63,460 nucleotides of DNA from an uncultured Dehalococcoidia bacterium (GTDB taxonomy: Bacteria > Chloroflexota > Dehalococcoidia > SM23-28-2), in assembly GCA_964512285.1 (NCBI GenBank), contig CAZEJO010000001.1, positions 45,784-109,243 of the forward strand. Reading direction: 5' to 3'. Below are positions 1 to 63,460 of this stretch, piece by piece. The stretch's first letter is position 1. Each line of letters begins with the position of its first letter. Position numbers and translations under genes: made by a program. Under the pieces are notes generated by a model. That model saw only the letters and a list, made by a program, of their open reading frames with translations, was not told the DNA's origin and did no database searches.

Positions 1-38
1 AGGGGGGAGTTTCTATACACCCTGGGTGGAGAGCGGCC

Positions 39-611
39 TTGAACGGCGTCGCATCGTCGTTGGTGGCTGCACTGCGGGGGCGCAGCCGACGAGAAGCACG
101 TCGGCGCATGGCTGCTCTCCTCATCGTAGTGGTGACCGTTGTCTTCTCCCTGTTCGTGTGGGGTGTGGAGCCCTTCCAGACTTGGGAGTGGGGCCTCTCT
201 GACCGCCTCTTCCGTGATCAGGACGCCTCGCCCAATATCGTGGTGGCGGGCATCGATGAGGAGACGCTGGCCACGTATGGGCGCCTCGGCGAGTGGCCGC
301 GTTATCTGCACGCCGATGCCCTGGATCACCTGCGGGAGGCTGGCGTCAAGGGCGTGGCAATGGACATCCTCTTCGTCGAAGAGTCGGAGGAGGATGAGGA
401 GCTAGCCCGCGCTATTTCCAGCATGCCTGTCATACTGGCGACAGCGCCTCTTAATCGCCTGGAGTCAGACGGGGCGGCGCCGGCCTTCGAGACCGTTCTG
501 GCTCCGCCGGCGTCTTTGCAGGCGTCCGGTTCCTACCTGGCCCACGCCCACTCCCGTGGCCGACGTCAGGATCGCCAGCCAGGAACTGGTCGACCCGCCC
601 ACGGACATTGA
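39..611 (+). CDS. CHASE2-domain membrane sensor, N-terminal fragment (probably disrupted; see 556..1323)
   Basis: TM helix AALLIVVVTVVFSLFVWGV is followed by CHASE2-like DRLF...NIVVAGIDEETL...GEWPRYLHADALDHL...AMDILF. The domain breaks off after about 170 aa and the tail turns Arg/Gly-rich before the stop. Confidence 0.5.
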   Translation: MNGVASSLVAALRGRSRREARRRMAALLIVVVTVVFSLFVWGVEPFQTWEWGLSDRLFRDQDASPNIVVAGIDEETLATYGRLGEWPRYLHADALDHLREAGVKGVAMDILFVEESEEDEELARAISSMPVILATAPLNRLESDGAAPAFETVLAPPASLQASGSYLAHAHSRGRRQDRQPGTGRPAHGH

Positions 612-1323
612 CGTGAGCGAGGACGTGGTGGTCACGCTGAGGAAGGTTCTCCACAACAGCGGCCCCTACGGTCCCGTCGATGTCAGCATCTCTGCCAGCG
701 CCTCCCCTCCTTCCGACTGCACAGCCATTCCAGGCTACGCCAACCCTAGCTCGGCCAGCCTGCCTGTCAGCGCCAACGTGGTCATCGACGAAACCTGGAT
801 CATTCACTGCGACGCTCGCTCCCAGCACGTCTTCTCCTTCGAAAATGAGATAGCGATCAAGAAGGTTGGGGTGGTCGACCCGAATGAGGGTAACAACCTG
901 GCTTCCACTGAACTGGCTGTTGACGTGTGGGCGCTGGCCGACCTGGGTATACTCGATCAGTATGTGGAGGACCCGCCGTCCGGGATGGTCGTGGGAGTGC
1001 CCGTGGCGATTATGGTGCGAACCGTGATCCACAACGGTGGGCCCTTCGGGCTGGTCGATGCATTCGCGGAGACCGTCGTGAAGCCGCCGCCCGGTTGCTA
1101 TGTCACTGGTGCGAGCCATCTGGAGCGCATCCGCGGTCTGCCGGTGAGCGTGGACGTTATTTTGAAAGCGCCATTCACTATCGGCTGCAATGAACCTGGC
1201 CAGCACACGTTCAGGTTCGACAACGAGATCAGCGTGCATGGCGACATGGTGCACGTGCGTGACCCGGAGGATGGGAACAACAAGTATGACAGCTATCTGA
1301 CGGTGACGGTAGCGGAGCCCTGA
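556..1323 (+). CDS. Protein of two tandem ~120-aa beta-sandwich (CARDB/DUF11-like) repeats; no signal peptide of its own
   Basis: Internal repeat: ADVRIAS..VLHNSGPYGPVDVSI..HVFSFENEIA..DPNEGNN versus ADLGILD..VIHNGGPFGLVDAFA..HTFRFDNEIS..DPEDGNN. It lies in the +1 frame relative to 39..611 and overlaps it by 56 nt. Confidence 0.45.
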   Translation: MADVRIASQELVDPPTDIDVSEDVVVTLRKVLHNSGPYGPVDVSISASASPPSDCTAIPGYANPSSASLPVSANVVIDETWIIHCDARSQHVFSFENEIAIKKVGVVDPNEGNNLASTELAVDVWALADLGILDQYVEDPPSGMVVGVPVAIMVRTVIHNGGPFGLVDAFAETVVKPPPGCYVTGASHLERIRGLPVSVDVILKAPFTIGCNEPGQHTFRFDNEISVHGDMVHVRDPEDGNNKYDSYLTVTVAEP

Positions 1324-1451
1324 AATCCTACAGCTCTTGATGCACGAGGCCGCTCGGCGTTCAGCCGGGCGGTCTGGCGTTTGTGGAGTAGGGGCGCTGC
1401 TGCTCGAATGGGACTAGGTAAGCAGCGGTCTTCTGAGGGCTGCTTGGCTCG

Positions 1452-1943
1452 TTACCAGCCGCCCCAGTGCACCAGCTCCTCCAGCGGGATGCGGGGCGTG
1501 CCTCCGGGCTGGGCCGCCGAAGGCGGCGGGTAGCTGAAAGCGAGAACGATGGAGACCCGGTAGCCCTGGGGAACCCCCAGGACGCGCAGGGCGCAATCGC
1601 CGTCATGCATTGTGATCGGGCACGAGGTGATACCCTCCGCCCAAGCGGCCAGCATCATGTTCTGGGCGCAGCGGCCAGCATCGAACTCACGGCCGCTTTG
1701 CGGTAGCACGATGGCCACCGCGAGCGGCGCCGATGCCATGTGCTGGGCGAACTGGCCGCAGGTCGCGAGTTCATTCTGCTTAGGGGTGTGCTGGAGGACC
1801 ACGAAGCGGCATGGTTGCAGGTTCTTGGCGCTGCCCGCCATTCGCCCGGCCTGGAGGATGCGCTGCAGCGATTGCTCAGGAATGGGTTTGTCCTGATAGA
1901 TCCTGGTGTCTCGTTTGGTACGGATGCAGGTGTACGCGTCCAT
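1452..1943 (-). CDS. Nitroreductase-family flavoprotein
   Basis: 163 aa. Has a nitroreductase-fold N-terminus (IRTKRDTRIYQDKPIPEQSLQRILQAG..SAKNLQPCRFVV) and a C-terminal GYRVSIVLAFSYP segment. Confidence 0.75.
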   Translation of the reverse strand: MDAYTCIRTKRDTRIYQDKPIPEQSLQRILQAGRMAGSAKNLQPCRFVVLQHTPKQNELATCGQFAQHMASAPLAVAIVLPQSGREFDAGRCAQNMMLAAWAEGITSCPITMHDGDCALRVLGVPQGYRVSIVLAFSYPPPSAAQPGGTPRIPLEELVHWGGW

Positions 1944-2168
1944 TGCTCCTCCTTAGGGTTCATCGAAAGTTTACCTCGGGGCGTCGCTCTTGAACACTGC
2001 GGGTGGCGTCTCCAAATGTCGAGATCTTCCTAAGCGCCTATTCTTCACACTACTTAGGTGGTTTTGGTACACTGGGGTTGTCCAGGGGCCACTGGCGGGT
2101 AGACCTTCTGCGTGATAGACTAGGGCTGGCTCTTTGTGATAGATCGTACAAACAGGAGGTAAACCGGT

Positions 2169-4088
2169 ATGACTGAGCCTGTCGTTAAGGAGCCCAAATA
2201 CTGGCCGCGAAAGAGGTACTTGGATGTCTACGATGAGTCTCTTCGCGACATGGAGGGGTTCTGGGCGGAGGAGGCGCGCAAGATTCACTGGTTCCGTACT
2301 TGGGATAAAGTGTTGGAGTGGGATCTGCCCTTCGCTCGCTGGTTCGTGGGGGGCGAGCTTAACGCTAGCTATGTCTGCGTCGACCGCCACATCGAGAACG
2401 GGAGGAAGAATAAGGTAGCCATTTACTGGGAGGGGGAGCCCGGTGACAGCCGCGTCCTGAGCTACGCTACCCTCTATCGAGAGGTCAACCGCTGCGCATC
2501 GGTCCTGAAGAACCTCGGCGTGGGCAAAGGTGATAGGGTAGCGATCTACCTGCCAATGATCCCAGAACTTCCCATCTTCATGCTGGCCTGCGGCCGCATC
2601 GGTGCTATCTTCACCGTAGTGTTCTCGGGCTTCACTGCCCAGTCGCTGGCCGATCGGATCAACGACCTCCAGGCGAAGGTTCTGGTTACGGCCGACGCTG
2701 GCTATCGCCGCGGCTCGCCTGTGCCCCTGAAGCGGACAACGGACGAGGCGATGGACCTTTCGCCCTCCGTCGAGAAAGCGGTGGTGGTAAACAGGGCCGG
2801 CCTCGACGTGGAGATGAAGCCGGGCAGGGATTTCTGGTATCATCACTTGCTCTCCGAGGCGTCGGATCGTGTGGACCCGGAACCGGTGGAGGCCAGCCAT
2901 CCTCTGTATGTCCTCTACACATCGGGCACCACAGGGAAGCCCAAAGGTGTCGTCCACAGCACGGGCGGCTACATGGTATACACCCACTCCACCTTTAAAT
3001 GGGTGTTCGATGCCAAAGAAGACAGCGTATTCTGGTGCACGGCGGACATAGGCTGGGTTACCGGCCACAGCTACATCGTATATGCTCCCCTGGCTTTCGG
3101 CGCCACCAGCGTCATGTACGAGGGCGCGCCCAACTACCCCGATCTGGGTCGCTGGTGGGATATCATCCAGACGTATCGGGTCAACATCCTCTATACCTCA
3201 CCCACGGCCGTTCGCATGTTCATGCAGGCCGGGGAGGAGTGGCTGGCCAAGTACGACCTGAGCAGCTTGGAGCTACTGGGAAGCGTGGGAGAGCCCATCA
3301 ACCCTGAGGCGTGGCTCTGGTACTTCAAGCACATCGGCGGTGAGCGCTGCCCCATCGTGGACACTTGGTGGCAGACGGAGACCGGTGGCATCTTGATATC
3401 CCAGGCGCCGGCCATCGAGCTGCCGCCCGCGAAGCCTGGCTCGGCCAGCTTCCCCCTGCCTGGCATTGTCCCCCAGGTGGTGAACGATAAGGGCGAGCCC
3501 GTGGCACCGGGCGAGCGAGGGCTGCTGATCATCAAGGAGCCGTGGCCCGGGATGCTCATGACCCTCTACGGCGACTCCGAGCGGTACAAGGAGGTGTACT
3601 GGAGTCGCTTCCCCGGCAACTACTTGACCGGCGACTACTCCATCCAGGACGAGGATGGCTATTTCTGGCTCCTCGGCCGGGCGGACGAGGTGATCAAAGT
3701 GGCCGGGCACCGTCTGGGAACGCTGGAGCTGGAGAACGCCGCCGTCGCCTTCCCTCCGATAGCGGAGGCGGCGGCCGTCAGCAAGCCCGACCCGCTGAAG
3801 GGCGAGGCCATCGTCATCTTTGCCATTCTCCGGGAGGGGAACGAGCCTTCGTCTGCGCTCGAGAAGGAAGTCAAAGCCCACATCCGGAATACCGTCGGGC
3901 CGATTGCCGTTCCGGAGCGCGTGTTCTTCGTGGACAAATTGCCCAAGACCCGCAGTGGCAAGATCATGCGGCGACTGCTTAAAGCGGTGGCCACCGAGGC
4001 GGTCATCGGCGATGTCACTACTCTGGAGGACGGGGCCTCTGTAGACGAAGTAAAGGCTGCCTACGAGGCGCTGCGGAAGGAGATCTAG
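2169..4088 (+). CDS. acs: Acetyl-CoA synthetase (acetate--CoA ligase)
   Basis: 639 aa with YTSGTTGKPKGV, WWQTETGG and C-terminal RSGKIMRRLL motifs. SD AGGAGG lies upstream of the ATG. Confidence 0.95.
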   Translation: MTEPVVKEPKYWPRKRYLDVYDESLRDMEGFWAEEARKIHWFRTWDKVLEWDLPFARWFVGGELNASYVCVDRHIENGRKNKVAIYWEGEPGDSRVLSYATLYREVNRCASVLKNLGVGKGDRVAIYLPMIPELPIFMLACGRIGAIFTVVFSGFTAQSLADRINDLQAKVLVTADAGYRRGSPVPLKRTTDEAMDLSPSVEKAVVVNRAGLDVEMKPGRDFWYHHLLSEASDRVDPEPVEASHPLYVLYTSGTTGKPKGVVHSTGGYMVYTHSTFKWVFDAKEDSVFWCTADIGWVTGHSYIVYAPLAFGATSVMYEGAPNYPDLGRWWDIIQTYRVNILYTSPTAVRMFMQAGEEWLAKYDLSSLELLGSVGEPINPEAWLWYFKHIGGERCPIVDTWWQTETGGILISQAPAIELPPAKPGSASFPLPGIVPQVVNDKGEPVAPGERGLLIIKEPWPGMLMTLYGDSERYKEVYWSRFPGNYLTGDYSIQDEDGYFWLLGRADEVIKVAGHRLGTLELENAAVAFPPIAEAAAVSKPDPLKGEAIVIFAILREGNEPSSALEKEVKAHIRNTVGPIAVPERVFFVDKLPKTRSGKIMRRLLKAVATEAVIGDVTTLEDGASVDEVKAAYEALRKEI

Positions 4089-4130
4089 CTGCCCGCGCAG
4101 TCAGCGGGATCAAGTCTAGGGAGGTATGAG

Positions 4131-5702
4131 ATGACGATCACTGGCCCGTGGCCCAGCCAGGCGCCCTATCCCAAGCGACACCTTTCCGACTGCCTGCGAG
4201 AGGGCGCTGAGCAACAACCGGATAAGACGGCTCTCATCGGCCCCGACGAGCGGTTCTACAGCTTCGGGGAGGTCTGGGATGCTTCTCGTCGCATGGCGCG
4301 AGTGCTGCAGGAGAAGGCCGGCGTACGCAAGGGAGAAGTGGTGGCCATCTACGCGGCCAACTGCCCGGAGTACGTGGTGGCTGTGCACGGCATCCTGCTG
4401 GCCGGCGGCGTGGTCACGCCGGTGAACCCGCTCTTGAGAGAGCGGGAGCTGGTACACCAGCTCAGCGATTCCGGCGCGGTCGCCTTGTTCTGCATGCCCG
4501 GGATTTGCGCCATGGTGGACATGGTGAGGAACGAATTGCCAGCGCTGCGCTGCACCTTGCCCATCTTAGAGACCTGGGATATGGCGGCAGAGGTGGGTGG
4601 CGACGCCGAACCCGTGGCCATCGACCCGGAGAAGGACCTGGCTGTCCTTCCCTACTCCAGCGGCACCACCGGCCTGCCCAAGGGCGTCATGCTCACCCAC
4701 CGCAACCTTTGCAGTAACGTCCGTCAGGTCCTCGCCACTGACCTGGCGAAGCCGAACGCCGTTAGCCTGGACTTCCTCCCCTTCTATCACATCTTAGGGC
4801 TCATACCAGTGATGACCGTGGGTCTGGCCAATGCCGCAGCTCAGGTCATCATCCCCGAGTTCGACGCGCACCTGGTTCTCTACCTGATCCACAAGTACAG
4901 CGTCACCGACCTGTTTGTCGTGCCGCCCGCCTTGCGCAGCCTGATCGACCTGAGGGAGCAAGGCCAGAAGTACGACACCTCCTCGCTGCGCCTCATGATC
5001 TGCGGTGCGGCTCCCCTCCCACCTCGTACCGCCGAAGCGGCCCGGCGTTTGTTTATGTGCCCCGTCATCCAGGGCTATGGCCTCACCGAGGCCAGCCCTA
5101 CCACCAACGTGAACCCCCTGAGCCGACCGAAGCTCGACTCGGTGGGACCGCCCGTCAGCGACACGACGGAGAAGGTGGTGAGCACGGAGACAGGCAAAGA
5201 GCTGGCCGCCGGCGAGGCTGGCGAGTTGTTCATCCAGGGGCCCCAGGTTATGCAGGGTTATCGGAACCAGCCTGAGGCCACCGCCGAAGCTCTCACCGCC
5301 GACGGCTGGCTGCGGACTGGTGACATCTGCCGTTTCGACGAGGACGGTTACGTGTATGTGCTGGACCGCAAGAAAGACACCATAAACTACAAGGGCTTTA
5401 AGGTCGCCCCTGCCGAAGTGGAGGCTGTCCTTCGTCAGCACCCCTCCGTCATGGACGCTGCCGTCATCCCCAAGAGCGATGTCATCGCCGGGGAGGTCCC
5501 CAAGGCCTATGTGGTCGCCCGGCCGGGCCAGCGTCCCACCACTAGGGACATCATACAGTTCGTAGAGGATCGGGTGGCGCCCCACAAGCGGATCAGGGAG
5601 GTGGAGTTCGTGTGGGAGATACCCAAGACAACCACTGGGGAGATCCTGCGGCGCGAACTCATCGAGCGGGAGCGGGCTCAGAGTCGAGAGTCGACCGATT
5701 GA
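4131..5702 (+). CDS. AMP-dependent acyl-CoA ligase (ANL family, long-chain/4-coumarate-CoA-ligase-like)
   Basis: 523 aa with YSSGTTGLPKGV, QGYGLTE, TGDICRFDEDGY and KTTTGEILRR motifs. Confidence 0.9.
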   Translation: MTITGPWPSQAPYPKRHLSDCLREGAEQQPDKTALIGPDERFYSFGEVWDASRRMARVLQEKAGVRKGEVVAIYAANCPEYVVAVHGILLAGGVVTPVNPLLRERELVHQLSDSGAVALFCMPGICAMVDMVRNELPALRCTLPILETWDMAAEVGGDAEPVAIDPEKDLAVLPYSSGTTGLPKGVMLTHRNLCSNVRQVLATDLAKPNAVSLDFLPFYHILGLIPVMTVGLANAAAQVIIPEFDAHLVLYLIHKYSVTDLFVVPPALRSLIDLREQGQKYDTSSLRLMICGAAPLPPRTAEAARRLFMCPVIQGYGLTEASPTTNVNPLSRPKLDSVGPPVSDTTEKVVSTETGKELAAGEAGELFIQGPQVMQGYRNQPEATAEALTADGWLRTGDICRFDEDGYVYVLDRKKDTINYKGFKVAPAEVEAVLRQHPSVMDAAVIPKSDVIAGEVPKAYVVARPGQRPTTRDIIQFVEDRVAPHKRIREVEFVWEIPKTTTGEILRRELIERERAQSRESTD

Positions 5703-5795
5703 CCTGAGCTTGGGGGATGCCTGGCGATGTCTCGCGGCGAGGACCGTGAGCGAGGCATGGATTCTCCTGGTGGCCCTGGGCGGTAAGTCGGGAAG

Positions 5796-6539
5796 ATGGT
5801 GGAGGTTGCGGCCCGCTACTATATGACGCGGAGCAGACTCGAGCGCTGGCTGACCGAGCTGGAGCAGCCGGAGGGCGAAAGCATCGCTCTGTACGTCAGG
5901 CCGGGCCAGTTGCCCTCTTATCTAGAATCGATAGGGCGCGAGTGTGGCAACTGGCTGCACGAGATGGAGGGGCTTCCAGCTAGCCTTGCTGAGTCCGAAA
6001 CAGGCCTTGTCCTATTCTGGAGCGACGAGCACAAGTACGTGCTCCTGCCGCCTTTCCCCGTAGACCAGAGCCAGTCCTTTCCAGCCTGGGATACCTCCTA
6101 TCTAAAAGCGCTGCTGGACAAGAAATACCTGCTGGGGGTCGTGCTTCTGAGGCTGGGAGGGTACTCCGTCGGCGTCTTCGAGGGCGACCGGCTGCTGACG
6201 TCGAAGACGGGCACCAGGTTCGTGAAGGCCAGGCACAAGGCTGGCGGTCGGTCCCAGAAGCGCTTCGCCCGACGAAGGGAAGAGCAGGCTCGATGGCTAT
6301 TCGACAAGGCCTGCTCGGTGGTGGCAACGCAGTTTGCCGCCTACGAAGAGCGACTCGACTACGTCTTTCTGGGCGGCGACAGGCTAACCCTCCACTCCTT
6401 CCTCAAGCGGTGCGAATACCTGCAGGGGCTTGCCGACAAGACGCTGGCCAGAGTTATAAGCGTGGCCAAGCCCAGGTACGAGGCCCTGCAAAACGCTCCC
6501 TCGCTGATCTGGAAGACGCGGGTGTTCGTGGTGCGGTAG
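5796..6539 (+). CDS. acVLRF1-type (Vms1/ANKZF1-like) peptidyl-tRNA hydrolase homologue
   Basis: 247 aa. Loop RHKAGGRSQKRFARRREEQ carries a GxxQ motif (Gln154 = nt 6255-6257) followed by a basic helix, as in the VLRF1 domain. Confidence 0.7.
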   Translation: MVEVAARYYMTRSRLERWLTELEQPEGESIALYVRPGQLPSYLESIGRECGNWLHEMEGLPASLAESETGLVLFWSDEHKYVLLPPFPVDQSQSFPAWDTSYLKALLDKKYLLGVVLLRLGGYSVGVFEGDRLLTSKTGTRFVKARHKAGGRSQKRFARRREEQARWLFDKACSVVATQFAAYEERLDYVFLGGDRLTLHSFLKRCEYLQGLADKTLARVISVAKPRYEALQNAPSLIWKTRVFVVR

Positions 6540-6592
6540 GTTGGGCAAGCCAGCTTTGCCCTTGGAGGGGCTTCGACTCCCTCTGGATAGCC

Positions 6593-7486
6593 TTATGGCA
6601 GCGAACCCTCACCCAGAGCGATGACCCGTAGCGAGATCGGCAGAGCGCCCGAATTGAGTTGGATGGCCATGATGCGTGCTTCCTCCTCGGGAATGCCCTG
6701 AATCACGGCATCGCCGCCCGCGATCACGGACCTGACCGTGGGCGCGGAAATGATCTCCTCGTCCAGAAAGATGGCCATAGGCATGCCAATCAACCGGCCG
6801 GTGATCTGCTCGAAGAGTTGGCTGCCCTCAGAGTTGAAGTGGATAGCGAGAACCGGCTGGCCACCGGCACCCATCGTCTCCACGCTGGCGTTGGGTTTGA
6901 GGAAAGACCCCGTCAGGGCTTTCTCTTTGCTATCGCTGCCGATTCCGGTCGCTGGCACCCACATGACATTACCCGTGGGCTGGGTCTGGCCAGTAGGCAC
7001 GCAGCGCCAGCCGTGCCCCTCGCTGGCTGGCATCAGGTTGGAGGGCCTGGCTTCATCGCCCGTTCCGACGAGGTCTGACGGCACGCTGAAGGACTCACCG
7101 GCGTCACTCTTGCAGACGAACGGCGAGGCCGGGTCGCTCTGGTTCTCCCGCTGTGGTTCCTTGAACTCCAGCTCGGCGGCGCGGCCGATAAGGTTGCCAG
7201 CTTCCTCAGGCGCTATGCCCGACAGCTCGAGAGCCAGTCGGTTTGTGCCTTGCCGTTGGATGTCCAACACCATGGCCCCGAACGCTTCGGCGCGCTGCTC
7301 GGTGATCCTCTCCACCTCCGCCATGGCGTCGTCAACGGCTACTCCTGGTGCCACAGAGCTGGTGTCAGCCTCCAAGATGACATAGGTCTTCGGCGGAGGT
7401 GTCTCCCCGCCACCGCAACTGCTGAGTAGCATGGGCCAGACAGCCAAGGCCAGCAGTCCAAGGGCAGCAGTACGTAGCGTGTTCAT
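6593..7486 (-). CDS. Lipoprotein consisting of a SecD periplasmic P1-like domain (no membrane domain)
   Basis: Lipobox LLSSC|GGG. ALELSGIAPEEAGNLIGRAAELEFKEP and GMPMAIFLDEEIISAPTVRSVIAGGDAVIQGIPEEEARIMAIQLNSGALP resemble SecD P1 head/base segments. Confidence 0.6.
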   Translation of the reverse strand: MNTLRTAALGLLALAVWPMLLSSCGGGETPPPKTYVILEADTSSVAPGVAVDDAMAEVERITEQRAEAFGAMVLDIQRQGTNRLALELSGIAPEEAGNLIGRAAELEFKEPQRENQSDPASPFVCKSDAGESFSVPSDLVGTGDEARPSNLMPASEGHGWRCVPTGQTQPTGNVMWVPATGIGSDSKEKALTGSFLKPNASVETMGAGGQPVLAIHFNSEGSQLFEQITGRLIGMPMAIFLDEEIISAPTVRSVIAGGDAVIQGIPEEEARIMAIQLNSGALPISLRVIALGEGSLP

Positions 7487-7564
7487 GTTGGCCTTATGCT
7501 ACTCGCAGGCGTGAGGGTTGGCAAGGGGAAAAGCAGGCGACGTCTAAGAGGATGCGCTGAGCCG

Positions 7565-9874
7565 CTACCCGCCGAGCCCCGCGAACGCCGCCTCCGCCGC
7601 CTCGACGGTACGTTCGATGTCCTGCTCGCTGTGCGCCAGCGAGAGGAAGCCCGCCTCGAACTGCGAGGGCGCCAGGTAGACGCCGTTCGCCAGCATCGCC
7701 CGGAAGAAGCGCGCGTATTTATTACTGTCGGACCTCTTCGCTGAGGCGTGGTCGACGACCCGCTCGGCGCTGAAGAAGGTGCAGAACATGGAGCCAACGC
7801 GTGTCTGAAAGACGGCGGTTCTGGCAGCCTCGGCCGCCGCGCGGAGGCCATCCGCTAGGCGGGCCGACCTCTCCTCCAGGCGCTGGTAGACCCCGGGCTC
7901 GGCGAGCAGCTTGAGGGTCTCGATGCCGGCGGTCATGCAGAGGGGATTGCCGGAGAGGGTGCCCGCCTGATACACGGGGCCCAGGGGTGCCACCATCTCC
8001 ATGATCTCCCTGCGGCCACCATAGGCTCCAACCGGCAGGCCCCCGCCGACGACCTTGCCCAGGCAGGTCAAGTCGGGCGTCACGCCGTACAGGGATTGGG
8101 CGCCACCGTAGGCCAGCCGGAAGCCGGTGATCACCTCGTCGAAGATGAGCAGCGCGCCCTCTGCCTTGGTCACCTCTCGCAGCCCTTCTAGGAAGCCGGG
8201 CTCGGGCGGTATCACGCCCATGTTGCCCGCCACGGGCTCGACGATCACGGCGGCGATCTCACCGCGATTCTCGCTGAACAGCCTGTCGACTGCTTGCAGG
8301 TCGTTGTAGGGGGCTACCAGCGTGTCCTGGGCCATGCCCTGTGGCACGCCGGCGCTGTCGGGTAGGCCAAGGGTGGTCACTCCGGAGCCCGCGCGGACGA
8401 GGAGGAAGTCGGCGTGTCCGTGGTAGCAGCCCTCGAACTTGATGATCTTGCTCCTGCCTGTGAAGGCGCGGGCCAGGCGCAGGGCGCTCATCGTGGCCTC
8501 GGTGCCCGAGCTGACGAAGCGCACCATCTCGATGGAGGGCACTGCCTCCACCACTTGTTTGGCCAGCTCGGTCTCCAGCGCGGTGGGGGCGCCGTAGCTG
8601 ATCCCTCGCTCCGCGGCCTCTTTTAGAGCGCCTATCACCTGCGGATGGGCGTGCCCCAGGATCAGGGGGCCCCAGGAGAGCACGTAGTCGATGTAGCGCC
8701 GGCCGTCCGCGTCGTAGATACAGGAGCCCTCCCCCTTGGCGATGAACAGCGGCTCTCCTCCCACGGCACGGAAAGCGCGGACGGGGCTGTTGACGCCGCC
8801 GGGCATATACCTTTGGGCCTCGGCGTGAAGGCTCTGCGACCTGCTCGTCGTGACCTCTTCGGCTGGGACGAAGTACTTGGGTCGCGTCTTCTTGTACTCC
8901 TTGGTGCTGAACAGGATGACGTAGTCGTTGACACCGGTCTCCTGAGAGATCTGTTGAGCGAGGGCCCGGCAGGCATCCTTGCTTCTGGCGTGGATCATCG
9001 TGAAGAGGCTGTAAGGCCAGTCGGGGTAGGTGCGGCGCTGGTAGCAGTGGCTGACCTGGGGCAGGGAGGCGGCGAACGTCGCCAGCCTCTCGATGCTGCC
9101 GTCCGGCACCCGCCAGGCGACCATGCCATTGGCGACATAACCTGCCTCACGGTGGTGGAGGATGGCGGCGAAGCGACGCAGCCAGCCTGCGGCCTTAGCC
9201 TCTTGCAGCCAGGCGAGAACTTCCTCCTGGCTCACCCCCAGGCGATCGGCCATGCCCGCGAATGGCTCAGAGACGATTTCGATATCCTCCTGGAGTTCGC
9301 GGATGAAGGCGGCATCACGGCTGGTGGGGGCACTGGTGGGACGGCTGGCTTGAGGGCTATCGAGAGGTGCAATGTCGCCGGCAGCCTCCATATCCAGTTG
9401 CATGCCGATCTTGAAGACCCGCAGCGCTGGAAATAGGCGATAAGGATAGCCCCCTGCCTCGTCAACCAGCGCCTCGGCGGTGGCTTGCAGATCGTCTTGT
9501 GGAGCCACGGCCAGGGTGAACCAGAGGTTCCAGGTGTGGTCGCGCTGGTAGTTGTGGCTGACTCCTGGATGGCGGTTGATCGCGGCCGCTGGTCGATCGA
9601 CGTCGTTCTGGGGGGCCTGCATGGCCACCAGGGTACTCTTGTAGCCCAGGGCGGTCGTGTCGAAGATGGCGCTGATCTGGCGGATGAGCCGTCCCTTGTC
9701 GGCGCTCTTCAGGCGTCGCACGCGGGCTAGCACCTCTTCCTCCGACAGCCCGAGCCTCTCCCCGATCGCTGCGAAGGGCTGCGTGGTTGGAGGGAAATCG
9801 CGCTGCAAGATGTCCAGCAGTCGGCGATCGACGGTGTCTAGCTGTTCAGCGGTCGTCTCTTTGGCCTTTGCCAT
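7565..9874 (-). CDS. ahbAB-hemL: Triple fusion: siroheme decarboxylase AhbA-like + AhbB-like (two AsnC/Lrp-type NirD/L/G/H units) + glutamate-1-semialdehyde 2,1-aminomutase (HemL)
   Basis: The start was moved to ATG 9874 (MAKAKETT), 2 nt after the upstream stop. The N-terminal ~345 aa hold two repeats ([20 protein letters not shown]; [20 protein letters not shown]). The C-terminal ~430 aa is HemL ([29 protein letters not shown]). Confidence 0.85.
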
Positions 9875-9876
9875 CG

Positions 9877-11163
9877 TCAGCGTCTCCTGGGAGCGGGGAA
9901 CAGTTGGGACGGCCCCGCTGATTCTTCCTGTTGCACTGGCACCGGCCACCTGGCCGCCTCCTTGGCTGCCGGTGTCCCCGGCGCAATGCCGATCTCCTCG
10001 TCGGTCAGGTAGCAGGCGGGGTCAGGAGCCAGGGAATCGCCGAAGTAGCGCTCGGCCCGCACCCGCAGGTTACCGTTGCACACGTCCAGCCACTTGCAGA
10101 CCCGGCAGCGCCCCTTGAGGTGGGGCTTGCGGTCCTTCAGCACGCGCATCACTGGATCGCTGGTATCGCTCCAGATTTCGGCGAAGGGGCGCTGGCGCAC
10201 GTCCCCCAGCGAGTGATGCCAGGAGAACTGGTCGACGTGGAGGTGCCCCAGCGGATCGATGCTGGAGACGGCGATCCCCGACTGGTTCCCGCCATTCCAG
10301 CGCAGCATCTGGCGGACCTCCTCCGCCCGCTGGGGCTGCTCCTTCAGCACCTGCATGTAGAGGTAGGCGCTATCGGCGTGGTTGTCCACGGTGAGGATGT
10401 CCTTCTCGATACCGCGCGCGTGGAGGTCTTGGGAGCGCTGGAAGATGTAGTCCACCACCGCCCGTGTCTGGTGGGGCTCCAGGTCGAAGCGGCGCATCTT
10501 GTCCCCTCGTCCGGCGTAGGCGAGGTGATAGACGCAGATGCGGGGGATTCTCTCCTCCTCCGCCAGGTCGAATATGCCTGGCAGCTCGTTGACATTCATT
10601 GCGTGGACTGTGAAGCGCAGGCCGACGGCGATGTCCGTATCCTGGCAGTAGCGAATGCCCTGCAAGGCCTGCTCGAAGGCCCCCTTCTTGCCGCGGATCT
10701 TGTCGTGCGTTGCTCCCACGCCGTCCAGGCTGACCCCCACGTACGATAGGCCTGCCTCCCTGATCCGCTTTGCCACCTCGGGTGTGATCAGGGTGCCGTT
10801 GGTAGAGAGGACGCAGCGAATTCCCTTGCCCGCGGCGTAGGTTGCCAACTCGAACAGATCATCCCGCAGGAGGGGCTCGCCGCCGGAGAAGAGGAGGACG
10901 GGCACCGCGAAGTCGGCCAGGTCGTCGATCAGCCGCTTGCCCTCGGCCGTGGTCATCTCTCCTGATTGGGGCTTGTCCGTGGCGTCGGCGTAGCAGTGGG
11001 CGCAGTACAGGTTGCAGCGACGGGTCAGGTTCCAGACCACGATGGGCTTCTTGTCCTGCGAGTAGTGGAGCAGGTGAGATGGCCCCTCGGACGTTAGGCG
11101 TCCGTAGCGCAGGGGGTCGCCGGGGGTGACCGTGCCGCTCAGCAGTCGGGAGACAGAGAGCAT
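9877..11163 (-). CDS. ahbC: Radical SAM enzyme of the NirJ/Ahb family, probably AhbC (didecarboxysiroheme deacetylase)
   Basis: The start was set at ATG 11163, which overlaps the upstream stop (ATGA). The longer ORF-track N-terminus is Arg-rich shadow. Motifs are CNLYCAHC and a C-terminal [10 protein letters not shown]. The AhbC versus AhbD assignment rests on size and order only. Confidence 0.7.
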
Positions 11164-12263
11164 CAGCCGCTCTCCTTCAAGCGGGCCGCTTGTGGCAGAG
11201 GCGGTGGCTCGTAGACGCAGAAGGGCTCTTCGTCCAGATAGTTGCCGCTCGTGCCGTATGCTCGCGCCCGGCAGCCGCCGCAGACGCGCTTGAATTCGCA
11301 GCGGCCGCACTTGCCCTGAAGAAGCTCGGGGTCTCGCAATTCGCTGAAGACCTTCGCCCCTTCCCAGATCTCCTGCAGCGGCTGCTCCCGCACGCTCCCC
11401 GCTACCAGCGGCAGGTAGCCGCAGGGGAAGACCTCGCCCTTGTGCGAGATGAAGCAGACGCCGGTTCCAGCCAGGCATCCCTTAGTCATCGCGTAGAGGT
11501 CGCTGGCTCGCTGGCGCTTCTGGCTGGGCGGCGCTTGTCGCTTCTCCGCCGCCGTCCGCTGGCGGATGATGCGGAAGTAGTGGGGGGCGCAGGTGGCTTT
11601 CAGTTCCAGCAGGCCTTCCTGATCCCTGTCGTAGAACCAGTTGAGCACCTCCTCGTACTGCTGGGGGGAGATCATCTGCTCGTCGGCGATCTCCACGCCG
11701 CAGCCCACGGGCACTAGGAGGAAGATGTGGAGGGCATCGGCTTCCAGGGAGAGGGCCAGGTCTAGAATCTGGGGCAGTTCATCGACGTTGTGGCGGGCCA
11801 CGGTGGTATTGACCTGCACGCTCATCCCCAGTGCCCGCAGGTGGCGGATGCCCTCCAGCGCTTGAGCAAAGGAGCCGGGGAGAGCGCGGAAGGCGTCGTG
11901 CGTCTCTGCGGTGGCTCCGTCCAGGCTGACCGCCACCCGCCGAATGCCCGCATCCACAATGCGTTGCGCCATTGGCGCATCGATGAGGGTGCCGTTGGTC
12001 GCCAGGGCGACGCGCAAGCCCTTGGCCACGGCGTACTCGGCGATCTCGAAGATGTCGGGTCGGATGAGAGGCTCGCCGCCTGAGAGGATAAGAATAGGAT
12101 TGCAGAAGGCCACGATCTGGTCGATGAGCTGCTTCGATTCGGCGGTGGTCAGGTCCTCCGGCACCAGCTTGTCGGCCACGTCGATGCGGCGGCAGTGGAT
12201 GCAGCGCAGGTTGCAGCCTGCGGTTGTCTCCCAGAAGATGAGACGGGGCAAGAATTCCGGCAT
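11163..12263 (-). CDS. ahbD: Radical SAM/SPASM enzyme of the NirJ/Ahb family, probably AhbD (heme b synthase)
   Basis: 366 aa with CNLRCIHC and a C-terminal CGRCEFKRVCGGC auxiliary-cluster motif. Confidence 0.7.
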   Translation of the reverse strand: MPEFLPRLIFWETTAGCNLRCIHCRRIDVADKLVPEDLTTAESKQLIDQIVAFCNPILILSGGEPLIRPDIFEIAEYAVAKGLRVALATNGTLIDAPMAQRIVDAGIRRVAVSLDGATAETHDAFRALPGSFAQALEGIRHLRALGMSVQVNTTVARHNVDELPQILDLALSLEADALHIFLLVPVGCGVEIADEQMISPQQYEEVLNWFYDRDQEGLLELKATCAPHYFRIIRQRTAAEKRQAPPSQKRQRASDLYAMTKGCLAGTGVCFISHKGEVFPCGYLPLVAGSVREQPLQEIWEGAKVFSELRDPELLQGKCGRCEFKRVCGGCRARAYGTSGNYLDEEPFCVYEPPPLPQAARLKESG

Positions 12264-12273
12264 TATCCTCCCT

Positions 12274-13251
12274 TCACTCAGCCAGCCAGCGGGCGACGTC
12301 TTTGGCGAAGTAGGTGAGGATCATGTCTGCCCCCGCCCGTTTGATAGCGGTGAGAAGCTCAAGAGTCACCCGCCTCTCGTCGATCCAGCCGCGCTGGGCT
12401 GCCGCCTTGACCATGGCGTACTCGCCGCTGACGCTGAATGCGGCCAGGGGGTGATCGAAGGCCTCGCGCACTTGGCGGATGACGTCCAGGTAGGGCAGGG
12501 CAGGCTTGACCATCACTATGTCCGCCCCTTCCTCGATGTCCAGAGCGACCTCCCTCAGAGCCTCGCGGGCGTTAGCCGGATCCATCTGATAGCCCTGACG
12601 GTCGCCGAACTGGGGGGTCGACTCAGCCGCCTCGCGGAAGGGGCCGTAGAAGGCGGAGGCGTACTTGGCGGCGTAGGAGAGGATGGCCACCTGGGTGAAG
12701 TCGGCCGCATCCAGCGCCGAGCGGATGGCGGCCACCTGGCCGTCCATCATCGCGCTGGGGGCCACCACGTCGGCGCCGGCGGCGGCGTGAGAGACAGCCA
12801 CCCGCGCCAGGACCTCCAGCGTCTCGTCGTTGAGCACGCGGTCGTCCTCCACGACGCCGCAGTGGCCGTGGTCGGTATACTGGCACATGCAGACATCGGT
12901 GATCACCGCGAGCTCCGGCACAGCGCTCTTGATGGTTCGGATCGCCTGTTGGACGATGCCGTGCTGGTCGAAGTTCTCGCTGCCGATGGCGTCCTTGACG
13001 GAGGGGATGCCGAAGAGGATCACCCCTGGGATGCCCAGGCGGGCGACCTCCTCCGCCTCGGCTGGGAGAAGGTCGAGCGACCAGTGGTAGGTGCCGGGCA
13101 TGGAGTCGATCTCCTCCCTGATCCCTTGGCCGTGAACGATGAACAGTGGGTAGATGAGGCTGTCAGCGGCAAGGCGAGTCTCCCGCACCAGGCGGCGCAG
13201 GTTATCGAGTCGCCGCAGGCGGCGGGGGCGGTGAAGAAGCGCAGCCGCCAT
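12274..13251 (-). CDS. hemB: Porphobilinogen synthase (ALA dehydratase)
   Basis: The N-terminus [19 protein letters not shown] matches the HemB start. SD GGAGGAGG lies 8 nt upstream of ATG 13251, so the ORF-track start at 13347 is probably too long. Confidence 0.9.
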
Positions 13252-13303
13252 CTCTTCGGCCTCCTCCGTCTCTCTGCGAAGCCGTAGCCTGTTAACGGTC
13301 TGC

Positions 13304-14839
13304 TCAGCGCTCATCATCTGGCTCTCTTTCAGCCACAGCGGTGACAATAGCCTCCACCAGCCCGGGGATCGTGTGCTCCTTGGCCACCACGTCCACGCGG
13401 ATGCCCAGACGCTTCGCTGTCCTGGCGGTGACCGGCCCGATGCAGGCCACCAGGCAGCGTGACAATACGGTGGCGGGTGTCGGGCCTGGGAGGTTGGCTA
13501 CGAGATTCCGTACCGTCGATGAGCTGGTGAAGGTGACGATATCGATCTGTCCGTCCTCAAACAGAGCTTTCAGTTCGTCCGGCGCGCCGACGGCCAGCGT
13601 TCGGTAGGCGGTGACCTCATCGACCGTTGCTCCCTTGCCTCGCAGGGCCTTTGCCAGGTGCTTCGGCGCCCGCTCGGCCCGAGGGAGAAGGATGCGTTGG
13701 CCTGCCACGTCGCCGATGCCGGTCGCGATCTCTTCCGCCAGGTAGACCTGGGGCATGTAGTCGACCCGGAGACCGTATCGCTGGAGGGCCTGGGCGGTGG
13801 CCGGGCCGATGGCGGCGATTCTCGGTCTCTCCTGAACCTCGATATCCATTCCCTTTTCGCTCATTCTGGCCAGAAGGGCGCGCACTCCGTTGGCGCTGGT
13901 GAAGACCAGCCAGTCGTAGGCGGAAAGCGTGGCGATGGCCTGGTCCAGCGGGGTCATGTCCTTGGGCGGGGCGATCTCGATGGCGGGGTACTCCAGTGGC
14001 TCCGCCCCCAGCTCCCGCAATCGCTCGGAGAGAGCGCTCGCTTGCTCCCGCGAGCGGGTGACCAGAATCCGCTTGCCGAAGAGTGGCTTTGTATCGAACC
14101 AGCGCAGCTTCTCCCGCAGAGCCACCACGTCGCCAACGACCGTCACGGCTGGTGGCTTGATGTCAGCCTCTCGCGCTTTGTTCACGATGTCGGTCAGGGT
14201 GCCGGTCACCGTCTTCTGGCGCGCTTCTGTTCCCTCCTGGACGATGGCTACCGGCGTGCGGGGGTCTCGCCCGTGCTCGATCAGCTTGGCCACGATCTTG
14301 GGCAGATTGCCGACGCCCATAAGGATGACCAGCGTGCCCACGCCCGTGGCCAGCTTCTGCCAGTCGAGGCTGGAGTCGGCCTTGGTGGGGTCCTCGTGGC
14401 CGGTGACCACGGCGAAGGAGCTGGTCTGATCACGATGGGTGACGGGTATGCCGGCGTAGGCCGGGGCGGCGATGGCGCTGGTCACTCCCGGCACTACCTC
14501 GAAGGGCACCCCCGCCTCCGCCAGGGCTTCCGCCTCCTCGCCACCGCGGCCAAAGAGGAAGGGGTCGCCTCCTTTCAGGCGCACCACGATCTTGCCGGCG
14601 AGTGCCTTTTCCACCAGGAGGGCGTTGATCGCCTCCTGAGGGAGGGTGTGCCGCTTGGGGCTCTTCCCAACGTTGATCATTTCGCATCCCTGAGGGGCCT
14701 GTCTGAGCAGGGCTGGGCTGACCAGGCGGTCGTAAACGATCACATCGGCCTTCTGGAGGCAGGCCAAGCCCTTCACCGTGATCAGCCCCGGGTCGCCAGG
14801 GCCAGCTCCCACCAGATAGACCAGACCCTTACTGCACAC
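13304..14839 (-). CDS. cobA-hemD: Fused uroporphyrinogen-III C-methyltransferase / uroporphyrinogen-III synthase
   Basis: The N-terminus [31 protein letters not shown] is SUMT. The C-terminal ~250 aa ([13 protein letters not shown]..) is HemD-like. GTG start. Confidence 0.9.
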
Positions 14840-15770
14840 CTGTGACCTCGCGCAGAATCTGGGCGGCGCCCTGGCTCAGCAGCTTGTCTGCCAGACGTCG
14901 ACCGATTTCCTCGGCTTGACGAGGAGAACCGCTCAGGCTGTCGCTGATCAGCCTTGTGCCGTCTGGGTCTGTCACCATGCCCTGGAGACTCAGGCGCCCA
15001 TCGGATACTGTCGCATGAGCGGCGACGGGCACGGCGCAGCCACCCCCCAGGGCGGCGAGAAAGGCTCGCTCGGCTCTGACGGCTCTCTCAGTGGGGGAGT
15101 GATTCAATGGCTGGATCAGCTCTGTCACCTCTTCGTCGTTCTCCCTCACCTCGACTGCCAGGGCTCCCTGCCCCACGGCGGGCAGCATAAGCGCCAGGGG
15201 CAAATACTGGCTGATGGCCGAGGTGCGGCGCAGACGTATGAGCGCGGCCGCAGCTAGAATCAAGGCGTCATAGCCTCCGCTCTTCAGCTTCCTCAGGCGG
15301 GTGTCGGCGTTGCCCCGGACGTTCTGGATCACCAGATCGCTACGATGGGCCAGAAGCTGAGCACGCCTGCGGATGCTTCCGGTTCCAACGACGGCCCCCG
15401 CTGGCAGATCGTCCAGGGTTGGGCTGCGGCGCGAGACCAGCGCGTCCCTTGCGTCCTCACGGCGGAGGACGGCTCCTATCTTCAGGCCCGCTGCAAGTTG
15501 TGTCGGCATGTCCTTCAGGCTATGCACGGCCAGGTCGATCTCGCGAGCCAGGAGCTTCTCCTCGAGCGCCTTGACGAAAACACCCTGGCCGCCGATGGTG
15601 GCCAGGCTAGCATTGAGCTGGACATCGCCCTCGCTTCGTATTTCCCGCAGCAGCCAAGCTCTGTCTGGGTGGAAGGAAGAAAGCATCTCTCGCACTGTCT
15701 CGGCCTGTATCCTAGCTAGTCGGCTGCCGCGCGTGCCGATGAGCAGGGTGTGCCGGCTTGCCGTCAACAT
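14829..15770 (-). CDS. hemC: Hydroxymethylbilane synthase (porphobilinogen deaminase)
   Basis: The start was set at the internal ATG (MLTASRHTLLIGTRGSRLARIQ). The cofactor Cys lies in GGGCAVPVAAHA. Confidence 0.9.
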   Translation of the reverse strand: MLTASRHTLLIGTRGSRLARIQAETVREMLSSFHPDRAWLLREIRSEGDVQLNASLATIGGQGVFVKALEEKLLAREIDLAVHSLKDMPTQLAAGLKIGAVLRREDARDALVSRRSPTLDDLPAGAVVGTGSIRRRAQLLAHRSDLVIQNVRGNADTRLRKLKSGGYDALILAAAALIRLRRTSAISQYLPLALMLPAVGQGALAVEVRENDEEVTELIQPLNHSPTERAVRAERAFLAALGGGCAVPVAAHATVSDGRLSLQGMVTDPDGTRLISDSLSGSPRQAEEIGRRLADKLLSQGAAQILREVTGVQ

Positions 15771-15783
15771 TTCTCCTCGACCG

Positions 15784-17094
15784 TCACGCTTCGCTCTGCT
15801 CGTCCTGGCTTTGCGGGTCCTCCAGGGCGAAGAGCTCCCGAATCGCCATCGCGTAGAGGCGGCCGTCCTGGCCATTGGCCCGCCCTTTGAGATTAATGAT
15901 GGGAGGATGAAGTAGCTTGTTCACGATGCCCAGCGAGAGGGCTTCGACGATCGACATCTGCTGCTCGGAGAGGGGACCCAGCCTGCGCAGGGCCTTCCGC
16001 AGTTCCGCCAGGCGGATGTCCTCGGCTCGCCCCCTCAGGCTGGTGATGGTGGGCAGCACCTCCAGGGCCCTGAACCAGGCCATGAAGTCCGCCTGCTCCT
16101 TCTGGATGATTGCTCTCACCTTGGGGATCTCACGTCTGCGGCGCTCCAGGTTTGCTTCCACCACCTTCTCCAGATCGTCGATGTCGTAAAGGTAGACGTT
16201 GTCGATGCGGCCGACCTCGGGCTCCACATCACGCGGCACGGCAATGTCGACCAGCAAGAGGGGACGCTGGTGGCGCAGGGCCATGGCCTGTTCTACCGCC
16301 TGGGCGCGGATCACTGGATGGGGTGCTGCTGTGGAGCTGATGACGATGTCGGCGGAGCAGAGAGCCTGGCCGATGCGCCCGGCAGCCAGCACGCGTCCTC
16401 CGCACTGGCGAGCGATAGCCTCGGCCTTGCGCCGGGTGCGGTTGATGACGCTGATCTCACCGATGCCGCTTTCCATGAGGTTTTTCAGGGTTGACTCGCT
16501 GGTCTTTCCCGCACCCACTACCAGGGCCCGGCAGCTGCCAAGGTCTTCGAAGATCTTCTTGGCTAGCTCCACCGCCGCGTAGCTGATGGAGATGGCATCG
16601 CGGCCGATGGTGGTCTCAGTGCGGGCTCGCTTGCCCACGGTGATGCTCTTGCGAAACAACCTCGCCAGCACCGGCCCTATCGCCTTGGTGGCGCTGGCAA
16701 GACTGTAGGCTTCTCGTACCTGGCCCAGGATCTCGTTTTCCCCCACGATCATCGAGTCGATCCCTGCCGCCACGCTGAACAGGTGGCCCACCGCTGCCTC
16801 GTCTTCATAGGTGTAAAGGGGGCTTTCAAACTGGGTTGGGGGCAAGCCCTGGTGCTCGCTCAGGAAACGCAGCATATGGTCGCGCCCTCTGGCTGCATCC
16901 TCGGCCAGGGCATAGATTTCGGTGCGGTTGCAGGTGGAGAGGATGACGCCCTCTCGAAGAGCGCTATCCTGGCCAGCGCGACATTCCGCCAGGGCGGAAA
17001 GGGCCTGGCGGAGATGGCTGCCGGTGAAGGCCAGCCTCTCGCGCACCTCAACCGGGGCCGTCTTGTGGTTCAGGCCGATCGCCAGGATATTCAT
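15784..17094 (-). CDS. hemA: Glutamyl-tRNA reductase
   Basis: MNILAIGLNHKTAPVEVRE..STCNRTEIY..VVGAGKTSE. The start overlaps the sirC stop (ATGA). Confidence 0.95.
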   Translation of the reverse strand: MNILAIGLNHKTAPVEVRERLAFTGSHLRQALSALAECRAGQDSALREGVILSTCNRTEIYALAEDAARGRDHMLRFLSEHQGLPPTQFESPLYTYEDEAAVGHLFSVAAGIDSMIVGENEILGQVREAYSLASATKAIGPVLARLFRKSITVGKRARTETTIGRDAISISYAAVELAKKIFEDLGSCRALVVGAGKTSESTLKNLMESGIGEISVINRTRRKAEAIARQCGGRVLAAGRIGQALCSADIVISSTAAPHPVIRAQAVEQAMALRHQRPLLLVDIAVPRDVEPEVGRIDNVYLYDIDDLEKVVEANLERRRREIPKVRAIIQKEQADFMAWFRALEVLPTITSLRGRAEDIRLAELRKALRRLGPLSEQQMSIVEALSLGIVNKLLHPPIINLKGRANGQDGRLYAMAIRELFALEDPQSQDEQSEA

Positions 17095-17786
17095 CGCTGG
17101 TCTCCTGAGGGGGACGGCATTTTCCGCCGCCTGCCGCCCTTTGCCTTCAGGACATGAGCGGCGAGGATGTCGTTTGCCAGCCGTTCCGCCTCTCGCCGCT
17201 TTCCCCCCTTGAGCAAGGCCAATAGTTCTGAGTCGGTCAGGGCGTACCAGAAGCGGGAGCGGGCCCGGCCCGAAAGCTCTCTGCCGACGCGGTCTCTGAG
17301 AGCTCCCGCTATCTCGAGGAAAGCGGCATATTCGCGGCCAAAGCGGGGCTCAAGTTCCTGGCGTAGGCGAGCCGAAAGGGCGGGGTCTTGCCCGCCAGTG
17401 GAGATGCTGATCGTCAGGTCGCCCCTTCGCACCACAGATGGCACGAAAAAGTTGCAGCGATGGGGATCGTCAACCACGTTGATCAGAAGGCTTCTCTCCT
17501 GGGCCTCTTGCCATACGTCTCTATTCACATCTGGGTCGCCCGTCGCCGCGATGACAACAAAGGCGCCCTCCAGGTCTCCCTGTCGGTAATCTCGAGGGCG
17601 GTGTTCGATCCGCTTCGCTTGCAGGAGCGCGCGCAGCCTTTGAGTCAGGCGAGGGCTGATCACCACTACTCGCTCCGCGCCCGCCTCCAAAAGGGACTCC
17701 AGCTTACGCTGCGCTACCTCGCCTCCTCCCACCACGATGCAGCGTCTGTCTGCCAGGCCAACCAGATTGATGGGATATGATCTCAA
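17091..17786 (-). CDS. sirC: Precorrin-2 dehydrogenase (SirC/Met8/CysG-N family; possibly also the sirohydrochlorin ferrochelatase)
   Basis: Rossmann motif CIVVGGGEVAQRKLESLLEAGAERVVVISP. TTG start. First gene of the heme operon. Confidence 0.8.
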   Translation of the reverse strand: MRSYPINLVGLADRRCIVVGGGEVAQRKLESLLEAGAERVVVISPRLTQRLRALLQAKRIEHRPRDYRQGDLEGAFVVIAATGDPDVNRDVWQEAQERSLLINVVDDPHRCNFFVPSVVRRGDLTISISTGGQDPALSARLRQELEPRFGREYAAFLEIAGALRDRVGRELSGRARSRFWYALTDSELLALLKGGKRREAERLANDILAAHVLKAKGGRRRKMPSPSGDQR

Positions 17787-18012
17787 GAGAATTTCGTCCC
17801 TTGCGCTTGTGGGAATCGTTTGTCCTAACTTGCTACCAATACCAGCCTATCATCGCGAAAGCGGTGTTTATAGGGGGAAAGCCGGAAATTTCCTAAAAAA
17901 TCTCTTGGAAATTGCTACCGAGTCTCACCAAATCTTCCATTTCGTAGCGATGGACAGCATCCGGTGGTCGCTTCGGGGGTGCTCTTCGTGGAAGCGTGCT
18001 CTAGAATGAATC

Positions 18013-18957
18013 GTGGGGAGATGCAGTGCCGTGCCGTATGAATTGCCGCCCATCAGGCCTCCCAGCGAGGCCTATTCTCTGCTGATAAGGGTCATGAGGG
18101 GATGTCCCTGGAATTACTGCACGTTCTGTGCGGTCTACAAGGGTTATCCCCGCAAGGACATCATCCGTTCGGTTGCTGAGGTAAAGGGCGACATAGATGA
18201 GCTAAGGGCGACCATAGACCATCTGCACCTCCAGGGACACAAGGGCGAGCCGACGACGGCGTTCCTGGCAGACTCCAACGCCATCGTGATCAAGACGGAC
18301 GGCCTGGCTGAGATAGTCCGCTATTTGTATGAGGTATTCCCATCGCTGGAGCGAGTCACGTCCTACGGACGGGCGAAGACCGTTCTGAGCAAGAAGCCGG
18401 ACGAACTGAGACGATTGAAAGAGGTCGGCCTCACCAGGTTGCACCTGGGCTTGGAGACTGGCGACGATGAGGTGCTGAGGCGGGTGAAGAAGGGGGCAAC
18501 CGCGCAGGAGATGATAGAGGCAGGCAAGAAGGCCAAGGAAGCGGGATTTGAGCTGTCTGAGTATGTGATGCCCGGCCTGGGAGGCAAGGGCGCGTCGCGA
18601 CAGCACGTGCAGGGAACGGCGAGGGTGCTGAACGCCGTCGATCCGCACTACATCAGGATGCGGTCCCTTATGCTCACCCCCGGCACGCCGTTGTGGGACG
18701 AATATACGGCAGGGAAGTTTGAACCGCTATCGCCCTACGAGATCGTGGCGGAGATCGGCGCTCTGATCGAGGGCCTGGACGTGACCTCTAGGGTCTGTTT
18801 CGATCACGTCTCCAACCCACCGATATTCAGGCAGGACTGGGAAGGGTACAAGTTCCCGGAGGAGAAGGCAGCCGTTCTCGATCTCGTGGAGCGCGCGCTC
18901 AAGTTGGCGAGACAGCAGGGGCAGGGAGCAGGGGCGTCGGCGAGAGAGTGCGATTGA
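18013..18957 (+). CDS. Radical SAM-family protein with atypical Cys spacing
   Basis: IRPPSEAYSLLIRVMRGCPWNYCTFCAVYKG. The cysteines at nt 18103, 18118 and 18127 are spaced CX4CX2C. The rest is TIM-barrel-like (GLETGDDEVL). Confidence 0.65.
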   Translation: MGRCSAVPYELPPIRPPSEAYSLLIRVMRGCPWNYCTFCAVYKGYPRKDIIRSVAEVKGDIDELRATIDHLHLQGHKGEPTTAFLADSNAIVIKTDGLAEIVRYLYEVFPSLERVTSYGRAKTVLSKKPDELRRLKEVGLTRLHLGLETGDDEVLRRVKKGATAQEMIEAGKKAKEAGFELSEYVMPGLGGKGASRQHVQGTARVLNAVDPHYIRMRSLMLTPGTPLWDEYTAGKFEPLSPYEIVAEIGALIEGLDVTSRVCFDHVSNPPIFRQDWEGYKFPEEKAAVLDLVERALKLARQQGQGAGASARECD

Positions 18958-18967
18958 TGCTGGCGGC

Positions 18968-19798
18968 CTATGCTGTCCTGGCTGCCTCCGCCAGGAAGGC
19001 CTGCGCCCGCTCGCGAAGGCGCTCTCGCTGGGCAGGCGTCATGCGACGGTAGGAGGTCGCGACTGCCACGTTTTCCTCCACCTCCCGGGGGAAACGCATC
19101 CCTGGGATCGCCACCGACAGGTACCGATTGGATAGAGCGTAGTGGAGGAGCGTTCTGGCATTCAAGAACCTGCTATGACGAGAGGTCTTAAGCCATCCAA
19201 GCATCCCGAAGCCGCCAAGCGGCTTCATGGCGATGACGCCGATATCTCGCTCCTGCGCCAGGCGGACGAGGGCTTCTCCTGCCGTCTCGAAGGGGCTGTA
19301 CTTCGTCTGAATGGTGTCGAACTCCTGGCTCTCCACTGCCCGGCGCAGAACCTCTACTGCGTGGCTGGAAATGCCTATGTAGTCCACAAGCCCGCCGTCG
19401 CGCGCCTCCTTGAGCCCCGCCAGAGCGCCGCCTTTGGCCATAACCTGCTCCCAGGCTTCCTCTCCCACGCTGTTTAGCTGGTAGATGGCCACTTTTGGCA
19501 GGCCGAGGTGGTTAAGGCTTCCCTCCAGCTCGGCCAAGGCGCCATCCCTTGAGCGCTTGAGGGTCTTGCTCGCCACGTGCACGCCGCCGTCCTGTCCCAA
19601 TCTCTGGAGCGCTCTCCCGATGAGGTGCTCGCTGCCCTTGTAGCATCGCCCTGTCTCCACGAAGTTGATGCCCAAGGAGAAGGCCCTGAGCAGCGTCTCC
19701 TCGCCCTCGGGGACGTCAGCCACGCTCGCTGCCCCGAAGCCGACCTCCGTGACCAGCAGGCCGGTTCTACCCAGCCGTCTTGTGCGCAATCGGGTCAT
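18968..19798 (-). CDS. Aldo/keto reductase
   Basis: The start was set at ATG 19798 (MTRLRTRRLGRTGLLVTEVGFGA), which overlaps the ClC stop as ATGA. Confidence 0.85.
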   Translation of the reverse strand: MTRLRTRRLGRTGLLVTEVGFGAASVADVPEGEETLLRAFSLGINFVETGRCYKGSEHLIGRALQRLGQDGGVHVASKTLKRSRDGALAELEGSLNHLGLPKVAIYQLNSVGEEAWEQVMAKGGALAGLKEARDGGLVDYIGISSHAVEVLRRAVESQEFDTIQTKYSPFETAGEALVRLAQERDIGVIAMKPLGGFGMLGWLKTSRHSRFLNARTLLHYALSNRYLSVAIPGMRFPREVEENVAVATSYRRMTPAQRERLRERAQAFLAEAARTA

Positions 19799-21843
19799 CC
19801 GCGTCTTCGTCGGCGATGGTAGCCGAAACGTTCCCATAGCTCAGGGATGGCTGATGGGAGGGCAATGAGGACAACGCGATCGCCAGGCTCCAGTGAGACG
19901 TCGCCGCGGGGGATGATAGGGGAGCCGTCGCGGACGATAGAGACGATGATGCTGTCTGCGGGCAGTTCTATGTCTCGAATGTGCTTGCCTGCCAGTGGGG
20001 AGCGCTTGGTCACCTTGAACTCCATTTCTTCGGTGCCGTAGAGCTCGACCAGGGCGGGAGTAGGGGCAGGCTGAGCAGGACGGGCGTGGGCGGCTAGCGC
20101 GCGGCCCGAGGCGTTGATAACGTCGCTGTGGCGCAAGAGGCCCAGCAACACGGAGGGGTCGTGGCGGCTGACCACCGGTAGCTGGCGCAGGCCTTGGCTA
20201 CCCAGCCGCCTCACTGCCTCTTCGAGGGTTTGGTCGGGGAAAATGGTGACGGGGCTCTTGGCAGCGATGTCCTGAACTGTCAAAGCCGAGAGATCCTTGC
20301 CGAGGACGCGCTCAATATCGGAGGGCGTGAGGATGCCCACGAGCTTCCTGTCAGGGTCGAGCACGGGAAATGCTCTCGGGTGGCCATCGGCAGGAATGCC
20401 CTCCAGCAGCTCTGCTACGCTCGTATCGGCCGACACCACGTCGAAGTTGCGGGCCATAGCTTGCCCCACTGTGATCATCTGTAGCAGCGGTGCTTCCCGT
20501 CCTTCCTCAATCTGCACGCCGCGCCGCCGCAGCTTCAGGGTATAGATGGTGTCGCGTCTGATGAGCTGGGCCACTACCGTGCTCACGGCCACAGCCATCA
20601 TCAGAGGGAGCATGATGCTGTAATCGCGGGTCATCTCGAAGAGGATGAGAATGGACGTAATGGGTGCGCGGGCAGCGGCGGCGAAAACTGCTGCCATCCC
20701 TACCAGGGCGTAGGCACCAGATGACGCAGTGACATCGGGGAATAGATTGTGGGCAACATCGCCATAGGCGGCGCCCAGCATGGCCCCGATGAACAGAGAA
20801 GGGGCGAAGACGCCGCCACTGCCGCCGCTGCCAATGGTGAGGGAGGTGGCCAGGATCTTCAGCCCTGCCAGAGCGATGAGAACATCCAAGCCTCTGTCGC
20901 CTGTCAGGGCGCTGGGTATGGCGTTAGCGCTCGGGCCGCTGCCGTAGCCGACGCCGAAGAGATCGACGAACCAGAGGCCGAGAAGGCCCATCCCAAGGCC
21001 GCCAATGGCCGGCTTGACCATCTCTGGCAGACGCAGGGCGTCGAAGATGTCCTCAGTCTTGTAGAGGACAGTGATAAAGGCAAGTCCGGCCAGGGCGGCG
21101 AAAAGGCCCAGGAGGGCGTACAGTGGAAATTCAAGGTTGCTCTCCAGCGCGTGGGGAGGGATAGCGAAGGCGGGGTCATTTCCCAGAAAGGCGTGGCCGA
21201 CAGAATCCGCCACCACCGAGCTCAGCACGACAACGCTGAAGTTCCGCAGATTGAAGCGACGAAGGATAACCTCCAGGGCGAAAAACACGCCGGCAATAGG
21301 GGCGTTGAAGGTAGCGGAAATGCCGCCGGCGGCGCCGGCGGCCACCAGCAGGCGGATGTTCTCTTCGGAGAGCCGAAGGAGCTGGCCAAGGGTGGAGCCT
21401 ACGGCTGAGCCGATCTGGACGATCGGCCCCTCGCGTCCCACAGAGCCGCCGCTGCCGATGCAAAGGGCAGAGGCGATCGATTTGATCACGGCTACGCGGG
21501 GCCGGATGCGGCCTCCCTGCGTCTCCACAGCCAGCATGACCTCGGGCACGCCGTGGCCCTTGGCTTCGCGGGCCAGGAAATAGATGATGGGTCCTACCAA
21601 CAGGCCACCCAGGACAGGGAGGAGAATGACTCTTTGGTCGCCTAGCGGGCTGAGGGCGTCGCTCAGGCGGTTAAAGAAGACCCAGTCGAAGGCGGAAATG
21701 AGATGGCGGAATATTATAGCTCCGCCGCCAGCGGCTAGGCCGACCAGCAGAGCTAGTACATAGGGCAGAAGGGTTTCGTACTGGAGCGTGAGGCCTTGCA
21801 GTCGGCTCAGAATTGTGGCACGAAAATGATCCCAAGTAGTCAT
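19795..21843 (-). CDS. ClC-family chloride channel/antiporter with CBS pair and TrkA-C (RCK-C) C-terminal domains
   Basis: Selectivity-filter motifs GSGGSVGREGP, GISATFNAPIAGVFF and GGVFAPSLFIG. Followed by CBS-like and TrkA-C-like segments. Confidence 0.9.
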   Translation of the reverse strand: MTTWDHFRATILSRLQGLTLQYETLLPYVLALLVGLAAGGGAIIFRHLISAFDWVFFNRLSDALSPLGDQRVILLPVLGGLLVGPIIYFLAREAKGHGVPEVMLAVETQGGRIRPRVAVIKSIASALCIGSGGSVGREGPIVQIGSAVGSTLGQLLRLSEENIRLLVAAGAAGGISATFNAPIAGVFFALEVILRRFNLRNFSVVVLSSVVADSVGHAFLGNDPAFAIPPHALESNLEFPLYALLGLFAALAGLAFITVLYKTEDIFDALRLPEMVKPAIGGLGMGLLGLWFVDLFGVGYGSGPSANAIPSALTGDRGLDVLIALAGLKILATSLTIGSGGSGGVFAPSLFIGAMLGAAYGDVAHNLFPDVTASSGAYALVGMAAVFAAAARAPITSILILFEMTRDYSIMLPLMMAVAVSTVVAQLIRRDTIYTLKLRRRGVQIEEGREAPLLQMITVGQAMARNFDVVSADTSVAELLEGIPADGHPRAFPVLDPDRKLVGILTPSDIERVLGKDLSALTVQDIAAKSPVTIFPDQTLEEAVRRLGSQGLRQLPVVSRHDPSVLLGLLRHSDVINASGRALAAHARPAQPAPTPALVELYGTEEMEFKVTKRSPLAGKHIRDIELPADSIIVSIVRDGSPIIPRGDVSLEPGDRVVLIALPSAIPELWERFGYHRRRRRG

Positions 21844-21913
21844 CGTCTCTTAGCTTGAGTCTAAGACGGACAGATGTTTGTGTCTACGCGCTCGTTGGGC
21901 AGGACGAGTGTAT

Positions 21914-22744
21914 TCACGCTTTCGGGTAGGAAAGGCGCAGAACATCGAGCAGGAGATCGGGCCTGTCGGACATGAGACCGTCCACTCCGAGGTTGAGCAG
22001 GCGGCGCATCTCCTCGCTTTCGTCCACTGTCCATACGTGCACCTGGATGCCGAGTCGATGCGCAGCCTGGACGAGGCGACGGTCCACCACCGGAAGGGCG
22101 CCCCGGTGGGGTGGGACCTGGAGCGCGTCGTAGGGAAGGCGAAGGAAGCGCGTCAAGCCCAGACGGCTGGCCAGCCAGAACAGGCGCGCCTCCCGACTGG
22201 CGGCGGAGGTGGCCACGCGGCCGCCCGTCCGTTGCCGAAACTCCTTCAGCACTCGATCGTGGAAGGAGCCCACGAGGATGCGATCGTGGGCGTTCTGCTC
22301 CTCGATGAAGGTGACCAGGGCCTCAACCAGGGAAGGCTCCTTTTGCTTGATCTCGAGGTTGAGGCAGGTATCGGGGAAGGCCTGCGTCACTTCAGCCAGG
22401 GTGGGGACTCTGATTCCCTTTCCCCGAAAGGGGAAGCTCTGGCCTTCGTCGGGGGAGAAGCGGTAGCCGGCATCGAGCCGCTTCAGCTCGGCCAGCGTGA
22501 GGGCGTGGACAGGGCCGGAGCCATCGCTGATGCGATCCAGGGTCTCGTCGTGGATGGTGACCAAGACGCCGTCTCTGGTGGTGTGGATGTCCGTTTCTAG
22601 GTAGCGGCATCCCAACTGGACGGCTCCCTGGAAGGCGACCATCGTGTTCTCTGGCCAGAGCTTGCTGCCGCCCCGATGGGCAAAAGCCAGGGGGTGGGCT
22701 CCCTCCAGGAAGGGGCGCTTTGGTCTTCTATGGGGCTCAGTCAT
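21914..22744 (-). CDS. Glycerophosphodiester phosphodiesterase
   Basis: FAHRGGSKLWPENTMVAF..LETDIHTTRDGVLVTIHDETLDR (GDPD catalytic His/Glu/Asp pattern). Confidence 0.9.
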   Translation of the reverse strand: MTEPHRRPKRPFLEGAHPLAFAHRGGSKLWPENTMVAFQGAVQLGCRYLETDIHTTRDGVLVTIHDETLDRISDGSGPVHALTLAELKRLDAGYRFSPDEGQSFPFRGKGIRVPTLAEVTQAFPDTCLNLEIKQKEPSLVEALVTFIEEQNAHDRILVGSFHDRVLKEFRQRTGGRVATSAASREARLFWLASRLGLTRFLRLPYDALQVPPHRGALPVVDRRLVQAAHRLGIQVHVWTVDESEEMRRLLNLGVDGLMSDRPDLLLDVLRLSYPKA

Positions 22745-22939
22745 ACTGGGGCCATCACCATTAGGTGAGCTAATCTTAGGCTCGGAAGGGCGGCTGGTTC
22801 AAGCGAGCCTGGCTTCCCTAGCGGACACGGATGCAGAGTCACCACAGGTATTGCGTTCCTGGCCGCTGTGGGGCTACTCTGTCCTTGAGGGCGAGCCCAC
22901 CTGGGACGAGGCCAACATGAATGCCAAGGCGTGCCTTAA

Positions 22940-23842
22940 ATGAGCTATTTTGAAATGGCAGAAGTGCCTCCCCTGCGAAGTCCAGTTCTGGTGATGGCCT
23001 TCGGTGGCTGGAATGATGCTGGCCAGGCGGCGACTACGGCGGTGCGCTTTCTGATCGAGGGGTGGTCGGCGCAGCGATTCGCCAGCATCGACCCCGAGGA
23101 GTTCTTCGACTTCACCAGCACGCGCCCCACGATCCGCCTTGCCCAGGACTTGCAGCGAGAGCTGGAGTGGCCCAGCACTGCCTTCTTCCACAAGGCAGAC
23201 TCCGCCCTGAAGCGAGATTTCGTCCTTCTCCTTGGCACCGAGCCCCACCTGAAGTGGCGGGCATTCACGGGGGCCGTTCTTGAGGTCGCCCAGCAGTGCG
23301 GCGTAACTCAGGCGGTGAGCCTTGGCGCATTCCTTGGCGAGACGCCACACTCTCGTTCGGTGCCGTTGACCGGCTTCGCCACCGACCCAAAGTTGGCTGC
23401 GAGACTGGAGCAGTTACATATCTCCCCCACGCGCTACGAGGGGCCCACCGGCATTGTCGGCACAATGCACGATGCCTGCCGGCGGGAGGGCCTGCTGGCG
23501 GTCAGCCTGTGGGCGGCGGTGCCGCACTACTTGGGGGCGACGGAGAATCCCAAGGGGGCCGTGGCGCTCCTGCACGCCTTGGACGTGCTCTTCGATCTCG
23601 ACCTGGACTTTCGCCGGATTGAGAAGGCCGTGGCCGATTTCGAGAAGGAGGTGGCTCGAGCGATCGCCAGCAATCCGGAGATCGCTGCCTACGTCCGAGA
23701 GATGGAGCGACGGTCGGACGCCCTGTCGGAGGCTGAGGCGACGGTAGGGCCGGGAGGTGCCGAGCTTCCCAGCGGTGAAGTGCTAATCGAGGAACTGGAG
23801 GAGTTTCTCAAGGACAAGCGGGAAGACGAGGAGGAAGACTAG
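22940..23842 (+). CDS. PAC2 (proteasome assembly chaperone 2-like) family protein
   Basis: SPVLVMAFGGWNDAGQAATTAVRFL...LLLGTEPHLKW with an acidic C-terminal tail. Confidence 0.75.
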   Translation: MSYFEMAEVPPLRSPVLVMAFGGWNDAGQAATTAVRFLIEGWSAQRFASIDPEEFFDFTSTRPTIRLAQDLQRELEWPSTAFFHKADSALKRDFVLLLGTEPHLKWRAFTGAVLEVAQQCGVTQAVSLGAFLGETPHSRSVPLTGFATDPKLAARLEQLHISPTRYEGPTGIVGTMHDACRREGLLAVSLWAAVPHYLGATENPKGAVALLHALDVLFDLDLDFRRIEKAVADFEKEVARAIASNPEIAAYVREMERRSDALSEAEATVGPGGAELPSGEVLIEELEEFLKDKREDEEED

Positions 23843-23897
23843 CCTCGCCAGCCAAGGCGCGGCCGGGCGGGTCTCCAGCGCCGGGCGTCGCTGATTC

Positions 23898-25238
23898 TTA
23901 GTCCTCGAACGCGTATAGCGGCCCGAAGTACTCGAACCCGGGCTGTCCATCCTCCACGACAACCTTCAGCATTCTGCCGGTCTGGAGGCCGATGTGGTCG
24001 CTATCGCTGAAGGTGACGTTCACTTCGTCCAGGAGCAGGTCGCTGTGCCAGTCCTCAATGGACTCAACCGCGTCCATTAAGCCCTCTCGCGTCAGGTTGT
24101 CGCAGGTTCTGCTGAGGGCTTCCAGCGCCAGTTCACCCACCAACTGGGCATAGATGGTGAAGTTGCTGGGCGCGGGCCCGCCGTAGTCTCTCATGAGGTC
24201 ATAGTGACTGGCCACTGCCGGGTCGTCCCGCATTGTCGCCAGCTTGAAGGCCTGGAAGGTGATGGCTCCCTCCAGAAGCTCGGGTGAGATGAACTGGAAC
24301 ATGATATCGTCTGCCGAGGTGTAGCTCATGAAGGTGTGCGGATGCCAGCCGAGGCGTTCGGCTTCCATGATGGCCTGGCCAACCTGGCCGGGACCGGTGA
24401 GATAGACGGCGACGGTGGCGCCAGAGTTCTTCATGTTAGCCACTTGCGACCTGATAGAGATGTCTGTGAGTTCGAAGCTCTGATCGGTGACCAGTTCATT
24501 CTTGTCAGGGTCGAGTCCCTGCTTGAGGCCTGCCAGCTCGTCCCATCCCTGGGGGCCATTCTCGTAGAGAGCGGCCACTTTCTCGTCGGGCAGGTTCTCG
24601 GAAATGTACTCGCCCAAGAAGATACCTTCGACGGTGTAGCTGGGGATCAGCGTGACGGTCCAGGGATGGCTCTCGGGGTCGATACCGAATTGGTGGACTC
24701 CCGACGAGAGGAAGATGTCGGGCACACCCTTCTCATTGATATAGTCCCAGGCGGCGGCTTCGGAATCGTCTCCCAGAGAGCCGACCAGGGCGAAGACCCC
24801 GTCTCGCTCTATCAGCTTGCGTGCGGCCTCAAGGCCCTGTGCTGCGTCATTGTTGTTGTCTTCCATCTTGTAGACGATCTCGCGGCCGCAGACGCCGCCC
24901 TGAGTGTCGTTGATGTAATCGAAGTAGGCTTTCGTAGCGTCGGGGATCATGCGGAAGGCGGCGCCAAAAACCCCACCAAGGATGAGATGAGCCCCCAGGA
25001 TTATCTCTGTGTCCGTGATGCCTGGCGTCTCCCCTGTCGCGGTGGGAGTGCCCGTCGCCGCTGGCGTGGCGGTGTCGGTCACCGTTGCGGCTGGCGACGC
25101 GGCAGGAGTGGTGGTCGCTTCCTCTTCTTTGTCTCCGCAGCCGCTCAGTAGGGGGACTGCCACCAGGCAGACCAGGAGCAGAACGGTCAGCGGAGCGCTG
25201 AGCTTAGCTGATAGAGGCATCGTCTGCTTGGCTCTCAT
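23898..25238 (-). CDS. LivJ-type (Peripla_BP_6) substrate-binding lipoprotein, paralogue A
   Basis: The start was set at ATG 25238. Lipobox LLSGC, a Thr/Pro/Ala linker, then YFDYINDTQGGVCGREIVYK. Confidence 0.85.
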   Translation of the reverse strand: MRAKQTMPLSAKLSAPLTVLLLVCLVAVPLLSGCGDKEEEATTTPAASPAATVTDTATPAATGTPTATGETPGITDTEIILGAHLILGGVFGAAFRMIPDATKAYFDYINDTQGGVCGREIVYKMEDNNNDAAQGLEAARKLIERDGVFALVGSLGDDSEAAAWDYINEKGVPDIFLSSGVHQFGIDPESHPWTVTLIPSYTVEGIFLGEYISENLPDEKVAALYENGPQGWDELAGLKQGLDPDKNELVTDQSFELTDISIRSQVANMKNSGATVAVYLTGPGQVGQAIMEAERLGWHPHTFMSYTSADDIMFQFISPELLEGAITFQAFKLATMRDDPAVASHYDLMRDYGGPAPSNFTIYAQLVGELALEALSRTCDNLTREGLMDAVESIEDWHSDLLLDEVNVTFSDSDHIGLQTGRMLKVVVEDGQPGFEYFGPLYAFED

Positions 25239-25264
25239 CCTAGCCTCTCCTCCCACCAATAAGA

Positions 25265-26584
25265 CTACTCTTCTCCCCAGTAGGTAAATACCGGGCCAAA
25301 GTACTCCCACTCGCCCTTGCCATCCTGCACGACCACCTTCAGCAGCCTGCCGTTTCCGATGGCCGTGTGGTCATCGGGGCCGAAGGAGATGTTGATTCCG
25401 TCCAGGAGCAGGTCGCTGTGGAAGTCCGTGAGGGACTCGGTGGCGTCCATCAGGCCCTCGCGGGTCAGGTTGTCGCAGGTACTGCTGAGGATTTCGACGG
25501 CCACTTCTCCCAGCGACTGCGCATAAACGGTGAAGTTCGTGGGTGAGGGGCCACCGTACTCGTCCATGATCCGGTGGTGTTCGGCTATGGCTGGCTCATC
25601 GGTCCAGGTTGCTAGCTTGTAGGTTTGAGTGGTGATGGTGCCCTCCAGGAGCTCGGCCGAGACGAACTGAAATAACATTTCGTCGGAATTGACGTAGCTC
25701 GTGAACCACTGGGGATGCCAGCCGAGATTGTCAGCCTCCTTGACAGCCTGGGCAGTATAGCCGGGGGTGGTGTACAACACGACCACTTCGGCGCCGTCGT
25801 TCTTCATATTGGCGATCTGGGAGCGAACGGAGACGGCTGTGCTCTCATAGCTCTGTTCGGAGACGATCTCATTTTTGTCGGGGTCCAGGCTCATCTTCAT
25901 GCCTTCGAGGCCGTCGTAGCCAAAGACCTGGTTCTCATACAAGACGCCCACTTTCTTGCCTGGCAGGTTTTCGGAGATGTATTCGCCGAAAAAGACTGAT
26001 TCGTTCCTGTAGTCGGGAATCATCTGGATCGTCCAAGGGTGTCCCTCGGGGTCGGCGACGAACATGTGAGCCCCGGCGGAAAGCAGAAAGTCGGGCACTT
26101 CCTCCTCATTGAGGTAGTCCCAGACGCCGCCGTGGGGCACGTCGCCCAGGGAGCCAGTAATGGCGAATACCTTGTCGCGCTCCACCAGCTTGCGCACTGC
26201 TTCAGCGGCTCTGGCCGGGTCCATCTGGTTGTCTTCCAGTTTGTAGACGATCTTGCGATCGCAGACGCCTCCCTGGGTGTCGTTGATGTAATCGAAGTAG
26301 GCTTTTGTGGCCTGAGGGATCGTGGCGTAGACCGCTCCCATAGCCCCAGCGAGGGGAACATCGGCTCCCAGGATTATCTCTGTGGCCGTGATGCCCGGCG
26401 TCTCCCCCGTGGTGGTGGGAGATCCTGTCGCCTCGGCTGTGGGCGTGCCGGCAGGGGTAGGAGACTCCTCTTCTTCATCTCCGCAGCCGCCCAGCAGGGG
26501 GATCGCCACCAGGCAGGCCAGGAGCAGGGCAACCAGCCCGGTGGTGACTCTGCGTGGCAGGTGGGTGGAGTAGCCAGCTTTCAT
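25265..26584 (-). CDS. LivJ-type substrate-binding lipoprotein, paralogue B
   Basis: Lipobox LLGGC followed by YFDYINDTQGGVCDRKIVYK. Full-length paralogue of A, C and D. Confidence 0.85.
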   Translation of the reverse strand: MKAGYSTHLPRRVTTGLVALLLACLVAIPLLGGCGDEEEESPTPAGTPTAEATGSPTTTGETPGITATEIILGADVPLAGAMGAVYATIPQATKAYFDYINDTQGGVCDRKIVYKLEDNQMDPARAAEAVRKLVERDKVFAITGSLGDVPHGGVWDYLNEEEVPDFLLSAGAHMFVADPEGHPWTIQMIPDYRNESVFFGEYISENLPGKKVGVLYENQVFGYDGLEGMKMSLDPDKNEIVSEQSYESTAVSVRSQIANMKNDGAEVVVLYTTPGYTAQAVKEADNLGWHPQWFTSYVNSDEMLFQFVSAELLEGTITTQTYKLATWTDEPAIAEHHRIMDEYGGPSPTNFTVYAQSLGEVAVEILSSTCDNLTREGLMDATESLTDFHSDLLLDGINISFGPDDHTAIGNGRLLKVVVQDGKGEWEYFGPVFTYWGEE

Positions 26585-26794
26585 CCTAGTCCCTCCTCTC
26601 CCGCTCAGAAAGATTGCTTGCTCTTGAAGAAGGGGCGTAGAGGCTACCGAACGGCAGTAATAGCTTCTTCCAGGGACATATATAACACACAGATGTCAAT
26701 AGGCCAAGCTGAAAGGCGGAGTGGTTGCAGGTGGGCGCCGGGTTGCGGAGGAGGGGCGGGCTGACAGCAAGGGAAGAATGCAGGAAGGCCTGGC

Positions 26795-26824
26795 TTGACC
26801 TACTACTCGTGGCAACCCTATGAT
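26795..26824 (+). promoter_or_regulatory. Candidate sigma-70 promoter for the AOR gene (TTGACC-N18-TATGAT)
   Basis: TTGACC at 26795-26800 and TATGAT at 26819-26824. It would give a ~90-nt leader before ATG 26920. Confidence 0.3.
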
Positions 26825-26919
26825 TATCGACGCTGAGACCGTCGTGGTCTGGTCACATCTTGGTCGGCTGCCAGCGCGCCTGGCGGCGTTTGCGTATATA
26901 GAGAACGGAGCACTGGGGA

Positions 26920-28773
26920 ATGCTAAACAAGGCCATCAACGGCAAGATCCTCACCGTGAATCTTAGCTCGGGTGCCATCGAGGCCGAGTCCTTGCCGGAG
27001 GAGATGTACCGCCGCTACATCGGCGGCTACGGCCTGGGTGCCCGCTTGCTCTTTGACCGCATTCCTCAGGGTGCTAAGGCGCTGGGTCCAGACAACATTC
27101 TCGGCTTCTTCCCCGGCCTCCTCACCGGCACTCCCCTGTTCGGGAATCGCTATCAGGCCGTCGCCAAGTCGCCCAAGACCGACGGCTGGGGCGACGCCAA
27201 CGGCGGCGGCGATTTCGGCCCCTTCTTGAAGCATGCCGGCTGGGACGGCCTGCTGGTCAGCGGCATATCGGACAAGCCGGTCTATCTCGTCATCGAGGAT
27301 GAGAAGGTCGAGGTCAAGGACGCAGGCGACCTCTGGGGCCTGGACGCCATCACCACGGAGGTCCAGCTCAAGGAGCGCCACGGCAAGAAGGCGAGCGTGG
27401 CCTGCATTGGCCAGTCGGGGGAGAATCTCTCCTACATGGCTGGCATCTGCAACGAGTATGGTCGTCTGGCCGCCCGCAGCGGACTGGGTGCTGTGATGGG
27501 CTCCAAGAAGCTCAAGGCCGTCGTAGTCCTGGCTTCCCGCAACATCCTGGCCGGCGATGACGCGAGCGTGCGCAGCTTGGTGCGCACGTCCGTAGACGAG
27601 TTCGGGCCGGTTGCCGCCTTCTTCCGCGGCTTTGGCACCACCGGCGTCACCGCCACTTCAGCCGTCACGGGCGACTCGCCGGTGAAGAACTGGGGCGGCG
27701 TTGGCACTGTTGACTTCCCGACGGCGCCACAGCTCGCTGGCAACAAGTTCAACGCCAAGATGGATAAGACCTACGGTTGCTGGCATTGCCCCCTATCTTG
27801 TGGTGCTGAGAGCAAGGAATCTGACAACCCCAAGTTTCCCTATCCGAAGGGCACTCATCGGGCGGAATATGAGACGGCCAGTGCCTTCGGCAGCTTGACT
27901 CTTAACGCCGACATCGACTCGCTGCAGTGCGTCAACCACCTCTGCAATGCCTACGGCCTGGACACCATCTCTGCCGGCGCCACCGTCGCCTTCGCCATCG
28001 AGTGCTATGAGAACGGCCTCATCAGCAGCGAGGACACAGATGGCCTGGAGCTGACCTGGGGCAACGCTGAGGCCATCGTGGAGATGGTCCATCGGATCGG
28101 CAAGCGAGAGGGCTTAGGCGACCTCTTTGCCGATGGTATTCGCAAGGCCGCCCAGAAACTGGGCCCCAAGGCAGAGCCTTTCGCCATGGAGGTGGGTGGT
28201 GAGGAGCTGCCCATGCACGAGGCCAGGCTGCAGCCGGAGTACTTCACTACCTATAAGCTGGACCCGACTCCCGCCCGCCATACTCAGTACCCGAGTGCTA
28301 TTGCGCCCGACTGGGGTGTGCCGTCTGCGCCGAAGGATCGAAATGAGGCCAGCGGCCGCGCTCTGCACCACAAAGGCATCTCCGAGTTTCAGCACATCGT
28401 CAACAGCATCGGCACGTGCATGTTCATCACGTTTGCCGGCCCCGACCAGCGCATTCCCGAGTGGGTCAACGCCGTCACCGGCTGGGATACCACCCACCAG
28501 GAGCTGCTCAAGACGGGCGAACGCATCGCGAACCTGCGGATGGCCTTTCAGGTGCGAGAGGGGGACAACCCTGCCCAGCGTCGCATCCCTGGTCGGCTCA
28601 TCGGCAGCCCGCCGTTGGAAGGGGGGCCGCACGCGGGTGTAAGCCTGGACGCGGAGACCATGCAGCGCGAGTTCCTGGCCGCCTGCGATTGGGAGCAGCA
28701 GACCTGCGTGCCCAGCCGAGCCAAGCTGGAGGAGATGGGTCTTCAAGACGTAGCCGACGTTCTATACAAATAG
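26920..28773 (+). CDS. aor: Aldehyde:ferredoxin oxidoreductase (tungstopterin AOR family)
   Basis: 617 aa. AOR N-terminus GKILTVNLSSGAIEAESLPEE..YIGGYGLGARLL. [4Fe-4S] ligands in YGCWHCPLSCG (CxxCxxxC). Confidence 0.9.
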   Translation: MLNKAINGKILTVNLSSGAIEAESLPEEMYRRYIGGYGLGARLLFDRIPQGAKALGPDNILGFFPGLLTGTPLFGNRYQAVAKSPKTDGWGDANGGGDFGPFLKHAGWDGLLVSGISDKPVYLVIEDEKVEVKDAGDLWGLDAITTEVQLKERHGKKASVACIGQSGENLSYMAGICNEYGRLAARSGLGAVMGSKKLKAVVVLASRNILAGDDASVRSLVRTSVDEFGPVAAFFRGFGTTGVTATSAVTGDSPVKNWGGVGTVDFPTAPQLAGNKFNAKMDKTYGCWHCPLSCGAESKESDNPKFPYPKGTHRAEYETASAFGSLTLNADIDSLQCVNHLCNAYGLDTISAGATVAFAIECYENGLISSEDTDGLELTWGNAEAIVEMVHRIGKREGLGDLFADGIRKAAQKLGPKAEPFAMEVGGEELPMHEARLQPEYFTTYKLDPTPARHTQYPSAIAPDWGVPSAPKDRNEASGRALHHKGISEFQHIVNSIGTCMFITFAGPDQRIPEWVNAVTGWDTTHQELLKTGERIANLRMAFQVREGDNPAQRRIPGRLIGSPPLEGGPHAGVSLDAETMQREFLAACDWEQQTCVPSRAKLEEMGLQDVADVLYK

Positions 28774-28798
28774 GGGAATCCATAAAGGGAGGTCGAAC

Positions 28799-30118
28799 AT
28801 GAGAGTTGGGCATGTTGTGGCGGTATCAGGCAAAACCATCGTCCTGCTTCTGGCCTGCGTGGTTCTCGCCGCCTTGGCAGTGGCCTGTGGGGGGGAGAAA
28901 GAGGAGACTTCTACCCCCGGCGGCACGCCCACAGTCGGCGCGACCGGCACGCCTGCCACCACGACGGAGGCGCCGGGTATTACGGACACAGAGATACTCC
29001 TGGGAGCGGATGTGCCCCTCACTGGGGCTATGGCTGCGGTCTTCGCCACGATCCCTCAGGCCACGGAAGCCTACTTCAACTACATCAACGACACCCAGGG
29101 AGGCGTCTGCGGTCGCAAGATCGTCTACAAAGTAGTGGACAATCAGGACGACACGGCCAAGGGCATGGAGGCGGTGCGAAAGCTGGTGGAACAAGATGAA
29201 GTGTTCGCCATCGTCGGCTCCCTAGGCGATACTCCCCATGCCGCCGTCTGGGAGTACCTGAACGAGGATGAAGTGCCCGACATCTTGTGCTCCGCGGGGT
29301 CTCACATGTTCGGCTCTGACCCCGAGGGGTACCCCTGGACCGTCCAGATGATCCCCAGCTACAGGGCTGAGGGGGAGACCTTCGGTCAGTACATCTCGGA
29401 GAACCTGCCCGGCAAGAAGGTGGCTGTCCTCTACCCGAATAACCAACAGGGCGCTGATCACCTGCAAGGGGTAAAGGATGGGCTGGACCCCGATAAGAAC
29501 GAGGTCGTCTCGGAACAGAGCTACGAGGTCACGGCGGTCTCCGTCGCCTCCCAGGTCAACAACTTGGCGAACTCCGGCGCCGAGGTGATCACCACCGTTG
29601 CCACTCCCGGCTACACGGCTCAGGCCGTTAAGCAGGCCGAGCGTCTGGGCTGGGAGGCCCAGTGGTTCTTGAGCTACATCAATTCCGACCCCATAATCTT
29701 TCAGTTCGTCTCGGCCGAACTCCTGGAGGGCGCCATAACTGGCCAATCCTACAAGTTGGCAAACTGGACTGACGACCCAGCCGTAGCCGAACACTACCGG
29801 ATCATGCAGGAGTACGGTGGCCCCTCGCCCACCAACTTCACTATCTATGCCCAGTCACTGGGAGAAGTGGCTGTGGAGATACTCAGCAGGACCTGTGACA
29901 ACCTGACTCGCGAGGGACTGATGGACTCTCTCGAGTCCCTCCAGGACTACCACAGCGACCTGCTCCTGGACGAAGTCAACATCACCTTCAGCGACACTGA
30001 CCACACGGCTATCCAAACCAGCAGGATGCTGAAGCTGGTCTTGGAGGATGGCAAGGGCGTGTGGGAATACTTCGGCCCAATACGGGAATACACGGAAAGC
30101 GAACTCCTGGAGGACTAG
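28799..30118 (+). CDS. LivJ-type substrate-binding lipoprotein, paralogue C
   Basis: SD AGGGAGG. Lipobox LAVAC. YFNYINDTQGGVCGRKIVYK. Confidence 0.85.
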   Translation: MRVGHVVAVSGKTIVLLLACVVLAALAVACGGEKEETSTPGGTPTVGATGTPATTTEAPGITDTEILLGADVPLTGAMAAVFATIPQATEAYFNYINDTQGGVCGRKIVYKVVDNQDDTAKGMEAVRKLVEQDEVFAIVGSLGDTPHAAVWEYLNEDEVPDILCSAGSHMFGSDPEGYPWTVQMIPSYRAEGETFGQYISENLPGKKVAVLYPNNQQGADHLQGVKDGLDPDKNEVVSEQSYEVTAVSVASQVNNLANSGAEVITTVATPGYTAQAVKQAERLGWEAQWFLSYINSDPIIFQFVSAELLEGAITGQSYKLANWTDDPAVAEHYRIMQEYGGPSPTNFTIYAQSLGEVAVEILSRTCDNLTREGLMDSLESLQDYHSDLLLDEVNITFSDTDHTAIQTSRMLKLVLEDGKGVWEYFGPIREYTESELLED

Positions 30119-30223
30119 AGCCCAACCACAGCGTGTAGTCCGACTCGGTAGGGCGTACCTTTCCAGGATTCACTCTCCACGGATGCTGGAAGAGCAGTCT
30201 TATTGGTAGGAGGAGAGGCTAGG

Positions 30224-31534
30224 ATGAGACGCAAGCAGATGATGACTCTATCAGCCAAAGTCAGCGCTTCGTTGGCCGTTCTGCTCCTGGCATGCCTGGT
30301 GGCAGTCCCCCTACTGGGCGGCTGCGGGGACGAAGGAGAGGAGGCTCCTACCCCTGCCGGCACGCCCACAGCCGGCGCGACCGGCACGCCTGCCACCACG
30401 ACGGAGGCGCCGGGCATCACGGACACGGAGATAATCCTGGGAGCGGATAACATTCTCAGTGGCGGCATGGGGGCGGTCTACGCGACGCTCACCGATGCCA
30501 CAAGGGCCTACTTCGATTACGTTAATGACACCGAGGGGGGCGTCTGCGGGCGGAAGATCGTCTACAAGGTGGAGGACAACCAGGACGACCCGGCCAGAGG
30601 TCTGGAGGCGGTGCGCAAGCTGGTGGAGCGCGACAAGGTGTTCGCCATGGTCGGCTCCCTGAGCGAAGCTGCCCATCCCGCCGTTTGGGAGTACCTGAAC
30701 GAGAAGGGCGTGCCCGACCTGTGCTCTGCCGGAAGCGACATGTTCGGCGCTGACCCCCAGGGGCATCCATGGACTGTCCAGATGATCCCCAGCTACAAGA
30801 GCGAGGCCGCGGTCTTCTTCGGCCGGTACATCTCGGAGAACCTGCCCGGCAAGAAGGTGGCTGTGCTCTACCCGAATATCCAGCAGGGCTTCGACCACCT
30901 GGCAGGGGTGAAGGAGGGCCTGGACCCCGATAAGAACGAGATCGTCTCGGAGCAGACCTACGAGGTCACGGACATCTCTATCAGTTCCCAGGTGAGCAGC
31001 ATGAAGAACGCCGGCGCCGAGGTGGTCACCACCATTGCCACTCCTCCCTTCACCGCTCAGGCCATTCAACAGGCCGACCGTCTGGGCTGGCATCCCGACT
31101 GGTTCTTGAGCTACATCAATTCCGACGAGATGATATTTCAGTTCGTTTCGCCCGAGCTACTGGAGGGCGCCATTAGCGACCAGGCCTTCAAGCTGGCGAT
31201 CTGGACCGATGAGCCGGCCATAGTCAAACACCATGAGATCATGCGAGACTACGGCGGGCCGTCGCCCTCCAACTTCAGCCTCTATGCCCAGGCGCTGGCA
31301 GAAGTGGCGGTGGAAGCGCTCGGCAGGACCTGTGACAACCTAACGCGGGAGGGGTTCACCGATGCGCTGGAGTCCATCAAGGACTATCACAGCGACCTGT
31401 TCCTGGACGACGTGAACATCTCCTTCTCTGAAACCGACCACACGGGCCTGGAAAGCGGCCACATGCTCAGGGCTACCGTGGAGGACGGGAAGGGCAAGTG
31501 GGAGTACTTCGGCCCACTATATGAGTACCGGTAG
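30224..31534 (+). CDS. LivJ-type substrate-binding lipoprotein, paralogue D
   Basis: The start was set at ATG 30224 with SD GGAGGAGAGG. Lipobox LLGGC. YFDYVNDTEGGVCGRKIVYK. Confidence 0.85.
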   Translation: MRRKQMMTLSAKVSASLAVLLLACLVAVPLLGGCGDEGEEAPTPAGTPTAGATGTPATTTEAPGITDTEIILGADNILSGGMGAVYATLTDATRAYFDYVNDTEGGVCGRKIVYKVEDNQDDPARGLEAVRKLVERDKVFAMVGSLSEAAHPAVWEYLNEKGVPDLCSAGSDMFGADPQGHPWTVQMIPSYKSEAAVFFGRYISENLPGKKVAVLYPNIQQGFDHLAGVKEGLDPDKNEIVSEQTYEVTDISISSQVSSMKNAGAEVVTTIATPPFTAQAIQQADRLGWHPDWFLSYINSDEMIFQFVSPELLEGAISDQAFKLAIWTDEPAIVKHHEIMRDYGGPSPSNFSLYAQALAEVAVEALGRTCDNLTREGFTDALESIKDYHSDLFLDDVNISFSETDHTGLESGHMLRATVEDGKGKWEYFGPLYEYR

Positions 31535-31578
31535 GAGGACGCGGCCAGGCGGAAGCAGGACGGGAGGCGGGGGGTCCG

Positions 31579-31608
31579 GCGGCCGTGCGGCTTGGGGCCG
31601 CGCGTTTT
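31579..31608 (+). terminator. Candidate intrinsic terminator between convergent genes
   Basis: GCGGCC (31579-84) pairs with GGCCGC (31596-601) and is followed by GCGTTTT. Confidence 0.4.
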
Positions 31609-31614
31609 CACTTC

Positions 31615-32520
31615 TTAGTTGGCAGTGACTGGCTGTGGTGACGGGAGGGCAAGGTCGTGGTGGTTCTCTGAGCGGAGTGTCTCCCAGGCCCACTGCAGCA
31701 CCGCTGCCACTACCCTGGGGTCGAACTGTGAGCCAGCGTTGCGCTCGATTTCCTCTATCGCCTGGCTATGCGAGAGGGCTGGGCGGTACGGGCGATCGGA
31801 GGTCATCGCATCGTAGGCATCGGCCACCGCGAACACGCGTGCAGCAAGGGGTATGTCGTCGCCGGCAAGGCCGCGCGGGTAGCCCTTGCCGTCGAAGCGT
31901 TCGTGATGGCAGTAGACAATCTCGGCGACTTGGTCGAGGAAGGCATCCCCGCCTACTATCGAACGTCCGTAGGCTGGGTGGCGCCTCATCTGTTCCCATT
32001 CGGTGACAGACAGGGGGCCTGGCTTCGTAAGGATGTCGTCGGCCACGCCAAGTTTGCCCACGTCGTGCAGAAGAGCAGCCCACTTTAGGTGCTGCATTTC
32101 GTCATCAGACATGCCCAGTCGCTGCCCTAGCTGCATAGCGAGGTCGGCGACCCGCGCAGAGTGGCCACCGGTAATCCCGTCCCTCAGGTCGAGAGCCGAG
32201 AACATAACTTGCCAGAGGGACTCGTAGTTCTCCTCCACCTCCTGTATGTAGAGGGTGCTCTGGCGAAAGCGGGAGGTGAGGATTAGCGCTTGGCCAGCGG
32301 CAGTGAAGGCCAAGATACCCAAGAGTGCCAGGAGAGCTGCGCTGGCGGCGTAGTTCATAGGGTTCGGTTCTTGCCATATCAGGAACGTGGCTATGATGGC
32401 GCTTGTCGTGATAGCGCCGGTGATCCATAACCAGCGCAGGTGGGGGCTGGCAGAATCGAGCCGCGTTTCGATCCTCGTGGTGACGCGTCGCGTCTCTGCG
32501 GAGCGAAGCTTGCTTCCCAT
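31615..32520 (-). CDS. Membrane-anchored HD-GYP domain protein (c-di-GMP phosphodiesterase family)
   Basis: N-terminal TM helices. HSARVADLA..LLHDVGKLGV..HHERFDGKGYPRGL. Confidence 0.85.
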   Translation of the reverse strand: MGSKLRSAETRRVTTRIETRLDSASPHLRWLWITGAITTSAIIATFLIWQEPNPMNYAASAALLALLGILAFTAAGQALILTSRFRQSTLYIQEVEENYESLWQVMFSALDLRDGITGGHSARVADLAMQLGQRLGMSDDEMQHLKWAALLHDVGKLGVADDILTKPGPLSVTEWEQMRRHPAYGRSIVGGDAFLDQVAEIVYCHHERFDGKGYPRGLAGDDIPLAARVFAVADAYDAMTSDRPYRPALSHSQAIEEIERNAGSQFDPRVVAAVLQWAWETLRSENHHDLALPSPQPVTAN

Positions 32521-32721
32521 CGCCCGCGCCTCTTCAATGCTTGACGTAATCCCTTTACCTCCTGAGGTGTCTGGAGCCCTTCAAGGGTCTCCGATTAGCT
32601 AAGACGCGAGGGAGTGGGGCTTTGTTACCTTGCGCTGGCAGGATGATGCCGTTAGCGGTCACCTGGGTATAGAGGTTGCAGGAGTGAGCCCTTATGTCGT
32701 CCGCTGTCTTGCCGCGAGGGG

Positions 32722-33891
32722 CTAGCCGCGTGGTAGGTCCAGGCCGCGCGTGGCGATGATGTTCCGCTGGATCTCATTGCTGCCAGCGTAGATGGTCACG
32801 CCCATTGTCCACAGGTACTCGTATTCAATGACACCATTCAAGGCGGCTCGCTTCGATTCCTCTGCCAGTTGGCCATATAGACCCAGGAGATGCATGCCGA
32901 AGTTGGCTACTCGCTGCTGGAGCTCGGTGGTGAAGGTCTTGGCTACCGAGGACTCGTAACTGGGCATGAGGCCACGACTTGCCATCCACACGATACGATG
33001 GCTGAGGAGTTGGGCAACTTCCATCTCGATGGTCAGTTCGGCCAGCTTACCGCCGACCAGCGGGTCTTTAATAAGGGGCTGGCCATTCCGCTTGGTCTCT
33101 TTAGCGAACTCCACAAGGCGCCGGAGAATCTCACGGCTCTCGACGACATAGGAACCAATGGCGGATCGCTCGAAGGCTAGAGTGGTGAGGGCCACGTGCC
33201 AGCCCTCGTTCTCCTTGCCCACTCGGTTGCTCTTGGGCACGCGCACGTTGTCGAAGTAGACCTCGTAATAGTCGGCCTTCCCCGTCATTTGGATGATAGG
33301 ATTGATGCTGACGCCAGGAGATCGCATGTCTACCAGGAGGTAGGAAATGCCGCGGTGCTTTGGTGCCTGGGGGTCTGTTCTGACCATAAGGTGTATCCAG
33401 TCGCCGTGATGACCTCTGGTGCACCAGGTCTTCTGTCCGTTGACTACGTAGTCATCGCCATCGACCACTGCGCGAGCCTGGAGGCTGGCTAGGTCAGAGC
33501 CGGCATTGGGCTCGCTGAACCCCTGGACCCAGACAACCTCACTGCGGGCTATGGGCGGCAGGAAGCGTTTCTTCTGATCTTCAGTACCGTAGGACATCAG
33601 GCACGGCCCCACCATGTACACACCCTGGCCGTCTACGACGGGCGCGTGGGCAGCGGCCATTTCCTCCTGGAACACCATTCGGTGCATGTGGCTCGCGCCC
33701 AGGCCGCCGTATTCCTTGGGCCAGGCCATGCAGAGCCATCCCTTGGCACCGAGCTTCTTCTCCAGCTCCTTGGCTGCATTCCAGTGCTCGGGATTGTCTA
33801 GATCGTAGTCGGTGAGAGCCCACTCCTTCTGAAGGAACTCTCTTACCTCTTTGCGGAATGCTTCTTCTTCTTCGCTAAACCGGAAGTCCAT
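32722..33891 (-). CDS. Acyl-CoA dehydrogenase family protein
   Basis: 389 aa ACAD fold (EEEAFRKEVREF..GFSEPNAGSDL..IYAGSNEIQRNII). Confidence 0.85.
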   Translation of the reverse strand: MDFRFSEEEEAFRKEVREFLQKEWALTDYDLDNPEHWNAAKELEKKLGAKGWLCMAWPKEYGGLGASHMHRMVFQEEMAAAHAPVVDGQGVYMVGPCLMSYGTEDQKKRFLPPIARSEVVWVQGFSEPNAGSDLASLQARAVVDGDDYVVNGQKTWCTRGHHGDWIHLMVRTDPQAPKHRGISYLLVDMRSPGVSINPIIQMTGKADYYEVYFDNVRVPKSNRVGKENEGWHVALTTLAFERSAIGSYVVESREILRRLVEFAKETKRNGQPLIKDPLVGGKLAELTIEMEVAQLLSHRIVWMASRGLMPSYESSVAKTFTTELQQRVANFGMHLLGLYGQLAEESKRAALNGVIEYEYLWTMGVTIYAGSNEIQRNIIATRGLDLPRG

Positions 33892-33950
33892 CGTTGCCTC
33901 CTTTGCGGACGACGGCCCGCCGTGTGCAAGCTTTTTGGCGTGCCTGTAGC

Positions 33951-33979
33951 ATTATACCCTATGTGAAGCTAGAGTCTAG
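33951..33979 (-). promoter_or_regulatory. Candidate promoter (-10 TATAAT on the minus strand) with an overlapping 11-bp palindrome
   Basis: The reverse complement of 33951-33956 is TATAAT. CTAGAGTCTAG at 33969-33979 sits where the -35 would be. Confidence 0.25.
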
Positions 33980-34211
33980 ACTTGGGCGAGCGCCCCAGCG
34001 GGTTGCGCACGTTGCTCCTCTTCTAGCGCTCTGGCGGGCTTGACAGCGGCCAGGGGGAGCGATGAACATCGACCGAGGCTGGTTCTTGTAGACTGGGAGC
34101 TAAGCTTATCGTGGGGCCCGACGGCATCGGTCTGTGCTGCGAGGTGTGCCTGGGGTGTGACCGGCTCCGCTCCAGGGGCGCAGTGGGTGACGTTCAGGGC
34201 CAATTCAGGCA

Positions 34212-34637
34212 GTGGGGGAAACTATGAAGAGCTACACTGAATACCTGTGGTTCGATACGGGGACGCGACGCGATCTGGCGAACATCACCAGCGAGGTCGA
34301 CACCATACTTCACAAGTCTGGCGTTCAGGAGGGCTTTTGCCTGGTGAGCGCGATGCACATCACCGCTGGCATCTGGGTCAACGACCACGAAGAGGGCCTG
34401 TGGCAGGACTTCTGGGAGTGGCTGGAGGGGCTTGCCCCGTATCGGAAGGACTACAAGCACCATCGCGGTGGCGAGGACAACGGCGACGCTCACCTGAAGC
34501 GGTCGTTGATCCACCATCAGGTCGTGCTGCCCGTCACCGCGGGCAAGCTTGACTTGGGGCCGTGGGAGCAGGTCTTCTACGCCGAGTTCGACGGCCAGCG
34601 CCGCAAGCGGGTAGTACTCAAGGTCATCGGCGAGTAA
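34212..34637 (+). CDS. yjbQ: YjbQ/UPF0047 family protein (secondary thiamine-phosphate synthase family)
   Basis: 141 aa. [65 protein letters not shown]. Confidence 0.8.
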
Positions 34638-34707
34638 CCACCAGAAGCTGATATAATGGGTTTACGTAGCTGCGGCCGATGAGCGTGGTCGTGGCAGGGA
34701 AGAATCA

Positions 34708-37092
34708 GTGATAGCCAGCTCTATCGTTTGCTCTCCCTCTCCGTCTCTCTCGCCGCGGGTTCGCCGCCTGCGGCAGGAGTTCTTTTCCTTTTGCTCGCGG
34801 GACTACTTCCGCAACGAGGTGCGCCCCTATACCAGCGGTTTGCCCTGGGATGCGGTCTGGTCGCCTCATAGCTGGACCGTCGTCCCCGAGCTGTATCCTT
34901 TCCTGGACGCCTACCAGGACAGCCTGCTGGCCGCCGCCGAGAACGTGGAGCTTCCCGCGGGCTTCTGGCGGGAACCGCTCGTCGTGCGACGGGCTCTCTT
35001 CTTCCAGACGGTTTTGGAGAGGCACCTGCCGGTCAAGATCCTGGATGGAGAGCTAATCGTTGGCTCTTACTTCAATACTGCCCTGTCCAAGACGCACACC
35101 AGGCGAGAGGGGCGGCGCTGGAAAAAGATGGTCGGGCGCTCGCTTCGGGAGGCGAGGGAGCTGAATGGCCTGGGCGTCGGCAACTGCGGCGCTGTGCCCG
35201 GCCACATCATCCCCAACTACCCGAAGGTGCTGCGGCTCGGCTTTCGAGGGATCGTGGCGGAACTGGAGGAGAAGCTTCAACGAGCGCGAGGCAGGAAGAG
35301 GAAGGACTTCCTGCGGGCCCTGATCATCTCCTGCCAGGCGGCGGCGGTCTTTGCCTCGCGCTACGCAGCCGAGGCCGAGCGGCTGGCGGCGGAGGAGCCT
35401 GATGAGAGCCGCCGTGAGGAGCTGCAGCAGATCGCCACCATCTGCCGCAAGGTGCCCTGGGAGCCGGCCCAATCCTTCCGCGAAGTGCTGCAAGCCCTGT
35501 GGTTCAGCCACATGCTGGTGATGGCAGCGGAATCGTATCCTGGGGCTGGCCTTTCTCCCGGCCGCATCGACCAGTATCTCTACCCATACTATCAGCGCGA
35601 CATCGATTCGGGGCAGATGACGCGCGACGGGGCGCGGGAACTGCTTGAGTGCTACTGGATCAAGCACAACTACGCCTATGACTACCAAGGGCGAGTGGGG
35701 ACCAACCAGGGGATCAGCTCCGGCTTCGGCCAGCTTGTCACTCTGGGCGGTCTGGGCCGCGAGGGCGAGGACGCCAGCAATCCTCTCACCTGGCTCATGC
35801 TGGACGTGATCGAGGACATGAACCTTCTGGAGCCAAAGCCCAACGTTCGCCTTCATCACAACACGCCCGACGACCTACTCGAGCGGGTGGTGGAGCTTAT
35901 CGCTGGGGCGCAGGGCTCCCCCTTCCTTCTCAACTTCGACGAGGCTGCCATACGGGGACTCGAATGGCAAGGGTTGCCCAGGGGCGAGCTCTGGGATTAC
36001 GCGCCGGTCGGTTGTCTGGAGAACACCCTGCAGGGCAACGATCGGTCAGGCACGGTGGATGTCAACCTGAACATCGCCAAGGCGGTGGAGCTGGCTCTGA
36101 ACGACGGCAGGGAGATGCAGACAGGCAAGCGGCTCGGCCCAGGCACAGGCAATCCCAGGGGCTTCGCCGACTTCCTCGCCTTCTTCGCTGCCTTCAAGGC
36201 TCAGCTTAAGGCGCTCCTGGAGCGGCTGATCGACTGCAACAATGGGGCCGATGCCATCCGCGCGGCCCTGGAGCCCACGCCCTACCTGAGCGTGCTGGTG
36301 GACGGCTGCGCCGACAGCGGCCGCGATATCACCGCCGGCGGGGCGGTCCACAACTACATCACGGTCGAGGGCATCGCCCTGGCCACAGCCGTGGACTCCC
36401 TGGCGGCTGTCAAGAAGCTGGTCTACGAGGACAAGACGGTTAGCATGGACGAGCTGCTGACGGCCATCCGTGCCAACTTCGAGGGGCACGAGGCGCTGCG
36501 CCAGACGCTGGTCAACAAGGCGCCGAAGTTCGGCAACGACGACTCGTATGTGGATGAAATCGCTCGGGAGGTGTCCCAGTTCTGGACGGAGGAGGCTTTC
36601 AAGCACACCTCGCCGGCCAGCGGACGGCGCTATCGGGGAGGCTACCTCTCCTGGAACTACTGGGTTGCTTATGCTCCCTCCACGGCCGCTACCCCGGATG
36701 GGCGCAAGCGGGGCACCTTCCTATCCAACGGCGTCTGCCCGGTCAACGGCGCCGACCGCCAGGGCCCCACAGCGGTCATCAAGTCGGTGGGCCACTTGGG
36801 GCTGGAGACAGCTCCCAACGGCGGCTCACAGACCCTGAGTCTCAGCCCCTCCATGGTTCGGGACGCCGAGCATCGGGCTAAGCTGGCCGCTCTGCTGCGG
36901 GCCTATGGTCGAGTCGGCGGCACCTGCCTCCAGATCAATATGGTGGACCCCGCCACCCTGCGGGCGGCCCAGACCGATCCGGAGACCTATCGCAATCTGC
37001 TGGTGCGGGTGACCGGCTACAACGCCTATTTCGTAATGCTGGGGAAGGAGATCCAGAACGAGATCATTGCCCGTGAGGCGCATGGAGTCTAG
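34708..37092 (+). CDS. Glycyl radical enzyme (PFL2/glycerol-dehydratase-like family), substrate unknown
   Basis: 794 aa with a GTG start after AGGGAAGA. Glycyl motif LLVRVTGYNAYF (Gly770 = nt 37015-37017). Cys loop YAPVGCLENT (Cys436 = nt 36013-36015, Glu438). Family motifs PGHIIPNY and SPGRIDQYLYPYY. Confidence 0.9.
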   Translation: MIASSIVCSPSPSLSPRVRRLRQEFFSFCSRDYFRNEVRPYTSGLPWDAVWSPHSWTVVPELYPFLDAYQDSLLAAAENVELPAGFWREPLVVRRALFFQTVLERHLPVKILDGELIVGSYFNTALSKTHTRREGRRWKKMVGRSLREARELNGLGVGNCGAVPGHIIPNYPKVLRLGFRGIVAELEEKLQRARGRKRKDFLRALIISCQAAAVFASRYAAEAERLAAEEPDESRREELQQIATICRKVPWEPAQSFREVLQALWFSHMLVMAAESYPGAGLSPGRIDQYLYPYYQRDIDSGQMTRDGARELLECYWIKHNYAYDYQGRVGTNQGISSGFGQLVTLGGLGREGEDASNPLTWLMLDVIEDMNLLEPKPNVRLHHNTPDDLLERVVELIAGAQGSPFLLNFDEAAIRGLEWQGLPRGELWDYAPVGCLENTLQGNDRSGTVDVNLNIAKAVELALNDGREMQTGKRLGPGTGNPRGFADFLAFFAAFKAQLKALLERLIDCNNGADAIRAALEPTPYLSVLVDGCADSGRDITAGGAVHNYITVEGIALATAVDSLAAVKKLVYEDKTVSMDELLTAIRANFEGHEALRQTLVNKAPKFGNDDSYVDEIAREVSQFWTEEAFKHTSPASGRRYRGGYLSWNYWVAYAPSTAATPDGRKRGTFLSNGVCPVNGADRQGPTAVIKSVGHLGLETAPNGGSQTLSLSPSMVRDAEHRAKLAALLRAYGRVGGTCLQINMVDPATLRAAQTDPETYRNLLVRVTGYNAYFVMLGKEIQNEIIAREAHGV

Positions 37093-37164
37093 GTCGTTGA
37101 CGGGTGCGCCTTAGCGGGTCGGTGGGCCGAAGAGACGGCTGCAATCGCTAAAGGAGGAGAAATC

Positions 37165-38400
37165 ATGCTGGATGCTGTGCTGAGTGAGGAGCAGAAGAAG
37201 CTGCGGGATGAGGTGCGGGTTTTCGTGCGCGATGATGTGCCGCGCCAGCTCATCCTGGACATGGATGCCGAGCGGGTGCACTATCCCCGCCAGTTCCTAG
37301 AAGCGGCCGCCCGCCGCCGGCTGCTGGGCCTGCGCTTCCCGGAGGAATACGGCGGCCGGGGGTTGGGTTGGGCAGACGAGGTGGTGGCCCTGGCGGAGGT
37401 GGGTATGGTAGGAGGCTCGCTGAGCTGTCTCTACTCTCTCGTCAGCATCGTCGGTGAGGCATTGCACGTCTTTGGCACGCCGGAGCAGAAGGACAGGTGG
37501 TTGCGTCCAGCCCTCGAGGGCAAGCTCACCGTGGCCGAGGCCCTCACCGAGCCGCGGGGCGGCTCCGACTTCTTCGGGGCGACGACCACAGCCCGACGCG
37601 AGGGCGATGTCTACGTGCTCAACGGCCAGAAGCGATTCATCGTGGGCGCCGAGGGGGCTGACTACTTCCTGGTGTATGCGCGCACCAACCCCGACGGCTC
37701 CTCGCGCGAAGCGCTCAGCGCCTTCATCGTCGAGAAGGGGCCCGGCGTCGAGGTTCAGCACGTCTATGGGCTGCTGGGCACGCGCGGCGGTGGCGCCGGG
37801 CGGGTGTACTTCCGGGACGTCGCCGTGCCCAGGGAGAACCTCATCGGCCGGGAGCACGGCGGGGCCGAGGTCTTCTATCAGATGATGATCCCGGAACGGA
37901 TGACCAGTGCGGCAGGCGCGCTGGGTGGGGCGCAGGCTGCTCTGGAGATCGCCGCCCGCTACAGCAACCAGCGCAAGGCCTTCGGCCGGAAGATCCGCGC
38001 CTTCGAGGGGGTTAGCTTCAAGGTGGCCGACAGCATTACTCTCCTCGACGCCAGCCGGGGGCTGGTCGATCTCGTCGCCCGTTGCATCGACGCTGGCGAC
38101 GAGCCGGGCCGCGCCCGCCGCCTGGTGTCCGAGGCCAAGAAGTTCGCCACCGAGGCAGGCTGGGAGATCATCAACCACGCCATGCAGATCATGGGCGGCA
38201 TCGGCTACACCAACGTCTATCCCATTGAGCGACTGCTCCGCGACGCGCGGTTGACCATGATCTGGACTGGCACCAGCGAGATCATGAATCTCATCATCCA
38301 GCACGAGTACTATCGTGAACTGGGACTCCCCTGGCAGGGCCGCGACGTAGAGGCCGATGCGCCGGAGGCGGATCAACTCGAAGAAAAAGTGTACGAGTGA
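37165..38400 (+). CDS. Acyl-CoA dehydrogenase family protein (between the GRE and its activase)
   Basis: 411 aa ACAD fold ([38 protein letters not shown]). SD AAAGGAGGAG. Confidence 0.85.
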
Positions 38401-38403
38401 ACT

Positions 38404-39327
38404 ATGCCCACCGGCATCACCTTCAACGTTCAGAGGTTCAGCACCGAGGACGGGCCGGGCATCCGCACCACCGTCTTCATGAAGGGCTGCCCCCTGCGCT
38501 GCAAGTGGTGCCACAACCCGGAGGGACTCTCTCCCCAGGCGGAGCTGGTGTGGTACGACGTGCGCTGCGTCGGTGCCCGCGAGTGCCTCACGGTCTGTCC
38601 CGACGACGCCCTGGAGCTGACGCCGGAGGGGATGCGCCTGGATAGGGAGCGTTGCACAGTGTGCGGCTTGTGCGAGGAGGCCTGCCCCGCAGGCGCTCTG
38701 GAAGTGATCGGAAGGGAGTGGACAGCCGAGACGCTCTACGCCGAGGTGGCCAAGGACAGCGCCTTCTACGAGACGTCCAGCGGAGGCGTCACGGTATCGG
38801 GCGGCGAGCCCATCATGCAGGCCGAATTCGTCGAGGCCTTTCTGAGCCTTTGTCGGGAAGGGGGAATACATACTGCCCTGGACACCTGCGGCCACGCCGA
38901 CTGGGGGGTCTACGAGCGGCTTCTCCCCTTCGTCGACCTCGTGCTCTACGATCTGAAGATCATGGACAGGGAGCGGCATCGGGAGGCTACCGGCGTCTAT
39001 CCGGACCGCATTCTGGAGAACGCCAAGCGCATCGCCCAGAAGGGGACTCCGATATGGGTGCGCACGCCGATCGTTCCCGGCTACACCGACGATGAGGACA
39101 ACATCGCCCGCCTGGCCGCCTACATCCGCGACGAACTGAGCACCGTCGAGCGCTGGGACCTGTTGGCCTACACCAACCTTGGCCAGCCCAAGTATTGTCG
39201 TCTGAGCCGGCCTTACGCTCTGGAAGACGCAGAGCTGCCGACTCGAGCCAAGATGGAGCGGCTACAGACGGTGGCCCTGCGAGGCGGAGCGGACGTCGCC
39301 GTGTGGTCGGGAGCGGTGCGGGACTAG
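38404..39327 (+). CDS. Glycyl-radical enzyme activating protein (radical SAM, with ferredoxin-like insert)
   Basis: FSTEDGPGIRTTVFMKGCPLRCKWCHNPE, plus CVGARECLTVCP and CTVCGLCEEACP clusters. Starts 3 nt after the ACAD stop. Confidence 0.9.
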   Translation: MPTGITFNVQRFSTEDGPGIRTTVFMKGCPLRCKWCHNPEGLSPQAELVWYDVRCVGARECLTVCPDDALELTPEGMRLDRERCTVCGLCEEACPAGALEVIGREWTAETLYAEVAKDSAFYETSSGGVTVSGGEPIMQAEFVEAFLSLCREGGIHTALDTCGHADWGVYERLLPFVDLVLYDLKIMDRERHREATGVYPDRILENAKRIAQKGTPIWVRTPIVPGYTDDEDNIARLAAYIRDELSTVERWDLLAYTNLGQPKYCRLSRPYALEDAELPTRAKMERLQTVALRGGADVAVWSGAVRD

Positions 39328-39345
39328 GAAGCGTGGGGAACGAAT

Positions 39346-40158
39346 GTGGCTGACGTCGGTCTGAGCCCAGCCATCGTCGAGGCCCTGGCGGGTGAGAGGA
39401 CGCCGAAGTTCTTGGCCACCCTCAACGGCGAGGGCGTGCCCAACGTGGTGCCTATCATCTCGTTACAGGCGGCGGACGAAAGCACTGTCATCTTCGGCGA
39501 GTTCATGATGTGGAAGACGAGGCGCAATCTGGAGGTGAATCCCCGCGTGTCCGTGGCGGTAATGACGCACAGCCAGGGCTGGGTCATCAAGGGGGACTTC
39601 CTGGAGTTTCAGCGGAGCGGGCCCTACTTCGACCAGATCATGGCCACGGACACGTTCCGCTACAACGCCTATGCTGGCATCCGCAATGCTGGGGTGATTC
39701 GAGTGGGGAGCGTGGTGCGGGCCTTCGCCTTATCGCGGCTCACGGTTCTGTCTGACATGGCCCGCGCCAAGTGGTTCGCCCGCCGTGCTCGCAGACGGGG
39801 CGTCGACGGAGTCACGGTTCCTATTCAGGTGCGGCAGAAGTTCGCTCGCCTTCAGGCCGCCAAGTTCCTAGCCTATCTGGACGGCGATGGCTACCCGGAC
39901 ATCGTGCCGGTTCTCTCCCTCATACCGGCTGATGAGCAGACATTCGTCTTCAGCGGCGGCCCGGCGGAGTCGCCCTTGGTAGCGCTGAGCCCCGGCGCAA
40001 AGGTGGCGGCCTCGGTGCTCACCTTCGAGCCGGTGGCCTACCAGATAAAGGGCGAATTCCTGGGGACAGAGCGGAGCCTGGGGCGATTGGCCGGGGTGGT
40101 CGGCGTCCAGGAGGTATACAGCGCCTCGCCGCCGCTTCCGGGCCAGCGGATCGCTTAG
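39346..40158 (+). CDS. Tandem split-barrel (pyridoxamine-5'-phosphate-oxidase-like, FMN-binding) protein
   Basis: Two similar halves (KFLATLNGEGVPNVVPIISL.. and KFLAYLDGDGYPDIVPVLSL..). GTG start 18 nt after the activase. Confidence 0.55.
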   Translation: MADVGLSPAIVEALAGERTPKFLATLNGEGVPNVVPIISLQAADESTVIFGEFMMWKTRRNLEVNPRVSVAVMTHSQGWVIKGDFLEFQRSGPYFDQIMATDTFRYNAYAGIRNAGVIRVGSVVRAFALSRLTVLSDMARAKWFARRARRRGVDGVTVPIQVRQKFARLQAAKFLAYLDGDGYPDIVPVLSLIPADEQTFVFSGGPAESPLVALSPGAKVAASVLTFEPVAYQIKGEFLGTERSLGRLAGVVGVQEVYSASPPLPGQRIA

Positions 40159-40193
40159 AGATTGCAGAAGGCCAGCATCTCTCGGGAGCCTCG

Positions 40194-42425
40194 CTATACT
40201 TTTTGGGCTGTTGTGGAATCGCCCAGTTTGGCACTGTAAAGGGAAATGTCTGCCAATCTCAGCAGGTCGTCGTCGGTGGTGGCGTCATCGGGGTAGCAAG
40301 CTAGCCCAGCGCTCACGCTCAGGTCAGCCGCGGCGGGATCATTCAGTTCCTTGAGCTTGTTGGCCATGGATTTCCCTATCCGTCCGAGTATGACCTGGGC
40401 CCGATTCAGGTCGGCGTGCATGAATATGGCGGCGAACTGGTCGTCACTGTAGCGACAGGCAATGTCTGAACGGCGCATCTGTGAGCGGATGGAATCAGCA
40501 GCAAAGCGGAGTATCTTGTCGCTTGCTGCCTGCCCCTGAGCTTCGCTATAGCTCTCGAAGTTGTCGATGTCGGCGATCATCAGCACAAGGCCGTGGTCGT
40601 AGCGCTTGGCACGTTCGAGCTCCTCGCCCAGTCGCTGATGAAAGTAGGCGCGGTTATGCAGACCTGAGAGCTCGTCGGTGATCGGCCTCAGTTCTGTCTC
40701 CGCTCGCAGGATAAGGTTCTCCAATGGCGGAGCAACCTGAGCAGCAGCGGCCTGGAGGAGGTCCAGGTCTGGCGCCTGGAAGGAGGAGCCCTTCGAAAAG
40801 GTGATAAGCACCAGGCAGCCGAAGGGCCTTTCGCTGATGCCCAGAGGCGCACACACGATGCTTTGGGGTACGCTAGATTCCTCGGTGGATTGTTTGAGAA
40901 GCTCGTCACCCTGAGGGCCGAGACCTCCCGCTGCTTCAAGCTGCTCCATCGAAGAATACACCTGGGTTTCGCCTGACCTGAAAGCCTCGCCGATCAGGTT
41001 CTCGCCGGACTTGACTACCAGCTTGGACATCACCTGCTGGTCGAGACCGCGCACAGCGCGAACCTCTAGCAGGTCTCTATGCCGGTTGTGGGCCATAAGG
41101 AACCCGGCCTCCGTTCGCGGCAGGAGTTTGAAGATGGCTTTCAGCGCTCTGGCAGCCGCCTCGTCAAAGTCGATAGCTGTGGCAGCGGCGTTCGATAGGT
41201 TGAGGAAAAGGTGAAGCTGGTCTTCGCGCTGCCGCACCTCCTTGACGAGGTGACTGATCATTGTGGTATCTCGGGCTGTGCCTTCAATGGCCACCAGGTG
41301 GTCATCCTCATCGTAGGCGGGCAAGAAGCTGAATGTCAGCCATATTGTATGGCCGTCCTTATGCAGGCACTTCAGGGCTATCGGACCTTCAGGCATGTTA
41401 CCGGAAAGCATGGCCTTCCATACGCTGACGAAGGACTGCCAATGGTCGGGGTGGACAAGCCGACCGACGATCTCCGGGCCGGAGGCTAGCTGCTCCAGGG
41501 TAAAGCCCGTCACCCTCTCCCAGATCGGGTTGGCGTATGTAAGGCCCTTCTGGATGTCTACGCGGAACACCAGGTCAGCGGTACGTTCCACAAGTTGGCG
41601 ATATCTTTCCTCAGATCTGGTGGAGCCTGTCGCGGCCGTTTCTTTGGCGAGCAGGGCGACGATCATCCGGTCGAAGTCTCTGGCGAGGGACTCGAACTCT
41701 GGCGTCCCCGATATTTGGGGCCTTGTGGCGGTATCTCCGCTGGCAATCGCCCTGGCGCTCGCCCGGAGTGATGCCAGCGGTCGAAGGATGCTTCGCGTCA
41801 GCGTCAGCGTCGCCCAGACGCCGACGCTGAAGACGAGGCCGGCGGAACCCAGTAGGACCCAAAGCAGTAGGTCTCCGTCGCTAGCCGTCGCAGGGAGGGC
41901 GATGTCCATCTGGTGCTGCTGTTCGCTGATCAGCTCGGCGACCACCGGCCTCAGGCTGGCGATGGCGTCTTCTACCTGGGAGCGGGCCGTCGTCGCCTGG
42001 TCGTCAGCGCCGACCTCTGTGAACAGGAACGCCCCTTCGCCCTGCACCTCGATCTCCTGAGTGTGTCTAGCGATGTCGTCTAGTGCAGCCAGCGTTTGGG
42101 GGGCAGCGGGGTCGCTTTGCAGGGCTTTGGCCTCCTCGACATTCTCCTTAACCCGAGCAATTGACTCACGGAACGTATCGGCAAAGCTCCAGTCGTTGGT
42201 GACGGGGAAGGCCCGCAGGGTCTCGAGCTGGAGGGTGAATTCGGCATCGATGTCGCGCAGGGCGGCGGTTGTAAGGGAGGTTCTCTCTATGGCATCCACG
42301 TCGACTTGGCCGGCCTGATCGTCCCCAAGGCGGAAGACGGATATCAGGCAGACGCCAATGAGGAGCAACGTGAACAGTGAAAACGTGGCGATGATCCGTG
42401 CCCGCACCGATCGCAGACCAGGCAT
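40194..42425 (-). CDS. Membrane sensor: TM-sensor-TM, HAMP-like, PAS, GAF and a degenerate GGDEF domain
   Basis: The start was set at ATG 42425 (MPGLRSVRARIIATFSLFTLLLIG). The GGDEF position reads SDDQF (nt 40434-40448). RRSD (nt 40464-40475) is at the I-site position. Confidence 0.8.
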   Translation of the reverse strand: MPGLRSVRARIIATFSLFTLLLIGVCLISVFRLGDDQAGQVDVDAIERTSLTTAALRDIDAEFTLQLETLRAFPVTNDWSFADTFRESIARVKENVEEAKALQSDPAAPQTLAALDDIARHTQEIEVQGEGAFLFTEVGADDQATTARSQVEDAIASLRPVVAELISEQQHQMDIALPATASDGDLLLWVLLGSAGLVFSVGVWATLTLTRSILRPLASLRASARAIASGDTATRPQISGTPEFESLARDFDRMIVALLAKETAATGSTRSEERYRQLVERTADLVFRVDIQKGLTYANPIWERVTGFTLEQLASGPEIVGRLVHPDHWQSFVSVWKAMLSGNMPEGPIALKCLHKDGHTIWLTFSFLPAYDEDDHLVAIEGTARDTTMISHLVKEVRQREDQLHLFLNLSNAAATAIDFDEAAARALKAIFKLLPRTEAGFLMAHNRHRDLLEVRAVRGLDQQVMSKLVVKSGENLIGEAFRSGETQVYSSMEQLEAAGGLGPQGDELLKQSTEESSVPQSIVCAPLGISERPFGCLVLITFSKGSSFQAPDLDLLQAAAAQVAPPLENLILRAETELRPITDELSGLHNRAYFHQRLGEELERAKRYDHGLVLMIADIDNFESYSEAQGQAASDKILRFAADSIRSQMRRSDIACRYSDDQFAAIFMHADLNRAQVILGRIGKSMANKLKELNDPAAADLSVSAGLACYPDDATTDDDLLRLADISLYSAKLGDSTTAQKV

Positions 42426-42586
42426 TAGTCTGCCAACCTTTCCCCAACTACAACGAACTGCCTGCCACCCTCCGCTCGCCTCATGTGGCGGTTTGGAGGC
42501 CGTATAACAACAGGTCAATATCCTTTGCTGTGCTAAATGAATTGACGCTAGTCCAGGTCAGTCCGTTACATATAGGACGACCACGG

Positions 42587-42614
42587 TTGAAATCATCGCG
42601 CGAGGTGCTATCAT
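42587..42614 (+). promoter_or_regulatory. Candidate promoter of tRNA-Met (TTGAAA-N16-TATCAT)
   Basis: The -10 ends 9 nt before the mature tRNA 5' end. Confidence 0.4.
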
Positions 42615-42623
42615 GGCAGTGGT

Positions 42624-42695
42624 GGGCTCGTAGCTCAGCGGCAGAGCGGCCGGCTCATAACCGGTTGGTCGCAGGTTCGAATCCTGCCGGGCCCA
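42624..42695 (+). tRNA. tRNA with CAT anticodon (elongator Met, or Ile2 if lysidine-modified); CCA not encoded
   Basis: Hand-folded. Acceptor GGGCTCG/CGGGCCC (one G.T pair), D arm GCTC-AGCGGCA-GAGC, anticodon arm GCCGG-CTCATAA-CCGGT, T arm GCAGG-TTCGAAT-CCTGC, discriminator A. The 1:72 pair is G:C, so it is not an initiator. Confidence 0.85.
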
Positions 42696-42777
42696 CTATG
42701 TGTGTCCCCAGTGCAGGCCCTCCGATTGCCTATAGTGTTTCACCGTAGGTGAGATATGGAGCGTCAGACGTCTTCCG

Positions 42778-42937
42778 GCCGCTCGTCCTGAGCCTGTCGA
42801 AGGAAGAGCGGGGCTCATGGTTCGACAAGCTCACCATGAGCGGATCACAAGCTCACCATGAGCGGATCACAAGCTCACCATGAGCGGATCACAGGCTCAC
42901 CATGAGCGGATCACAGGCTCACCATGAGCGGCCCACG
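42778..42937 (-). repeat. Composite hairpin-repeat locus A (modules X, Y', then 5 x 22-bp Y-type tandem units), inverted orientation
   Basis: CCGCTCGTCCTGAGCCTGTCGAAGGAAGAGCGG, then GGCTCATGGTTCGACAAGCTCACCATGAGCGG, then GCTCACCATGAGCGGATCACA[A/G] starting at 42828, 42850, 42872, 42894 and 42916. Confidence 0.9.
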
Positions 42938-43002
42938 GGCCCACCATTCGCTGGCTCTGGGGGCCGCCGATACGGTATCATGCTATCGGAGGCTCAAGCA
43001 CG

Positions 43003-43584
43003 ATGGCGGGTGGGGCCAGCCTGCTTCAGCAGATACGGCACTTCTTGGCCGACTATCGGCCACAGCGTTTTCTCCACGATGAAGCGATCCCGGCGGGGGT
43101 GCTTCTTCTTCTCTATGAGAAGGCGGGCGAGCTCTATATCGTCCTGACCAGGCGCACCGATGACGTGGAGCACCACAAGGGCGAGACCTCTTTCCCCGGC
43201 GGCGCGTTCGACCCCGATGACGGCGATATGCTCGCCACTGCTCTGCGGGAGACGGAGGAGGAGATCGGCGTGCGGGCGGAGGACGTGGAGGTGCTGGGCC
43301 AACTGGACGACATCGTGACTGTCACCGGCTTTCTGGTGAGTCCGTTCGTGGGGGTTCTGCGCAGGTGGCCGTATCCGTTCGTCGTGAGTGCGCGCGAGGT
43401 GGCGGAGCTCGTGGAGGTGCCTCTGCGCCACCTGATGGACGAGCGTAATCTGGAGCAAGGCGCGCGGATGTTTGGGGACCGCTGGTGGCCCATCCTGTCC
43501 TATAGGTACGGCGACCATCGCATCTGGGGGGCGACTGCTCGCATCTTCAAGGGCTTCTTCGACCATCTGAAGGAAGGGGAGTGA
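43003..43584 (+). CDS. NUDIX hydrolase (CoA pyrophosphatase-like)
   Basis: Nudix box GGAFDPDDGDMLATALRETEEEIGV. Confidence 0.85.
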   Translation: MAGGASLLQQIRHFLADYRPQRFLHDEAIPAGVLLLLYEKAGELYIVLTRRTDDVEHHKGETSFPGGAFDPDDGDMLATALRETEEEIGVRAEDVEVLGQLDDIVTVTGFLVSPFVGVLRRWPYPFVVSAREVAELVEVPLRHLMDERNLEQGARMFGDRWWPILSYRYGDHRIWGATARIFKGFFDHLKEGE

Positions 43585-43591
43585 GGCAAGG

Positions 43592-43870
43592 GTGTCGAAC
43601 GTGGGTGAAGGACGGCCGAGGCGAAGGCGACGGCGAGAGCGGGGGCCGACGGAGAAGGAGCTTCTGCGCAAGCTGGCGATGGTGGAGAGGTTTGTGGTGG
43701 AGTGCCAGACGTGCCAGTCGGAGAACCCGCAGCACTGGCAGTACTGCGCGGAGTGCGGGGCGCGGCTGGCGACGGCCTGCCCGGGGTGCGGCTGCCCGCT
43801 GCCGCCGGTGGGCGCTCGCTACTGCCCTCACTGCGGGATGGAGCTTCCGAGGGAGGAAGGCGAGGCGTAG
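43592..43870 (+). CDS. Small double zinc-ribbon protein with a basic N-terminus
   Basis: CQTCQ..YCAECG and CPGCG..YCPHCG (four CxxC pairs). The start codon is uncertain (GTG 43592 or an internal ATG). Confidence 0.6.
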   Translation: MSNVGEGRPRRRRRRERGPTEKELLRKLAMVERFVVECQTCQSENPQHWQYCAECGARLATACPGCGCPLPPVGARYCPHCGMELPREEGEA

Positions 43871-43922
43871 GCCCAATTTGATTGTGTTCGCGAAAAGTTT
43901 TCGCGGTGGTATTTGGTGAGCG

Positions 43923-43947
43923 GCCCGCCAGATAGGCGGGCGTTTGA
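43923..43947 (+). terminator. Candidate intrinsic terminator
   Basis: GCCCGCC-agata-GGCGGGC followed by GTTTGATTGTT. A second palindrome, CGCGAAAAgTTTTCGCG, lies at 43889-43905. Confidence 0.4.
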
Positions 43948-44053
43948 TTGTTCTGGGCGCTGAGGCCGCGCGCGGCAGGCCGATTTTCATGACACGTCTA
44001 GCTTAGGCGAGGGAAGGGGCGAAGGCCAAGGGGGGAGTGGCACGGAGCGGGGC

Positions 44054-44077
44054 CTAGGAGCGGCGCACGCGGTGCCG
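44054..44077 (+). repeat. Left copy of a ~24-bp imperfect direct repeat bounding the lower-GC cassette
   Basis: CTAGGAGCGGCGCACGCGGTGCCG versus CTAGGAGCGGCGCATGCGGTTGCCG at 45735-45759. Confidence 0.7.
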
Positions 44078-44129
44078 CGTTTGACTGGCTGGGACATTTC
44101 GGGTATGATGGCCCCAAGACAGGGAACAC

Positions 44130-44921
44130 ATGTTCGCTCAAGGAAGATTCTGTGTGGCGAGCGGAGGAGTGAAGCCAGTGGACGAGGAGATACGCACTCA
44201 GTTGGTAATAGTGGCGGCCCAAGCGCGAGAGCTATCCGAAGCGCTGGGTAATAGCAAGGCGGAGCGATTGGAGACCAGGGATCACACTCACCACTTCTAT
44301 AACAACCTGCTGACGAAAGCCCACGAGTTGCTCGGCGACTCTGCCACGAGAAAGCTCTTGCCGTCAGGTATCCACCCAGCCGGTTCCGCCCTTACGATGG
44401 CCAAGTCGGACGTAATGGCCGGAGCAGCGCAATTGGCAAGCGTCCTTGAGAAGCTACTCGGCCAGGAGTCAGGCAGGGTGGAGGAACTGGAGCGGGAGAA
44501 GCAGGCTCTCGAGGCCAAGGTGCTCGAGGCGGAGGCACGCGCGGTCACCATCAAAGACGACGAACTCCTCGACCGATGTGTCGATCTGCTGTTGAAGCCA
44601 GGCAAAGCAGACATAGCCGTCGGGGCTGCATGCACCGTATTGGAACACAGGATTCGCAAGGTGGCCGGACTTCCTAAGGGTGTGGTTGGGGTCAAGCTTG
44701 TTGAACAAGCGCTCGGCAAGAACGGCAAGCTGGTAACTAGCGACGTAGAGGCTGAGCAAGAGGGGTTTCACTTGCTCTGTCGCGGGGTCATTGGCTTCTT
44801 CAAGAACCCCACATCGCACCGCGTGATTGAGGATTACGACCTCACACGCGCACGCCAAGTGGTGGGCCTGATCGACACTCTCCTGCAGCTATTGCGTGAA
44901 GCCAAGAAGCGATCTGACTAG
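44130..44921 (+). CDS. Protein with coiled-coil N-terminus and a TIGR02391 (Hypoth_Ymh)-like C-terminal domain
   Basis: The C-terminal ~115 aa (DIAVGAACTVLEHRIRKVAGL..EQEGFHLLCRGVIGFFKNPTSHRVIEDY..ARQVVGLIDTLLQLL) fits my recollection of that family. The region looks lower in GC by eye. Confidence 0.55.
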   Translation: MFAQGRFCVASGGVKPVDEEIRTQLVIVAAQARELSEALGNSKAERLETRDHTHHFYNNLLTKAHELLGDSATRKLLPSGIHPAGSALTMAKSDVMAGAAQLASVLEKLLGQESGRVEELEREKQALEAKVLEAEARAVTIKDDELLDRCVDLLLKPGKADIAVGAACTVLEHRIRKVAGLPKGVVGVKLVEQALGKNGKLVTSDVEAEQEGFHLLCRGVIGFFKNPTSHRVIEDYDLTRARQVVGLIDTLLQLLREAKKRSD

Positions 44922-44967
44922 GGGTACGGCCACCCCACCGCCACCACGAACCGGGCGAGGGCGTTAA

Positions 44968-45639
44968 CTAGCTGCGGATCTGCAAGTCAACCGACTTGAT
45001 GGCTTCCATGGCGCCGAGGTAGAACCCAACCACCGCGGCTTCCAGTCTGGATCTTCCGTCGGGGTTCAGTTTGCGTCCAAGTCGATCTAGAAGCGTGTCT
45101 GTCAGCATGGATGCGGTAATTCCCCTATTCCAAGCCTGGTCGGTGCCTATGCGATTCGCAACATAGGCGACGGAATCTTTGTCTATGCCTGCTTTGCCCC
45201 ATTTGAGGGCGAAGTCCAATCTTGACCTGGCGATGACGGCATTCGATGCCTGGCGGCTTCGTCCACCGGGTATCTCGCCAGGGGAACGTGCGATAGCTTT
45301 GCTGTAATCGGTTATAGCCTCCCAAATGTCAAGCCATCCGTTTTCCTCTAGGTAATTCTTAGTAAAGACAACCTGCGGTATAGTCCGGTCGGGTTTCAGG
45401 CGATGCTGCCACGCCAGGCCGAAGAGTTCAAGACGTAGTGTATTTGCCTCCTTCTGCAATAAGGTTTTGTCGACCGTCGCGAATGACTCATCGGCCTCCG
45501 TAACGAATTCAAGAAGGCTCTCCGACAAGGACGAACTTACGTCGGTGTCAGCGATGACTGGGCGGAAAACGTATGAATCATAGAATTTGCGGCAGAACTC
45601 TTCGACTCCTACTTTAGGTTTGCTGCTGAATAGGCCCAT
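44968..45639 (-). CDS. Hypothetical protein (223 aa), no recognisable domain
   Basis: Clean ORF in the lower-GC segment, convergent with 44130..44921. I could not assign any motif. Confidence 0.5.
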   Translation of the reverse strand: MGLFSSKPKVGVEEFCRKFYDSYVFRPVIADTDVSSSLSESLLEFVTEADESFATVDKTLLQKEANTLRLELFGLAWQHRLKPDRTIPQVVFTKNYLEENGWLDIWEAITDYSKAIARSPGEIPGGRSRQASNAVIARSRLDFALKWGKAGIDKDSVAYVANRIGTDQAWNRGITASMLTDTLLDRLGRKLNPDGRSRLEAAVVGFYLGAMEAIKSVDLQIRS

Positions 45640-45734
45640 CTGGCTGCCTCTCCCTTCGACCAGCTTGCGCGGCCATTCTACCCGCAGGCGCTACGGTTGG
45701 CAAGGGAAGAAGCCGCCGCGTCACCACGCTGTGG

Positions 45735-45759
45735 CTAGGAGCGGCGCATGCGGTTGCCG
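45735..45759 (+). repeat. Right copy of the direct repeat bounding the lower-GC cassette
   Basis: See 44054-44077. Confidence 0.7.
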
Positions 45760-45787
45760 AGGGTGGGTTCGAGCGCCAGATCGGCGC

Positions 45788-46525
45788 TCACTGGCTTCCC
45801 TCCTCCGGCTCCTGCGCGGCGTGGCGGGTGGCCCAGGCGGCCACCTTCGTCGCCAGCTCGTCGCTGCGGCGGCTCCAGTCGCTGTCCTGTAGCGATGGGA
45901 AGGACTGGGCCAGGAGGTGGTGGAGGAGGGTCGCCGTCTCGTAGGCGAGGTCGAGGAAGGTGAGGAGGCGGCGGCGCTGATAGAAGGGACCGCTGCGAAG
46001 GGTGCCCTTGCTGTCGAGGGCGCCGGAGACGGAGGCGGCGGAGGGGTGGGCGAACCGGCTGAGGTCGTGGAAGATCTGCCCCAGGGCGGGCTCCGGGTGC
46101 TCGTGCTCGCTGGCGTCCTGGGCGAGGGCGGCGGCCAGGGCCTCCCTCATGCGGGACGGGCTGGGCCAGTCGGCGCTCTCGCCTCTGAGCGCGGCGGCGT
46201 CCTGGGGGCTGGCGTTCAGCCAGGTGGCCGCGAGCCAGTACTCGTAGGCGTTTCGGGCCAGCGATAGGGCCTGCACGTAGTAGCCGTCGAGGGCGAGGTT
46301 GTGGGCGGAGCGGAGGAAGTTGGCGGCGCCTCCCACCAGGAGCAGGGTTAGCCCCTGGGCCTCGTTCGGGGACTGGACCGCCTCCAGCTCGCGGAAGCCG
46401 CGCATGAGGTGGCTGAGCAGGTCGTCGGCCAGGGACATGTCGTCGCTGTGGTACTGCCAGGCCTGGCGGTGGACGGCGCGCTCGCGGTCCTCCCAGGTCG
46501 AGCCGTGCGGCAGTTGGGCGGGCAT
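45788..46525 (-). CDS. Hypothetical helical protein (245 aa)
   Basis: ORF with protein-like composition. It ends 3 nt upstream of the rarA start region. No family recognised. Confidence 0.5.
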   Translation of the reverse strand: MPAQLPHGSTWEDRERAVHRQAWQYHSDDMSLADDLLSHLMRGFRELEAVQSPNEAQGLTLLLVGGAANFLRSAHNLALDGYYVQALSLARNAYEYWLAATWLNASPQDAAALRGESADWPSPSRMREALAAALAQDASEHEHPEPALGQIFHDLSRFAHPSAASVSGALDSKGTLRSGPFYQRRRLLTFLDLAYETATLLHHLLAQSFPSLQDSDWSRRSDELATKVAAWATRHAAQEPEEGSQ

Positions 46526-46530
46526 AGGCG

Positions 46531-47895
46531 CTAGTCCTGGGGCTCGCTTTCGCCCCGCAGCCGGCGCAGGCGCTCGCGGATGGTGCGCTCGAAGCCCTGG
46601 TCGGAGGGGTCGTAGTAGCGGCGGCCGCGGAGCTTATCGGGGAGGAACTGCTGGGGCACGTAGTGGCCGGGGAAGTGGTGAGCGTACTTGTAGTCCTTGC
46701 CGTAGCCCTTCTCCTTCATCAGGTCGGTGACGGGGTTGCGCAGGTGGAGAGGGACGGGCTCGTTGCGGGTCTCGCGGACGTCGCGGCGGGCCTTCTCGTA
46801 GGCAGCGAGGGCGGAGTTGCTCTTGGGGGCGGAGGCCAGGTAGATGACGGCCTCGGCGAGGGGGAGGAAGCCCTCGGGCATGCCGACGAAGTGGACGGCC
46901 TGCTGGGCGGCCATCGCCACGACCAGGGCCTGGGGGTCGGCGAGGCCGACGTCCTCGGCGGCGAGGATGACCATGCGGCGGACGACGAACAGGGGGTCCT
47001 CGCCGGCCTCGAGCATGCGGGCGAGCCAGTAGAGGGCGGCATCGGGGTCGGAGCCGCGCATCGACTTGATGAAAGCAGAGATGGTGTCGTAGTGGTAATC
47101 GCCGGCCTTGTCGTAGACGGAGGTGCGGCGCTGGAGGGCCTCCTCGAAGTCGGAGAGGGTGATGGTGCGGAGGCCGCGGTCGTCGGGCTGGACGGTGGCG
47201 GCGGCCAGCTCGAGGGCGTTGAGGGCGACGCGGGCATCGCCACCGGAGGCCTGGGCGAGGCTGGCGAGGGCGTCGTCGTCCACATGCGGGCGCAGGCGGG
47301 CGAGGCCGCGCTCGTCGTCGGCCATGGCGCGGCGGAGGATGACCTCGATCTGCTCGGGCGAGAGGGGGTTGAGGGTGTAGACGCGGCAGCGGGAGAGCAG
47401 GGGGGATATGACCTCGAAGGAGGGGTTCTCGGTGGTGGCGCCGATGAGGGTGACGACGCCGTCCTCGACATAAGGTAGAATCACGTCCTGCTGGGCCTTG
47501 TTGAAGCGATGGATCTCGTCGATGAAAAGGATGGTGCGCTGGCCTAACATGCCGCGCCGGTTCTGAGCCTCATCGACGATCTGGCGGAGGTCGGCGACGC
47601 CAGCGGTGACGGCGGAGATGGGTGCGAAGTGGGACTGGGTGAGGCTGGCGACGATGCGGGCGAGGGTGGTCTTGCCGCTGCCGGGCGGCCCCCAGAAGAC
47701 CATCGAGGGCACCTGGTCGGTCTCGATGCTCTTGCGCAGCATGCGGCCCTCGCCCACGATGTGCTCTTGGCCCAGGAACTCGTCGAAGTTGCGAGGGCGC
47801 ATGCGGGCAGCCAGGGGGGCCTCGCGCTGGGTGCGGGCGCGGGCCTGGGCGGCGAACATATCCGAGGGTTTGCTTTTGCCCTTCTTGGCTGGCAT
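46531..47895 (-). CDS. rarA: Replication-associated recombination protein A (AAA+ ATPase)
   Basis: Walker [12 protein letters not shown], Walker [14 protein letters not shown]-terminal MgsA domain ([26 protein letters not shown]). Confidence 0.95.
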
Positions 47896-47943
47896 CTCGA
47901 ACAGATTATCGCATGTTGGGGCAAGGACGGCCAGTGCGAGGGG

Positions 47944-48756
47944 TCAGTCGCGGGGATGCTTGGCCAGGAACCCTAGCAGCGCTCGGTTGAACGCCTCCGG
48001 CTGCTCGAGGTTGAGCAGGTGGCCGGCGTCGGGGATGACCTCGATGCGGGCGGTGGCGATGTTGGCGGCCAGGATCTCGGCGATGAGGCGGAAGTCGGGC
48101 AGGTCCATCTCGCCGACCAGCACCAGCGTGGGCGCGCTGACCTCGTGCAGGCGGTCGATGACCTGCCACTGCGGCTGGGGGTACTCGGTCTCGTCGAGGT
48201 AGTCGCGGGCGGGGTAGGCCAGGACGATGCTCTTGAGGAAATCGAAGCGGTCGGGGAAGCGGCGGACGCCGTCGAACAGGGGATGCGTCAGCCAGACCTG
48301 ATCGAGGGCGGTTCGCGGCCCCTCGCTGCGGGCGACGCGCACCAGCTCCTCGACGGCGTCGGCGTACTCGGGCGAGTAGTCGAAGCCGGGCACGGTGGAG
48401 TCGACGAGCACCAGGGAGGCGATGCGCTGGGGGTGATCGAGGGCGAACTGGAGGGCGATGCCGCCGCCCATGGAGAGCGCTACCAGATGGGCGGGCACGT
48501 CGACTTTCAGGTGGTCGAGGAGGTCGCGCAGGTCGAGGGAGTAGTTCTGGTAAGTGTAGCTGCTGGCAGGGGCCTCGCTCTGGCCGTGGCCGCGGACGTC
48601 GTAGCGGACGACGCGATAGCCGCCGTCGACGAGGGGCGCGACCTGGGCGTCCCACAGGCGGAGGTCGAGGGTGTGGCCGTGGATGAGCACGACCGGCGGG
48701 CCCTGGCCGGCCTCCTCGTAGAAGGTGGCGATGTCGTTAGTCGAGACGTGAGGCAT
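47944..48756 (-). CDS. Alpha/beta hydrolase
   Basis: PVVLIHGHT, nucleophile elbow LSMGGG, C-terminal IPDAGHL. Confidence 0.85.
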   Translation of the reverse strand: MPHVSTNDIATFYEEAGQGPPVVLIHGHTLDLRLWDAQVAPLVDGGYRVVRYDVRGHGQSEAPASSYTYQNYSLDLRDLLDHLKVDVPAHLVALSMGGGIALQFALDHPQRIASLVLVDSTVPGFDYSPEYADAVEELVRVARSEGPRTALDQVWLTHPLFDGVRRFPDRFDFLKSIVLAYPARDYLDETEYPQPQWQVIDRLHEVSAPTLVLVGEMDLPDFRLIAEILAANIATARIEVIPDAGHLLNLEQPEAFNRALLGFLAKHPRD

Positions 48757-48812
48757 GGCGATAGACCTGCATTATCGGATCGGAGGCGACAAAACGCAAC
48801 CCCCGGCTCGAG

Positions 48813-49436
48813 CTAGCGGTCGATGATGTGATCGCGGATGGCCAGGGGCGGTCGCGGCGGCAGGCGGAGGCCCTTCTTGGGGTAGCCGAGGGCGATGAGG
48901 GCCTGCGGTTGGAAGTCGGGGGGCAGGTCGAGGGTGAGGCGGACGGCGTCGGGGCAGAAGAGGGGCGCGGAGAGCCAGTAGCTAGCGAGGCCGCGGGCGT
49001 GAGCGGCCAGCATCAGGCTTTGTATGGCAGCGCCCAGGCTCTGGACGAACATGAGCTCCTCTGCTCGCCGGCGGCGCTCGTCGGGCCAGGGGCGCTGGGC
49101 ATCGCTGACGACGCCGGCCAGGATGAGGACGGGCGCGGCAGCGAGGCGGGCTCGCGAGCGGTCCAGCAGGCGGCGGATGCGCGCCTCGGGCACGCCGTCG
49201 CGCTGTAGGTCCTGGCGCCAGCGCTCGCTCATGGCGTCGGTCAGGGCAGCCCTGGCGTCGGCGGAGAGGATGACGAAGCGCCAGGGGCGGCTGTGGTGGG
49301 GGGCGGGGGCCAGGCAGGCGGCGGCGATGACCTCCTCGACGAGGGCTGGCTGCACGGGGCGCGAGGCGAACTGGCGGACGGACCGGCGGCCGGCGAGAGC
49401 GGCGTCGAGGGTCATGGGGGGCATGGCGGTGGTCAT
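48813..49436 (-). CDS. Nitroreductase-fold protein resembling the FbiB C-terminal (dehydro-F420-0 reductase) domain
   Basis: RRSVRQFASRPV..APAPHHSRPWRFVIL..IALGYP. Lies next to cofC/cofD. Confidence 0.6.
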   Translation of the reverse strand: MTTAMPPMTLDAALAGRRSVRQFASRPVQPALVEEVIAAACLAPAPHHSRPWRFVILSADARAALTDAMSERWRQDLQRDGVPEARIRRLLDRSRARLAAAPVLILAGVVSDAQRPWPDERRRRAEELMFVQSLGAAIQSLMLAAHARGLASYWLSAPLFCPDAVRLTLDLPPDFQPQALIALGYPKKGLRLPPRPPLAIRDHIIDR

Positions 49437-49451
49437 GCTAGTCCGTGGTAG

Positions 49452-49680
49452 TCATGATGAGCTTGCCCAAGAAGCACTCCGCTCATGGTGAGCCTATCTA
49501 GAATACTCCGCTCGTGGTGAGCCTATCTAGAATACTCCGCTCATGGTGAGCTTGTCGAACCATGAGGGTGTGTTCGCTCGTCCTTCGACAGGCTCAGGAT
49601 GAGCGGATGTGGGCTCAGGATGAGGTGGGGTCACGATGAAGCGGATGTGGGGCTCAGGATGAGCGGATGTGGGCTAGGGA
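49452..49680 (+). repeat. Composite hairpin-repeat locus B (Y x ~3, Y', X, then degenerate half-X tandem units)
   Basis: 29-bp units CTCCGCTC[A/G]TGGTGAGCCTATCTAGAATA at 49477 and 49506. Y' ..GAGCTTGTCGAACCATGAG. X GCTCGTCCTTCGACAGGCTCAGGATGAGCGG. Then GGCTCAGGATGAG[C/G]GG.. repeats. Confidence 0.9.
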
Positions 49681-50301
49681 TGCCAGGAGCTGCTGGCTGC
49701 GGCTGCCGTTCGGGTGGGCGAGAACGGCGGCGAGGTCATTCGGGCGGTCGATGTCGAGGGCAAGAGAGGGGAGGGGCAATACTGCGAGCGGGAGGCCGTG
49801 GGCCGTTGCCTCGCGCTGGTGGGCGGCCGAGCTGCGGTGGCCGAAGCGGAAGGGGATGAGGCCGGGCGGTTGTAGGGCGAGGGCGTTGGTGCCGCCGCTG
49901 CGCGAGGGGCAGAGGACAATCGACGGGTTGGCATTTATGCGGTTAAGGATAGCCTCTACGTCGGCGGCCGTGGCCAGGGGCACGTCGACGGGGAGGACGA
50001 GGAGGCCGCTGGCGCCTTGCTCGGAGAGCGCGTTCGAGGCGAAGGTGAGGGCGGCGTTCAGACCGCGGGGCTTCGGCGGCTCGCGGATGGGCTGAGCGCC
50101 CAGCTTGCGGGCGAAGGCGAGCACGTCGGCGTCGGGGCTGACGACGGCGGTGGTGGCGACGGCGGGCACGCTCGCCAGCAGGCCGACGACGTCCTCGAGC
50201 ATGGCCATGACCAGGGCCTGGCGCTGGTCGTCGGAGAGGACGGGGCGGAGGCGGCTCTTGGAGTGGCGCAGGGCCTTGACCGGCACCAGGGCGGCGATCA
50301 T
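49654..50301 (-). CDS. cofC: 2-phospho-L-lactate (or PEP) guanylyltransferase
   Basis: MIAALVPVKALRHSKSRL... with the CofC/FbiD fold pattern. The start overlaps the cofD stop. Confidence 0.85.
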   Translation of the reverse strand: MIAALVPVKALRHSKSRLRPVLSDDQRQALVMAMLEDVVGLLASVPAVATTAVVSPDADVLAFARKLGAQPIREPPKPRGLNAALTFASNALSEQGASGLLVLPVDVPLATAADVEAILNRINANPSIVLCPSRSGGTNALALQPPGLIPFRFGHRSSAAHQREATAHGLPLAVLPLPSLALDIDRPNDLAAVLAHPNGSRSQQLLASLAHIRSS

Positions 50302-51320
50302 GCTTTCTTCTTTCGTATCGCGTCCAGCACGCAGCGGGCGAGGGCGGCTTTCTCCTCCATCCCCTTCATTATCGTATCGGTGACGGCTACGTCCAAGCGC
50401 AGGGCCTCGATGCGGGCGCGGTCGGCGGCGTCGGCGACATCGATCACAAGGCAGTCGAGGAAGTCTTCGTAGAGCCAGCCGATCTGCCAGGCGCTGACCT
50501 CCATGCGCAGGCCCTCCATCATCTTGGCGGCCGGGCCCTTGATGACGGCGCCGCCGACGATGGGGCTGACGGCCACCACGCGCGCCTTGGTTTCGCGCAG
50601 GGCCTGGCGGACGCCGGGCAGGGCGAGGATGGGGCCGATGCTGACGATGGGGTTGCTGGGGGCGATGATGACGCCCTCGGCTTTGGTGATGGCGTCGATG
50701 ACGCCGGGCGCAGGCTTGGCGTCCTCGATGCCGGCGAGCTTGAGGCCGCGGAAGGGGTCGGCGGCCTGGCGCTTCACAAGGTACTCCTGGAAGTCGATCA
50801 GACCGTCGGGGGTCTCGACGCGCGTGCGGAGGGGGTCGTTGGTCATGGGCAGGATGGTGACGTCGAGGGCGAAGGCGCGGGCGATCTCGGCGGTGGCTTC
50901 GGACATGGTGCGGCCCTGGCGGAGGAGGTAGGTGCGCTGGATGGAGGTGGCGAGGTCGCGGTCGCCGAGGGAGAACCAGGTTTCGTGGCCGAAGCGGGCG
51001 AGGGCGTCGAGGGCGTGGAAGGTGTCGCCGGCGAGGCCCCAGCCGGGGTCCTCGTTGACCAGAGGCAGTTTAGGCAATGGCTCGCCACCCCCGCCTGAAG
51101 GCGGGGGCATGGATGCCGTCCCGTTTACGGGGCGGTCTGGGGAGAATTCGCTCGCCAGGTGATAGATGACGATGTCGATATCGGGCGAGACGTGGAGGCC
51201 GAACATCTCGAGGTCGTCGCCGGTGTTGGAGACGATGGTGACGTCCTTCTGGGGGACGACCTGGACGAGGCCCTGGAGGAAGCGGGCGGCGCCAACGCCG
51301 CCGGAAAGTACGGTGATCAT
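50298..51320 (-). CDS. cofD: 2-phospho-L-lactate transferase
   Basis: MITVLSGGVGAARFLQGL..GDD..SPDIDIVIY..GWGLAGDTF..APSNPIVSIGPILA. Carries an extra ~29-aa segment (see findings). Confidence 0.9.
   Translation of the reverse strand: MITVLSGGVGAARFLQGLVQVVPQKDVTIVSNTGDDLEMFGLHVSPDIDIVIYHLASEFSPDRPVNGTASMPPPSGGGGEPLPKLPLVNEDPGWGLAGDTFHALDALARFGHETWFSLGDRDLATSIQRTYLLRQGRTMSEATAEIARAFALDVTILPMTNDPLRTRVETPDGLIDFQEYLVKRQAADPFRGLKLAGIEDAKPAPGVIDAITKAEGVIIAPSNPIVSIGPILALPGVRQALRETKARVVAVSPIVGGAVIKGPAAKMMEGLRMEVSAWQIGWLYEDFLDCLVIDVADAADRARIEALRLDVAVTDTIMKGMEEKAALARCVLDAIRKKKA
51088..51135. repeat. Two GC-rich hairpins inside the cofD coding sequence
   Basis: CCCCCGCC-tgaa-GGCGGGGG (51088-51107) and CCGTCCCG-ttta-CGGGGCGG (51116-51135, one G.T pair). 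Confidence 0.8.
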
Positions 51321-51323
51321 GGC

Positions 51324-53705
51324 CTACCGCGCTACCTCCACGATGGTCACGCCTTCGCCGCCTTCCTTGAGGGGGGGCGTCGAGAGGGATTTTACCAGCG
51401 GGTGCGTGCTTAGCGCATCCCTAATCGCCCGGCGCAGAGTGCCGGTGCCCTTGCCGTGGACGATGCGCACCTGGGGCATGCCGGCGCGGAAGGCGGCGTC
51501 CAGGTGCTGGTCGATGAGGGGCAGGGCCTCGCCCACCGACATGCCGCGCACCTCCAGCTCGAGCGGCGGCGGCTCGGAGGGCGGCAGGCTGGTGGCGACG
51601 GTGGGCACCTCCTCGGCCTTGTCGACGCTCTCGACCTCGCTGACGTTGATGCGGCCGCGGAAGGCGCCGAGGCGGACGGCGAGCTCGCCGTGCTCGTCGG
51701 GCGGGCCGAGGGCCTCGGCGGGCTGCGACAGGTCGCGCAGCCAGAGGCGGTCGCCGACGGCGATGGGCGGGAGCGGGCCCTTGCGGCGGGGTTTGCGCTT
51801 GCGGCGCACCTTCTCGACCTGCTCCTCGACGGCCTCGACCTTCTGCTTGGCGGCCGCGAGGGCTTCCTTGGCGGCGGCAGCGGCGGCCTCGCGCTCGGCG
51901 CGGGCGATCTCCTTGGCGGCGGTGCGGAGGCTGGCGCGCGTCTGCTGGAGCTCGCGCTCCATCTCCTGGCGCGTCTTCTCGATGGTGCGATCGTGCTCGG
52001 CGTCGACGGCCATCAGCTTCTCGGCCAGGCCGGCGCGTATGGCCTCGGCCTCGCGGCGGGCGATCTGCTCGGCGCGGGCGGCGTCGGCGGCCTGCTGGCG
52101 TTCGCGCTGGATCTCGGCGAGGAGGCTCTCGAGCTCCTGGCGGTCGGGCGCGATGTGCTGGCGGGCGCGCTCGAGGATATCGGCTGGCATGCCGAGGCGC
52201 TCGGCGATGGCGAGGGCGTTGCTCTGGCCGGGCAGGCCGATGGTGAGGCGATAGGTGGGGGAGAGGGTCTCCAGGTCGAACTCGACGGAGGCGTTGACGA
52301 TGCCGGGCGTCATGTGGGCGAAGAGTTTGAGCTGGCCGTGGTGGGTGGTCGCGACGGTGGTGGCCTCCACGTCGAGCAGGTGGTGGAGGATGGCCTGGGC
52401 GAGCGCCGTACCCTCGCTGGGGTCGGTGCCGGCGCCGAGCTCGTCGAGCAGCACGAGGGTGTTGCGCTCGGCTTCGCTCAGGATGTGGATGATGTTGCCG
52501 ACGTGGGAGCTGAAGGTGGAGAGCGACTGCTCGATGCTCTGCTCGTCGCCGATGTCGGCGTGGACGGCGGTGAACACGGGCAGACGGCTGCCCAGATCGG
52601 CGGGGATGGGCAGGCCGGCCTGGGCCATCAGGGTGAGCAGGCCGACGGTCTTGAGGGCGACCGTCTTGCCGCCGGTGTTGGGGCCGGTGATGAGAACGAT
52701 GGAATAGGAGTCGCCGACCCAGATGGAGATGGGCACGACCTCACCCTTAAGCAGCGGGTGGCGGGCGTTCACCAGGCGCAGCTCGGCGGGGCCGTGGGCG
52801 AGCCAGGGCTGCTCGTCGCTGAGGTAGGGGAGCTCGTTGCAGGCCAGGGCCTCGCCCAGCTTGGCCTTGGCCAGGGCCAGGTCGAGCTCGGCGATCGTCT
52901 GCACGGTCGTCTCGATATCGGCGGCAACTTCGCCGACGCGGTCGCTGAGGGCGCGGAGGATGCGTTCGACCTCGCGCTGCTCCTCGAGCTGGAGCTCGCG
53001 CCAGGCGTTGCCCAGCTCGACGGCGTCGAGGGGCTCGAGGAAGACGGTGGCGCCGCTGCTGGAGACGTCGTGGACAATGCCGGGCAGGTTGCCGCGCATC
53101 TCGGCCTTCACGGGGATGACGTAGCGGCCGTCGCGTAGGGTGACGATGGGTTCCTGGGCCGCCTGGCGGCCCTTCTGCGAAGAGAGGATGTGCTGGAGCT
53201 TGGCGGTCAGGCGGTCGTGGGCGACGCGGGTCTGGCGGCGGAGCTCGGATAGCATGGGGCTGGCGGCGTCGACGACCTCGGAGTGGGGGTTGATGGAGCG
53301 CGAGATCTCGGCGGCCAGGGGCGAGAGGTCGGCCAGACCCTCGGCGAGGGTGGTGAGCAGGGGCAGCCCTTGGATAGCCAGGCGGTGGATGGTGTTGCGG
53401 AGGGATGCGGCCAGGCTGAGGGTGGACTGGATGTCGAGCAGCTCGGCGGGATCGAGGATGCCGGCGAGGGCGGCCTTCTGGGCCTGGGGCCGCACGTCGT
53501 GGGCGCCGCCGAGGCTGAGGTTGGGCTGCATCTCCATGAGGCGGCGGGCCTCGGCGGTGATGCGCTGGCGGTCGACGACCTCGGCGTAGTCGGTGGAGGG
53601 AAGGAGGGCGAGGGCGAGGGCGCGGCCGGCGGAGAAGGAGGTGTGGCGGGCCAGGCGGGCCAGCACCTTATCGAACTCGAGGGTGGCGAGGGTCTTAGGG
53701 TTCAT
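51324..53705 (-). CDS. mutS2: Endonuclease MutS2 (MutS-II ATPase + Smr domain)
   Basis: 793 aa. Walker A ITGPNTGGKTV, LLDELGAGTDP, C-terminal Smr (VRIVHGKGTGTLRRAI). Confidence 0.95.
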   Translation of the reverse strand: MNPKTLATLEFDKVLARLARHTSFSAGRALALALLPSTDYAEVVDRQRITAEARRLMEMQPNLSLGGAHDVRPQAQKAALAGILDPAELLDIQSTLSLAASLRNTIHRLAIQGLPLLTTLAEGLADLSPLAAEISRSINPHSEVVDAASPMLSELRRQTRVAHDRLTAKLQHILSSQKGRQAAQEPIVTLRDGRYVIPVKAEMRGNLPGIVHDVSSSGATVFLEPLDAVELGNAWRELQLEEQREVERILRALSDRVGEVAADIETTVQTIAELDLALAKAKLGEALACNELPYLSDEQPWLAHGPAELRLVNARHPLLKGEVVPISIWVGDSYSIVLITGPNTGGKTVALKTVGLLTLMAQAGLPIPADLGSRLPVFTAVHADIGDEQSIEQSLSTFSSHVGNIIHILSEAERNTLVLLDELGAGTDPSEGTALAQAILHHLLDVEATTVATTHHGQLKLFAHMTPGIVNASVEFDLETLSPTYRLTIGLPGQSNALAIAERLGMPADILERARQHIAPDRQELESLLAEIQRERQQAADAARAEQIARREAEAIRAGLAEKLMAVDAEHDRTIEKTRQEMERELQQTRASLRTAAKEIARAEREAAAAAAKEALAAAKQKVEAVEEQVEKVRRKRKPRRKGPLPPIAVGDRLWLRDLSQPAEALGPPDEHGELAVRLGAFRGRINVSEVESVDKAEEVPTVATSLPPSEPPPLELEVRGMSVGEALPLIDQHLDAAFRAGMPQVRIVHGKGTGTLRRAIRDALSTHPLVKSLSTPPLKEGGEGVTIVEVAR

Positions 53706-53716
53706 TGCGCTCCCGT

Positions 53717-53985
53717 TGGTCGTCCTTCGACAGGCTCAGGACGAGCGGGGTGATGCAACCGGTAAAAGACCCGCTCACGGTGAGCCTACCTAGAGGGTAA
53801 CTCGCTCATGGTGAGCTTGTCGAACCATGGGCCCGCATTCGCTCATCCTTCGACGGGCTCAGGATGAGCGGGGTGATGCAGCCGGTAAGAAACCGCCTCA
53901 TGGTGAGCTTACCTAGAATAGTCCGCTCATGGTGAGCCTACCTAGAATAGTCCGCTCATGGTGAGCCTGTCGAACCATGAGCCCG
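53717..53985 (+). repeat. Composite hairpin-repeat locus C: two consecutive X-linker-Y(n)-Y' units
   Basis: Unit 1 is 53717-53832 and unit 2 is 53836-53985. X = [G/T]CGTCCTTCGACAGGCTCAGGACGAGCGG / GCTCATCCTTCGACGGGCTCAGGATGAGCGG. The linker GGTGATGCA[A/G]CCGGTAA[A/G]A is shared by both units. Confidence 0.9.
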
Positions 53986-54252
53986 CGATAGTCGTGTGAG
54001 GCCGTCCCAGTCGCCTCTAACTAGAGCCTCCTTCTTCCGCCTCGACCAACCCTTCATCTGTCTCTCCCGGAGGAAGGCATCCTCGCGCGAGGGGAATTCC
54101 TCATGGAAGACGAGCTGGACGGGTCGGCGAGAGAGCGTGTATCCTCTGATTTCGCCACGTTGGTGAGCGGCGAGGCGTTTCTCGAGATCGTCTGTGTGAC
54201 CCACATAGTAGGAGCCGTCGGCACAGCGGAGGATGTAGACGCAGAAGCTCAT
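53956..54252 (-). CDS. GIY-YIG nuclease family protein (small UPF0213/YhbQ-like)
   Basis: The start was set at ATG 54252 (MSFCVYILRCADGSYYVGHTDDLEKRLAAH). The last ~10 codons and the stop lie inside repeat module Y'. Confidence 0.85.
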   Translation of the reverse strand: MSFCVYILRCADGSYYVGHTDDLEKRLAAHQRGEIRGYTLSRRPVQLVFHEEFPSREDAFLRERQMKGWSRRKKEALVRGDWDGLTRLSRAHGSTGSP

Positions 54253-54268
54253 GCGATCCACTGCCGTT

Positions 54269-54297
54269 GCTCGTCCTTCGACAGGCTGAGGACGAGC
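54269..54297 (+). repeat. Solo X hairpin module (locus D), 17 nt upstream of the GIY-YIG start
   Basis: GCTCGTCCT-tcgacaggctg-AGGACGAGC, a perfect 9-bp stem. Confidence 0.85.
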
Positions 54298-54316
54298 GGA
54301 TAGGGAGCGGGGCTGA

Positions 54317-54796
54317 TCATCGCACCTGTCGTCCCAGCACCACTGACGTCTCGCGCTGGCGAGCGGGGATGTCCCAGTAGGTGCGCAGGAGGGCGTCGCC
54401 GTCGGGCAGGAGGCGGAAGCCGTGCTTCTCGTAGAAGCGGATGGCCCAGGTGGCGGCGGCCCAGGTGCCCACCAGCAGGCGGTCGGTCGTGGTCAGGGCC
54501 ATGACGTGGCGCATGAGGGCGCCGGCGATGCCCCGCCGCTGGCGGTCGGTGAGCACGTAGCAGTGGCGCACGAGGGTCACGTCCTTGATCGGCTCGAAGC
54601 CGACGACGCCGGTCAGACGTCCGTCCTCCTCCCAGGTGTAGAAGGTCATGCGGGCGGCCTCGCGCTCCAGCTCGTCCATGGGCATGTAGGGCTGATGGTA
54701 GCAGTCGGCGGGGATGGCCCCATCGTAGGCGGTGGCGGCGTCGTTGATGACCTCGTGTATGCGGGCGAGGTCGGCTTGATTGCAGGGTCTAATCAA
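54317..54796 (-). CDS. GNAT family N-acetyltransferase
   Basis: 159 aa with acetyl-CoA motif A RQRRGIAGALMRHV..FYEKHGF. Confidence 0.85.
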   Translation of the reverse strand: MIRPCNQADLARIHEVINDAATAYDGAIPADCYHQPYMPMDELEREAARMTFYTWEEDGRLTGVVGFEPIKDVTLVRHCYVLTDRQRRGIAGALMRHVMALTTTDRLLVGTWAAATWAIRFYEKHGFRLLPDGDALLRTYWDIPARQRETSVVLGRQVR

Positions 54797-54808
54797 TGGG
54801 GGTCTCCA

Positions 54809-56191
54809 CTAGGTGTAGCGCCTCACGGTGAAGCGAAAGAGCTCGGGCGACTCTTCGGGGGCGATGCCCGCCTTGGACTTGGCGATGGCTATCTGCTCCT
54901 CCACTGTGTCCACGCCCTCGAGGTCGGGCAGGAGGAGGCCGCGGCGAGGGCCGAGGCGGACGACGATGCCGTAGCGCTTGGGGTCGAGCTCCTCGGGGCC
55001 GGACACCGGCTCGGCGGGGGAGAGGACGTCGATGCTGTAGGACAGGTCAGCGAGCTCGTCGGGGGTCACCTCCAGAAAGCGCGGGTCGCGGGTGGCCGAG
55101 TCGATGGCGTTGCGCACTACCTCGAGGGCGAGGTTGGCCTGGGTCGGCTCGAGGGTGCCGATGCAGCCGCGCAGCTCGCCTCTCTTCTTGATGGAGACGA
55201 AGGCGCCGGCCTGCTTCAGCATCTCTTCCGAAAGCTCTTTCGGCTCGATGATGCGGCCGTCGCCGACGAAGGTCTCCACCGCCTCTTTGGCCAGGCGGAC
55301 CAATGGGTGGCTGTTGGCCTCGGCGCCGGCGGTTGATAAGGCCTCCAGGCCCTCTGTGGGGCCTTCGATATCGATGGCTGCCACCAGATAGCCCACGCCG
55401 AAGGGCCCTTCGTAGGAGAGGACGCGGGGGTTGGTCTTCAGGCCGTCCAGGGCACCCATGAGGAAGCTCAGCGATGGCACTGCGTCCTCGGCTGCCTGCT
55501 GGCGGAAGGCGGGCTCCATCTCCAGGACGGTCTTGACGTCCCACTCTGCGATTGCCTTCTGGATCGTCTCGTCGAACAGGGGGCCCGCGGGGCCGTGGGC
55601 GAGGCTGTGGGAGAGGTCAGCGCTGGCAATGATGACTACTCGCTTCCCCAGGCGCTCGGTTGCCTGGGCGACGGCCTGCCCCAGGGCGAAGTGCTGGTGC
55701 GGCGAGAGGTAGGATACGCATAGGGGCAGGAGCTTGGCTTTTCCTAGGCCGGGCCGCAGGTGGTAGAGGGGAACGGTGCAGCCCCAGTCCAGGTCGTCCC
55801 ACCAGTTGCCGTTGGAATCGCGGTAGCGCCAGCGCTCCAGGGGCTCGAGGGGCACGCCGGCCTGCTGGGCCTCCTCGCAGATAAGGGTGGCGGCCTCGAC
55901 GTCGTTCTCGAAGGCGAACGTCACCTGGGGAGCGTCCCAGGCGTCGAGGCTGGCGTCGGCGCGGGGGCCGGTCAGGATGGCGAAGGCGTTGAGCTGCACC
56001 GGCCCGTGGGGGCTGATGAGGATGGCCGTCTCCGGCTGGTGCTGGCCGATCTCCTGCGCCACCTGCTCCAGCGCGTCGATCGTCTTCTGGGTGCCGCTCT
56101 CGCGGCCGTGGCCGATCTCGTGGACGATGATCGGCGGGTGAGGAGAGACGCAGGCGAAAACTATCGATGTCATGATTTTCCTTTGCCCCAT
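54809..56191 (-). CDS. Fusion of a class-III extradiol-dioxygenase-like (LigB/Memo superfamily) domain and an AMMECR1 domain
   Basis: The start was set at ATG 56191 (alternative 56173). The longer ORF-track N-terminus is Arg/Pro-rich shadow. N-domain: [20 protein letters not shown]-domain: [28 protein letters not shown]. Confidence 0.75.
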
Positions 56192-56244
56192 TATATCCCT
56201 CGTCAGGGAGGGGCCAAAACCCCTGTCCAGCCGGGGTGAGCGCC

Positions 56245-57612
56245 CTATCGTCCCAGGGCGGCCGCTACGGCCTCGATCAGAGTCGAGTCGTCCTCGGGAC
56301 GCACAGTACGGGGGTCGAGGAGGAGGAGGTCGTGCTCGATGCGGCCGATGACGGGCGGCTGGCCCAGGCGCAGACGCTGGGCGAACTCGGTCACGCTTCT
56401 GCCGGCGTGGGCAGGGATGGCCACGACTCTGGTGGGCAGACCCTCCTCCGGCAGGCTGCCGCCGCCGATCATCGAGCGGCCGTGCAGGATACGGGCGGGC
56501 GCACCGATGGCGCGCGCCCAACGGCGGGCCCTTCTCTGGATGGCTGTGAGGGGCATGGCGATCATCTGCCAGACGGGGATCTTCTCCAGCGCCTCGCCGC
56601 GCACGTAGTGGATAGCGGTGGCGGCGAGGGCGGCGACGGTGGCCTTGTCCAGGCGCAGCGCTCGCGTCAGGGGGTGGCGACGCAGGCGGTCCACGAGCTC
56701 CTCGCGGCCGACGATGACGCCGGCTTGGGGGCCGCCCAGGAGCTTGTCGCCGGAGAACAGCGTGAGGTCGGCGCCAGCGGCGACGCTCTCTTGAACTGTG
56801 GGCTCGGCGGCCAGGCCGAACTGGCTGGTATCGATCAGACAGCCGCTGCCCAGGTCGTCGAGGAGCAAGAGGTCGTGCTCGTGGGCGAGGCGCACGAGGT
56901 CTTCGAGGGGAGGCGACTCCACAAAGCCGATGATGCGGAAGTTGCTGGCGTGCACGCGCATGATGGCGGCTGTGTCATCGGTGATGGCCTGCTGATAGTC
57001 GCTGAGGTAGGTGCGATTGGTGGTTCCCACCTCCACCAGGTGGGCACCGCTCTGGTGCATCACCTCGGGGATGCGGAAGCCGCCGCCGATCTCCACCGCC
57101 TGGCCGCGGGAGATGATCACCTCTCGCTCCTTGGTGAGGGCGGTGAGGGCGAGAAGGACGGCGCCGGCGTTGTTGTTGACCGCCACGGCTGCCTGAGCGC
57201 CGCTGAGCTGGCGCAGGATGGGCTCCAGGTGCACCAGACGATGGCCTCGCTCGCCCTCCGTCAGGTCGAACTCCAGGTTGCTGTAGCCCTGCGATACAGC
57301 CTCCATGGCAGCGATGGCCTGCTGCGGCAGGGGGGCGCGTCCCAGGTTGGTGTGAATGATGACGCCGGTGGCGTTGATCACCGGTCGCAGGGTGGATTGG
57401 AGGAGAAGCTCGGCACGGGCTAAGACCGACTCCAGCAGCGCCTCGGTCGGCGGACATTCGTGGCCGGCGGCGATGGCACGGCGGGCCTCTTGCAGTTGCT
57501 GGCGGATGAGCTCGGCCACGGTGTCGCTGGCCATCCGCGAGGCGAGAGGGCGGATGCGCCTGTGGGCGAGCAGGCGGCTGACGCTAGGCAGGCTGCGGAA
57601 AGGACTAGTCAC
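56245..57612 (-). CDS. selA: L-seryl-tRNA(Sec) selenium transferase
   Basis: 455 aa with a GTG start. LPSVSRLL.., [34 protein letters not shown] (PLP Lys region). Confidence 0.9.
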
Positions 57613-57670
57613 GGCAACCTCGAATAGAATCCGGAAGGTGCTCCCATTCTATCATATCGTGTGATTTCTC

Positions 57671-57699
57671 TTGACCGTTGTGTACTGCTCACCTATCAT
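57671..57699 (+). promoter_or_regulatory. Candidate sigma-70 promoter (TTGACC-N17-TATCAT) for the aminotransferase-serA pair
   Basis: Hexamers at 57671-76 and 57694-99, about 50 nt upstream of ATG 57749. Confidence 0.35.
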
Positions 57700-57748
57700 G
57701 GGCTCAAAGCTAGAATTGAAGGTTCGAAGTTAGATTTGGAGGTCTCTG

Positions 57749-58855
57749 ATGAACCTACGTATTCCTGGTCCTACGCCTGTTCCACCCGAGGTACTGGAGG
57801 CGGGCGCTCGTCCCATGATCAACCATCGTGGGCGGGAGTTCGCCGGTATTCTCGACCGGGTGACCAATCGTCTCAAGGAGTTCTTCCTGACCAAGAACGA
57901 CCTGTTCATCCTCACCACCTCTGGCACTGGCGCTCTGGAGGCGGCGATCGTTAACACGCTCTCCCCAGGGGATCGCGTGCTGGCGATCTCGATCGGTGCT
58001 TTCGGCGACCGCTTTGCGAAGATTGCCAAGATCTACGGTGCCGATGTGGTCCCTCTCGATTACGAGTGGGGCAAGGCCGCTGACCCCGAGGACGTACGGC
58101 GCGCTCTGTCCAGCGACCCCGCCATCAAGGCGGTGCTGGTGACGCACAACGAGACATCGACTGGCGTCACCAACCCGCTGGCGGAGATCGCGGGCGTGGT
58201 GCGGGAGTTCGATAAGCTGGTGCTGGTGGATGCCGTGAGCAGCCTGAGCGCGATTCCGGTGCGCACGGACGAGTGGGGATTGGACTTTGTCGTCACCGGC
58301 TCTCAGAAGGGCTGGATGGTGCCGCCTGCGCTGGCACCGGTCGCGGTGAGCGATCGTGCCTGGGAGGCGAACGCCAAGGCCACGATGCCCCGCTTCTACT
58401 TCGACGTTGGTATGGCCAAGGACTACCTTAGCCGCGGCCAGACGCCCTGGACGCCGGCCGTCTCTGTGTTCTACGGCCTCGAGTTGGCCCTGGAGATGAT
58501 GGCGAAGGAAGGTTTGGAGAACATCTTCGCTAGGCATCACCGCATAGCCCAGATCGTGCGGGACGGCGTGAAGGCGCTGGGGTTGGAGATGTTCGCCGAT
58601 GAGCGCTTTGCCTCCGACACGATATCCGCCATCAAGGTGCCCGAGGGCGTGGACGGGAAGGCCCTTCAGAAGCTCTGCGAGGACGAGTACGACCTGATAA
58701 TCGCTGGCGGGCAGGCCAAACTGGCCGGCAAGATTATCCGCATCGGCCACCTGGGGTTCGTGTCGGAGGAGGACGTACGGTCGGCTCTGGACGTGTTGGC
58801 GAAGGCCCTACCGCGACTGGGATTCGCCGTTCCGGCCGGTGGCTCGAGAGGGTAG
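57749..58855 (+). CDS. Class-V aminotransferase (AGXT/SgaA family; probably serves as phosphoserine aminotransferase)
   Basis: 368 aa class-V fold (NLRIPGPTPVPPEV.., TGSQKGWMVPP PLP-Lys region). Immediately upstream of serA. Confidence 0.8.
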   Translation: MNLRIPGPTPVPPEVLEAGARPMINHRGREFAGILDRVTNRLKEFFLTKNDLFILTTSGTGALEAAIVNTLSPGDRVLAISIGAFGDRFAKIAKIYGADVVPLDYEWGKAADPEDVRRALSSDPAIKAVLVTHNETSTGVTNPLAEIAGVVREFDKLVLVDAVSSLSAIPVRTDEWGLDFVVTGSQKGWMVPPALAPVAVSDRAWEANAKATMPRFYFDVGMAKDYLSRGQTPWTPAVSVFYGLELALEMMAKEGLENIFARHHRIAQIVRDGVKALGLEMFADERFASDTISAIKVPEGVDGKALQKLCEDEYDLIIAGGQAKLAGKIIRIGHLGFVSEEDVRSALDVLAKALPRLGFAVPAGGSRG

Positions 58856-58862
58856 ACGCTTG

Positions 58863-60446
58863 GTGGCCGCAAAGGTTCTGGTCTGTGACCCGATAGCTGA
58901 GGACGGCGTCAAGACGCTGGAGGAGTCCGGCGCGCAGGTGGACGTGCGTCTCGGTATGTCGCCCGAGGAACTGATCTCTGCCATCGGCGAGTACGATGCC
59001 GTCGTTGTCCGCAGCGAGACGAAGATACCAGCGGATGCTATCGCAGCGGCCAAGAAGCTTCAGATCATCGGGCGGGCCGGGATCGGCGTGGACAACATCG
59101 ATGTGGATGCCGCCACGCAGCGGGGCGTCCTGGTGGTTAACGCTCCCACCGGCAACATCATCTCGGCGGTTGAGCATACGATCGCCCTGATGCTGGCTCT
59201 GGCGCGCAACATCCCCCAGGCCAACGCCACTCTCAGGGGTGGCAAGTGGGATCGCAAGCGCTTCATGGGGGTAGAGCTGCGAGGCAAGACGCTGGGGATC
59301 ATTGGTGTCGGTCAGGTAGGCTCGGAGGTAGCGCGGCGAGCGCGGGGGTTGGAGATGCAGGTCGTGGGCCATGACCCCTTCCTGTCGGAAGAGCGGGCGC
59401 GCGTTCTGGGAGTGAAGATGGTCTCGCTGGAGGATCTGCTTCGCGAATCGGACTTCGTTGGCGTTCACACAACCCTCAGCGAGGGGACGCGGGGCCTCAT
59501 TGGTGCCGAGCAGTTGGCCATGATGAAGCCCAGCGCGCGCATCATCAACACCGCCCGCGGCGGCATCATCGATGAAGAGGCGCTCTACGAGGCGGTTGAA
59601 GAGGGCCGCATCGCTGGGGCGGCGGTCGATGTTTTCAGCAAAGAGCCAGCGGTGGGCAACAAGCTCACGGAGAGCGATCGCATCGTGGTGACCCCGCACC
59701 TGGGGGCATCTACCGCTGAGGCCCAGGAGCGGGTGGCTGTGGATGTGGCAAAGGAGATCATCGCCCACCTCAAGGGCGAGCCCGTGCGCTACGCTGTCAA
59801 TGCTCCTCTCATCCCGCCGGAGACGCTCTCGTTCCTGGCGCCGTATACCGACGTGGCGGTGAAGACAGGGCTGCTTGCCCAGCAGTTGTGCGAAGGGCAA
59901 CTAAAGGACGTTCAGATAGAGTACGCGGGGGAGATCGGCCAGCACGACGTGACGCTCCTGAAGGTGGCGGTTATCCGGGGATTGCTGTCGTCCATCAGCG
60001 AGGAACCGGTGAATATCGTCAACGCCGAGCTCGTCGCTCAGAGGCGAGGCTTGAGCATCGTCGAGCGTAAGGGCCCCTCGCACGAGATGTACAGCAACCT
60101 GGTGAGCGTGCGGGTCACTACCAGCGCCGGCGAGACTACCGTCTCGACCACGCTGGCGCACGACGGCGCGCACGTCGTCCTGGTGAATGACTACTGGGTG
60201 GACATACCGCCGAGCGAGGGCTATCTGCTGGTCTGCGAGAACCAGGACCAGCCGGGGATGATCGGTGCTTTAGGTACGCTGCTGGGCGACTTCAATGTGA
60301 ACGTCAGCTTCATGAACGTGGGCCGCCACGAGCGGCGTGGCTCGGCGCTCATGGTGTTGGCGCTGGACGAGGCGCTGACGGGCGAGCAGATCAAGAAGGT
60401 TCAGGAGATATCCGGTGTCTTCTCGGCGCGGCTGGTGCGGCTGTAG
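58863..60446 (+). CDS. serA: D-3-phosphoglycerate dehydrogenase (long form with ASB and ACT domains)
   Basis: KVLVCDPIAEDGV.., GIIGVGQVGSEVA, C-terminal ACT (GYLLVCENQDQPGMIG). The start is ambiguous (TTG 58860 or GTG 58863). Confidence 0.9.
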   Translation: MAAKVLVCDPIAEDGVKTLEESGAQVDVRLGMSPEELISAIGEYDAVVVRSETKIPADAIAAAKKLQIIGRAGIGVDNIDVDAATQRGVLVVNAPTGNIISAVEHTIALMLALARNIPQANATLRGGKWDRKRFMGVELRGKTLGIIGVGQVGSEVARRARGLEMQVVGHDPFLSEERARVLGVKMVSLEDLLRESDFVGVHTTLSEGTRGLIGAEQLAMMKPSARIINTARGGIIDEEALYEAVEEGRIAGAAVDVFSKEPAVGNKLTESDRIVVTPHLGASTAEAQERVAVDVAKEIIAHLKGEPVRYAVNAPLIPPETLSFLAPYTDVAVKTGLLAQQLCEGQLKDVQIEYAGEIGQHDVTLLKVAVIRGLLSSISEEPVNIVNAELVAQRRGLSIVERKGPSHEMYSNLVSVRVTTSAGETTVSTTLAHDGAHVVLVNDYWVDIPPSEGYLLVCENQDQPGMIGALGTLLGDFNVNVSFMNVGRHERRGSALMVLALDEALTGEQIKKVQEISGVFSARLVRL

Positions 60447-61772
60447 CTAGTCGTCCAGGCGGTTGATGACCAGGCCTGTGGCCAGCTTGGGGTAGAAGAA
60501 GGTTGTCTTGGGCGGCATGCGCTGGCCAGCGTCGGCGACGGTCAGCATCCTGTCGACGGGTACAGGGTTGAGGAGGAAGGCAGCGGAGTAGCGGCCCGCC
60601 TGTACCTCTTGCCAGGCTTTGTCGGCGTCCGGCGTTATGGCGACGGAGCCTCCTTCCTCGATGCGTTTGGGTTCTACCCCGAGGCTCGTTCTCAGGAGAG
60701 CGAATTCAAGGACGGCGACGTCCAGGGTGCGCCACTGGCTGGGGCATTCGGGGCAGGAGCGGGCAACCAGACCATCGGAGTCTTCTGTGGTCAGCAGGAA
60801 GAGCCGCTCGTCTGGCCAGCACAGGCCGATGGCGCTCGCTGACTTGCCACGCTCGGCCATCAGCTCCAGCAGTCGATGTGGCGCGGGCTCGTCGTGGCCC
60901 TGCGTGGGCGTTACCTCCTCCACCGTCAGGTATTGCCGCAGACGTTCCAATACGCTGTCGTCAACCTGAGGCAACTGCACCAGGCGGTGGATGGGCAGGA
61001 TCAGCAGGCCCGGGTCCTCGGCGGCGGTGAGGCCGGCTAGGAAGAAGTTCTCCGCCTCGTGGCCCGTCCAGGAGGGGGCGGCCGCCCGCCGCTCGTCGCG
61101 ATAGGCCAGGGCCGTCTCGTAGCGGTGGTGGCCATCGGCGATGTAGAGGGTAGCGGGCGCAAGCTGTTGTTCCAGCCATCGCTGCAGTTTCTCTTCGCTG
61201 AGCGGCCAGAGGGTGTGCCTTTCATTGGTGGCCTCGGCGACCGCCGCGGGGCTTCGGCCGCTTGTGGCGTTCTGCAAGGCGCTGCTGATGGCCCCCTGCG
61301 GATCGCGGTAGAGGGCGAAGATGGGGCTGGTGTTGGCACGACAAGCCCTCAGGAGGCGGAGGCGGTCCTCCTTGGGGCGAGACATAGTGTGCTCGTGGGG
61401 GCGGATGGTTCCCTTGGCCCAGTCCTCCAGGCCAACTCGCGTGAGCAGGGTGCGGCGGCGATAGCGCGCTCCGGCGTGCTCGAACTCCTGGTCGTAGACG
61501 TAGAATGCCGGTCTGTCATCCTGCACGAGGACGCCGGAGTCTAACCACTGGGCCAGGGTAACCGCGGCCCGCGTGTAGGAGTTGTTCTGCTCGCTGTCGT
61601 CGGCATGGGCTTCGCCGTACTCGATGCGTACGATGTTATGCGGGCTCCTGGCGTGGAGGGCTCGCTGCTCAGCAGGGGAGATGATATCGTAGGGGGGCGC
61701 GATCACTCTGGCCAGGTCATCGACCTGGCCAGGGTTGTAACGAAGGCCGCGAAATGGGCGTATCTCTGTCAA
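60447..61772 (-). CDS. DUF1015 family protein
   Basis: The start was set at TTG 61772, preceded by AGGAG (..TEIRPFRGLRYNPG.. is the typical DUF1015 N-terminus). The ORF-track extension is Arg-rich shadow. Confidence 0.8.
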   Translation of the reverse strand: MTEIRPFRGLRYNPGQVDDLARVIAPPYDIISPAEQRALHARSPHNIVRIEYGEAHADDSEQNNSYTRAAVTLAQWLDSGVLVQDDRPAFYVYDQEFEHAGARYRRRTLLTRVGLEDWAKGTIRPHEHTMSRPKEDRLRLLRACRANTSPIFALYRDPQGAISSALQNATSGRSPAAVAEATNERHTLWPLSEEKLQRWLEQQLAPATLYIADGHHRYETALAYRDERRAAAPSWTGHEAENFFLAGLTAAEDPGLLILPIHRLVQLPQVDDSVLERLRQYLTVEEVTPTQGHDEPAPHRLLELMAERGKSASAIGLCWPDERLFLLTTEDSDGLVARSCPECPSQWRTLDVAVLEFALLRTSLGVEPKRIEEGGSVAITPDADKAWQEVQAGRYSAAFLLNPVPVDRMLTVADAGQRMPPKTTFFYPKLATGLVINRLDD

Positions 61773-61953
61773 GGGAACTCCTGGGCAGATGATAGCGTAA
61801 TCCCTGGGCTTGGGTAAAGGGTCGACGGCCGTTGATCGTGCGAGTCTTGGGCCGCTAGAATGGCCCTGCCTCGGCCTGCGGCGGGCCAGCCTGGGGCTGA
61901 TGCCGACAGGCGGGCGCAAGACAGCAAGAGATGCTTCGATCAGGGGGCTCAGC

Positions 61954-62277
61954 GTGCGCTATCGGTGTACTTTCTGCCAAATCGCTTCCCACGAGGCGGA
62001 GGCGGAGATCCTGTACGAGGACGACGAGGTGATGGTGATTCGCAATCTCTTGCATTGGGCGCCGGTGATGCTCTTGGTCGTCCCCAAGCGGCACGTCACT
62101 CAAGAGGAGCTGTGGCGGAACATGGGCCGGGTAGGGGAGATCGCCGTGCGTATGGGGCAGGAGCACTGCCCGGGCGGCTTCCGCTTGGTCTCTAACTTCG
62201 GCGTCGACGCGATGCAGAGCCAGCAGCACGGCCACGTGCACATCCTGGGGGGCACGTTCCTGGGAGAGTACGGCTAG
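61954..62277 (+). CDS. HIT (histidine triad) family protein
   Basis: CTFCQIAS.. and the triad QQHGHVHILGG. GTG 61954 was chosen after AGGGGG (alternative ATG 61900). Confidence 0.8.
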   Translation: MRYRCTFCQIASHEAEAEILYEDDEVMVIRNLLHWAPVMLLVVPKRHVTQEELWRNMGRVGEIAVRMGQEHCPGGFRLVSNFGVDAMQSQQHGHVHILGGTFLGEYG

Positions 62278-63017
62278 GGATCGATTATATCGATCTCGGC
62301 CAGAGCGCTCTTCTGAGCCTCGAACAGGCGGCGGATGCCTGTCTCAGCCAGGTTCAGCAGCTCGTTCATGGCCTGGCGGCTGAAGGGATGACTCTCGCCT
62401 GTGCCCTGCACTTCCACCAATTCGCCGTCGGCGGTCATCACCGCGTTGAAGTCGACCTCCGCGCGGGCGTCCTCATCGTAGCAGAGGTCGAGCATCGGCA
62501 CGCCGTCGACCACGCCGGCGCTGGTTGCGGCTACGGGGCAGCGCAGGGGCATGGAAGCGATGTCTTCGCGCTGGAGCAGCAGCTCGCAGGCCTGGCGCAG
62601 GGCGACGTAGGCGCCGGTGATCGCAGCGGTGCGGGTGCCGCCGTCGGCCTGGATGACGTCGCAGTCGACTGTGAGGGTGCGCTCGCCGAGGAGGTCGAGC
62701 TTGGTGACGGCGCGCAGGGAGCGGCCGATGATCCGCTGGACCTCGTGGGTGCGGGCGCCGACACGGCCGAGGGCGGCCTCGCGGGGGCTGCGGGTATTGG
62801 TGGAGCGAGGGAGCATGCCGTACTCGGCGGTGACCCAGCCGGAGCCGGAGCCGCGGAGGAAGGGCGGGAGCCTGTTCTCGACGCTGACGGCGCAGAGGAC
62901 GATGGTCTGTCCCATCTCGATGAGGGCTGAGCCCTCGGCGTGGGCTAGGTAGTTGGGGGTGATGCGCACCTGGCGCATGTGGTCGGGCTGGCGGCCATCG
63001 GGGCGCAGGGATGTCAT
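62274..63017 (-). CDS. rph: Ribonuclease PH
   Basis: RPDGRQPDHMRQVRI..AEGSALIE.G.T.VLC..GWVTAEYGMLPRST. Confidence 0.95.
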   Translation of the reverse strand: MTSLRPDGRQPDHMRQVRITPNYLAHAEGSALIEMGQTIVLCAVSVENRLPPFLRGSGSGWVTAEYGMLPRSTNTRSPREAALGRVGARTHEVQRIIGRSLRAVTKLDLLGERTLTVDCDVIQADGGTRTAAITGAYVALRQACELLLQREDIASMPLRCPVAATSAGVVDGVPMLDLCYDEDARAEVDFNAVMTADGELVEVQGTGESHPFSRQAMNELLNLAETGIRRLFEAQKSALAEIDIIDP

Positions 63018-63138
63018 AGCGATATCACCAGGGGGAAGTATAGCACGAAGCGAGGCCCTGGAGGGTGGGGGTCACTACTTCTGCTGGGCGTGCAACGCCA
63101 GGCTCGCCGAAGCGTCTATTTCTTGTGAGAGAGAAACG

Positions 63139-63444
63139 ATGGGCAGGGTTCAACTGCTTGCGGTAGTTGTCTTAGCGCTGGCTCTTGCCGCCTGTGGCGA
63201 ACAGGCGGGCAGTCAGGAGGCGAGCACTCCGGACGCTTTCTCTTCTTCCGTCACGCCGATGACGCCAACTCAGGCATCGCAGGGTGACGGTGAATGCGAC
63301 CGCCGCTCCTATCCCGACGTTTGCATTCCACCATCCCCTCCGGACTTGGACTGTGGCGATATTATATACAGAAGATTCAAAGTCCTACCGCCCGACCCTC
63401 ACGGGTTCGACGGCGATAACGATGGGATCGGGTGCGAGAGTTAG
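63139..63444 (+). CDS. Small lipoprotein with a C-terminal Excalibur-like Ca-binding motif
   Basis: The start was set at ATG 63139. Lipobox LALAAC. The C-terminus is DGDNDGIGCES. Confidence 0.65.
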   Translation: MGRVQLLAVVVLALALAACGEQAGSQEASTPDAFSSSVTPMTPTQASQGDGECDRRSYPDVCIPPSPPDLDCGDIIYRRFKVLPPDPHGFDGDNDGIGCES

Positions 63445-63460
63445 AGAAGAGCGCGGGGCT

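Follow-up and report, generated by a model that had tools for sequence, protein, structure and literature searches.

A Glycyl Radical Enzyme of an Uncharacterised Clade and Its Tandem Split-Barrel Partner Protein from a Dehalococcoidia Bacterium

Organization of the Gene Cluster

A stretch of 63,460 nucleotides from an uncultured Dehalococcoidia bacterium (here called the window) carries a gene for a glycyl radical enzyme (GRE) which is separated from its activase gene by a gene for an acyl-CoA dehydrogenase (ACAD). Which of the clustered genes form a unit with the GRE, and on what kind of substrate might the enzyme act? The original prediction had counted the ACAD as part of the unit and had proposed a CoA-thioester-linked or fatty-acid-derived substrate.

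All open reading frames, gaps and motifs described in that prediction were found at exactly the predicted positions, and Pfam and NCBIfam confirmed every domain assignment in the cluster. The plus-strand array starts with a YjbQ/UPF0047 gene (34212-34637; PF01894, TIGR00149). It is followed by the genes for the GRE (34708-37092; 794 aa; PF02901, PFL-like, and PF01228, Gly_radical), the ACAD (37165-38400; three ACAD domains), the activase (38404-39327; Radical_SAM and Fer4 domains, TIGR02494) and a tandem split-barrel protein of 270 aa resembling PNPOx, HupZ and FMN-binding protein (39346-40158; PF01243 in its N-terminal half). These coordinates give gaps of 70, 72, 3 and 18 nt and a spacer of 320 bp to a divergently transcribed second, PimC-like ACAD gene (32722-33891, minus strand; three ACAD domains and a TIGR03204 match). 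The GTG start of the GRE at 34708 is supported by the N-terminus of its relatives, which is conserved from residue 2 on. A convergent minus-strand gene for a HAMP-PAS-GAF-GGDEF protein (40194-42518; Pfam) marks the 3' end of the array and a gene for an HD-GYP domain protein (31615-32520, minus strand; PF13487) flanks the cluster. Both are kept in the class-A loci of Dehalococcoidia, that is, in the close relatives of the window. Further upstream, Pfam identified an aldehyde:ferredoxin oxidoreductase with two Peripla_BP_6 solute-binding proteins (26920-31534, plus strand) and two more Peripla_BP_6 proteins (23898-26584, minus strand). A functional tie of the cluster to these upstream genes can only be inferred. 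The same upstream arrangement is repeated in loci L002 and L050.

Affiliation and Active Site of the GRE

The translated GRE contains the expected motifs RVTGY with Gly770 (nt 37015-37017) and VGCLE with Cys436 (nt 36013-36015) and Glu438. Gly770, the glycyl radical site within the family motif RVTGYN, aligns with G763 of glycerol dehydratase (GD), G765 of HypD and G821 of CutC. Cys436 and Glu438 of the CXE motif (Cys436-Leu437-Glu438, 36013-36021, plus strand) align with GD C433/E435, HypD C434/E436 and CutC C489/E491, and His166 (35203-35205, plus strand) corresponds to GD His164. All four residues are invariant in 89 of 89 family sequences. The CXE motif is kept by all characterised eliminases and isomerases, where the glutamate is hydrogen-bonded to the substrate (PMC13450708). 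Judged by these alignments, G770, C436, E438 and H166 would constitute an eliminase-type catalytic set.

Nevertheless, the GRE did not meet any curated NCBIfam equivalog cutoff; the best model, TIGR01774, gave 528 bits against a cutoff of 678. The best PDB matches were CutC (5FAU, 9F3W; 429 bits, 36% identity) and Clostridium butyricum GD (1R8W/1R9D; 425 bits, 37% identity). GRM3 propanediol dehydratase (9RCO) reached 389 bits and Archaeoglobus fulgidus PFL2/PflD (2F3O) 387 bits, while HypD (6VXC; 34% identity), HpyG (8ID1) and HpzG (8IOF) scored just 377, 362 and 355 bits. GD, CutC and HypD share 33-39% identity with one another, which is similar to their distance from the GRE; identities within the GRE family are 49-94%. 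The predicted placement in an uncharacterised clade that bears eliminase-type hallmarks is thus supported both by the missed cutoffs and by the 34-37% identity to the three references.

An alignment of 89 family members showed at least 97% conservation at 194 of the 794 positions. The family occurs in Dehalococcoidia, Anaerolineae, Actinomycetota, Planctomycetota, Desulfobacterota/Myxococcota and Spirochaetota as well as in the archaeal Bathyarchaeia and Asgard archaea, in all lineages exclusively as members from metagenome-assembled genomes. The window GRE is one representative of a large, probably isofunctional, uncharacterised clade. A review of June 2026 has no such enzyme among its GREs and states that whole GRE clades, especially archaeal ones, are untested (PMC13450708).

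The substrate-contacting residues, whose comparison had been suggested along with the prediction, are replaced with respect to GD, CutC and HypD according to an alignment with these three reference structures; this alignment, and not a structure of the window GRE, underlies all pocket assignments. The diol-binding GD residues S282, Y339, D447 and Y640 correspond to G281, G341, V450 and L647, and the aromatic CutC residues F389, F395 and Y506 to G335, G341 and N453. HypD D278, S334, F340, Y450 and T645 are represented by P/A280, N/S337, L343, N453 and W649. At these positions the family has invariant residues of its own, namely G281, G335, G341, L343, V450, N453 and W649; D451, N650 and Y651 are likewise invariant and family-specific. 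The invariant Thr449 corresponds to CutC Thr502, a contact of the substrate hydroxyl group. Family-specific Thr769 and Asn772 replace Ala and Ser of the references in the Gly loop (RVTGYN versus RVAGYS of glycerol and propanediol dehydratase), and behind the Cys loop the window GRE reads GCLENT where CutC has GCVEPQ.

These replacements, together with scores below every equivalog cutoff, make it very unlikely that the GRE is a divergent form of a known eliminase with unchanged function (glycerol or propanediol dehydratase, HypD/HpyG/HpzG, CutC, sulfonate lyases), even though these enzymes are its best matches in PDB and NCBIfam and one homologue was automatically annotated by JGI as trans-4-hydroxy-L-proline dehydratase. 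With glycerol and propanediol dehydratase it shares the fold, the Gly and Cys-x-Glu loops and the histidine, but the window cluster contains neither aldehyde/alcohol dehydrogenase nor microcompartment genes. The same low probability applies to an alkyl- or benzylsuccinate synthase. Hermod- and Thorarchaeota GREs, Asgard homologues of A. fulgidus PflD, were named Ass/Bss by Zhang et al. 2021 (PMC8163825). However, MasD and BssA gave 264 and 212 bits compared with 425-429 bits for the eliminases, the CXE motif is retained and small Fe-S subunit genes are absent beside the module. A. fulgidus PflD itself, an archaeal-lineage GRE of debated function, resembles the window GRE in being PFL-like with a CXE motif and no assigned substrate. 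In the alignment, its residue at the position of Val450, behind the Cys loop, is Asp as in GD, and no split-barrel partner is noted for it in PMC13450708.

The Acyl-CoA Dehydrogenase Genes

The gene order GRE-ACAD-activase was confined to relatives with a GRE identity of at least 87% (L001-L004, L045, L050, L051, L053, L055 and L128); at identities of 77% or less, the activase or other inserts directly follow the GRE. The window ACAD belongs to a widespread orthogroup that counts more than 555 relatives, some of them in cultured Firmicutes. Of 78 new loci anchored on this ACAD, 75 lacked a GRE within 7 kb and only 3 were near one. The ACAD consequently has to be abandoned as a defining component of the unit. 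YjbQ was detected exclusively, and the divergent ACAD is kept exclusively, in class-A loci. One narrow lineage of Dehalococcoidia has added all three genes to the unit: the wedged ACAD, the divergent ACAD and YjbQ.

The window ACAD carries Thr at the position of the canonical catalytic Glu (IWTGTSEI versus IYEGTSEV of Bcd), which is Glu376 in MCAD-type enzymes. In the Bcd alignment a Glu occupies the helix-G position within 'IPER'; both motifs are kept across most of the orthogroup. This Glu corresponds in position to MCAD Thr255, an arrangement which we take to be that of isovaleryl-CoA dehydrogenase (IVD) Glu254 and long-chain ACAD Glu261. The protein scored 197-198 bits with the best bacterial IVDs (4o5m, 4kto), 188 bits with human IVD (1ivh) and 223 bits with Bcd. 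Unlike the isovaleryl-CoA and long-chain enzymes, its orthogroup spans many phyla in varied contexts. The divergent ACAD remained below the TIGR03204 cutoff (295 versus 624 bits) and has YAG instead of YEG.

A CoA- or ACP-thioester or fatty-acid-derived GRE substrate, with the ACAD integral to the catalytic unit, appears improbable to a high degree. Of 102 unique loci, 23, from several lineages, do have ACAD-family genes next to the module. Orthologues of the window ACAD abut the module in three phyla, represented by Dehalococcoidia, Planctomycetales (L080/L101) and Geothermincola (L010), and do so at three different positions; genes for enoyl-CoA hydratase and acyl-CoA synthetase recur nearby, and a TPP enzyme is added in the relatives L053 and L055. 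Because of the recurrent ACAD genes, a downstream acyl-CoA step is plausible in some lineages. On the other hand, about 77% of the loci, every Asgard locus among them, lack a neighbouring ACAD, and the orthogroup is overwhelmingly GRE-independent. Moreover, polar or aromatic residues (Asn, Gln, Asp, Thr, Tyr, Trp, Gly) prevail among the invariant active-site residues of the GRE as placed by alignment, and the family alignment revealed no conserved basic residue among them which could hold a nucleotide diphosphate. The terms acyl-CoA and CoA thioester do not occur in the 2026 review, which therefore describes no thioester-acting GRE (PMC13450708).

The Activase and the Tandem Split-Barrel Protein

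The activase exceeded the TIGR02494 cutoff of 174 with 341 bits and contains, as claimed, C29x3C33x2C36 and two Cys-rich ferredoxin-type motifs with Fer4 matches. It adjoins the GRE in most loci. The split-barrel protein accompanies the GRE in 33 of the 34 loci anchored on the GRE that have sufficient downstream flank. When the scan was reversed and anchored on this protein, an in-family GRE was present in 58 of 77 loci, and 11 of the others end at contig boundaries. The distant GREs L043 and L044 have no such protein next to them. Thus, the predicted membership of a flavin-type partner in the GRE unit is borne out by fold and co-occurrence, and the protein is a universal partner of this clade instead of a mere accessory. 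The conserved unit consists of the GRE, its dedicated activase and the 270-aa tandem split-barrel protein. No characterised GRE has a split-barrel partner of this kind.

An AlphaFold2 model (pLDDT 87) showed a true two-domain tandem of two beta-barrel halves, the first of which is the only one recognised by Pfam (PF01243). The best Foldseek matches were HupZ (5ESC), the FMN-binding protein Swol_0183 and the Desulfovibrio vulgaris FMN-binding protein. Each half shares the split-barrel fold of these proteins and of the F420-dependent reductases MSMEG_3380 and Rv2074 (TM 0.69-0.78 on target). The family profile matched HupZ with an E value of 1.8e-9, and NCBIfam gave weak matches to F420-PPOX models. 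Whereas those proteins are single-domain homodimers, the partner joins two barrels covalently; its second half is degenerate, its RYNAY and PPLPG loops are invariant and its linkage to a GRE is obligate. No cofactor motif could be recognised in the second barrel, the WKT motif of the family is not strictly invariant and conserved Cys residues are absent from the family alignment. Two invariant segments, R105-Y-N-A-Y109...R113 and the C-terminal PPLPGxR, were modelled with low confidence and are flexible. HupZ, the closest relative in sequence, binds haem and not flavin, which counts against a flavin role.

The partner could serve the activase, an alternative that counts against a role in the pathway. 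As a dedicated low-potential donor replacing flavodoxin it would reduce the activase [4Fe-4S] cluster for SAM cleavage and take no part in substrate chemistry. We regard this as possible but doubtful. The small D. vulgaris FMN-binding electron carrier is among the fold matches, the partner gene usually lies immediately 3' of the activase gene and in L052, L072, L093 and L102 the two genes stay paired although no GRE is nearby; E. coli PFL-AE, too, requires flavodoxin (PMC13450708). However, that review names only the general carrier flavodoxin as activase reductant and describes no cluster-encoded donor. The two ferredoxin-type clusters of the activase already offer an entry for electrons. Furthermore, in L048/L049, L111 and L119 the partner stays tied to the 3' end of the GRE with the activase elsewhere; in L048/L049 and L119 it directly follows the GRE.

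A new non-catalytic or regulatory GRE subunit for channel gating, radical-domain holding or radical protection is less likely still. Its near-obligate co-occurrence, the stop/start overlap with the GRE in L048 and the flexible invariant segments, which resemble interaction loops, agree with such a function. The small subunits of HPAD, BSS and MASS are also extra polypeptides encoded beside the GRE and required by it, and known small subunits govern radical-domain movement and substrate access (PMC13450708). Yet all of them are HiPIP-like (4Fe-4S) or rubredoxin-like iron proteins of decarboxylases and X-succinate synthases, classes unrelated to the eliminases (PMC13450708), whereas the partner is a Cys-poor split-barrel protein accompanying a CXE-type GRE.

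Proposed Reaction

We favour, with a probability of about one half and on the basis of sequence comparisons, a new GRE of the 1,2-eliminase/isomerase type that would act on a polar, probably nitrogen-containing, hydroxylated substrate together with a flavin or deazaflavin protein. Operon inserts in other lineages encode M24, M28 and C69-like peptidases, creatininase-family and adenosine-deaminase-family hydrolases, a class-III aminotransferase and FAD amine-oxidase or DAO-type enzymes. These genes suggest a hydroxylated nitrogen-containing compound freed from peptides or amides. Since the GRE, activase and partner genes of Asgard loci sit amid unrelated housekeeping genes, only loci of bacteria, Chloroflexota for the most part, contribute to the nitrogen-compound theme. 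Chance alone should place some of these genes next to the module, given how common peptidases, ACADs and CoA ligases are in the genomes concerned.

In the proposed reaction the activase would install the radical on Gly770, from where it would pass to Cys436. The thiyl radical would then take a hydrogen adjacent to the hydroxyl (or amine) group of a small polar substrate. Glu438, with the help of His166, Thr449 and Asp451, may deprotonate or hydrogen-bond this group, and cleavage of a C-O or C-N bond would expel the neighbouring leaving group, as is the case for the 1,2-eliminase/isomerase classes, yielding a carbonyl, imine or enamine. The split-barrel protein would perform the adjacent redox step, most simply the reduction of the unsaturated or imine product. 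This logic would be analogous to HypD and the subsequent P5C reductase: HypD, HpyG and HpzG are CXE eliminases with a hydroxylated amino acid as substrate, and peptidase genes likewise occur nearby in some loci. The role of the Rossmann-type P5C reductase would here fall to a split-barrel protein. In some lineages the carbon skeleton may subsequently enter acyl-CoA metabolism via ACAD, enoyl-CoA hydratase and acyl-CoA synthetase. The partner would bind one flavin-type cofactor, FMN or possibly F420. The F420 biosynthesis genes cofC and cofD are located in the window, 10 kb away.

Gene Cluster and Domain Assignments

All six open reading frames of the cluster were confirmed where the original prediction had placed them: a divergent acyl-CoA dehydrogenase (ACAD) gene on the minus strand (32722–33891) and, on the plus strand, yjbQ (34212–34637), the gene of the 794-aa glycyl radical enzyme (GRE, 34708–37092), the window ACAD gene (37165–38400), the GRE activase gene (38404–39327) and the gene of a 270-aa tandem split-barrel protein (39346–40158), termed the partner here. 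The intergenic gaps (70, 72, 3 and 18 nt) and the divergent spacer of 320 bp were correct as well. Pfam and NCBIfam searches agreed with the proposed domains, namely YjbQ/UPF0047, a PFL-like domain with Gly_radical in the 794-aa protein, a three-domain ACAD, an activase, PNPOx_N and the second, divergent ACAD. The GRE matched PF02901 with 493 bits and PF01228 with 88 bits, corresponding to the PFL-like ten-stranded barrel and the C-terminal glycyl radical domain. Its GTG start at 34708 is credible since the relatives are conserved from residue 2.

The translated GRE carries the hallmarks RVTGY with Gly770 and VGCLE with Cys436 and Glu438, and the activase contains CX3CX2C and two ferredoxin-type Cys motifs, as had been read before. 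With 341 bits the activase scored above the cutoff of TIGR02494 (174 bits, NCBIfam). Its gene adjoins that of the GRE in most loci, the gap being typically about 15–50 nt. Judged by its domains, the radical Gly, the Cys and the cognate activase, the GRE is a member of the PFL-like GRE superfamily for which radical formation is predicted. Its exact sequence was not on record in a sequence look-up. An Rfam search of the leader detected no riboswitch or other RNA signal, the sole sub-threshold match being an Mn riboswitch with 13 bits, and promoter and terminator scans gave chance-level matches only. The only real Rfam match of the window is a tRNA gene (42624–42695, plus strand, 71.6 bits), which lies just past the GGDEF gene closing the cluster.

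Relationship to Characterized GREs

The GRE remained below all NCBIfam equivalog cutoffs, among them those of the PFL2/glycerol dehydratase (GD) subfamily (TIGR01774, 528 bits, cutoff 678), HypD (NF043068, 463 bits, cutoff 1100), HpsG (452 bits, cutoff 1000) and CutC (TIGR04394, 394 bits, cutoff 1050). The sulfonate C–S lyases (IslA/IseG/HpsG) anchor the sulfonate by an Arg/Gln/Arg triad. Among proteins of solved structure the best matches were spread evenly over CutC (429 bits), GD (425), GRM3 propanediol dehydratase (9RCO, 389), A. fulgidus PFL2 (387), HypD (377), HpyG (362) and HpzG (355). Far lower scores were obtained for MasD (264 bits), BssA/TutD (212) and PFL (91). An X-succinate synthase (Bss/Ass/Mas) was therefore rejected, MasD with 264 and TutD with 212 bits standing against 425–429 bits for the eliminases. 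In addition, no conserved extra small gene which might encode a small Fe-S subunit was found in the module of GRE, activase and partner among open reading frames of at least 60 aa.

In a MAFFT alignment the GRE shared 37.1% identity with GD, 36.1% with CutC and 34.2% with HypD, and these three share 33–39% among themselves. The family is thus as distant from each characterized enzyme as those are from one another and forms its own clade. We retrieved 89 full-length relatives with 49–94% identity (median 60%). The protein database holds many relatives with 65–92% identity, labelled "PFL family" or automatically only.

Active Site

Conservation of at least 97% among the 89 sequences is seen at 194 of the 794 positions. 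Gly770, Cys436, Glu438 and His166 are invariant; Gly770 and Cys436 align with the corresponding residues of GD, HypD and CutC, and His166 is equivalent to GD His164. The Gly loop of the family reads RVTGYN vs RVAGYS. According to a 2026 review every eliminase and isomerase GRE retains the Cys-x-Glu (CXE) motif of the Cys loop, with the Glu hydrogen-bonded to the substrate (PMC13450708). The invariant C436-L-E438 conforms to this pattern. By the criteria of that review the GRE most likely works like a 1,2-eliminase or isomerase.

Pocket positions were taken from the alignment to reference structures, and all those named by family residue and number below are family-invariant. A glycerol or propanediol dehydratase was rejected: H166 is kept, but GD S282, Y339, D447 and Y640 are replaced by G281, G341, V450 and L647. 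HypD was rejected as well, since its Hyp-binding residues D278, S334, F340, Y450 and T645 correspond to P/A, N/S, L343, N453 and W649. Of the four choline-binding CutC residues compared, only T502 is matched, by T449; F389, F395 and Y506 are G335, G341 and N453. D451, N650, Y651, N439 and T440 are further invariant residues. The replacement of bulky residues by three Gly, together with this polar and aromatic set, suggests a larger and polar substrate pocket. A divergent copy of a known enzyme, a rival explanation, could draw on the eliminases being the best structural and NCBIfam matches; the pocket replacements and the scores below all four subfamily cutoffs argue against it. The alignments instead establish a distinct CXE-type GRE clade whose predicted active site is family-specific.

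Distribution of the Clade

The distribution was derived from scans of species-representative genomes, and all loci are MAG-derived. The family occurs in Chloroflexota (Dehalococcoidia, Anaerolineae and others), Actinomycetota (Ca. Geothermincola, Ca. Solincola), Planctomycetales, Phycisphaerae, Delta-/Thermodesulfobacteriota, Myxococcota, Spirochaetes and Hydrogenedentota, and also in Bathyarchaeia and Thor-, Hod-, Heimdall- and Promethearchaeota. In MAGs from sediment and the subsurface the clade is abundant and spans more than 10 phyla, Asgard archaea among them. The contig JAIVWR010000010.1 (loci L001/L051) is labelled Acidobacteriota; it is probably mis-binned because its whole cluster shows 87–94% protein identity to Dehalococcoidia loci.

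GREs of Asgard archaea and other sediment lineages which group with no characterized enzyme were described by Dombrowski et al. in 2018 (PMC6258724). Zhang et al. in 2021 modelled GREs of Hermod- and Thorarchaeota on A. fulgidus PflD and annotated them as alkyl-/benzylsuccinate synthases (PMC8163825). Some of our Thorarchaeota loci (L021, L025) originate from Old Woman Creek MAGs. The Asgard GREs retrieved here are of the CXE type, much nearer to the eliminases than to MasD/BssA, and lack small-subunit genes. If the published sequences belong to the clade, the hydrocarbon assignment is for these reasons unlikely, and Asgard homologues have probably been read earlier as hydrocarbon-activating Ass/Bss. 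Whole GRE clades are without experimental validation, and all function-characterized PFL-like GREs are bacterial (PMC13450708). The present clade is one among many unannotated ones and stands out by its breadth, including Asgard archaea, and by its new partner. Its CXE type, private invariant residues and three-gene unit make it experimentally tractable; the same three results would correct the ecological inference drawn from Ass/Bss, provided that the published Asgard sequences fall in the clade.

Genomic Linkage of the Split-Barrel Partner

Among the in-family GRE-anchored loci, 34 extend far enough downstream to show a partner gene, and 33 of these carry it behind the module. At the sole exception (L004) activase and partner are encoded elsewhere on the same MAG chromosome (L052). 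This chromosome, CP070630.1 of Dehalococcoidia bin98, carries the GRE and a truncated ACAD at 2.01 Mb, activase, split-barrel protein and GGDEF at 0.61 Mb, and a second ACAD copy (76% identity, L136) at 0.67 Mb. The split reflects either a true rearrangement or an assembly error.

A reverse scan anchored on the partner yielded 77 new loci; its seed was a five-sequence bacterial alignment, so that the result is biased to bacterial-type sequences, a more diverse 13-sequence alignment being too variable to seed a genome scan. An in-family GRE with 59–94% identity (59–77% outside the window's own lineage) was present in 58 of these 77 loci. At one locus (L062, 3071–4870) the partner stands beside a divergent GRE with 39% identity to the window GRE, so that the partner family may reach into a sister clade of GREs. 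The remaining loci numbered 18, and 11 of them are cut by contig ends. At L048 and L049 the start of the partner gene overlaps the stop of the GRE gene, with the activase encoded elsewhere, an arrangement similar to L111 and L119. No partner gene was found beside the distant GREs of L043 and L044. In the Asgard loci the three module genes lie amid unrelated housekeeping genes, and the three-gene unit consequently appears self-sufficient. The conserved unit is composed of GRE, activase and split-barrel protein, with a near-obligate partner. Within the library searched, no paper connects a GRE with a split-barrel/PNPOx protein or describes an ACAD as a component of such a unit.

Fold and Candidate Cofactor of the Partner

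The tandem split-barrel architecture of the original prediction was borne out by PF01243 and by an AlphaFold2 model (34 homologues, pLDDT 87) with two split-barrel halves. In Foldseek searches each half matched small split-barrel proteins, with probability 1.0 for HupZ and for FMN-binding proteins (Swol_0183 and that of D. vulgaris). PhdC, a prenyl-FMN maturase, and two F420-dependent proteins, MSMEG_3380 and Rv2074, were further matches. With the family profile, HupZ was matched at an E value of 1.8e-9. By its fold the partner thus belongs to the PNPOx-like/FMN-binding split-barrel superfamily. The segments R105-Y-N-A-Y109...R113 and the C-terminal PPLPGxR are invariant and predicted to be flexible, and the family contains no conserved Cys. 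Two-domain PilZ proteins (YcgR, MrkH, VCA0042), tempting candidates given the GGDEF/HD-GYP flanks, were discarded at a TM score of about 0.3 and an rmsd above 15 Å.

The cofactor of the partner may be FMN, FAD, F420 or haem. Matches to F420-PPOX models were weak and sub-threshold (28 bits, cutoff 79). The window encodes CofC (49654–50301) and CofD (50298–51320) of F420 biosynthesis, adjoined by a nitroreductase-family gene (48813–49436), all on the minus strand. The organism probably makes F420, and with CofC and CofD in the window this cofactor is plausibly available to the partner. A link to haem metabolism, suggested by the similarity to HupZ and by Ahb/Hem genes both near L048 and 20 kb upstream in the window, was set aside: the linkage was seen in these two Dehalococcoidia loci only, and a tetrapyrrole would seem too large for the buried active site of a GRE.

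Known accessory subunits of GREs are found in HPAD, BSS and MASS only and are Fe-S or rubredoxin-like, and the only reductant given for activases is a general flavodoxin (PMC13450708). A flavoprotein-like partner conserved in this way has no precedent among GREs and could reveal a new coupling of glycyl-radical chemistry to redox cofactors. Two rival explanations concern this protein. It might be the reductant of the activase, for which its flavoprotein-like fold and its place behind the activase gene would speak and the general flavodoxin of other systems would not; or it might be a new regulatory subunit of the GRE, which would suit its near-obligate linkage and departs from the Fe-S or rubredoxin-like nature of the known subunits.

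The Acyl-CoA Dehydrogenase

For the synteny analysis all proteins of the window were compared with 46 GRE-anchored loci by tblastn, and genes were called and then clustered. Greedy longest-ORF calling picked antisense frames in high-GC DNA and gave way to a codon-usage score that was trained on each locus separately; this caller missed the partner gene in L065, L071, L087 and L109, where tblastn finds it.

The order GRE–ACAD–activase occurs only at a GRE identity of at least 87% (L001–L004, L045, L050, L051, L053, L055, L128). At 77% identity (L005, L006, L026) a creatininase-family gene occupies the ACAD slot, and some Anaerolineae loci, L020 among them, have a C69/AAT-like Ntn hydrolase or adenosine-deaminase-family gene there instead. 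In most lineages the activase gene directly follows that of the GRE. An ACAD-anchored scan retrieved more than 555 relatives. The 78 newly fetched best loci show 64–92% identity and include Desulfosporosinus, Carboxydothermus and Desulfofundulus; a GRE lies within 7 kb in only three of them. The neighbourhoods of the orthologues are heterogeneous and provide no substrate clue. A dedicated GRE partner is thereby ruled out, and the ACAD represents a common enzyme recruited locally, i.e., a lineage-specific accessory of the module. The original prediction of an uncharacterized GRE unit hence holds in part: the CXE-type GRE does fall outside GD/propanediol dehydratase, HypD and CutC, but the ACAD, seen there as an integral component, is missing from most of the family, and 75 of the 78 ACAD loci are GRE-free within 7 kb.

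Nevertheless, the earlier emphasis on the ACAD was not wholly empty, because ACADs recur beside the module. ACAD-family genes lie at most three genes away in 23 of 102 unique loci. In Planctomycetales (L080, L101) an orthologue of the window ACAD adjoins the module on its upstream side, in Geothermincola (L010) on its downstream side. Loci of Actinomycetota contain a divergent ACAD-like gene directly upstream of the GRE together with two further ACADs and an enoyl-CoA hydratase, and several Anaerolineae loci an acyl-CoA synthetase. These neighbours would be accounted for if the GRE substrate were a CoA thioester; the GRE-free majority of the ACAD loci weighs against this rival explanation.

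The window ACAD comprises the domains PF02771, PF02770 and PF00441. Its catalytic arrangement is unusual but shared across its orthogroup: Thr occupies the MCAD-type Glu position (IWTGT vs IYEGT of Bcd) and a Glu is found at the helix-G position in IPER. We take Thr plus helix-G Glu to be the IVD/LCAD arrangement (MCAD Thr255/Glu376, IVD Glu254, LCAD Glu261). By this comparison the enzyme retains a candidate catalytic Glu base.

Proposed Reaction

Various lineages carry inserts in the operon: M24, M28 and C69-like peptidases, creatininase-family and adenosine-deaminase-family hydrolases, a class-III aminotransferase, DAO or amine-oxidase FAD enzymes and a TPP enzyme (L053, L055). From these genes we infer that the putative substrate is a nitrogen compound which is hydroxylated and is set free from peptides or amides. 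Six LivJ-type binding proteins and an aldehyde:ferredoxin oxidoreductase encoded upstream in the window are compatible with this reading.

In the proposed mechanism the radical would pass from Gly770 to Cys436, and hydrogen would be abstracted beside a hydroxyl or amine of the substrate. Glu438, aided by His166, Thr449 and Asp451, would then drive the expulsion of the vicinal leaving group. The partner, as a flavo- or deazaflavoprotein, would perform a neighbouring redox step, most simply the reduction of an imine, enone or aldehyde product. HypD followed by P5C reductase serves as the model for such a sequence. In some lineages ACAD, enoyl-CoA hydratase and CoA-ligase would process the carbon skeleton.

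A bolder reading, to which we give about one chance in five, would make this the first flavin- or F420-coupled glycyl radical system, in a clade shared by bacteria, Asgard archaea and Bathyarchaeia and with a substrate class new to GREs. The partner would then be obligatory, either supplying electrons within the complex for a net-reductive radical reaction, a small-molecule analogue of class III ribonucleotide reduction, or serving as a GRE subunit of a new kind.

Further Observations on the Window and Related Loci

The segment 46000–56000 has 67–71% GC and a GC skew of 0.11–0.25, vs about 59–65% GC through most of the window. Its genes are housekeeping-like (MgsA, alpha/beta hydrolase, CofCD, MutS2-Smr, an AMMECR1-LigB fusion, SelA). 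A haem biosynthesis cluster (7565–17094, minus strand) encodes an unusual 794-aa fusion of two AhbA/B-like modules (NirDL HTH plus AsnC_trans_reg2) with a class-III aminotransferase, and beside it a radical SAM protein, HemB, a CobA-HemD fusion and HemA. At 23898–31534 four Peripla_BP_6 solute-binding paralogues surround the aldehyde:ferredoxin oxidoreductase gene, as in L002 and L050, and no ABC permease or ATPase genes are adjacent to them.

In L052, L053 and L055, close relatives of the window cluster, a 567-aa TPP-dependent enzyme and a 453-aa DAO-family FAD oxidoreductase are encoded between the split-barrel and GGDEF genes, both on the same strand and absent from the window; L001/L051 possess the DAO-family gene only. 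In two Anaerolineae loci PD-(D/E)XK_3 small genes occur within the GRE–activase–partner operon (L067, 2414–2941; L127, 5421–5972). The Actinomycetota loci L011–L019, L036, L042 and L047 share a larger conserved cluster around the module. In order it contains enoyl-CoA hydratase, two ACADs, a ThiS-like protein, an amine-oxidase-type FAD enzyme, a B12-binding radical SAM protein and a truncated ACAD-like gene, then GRE, activase and partner, a DAO-like FAD enzyme, a protein of about 390 aa without Pfam match and an Rnf complex. In L084, L088 and L126 the module is followed by B12-binding radical SAM genes as well.
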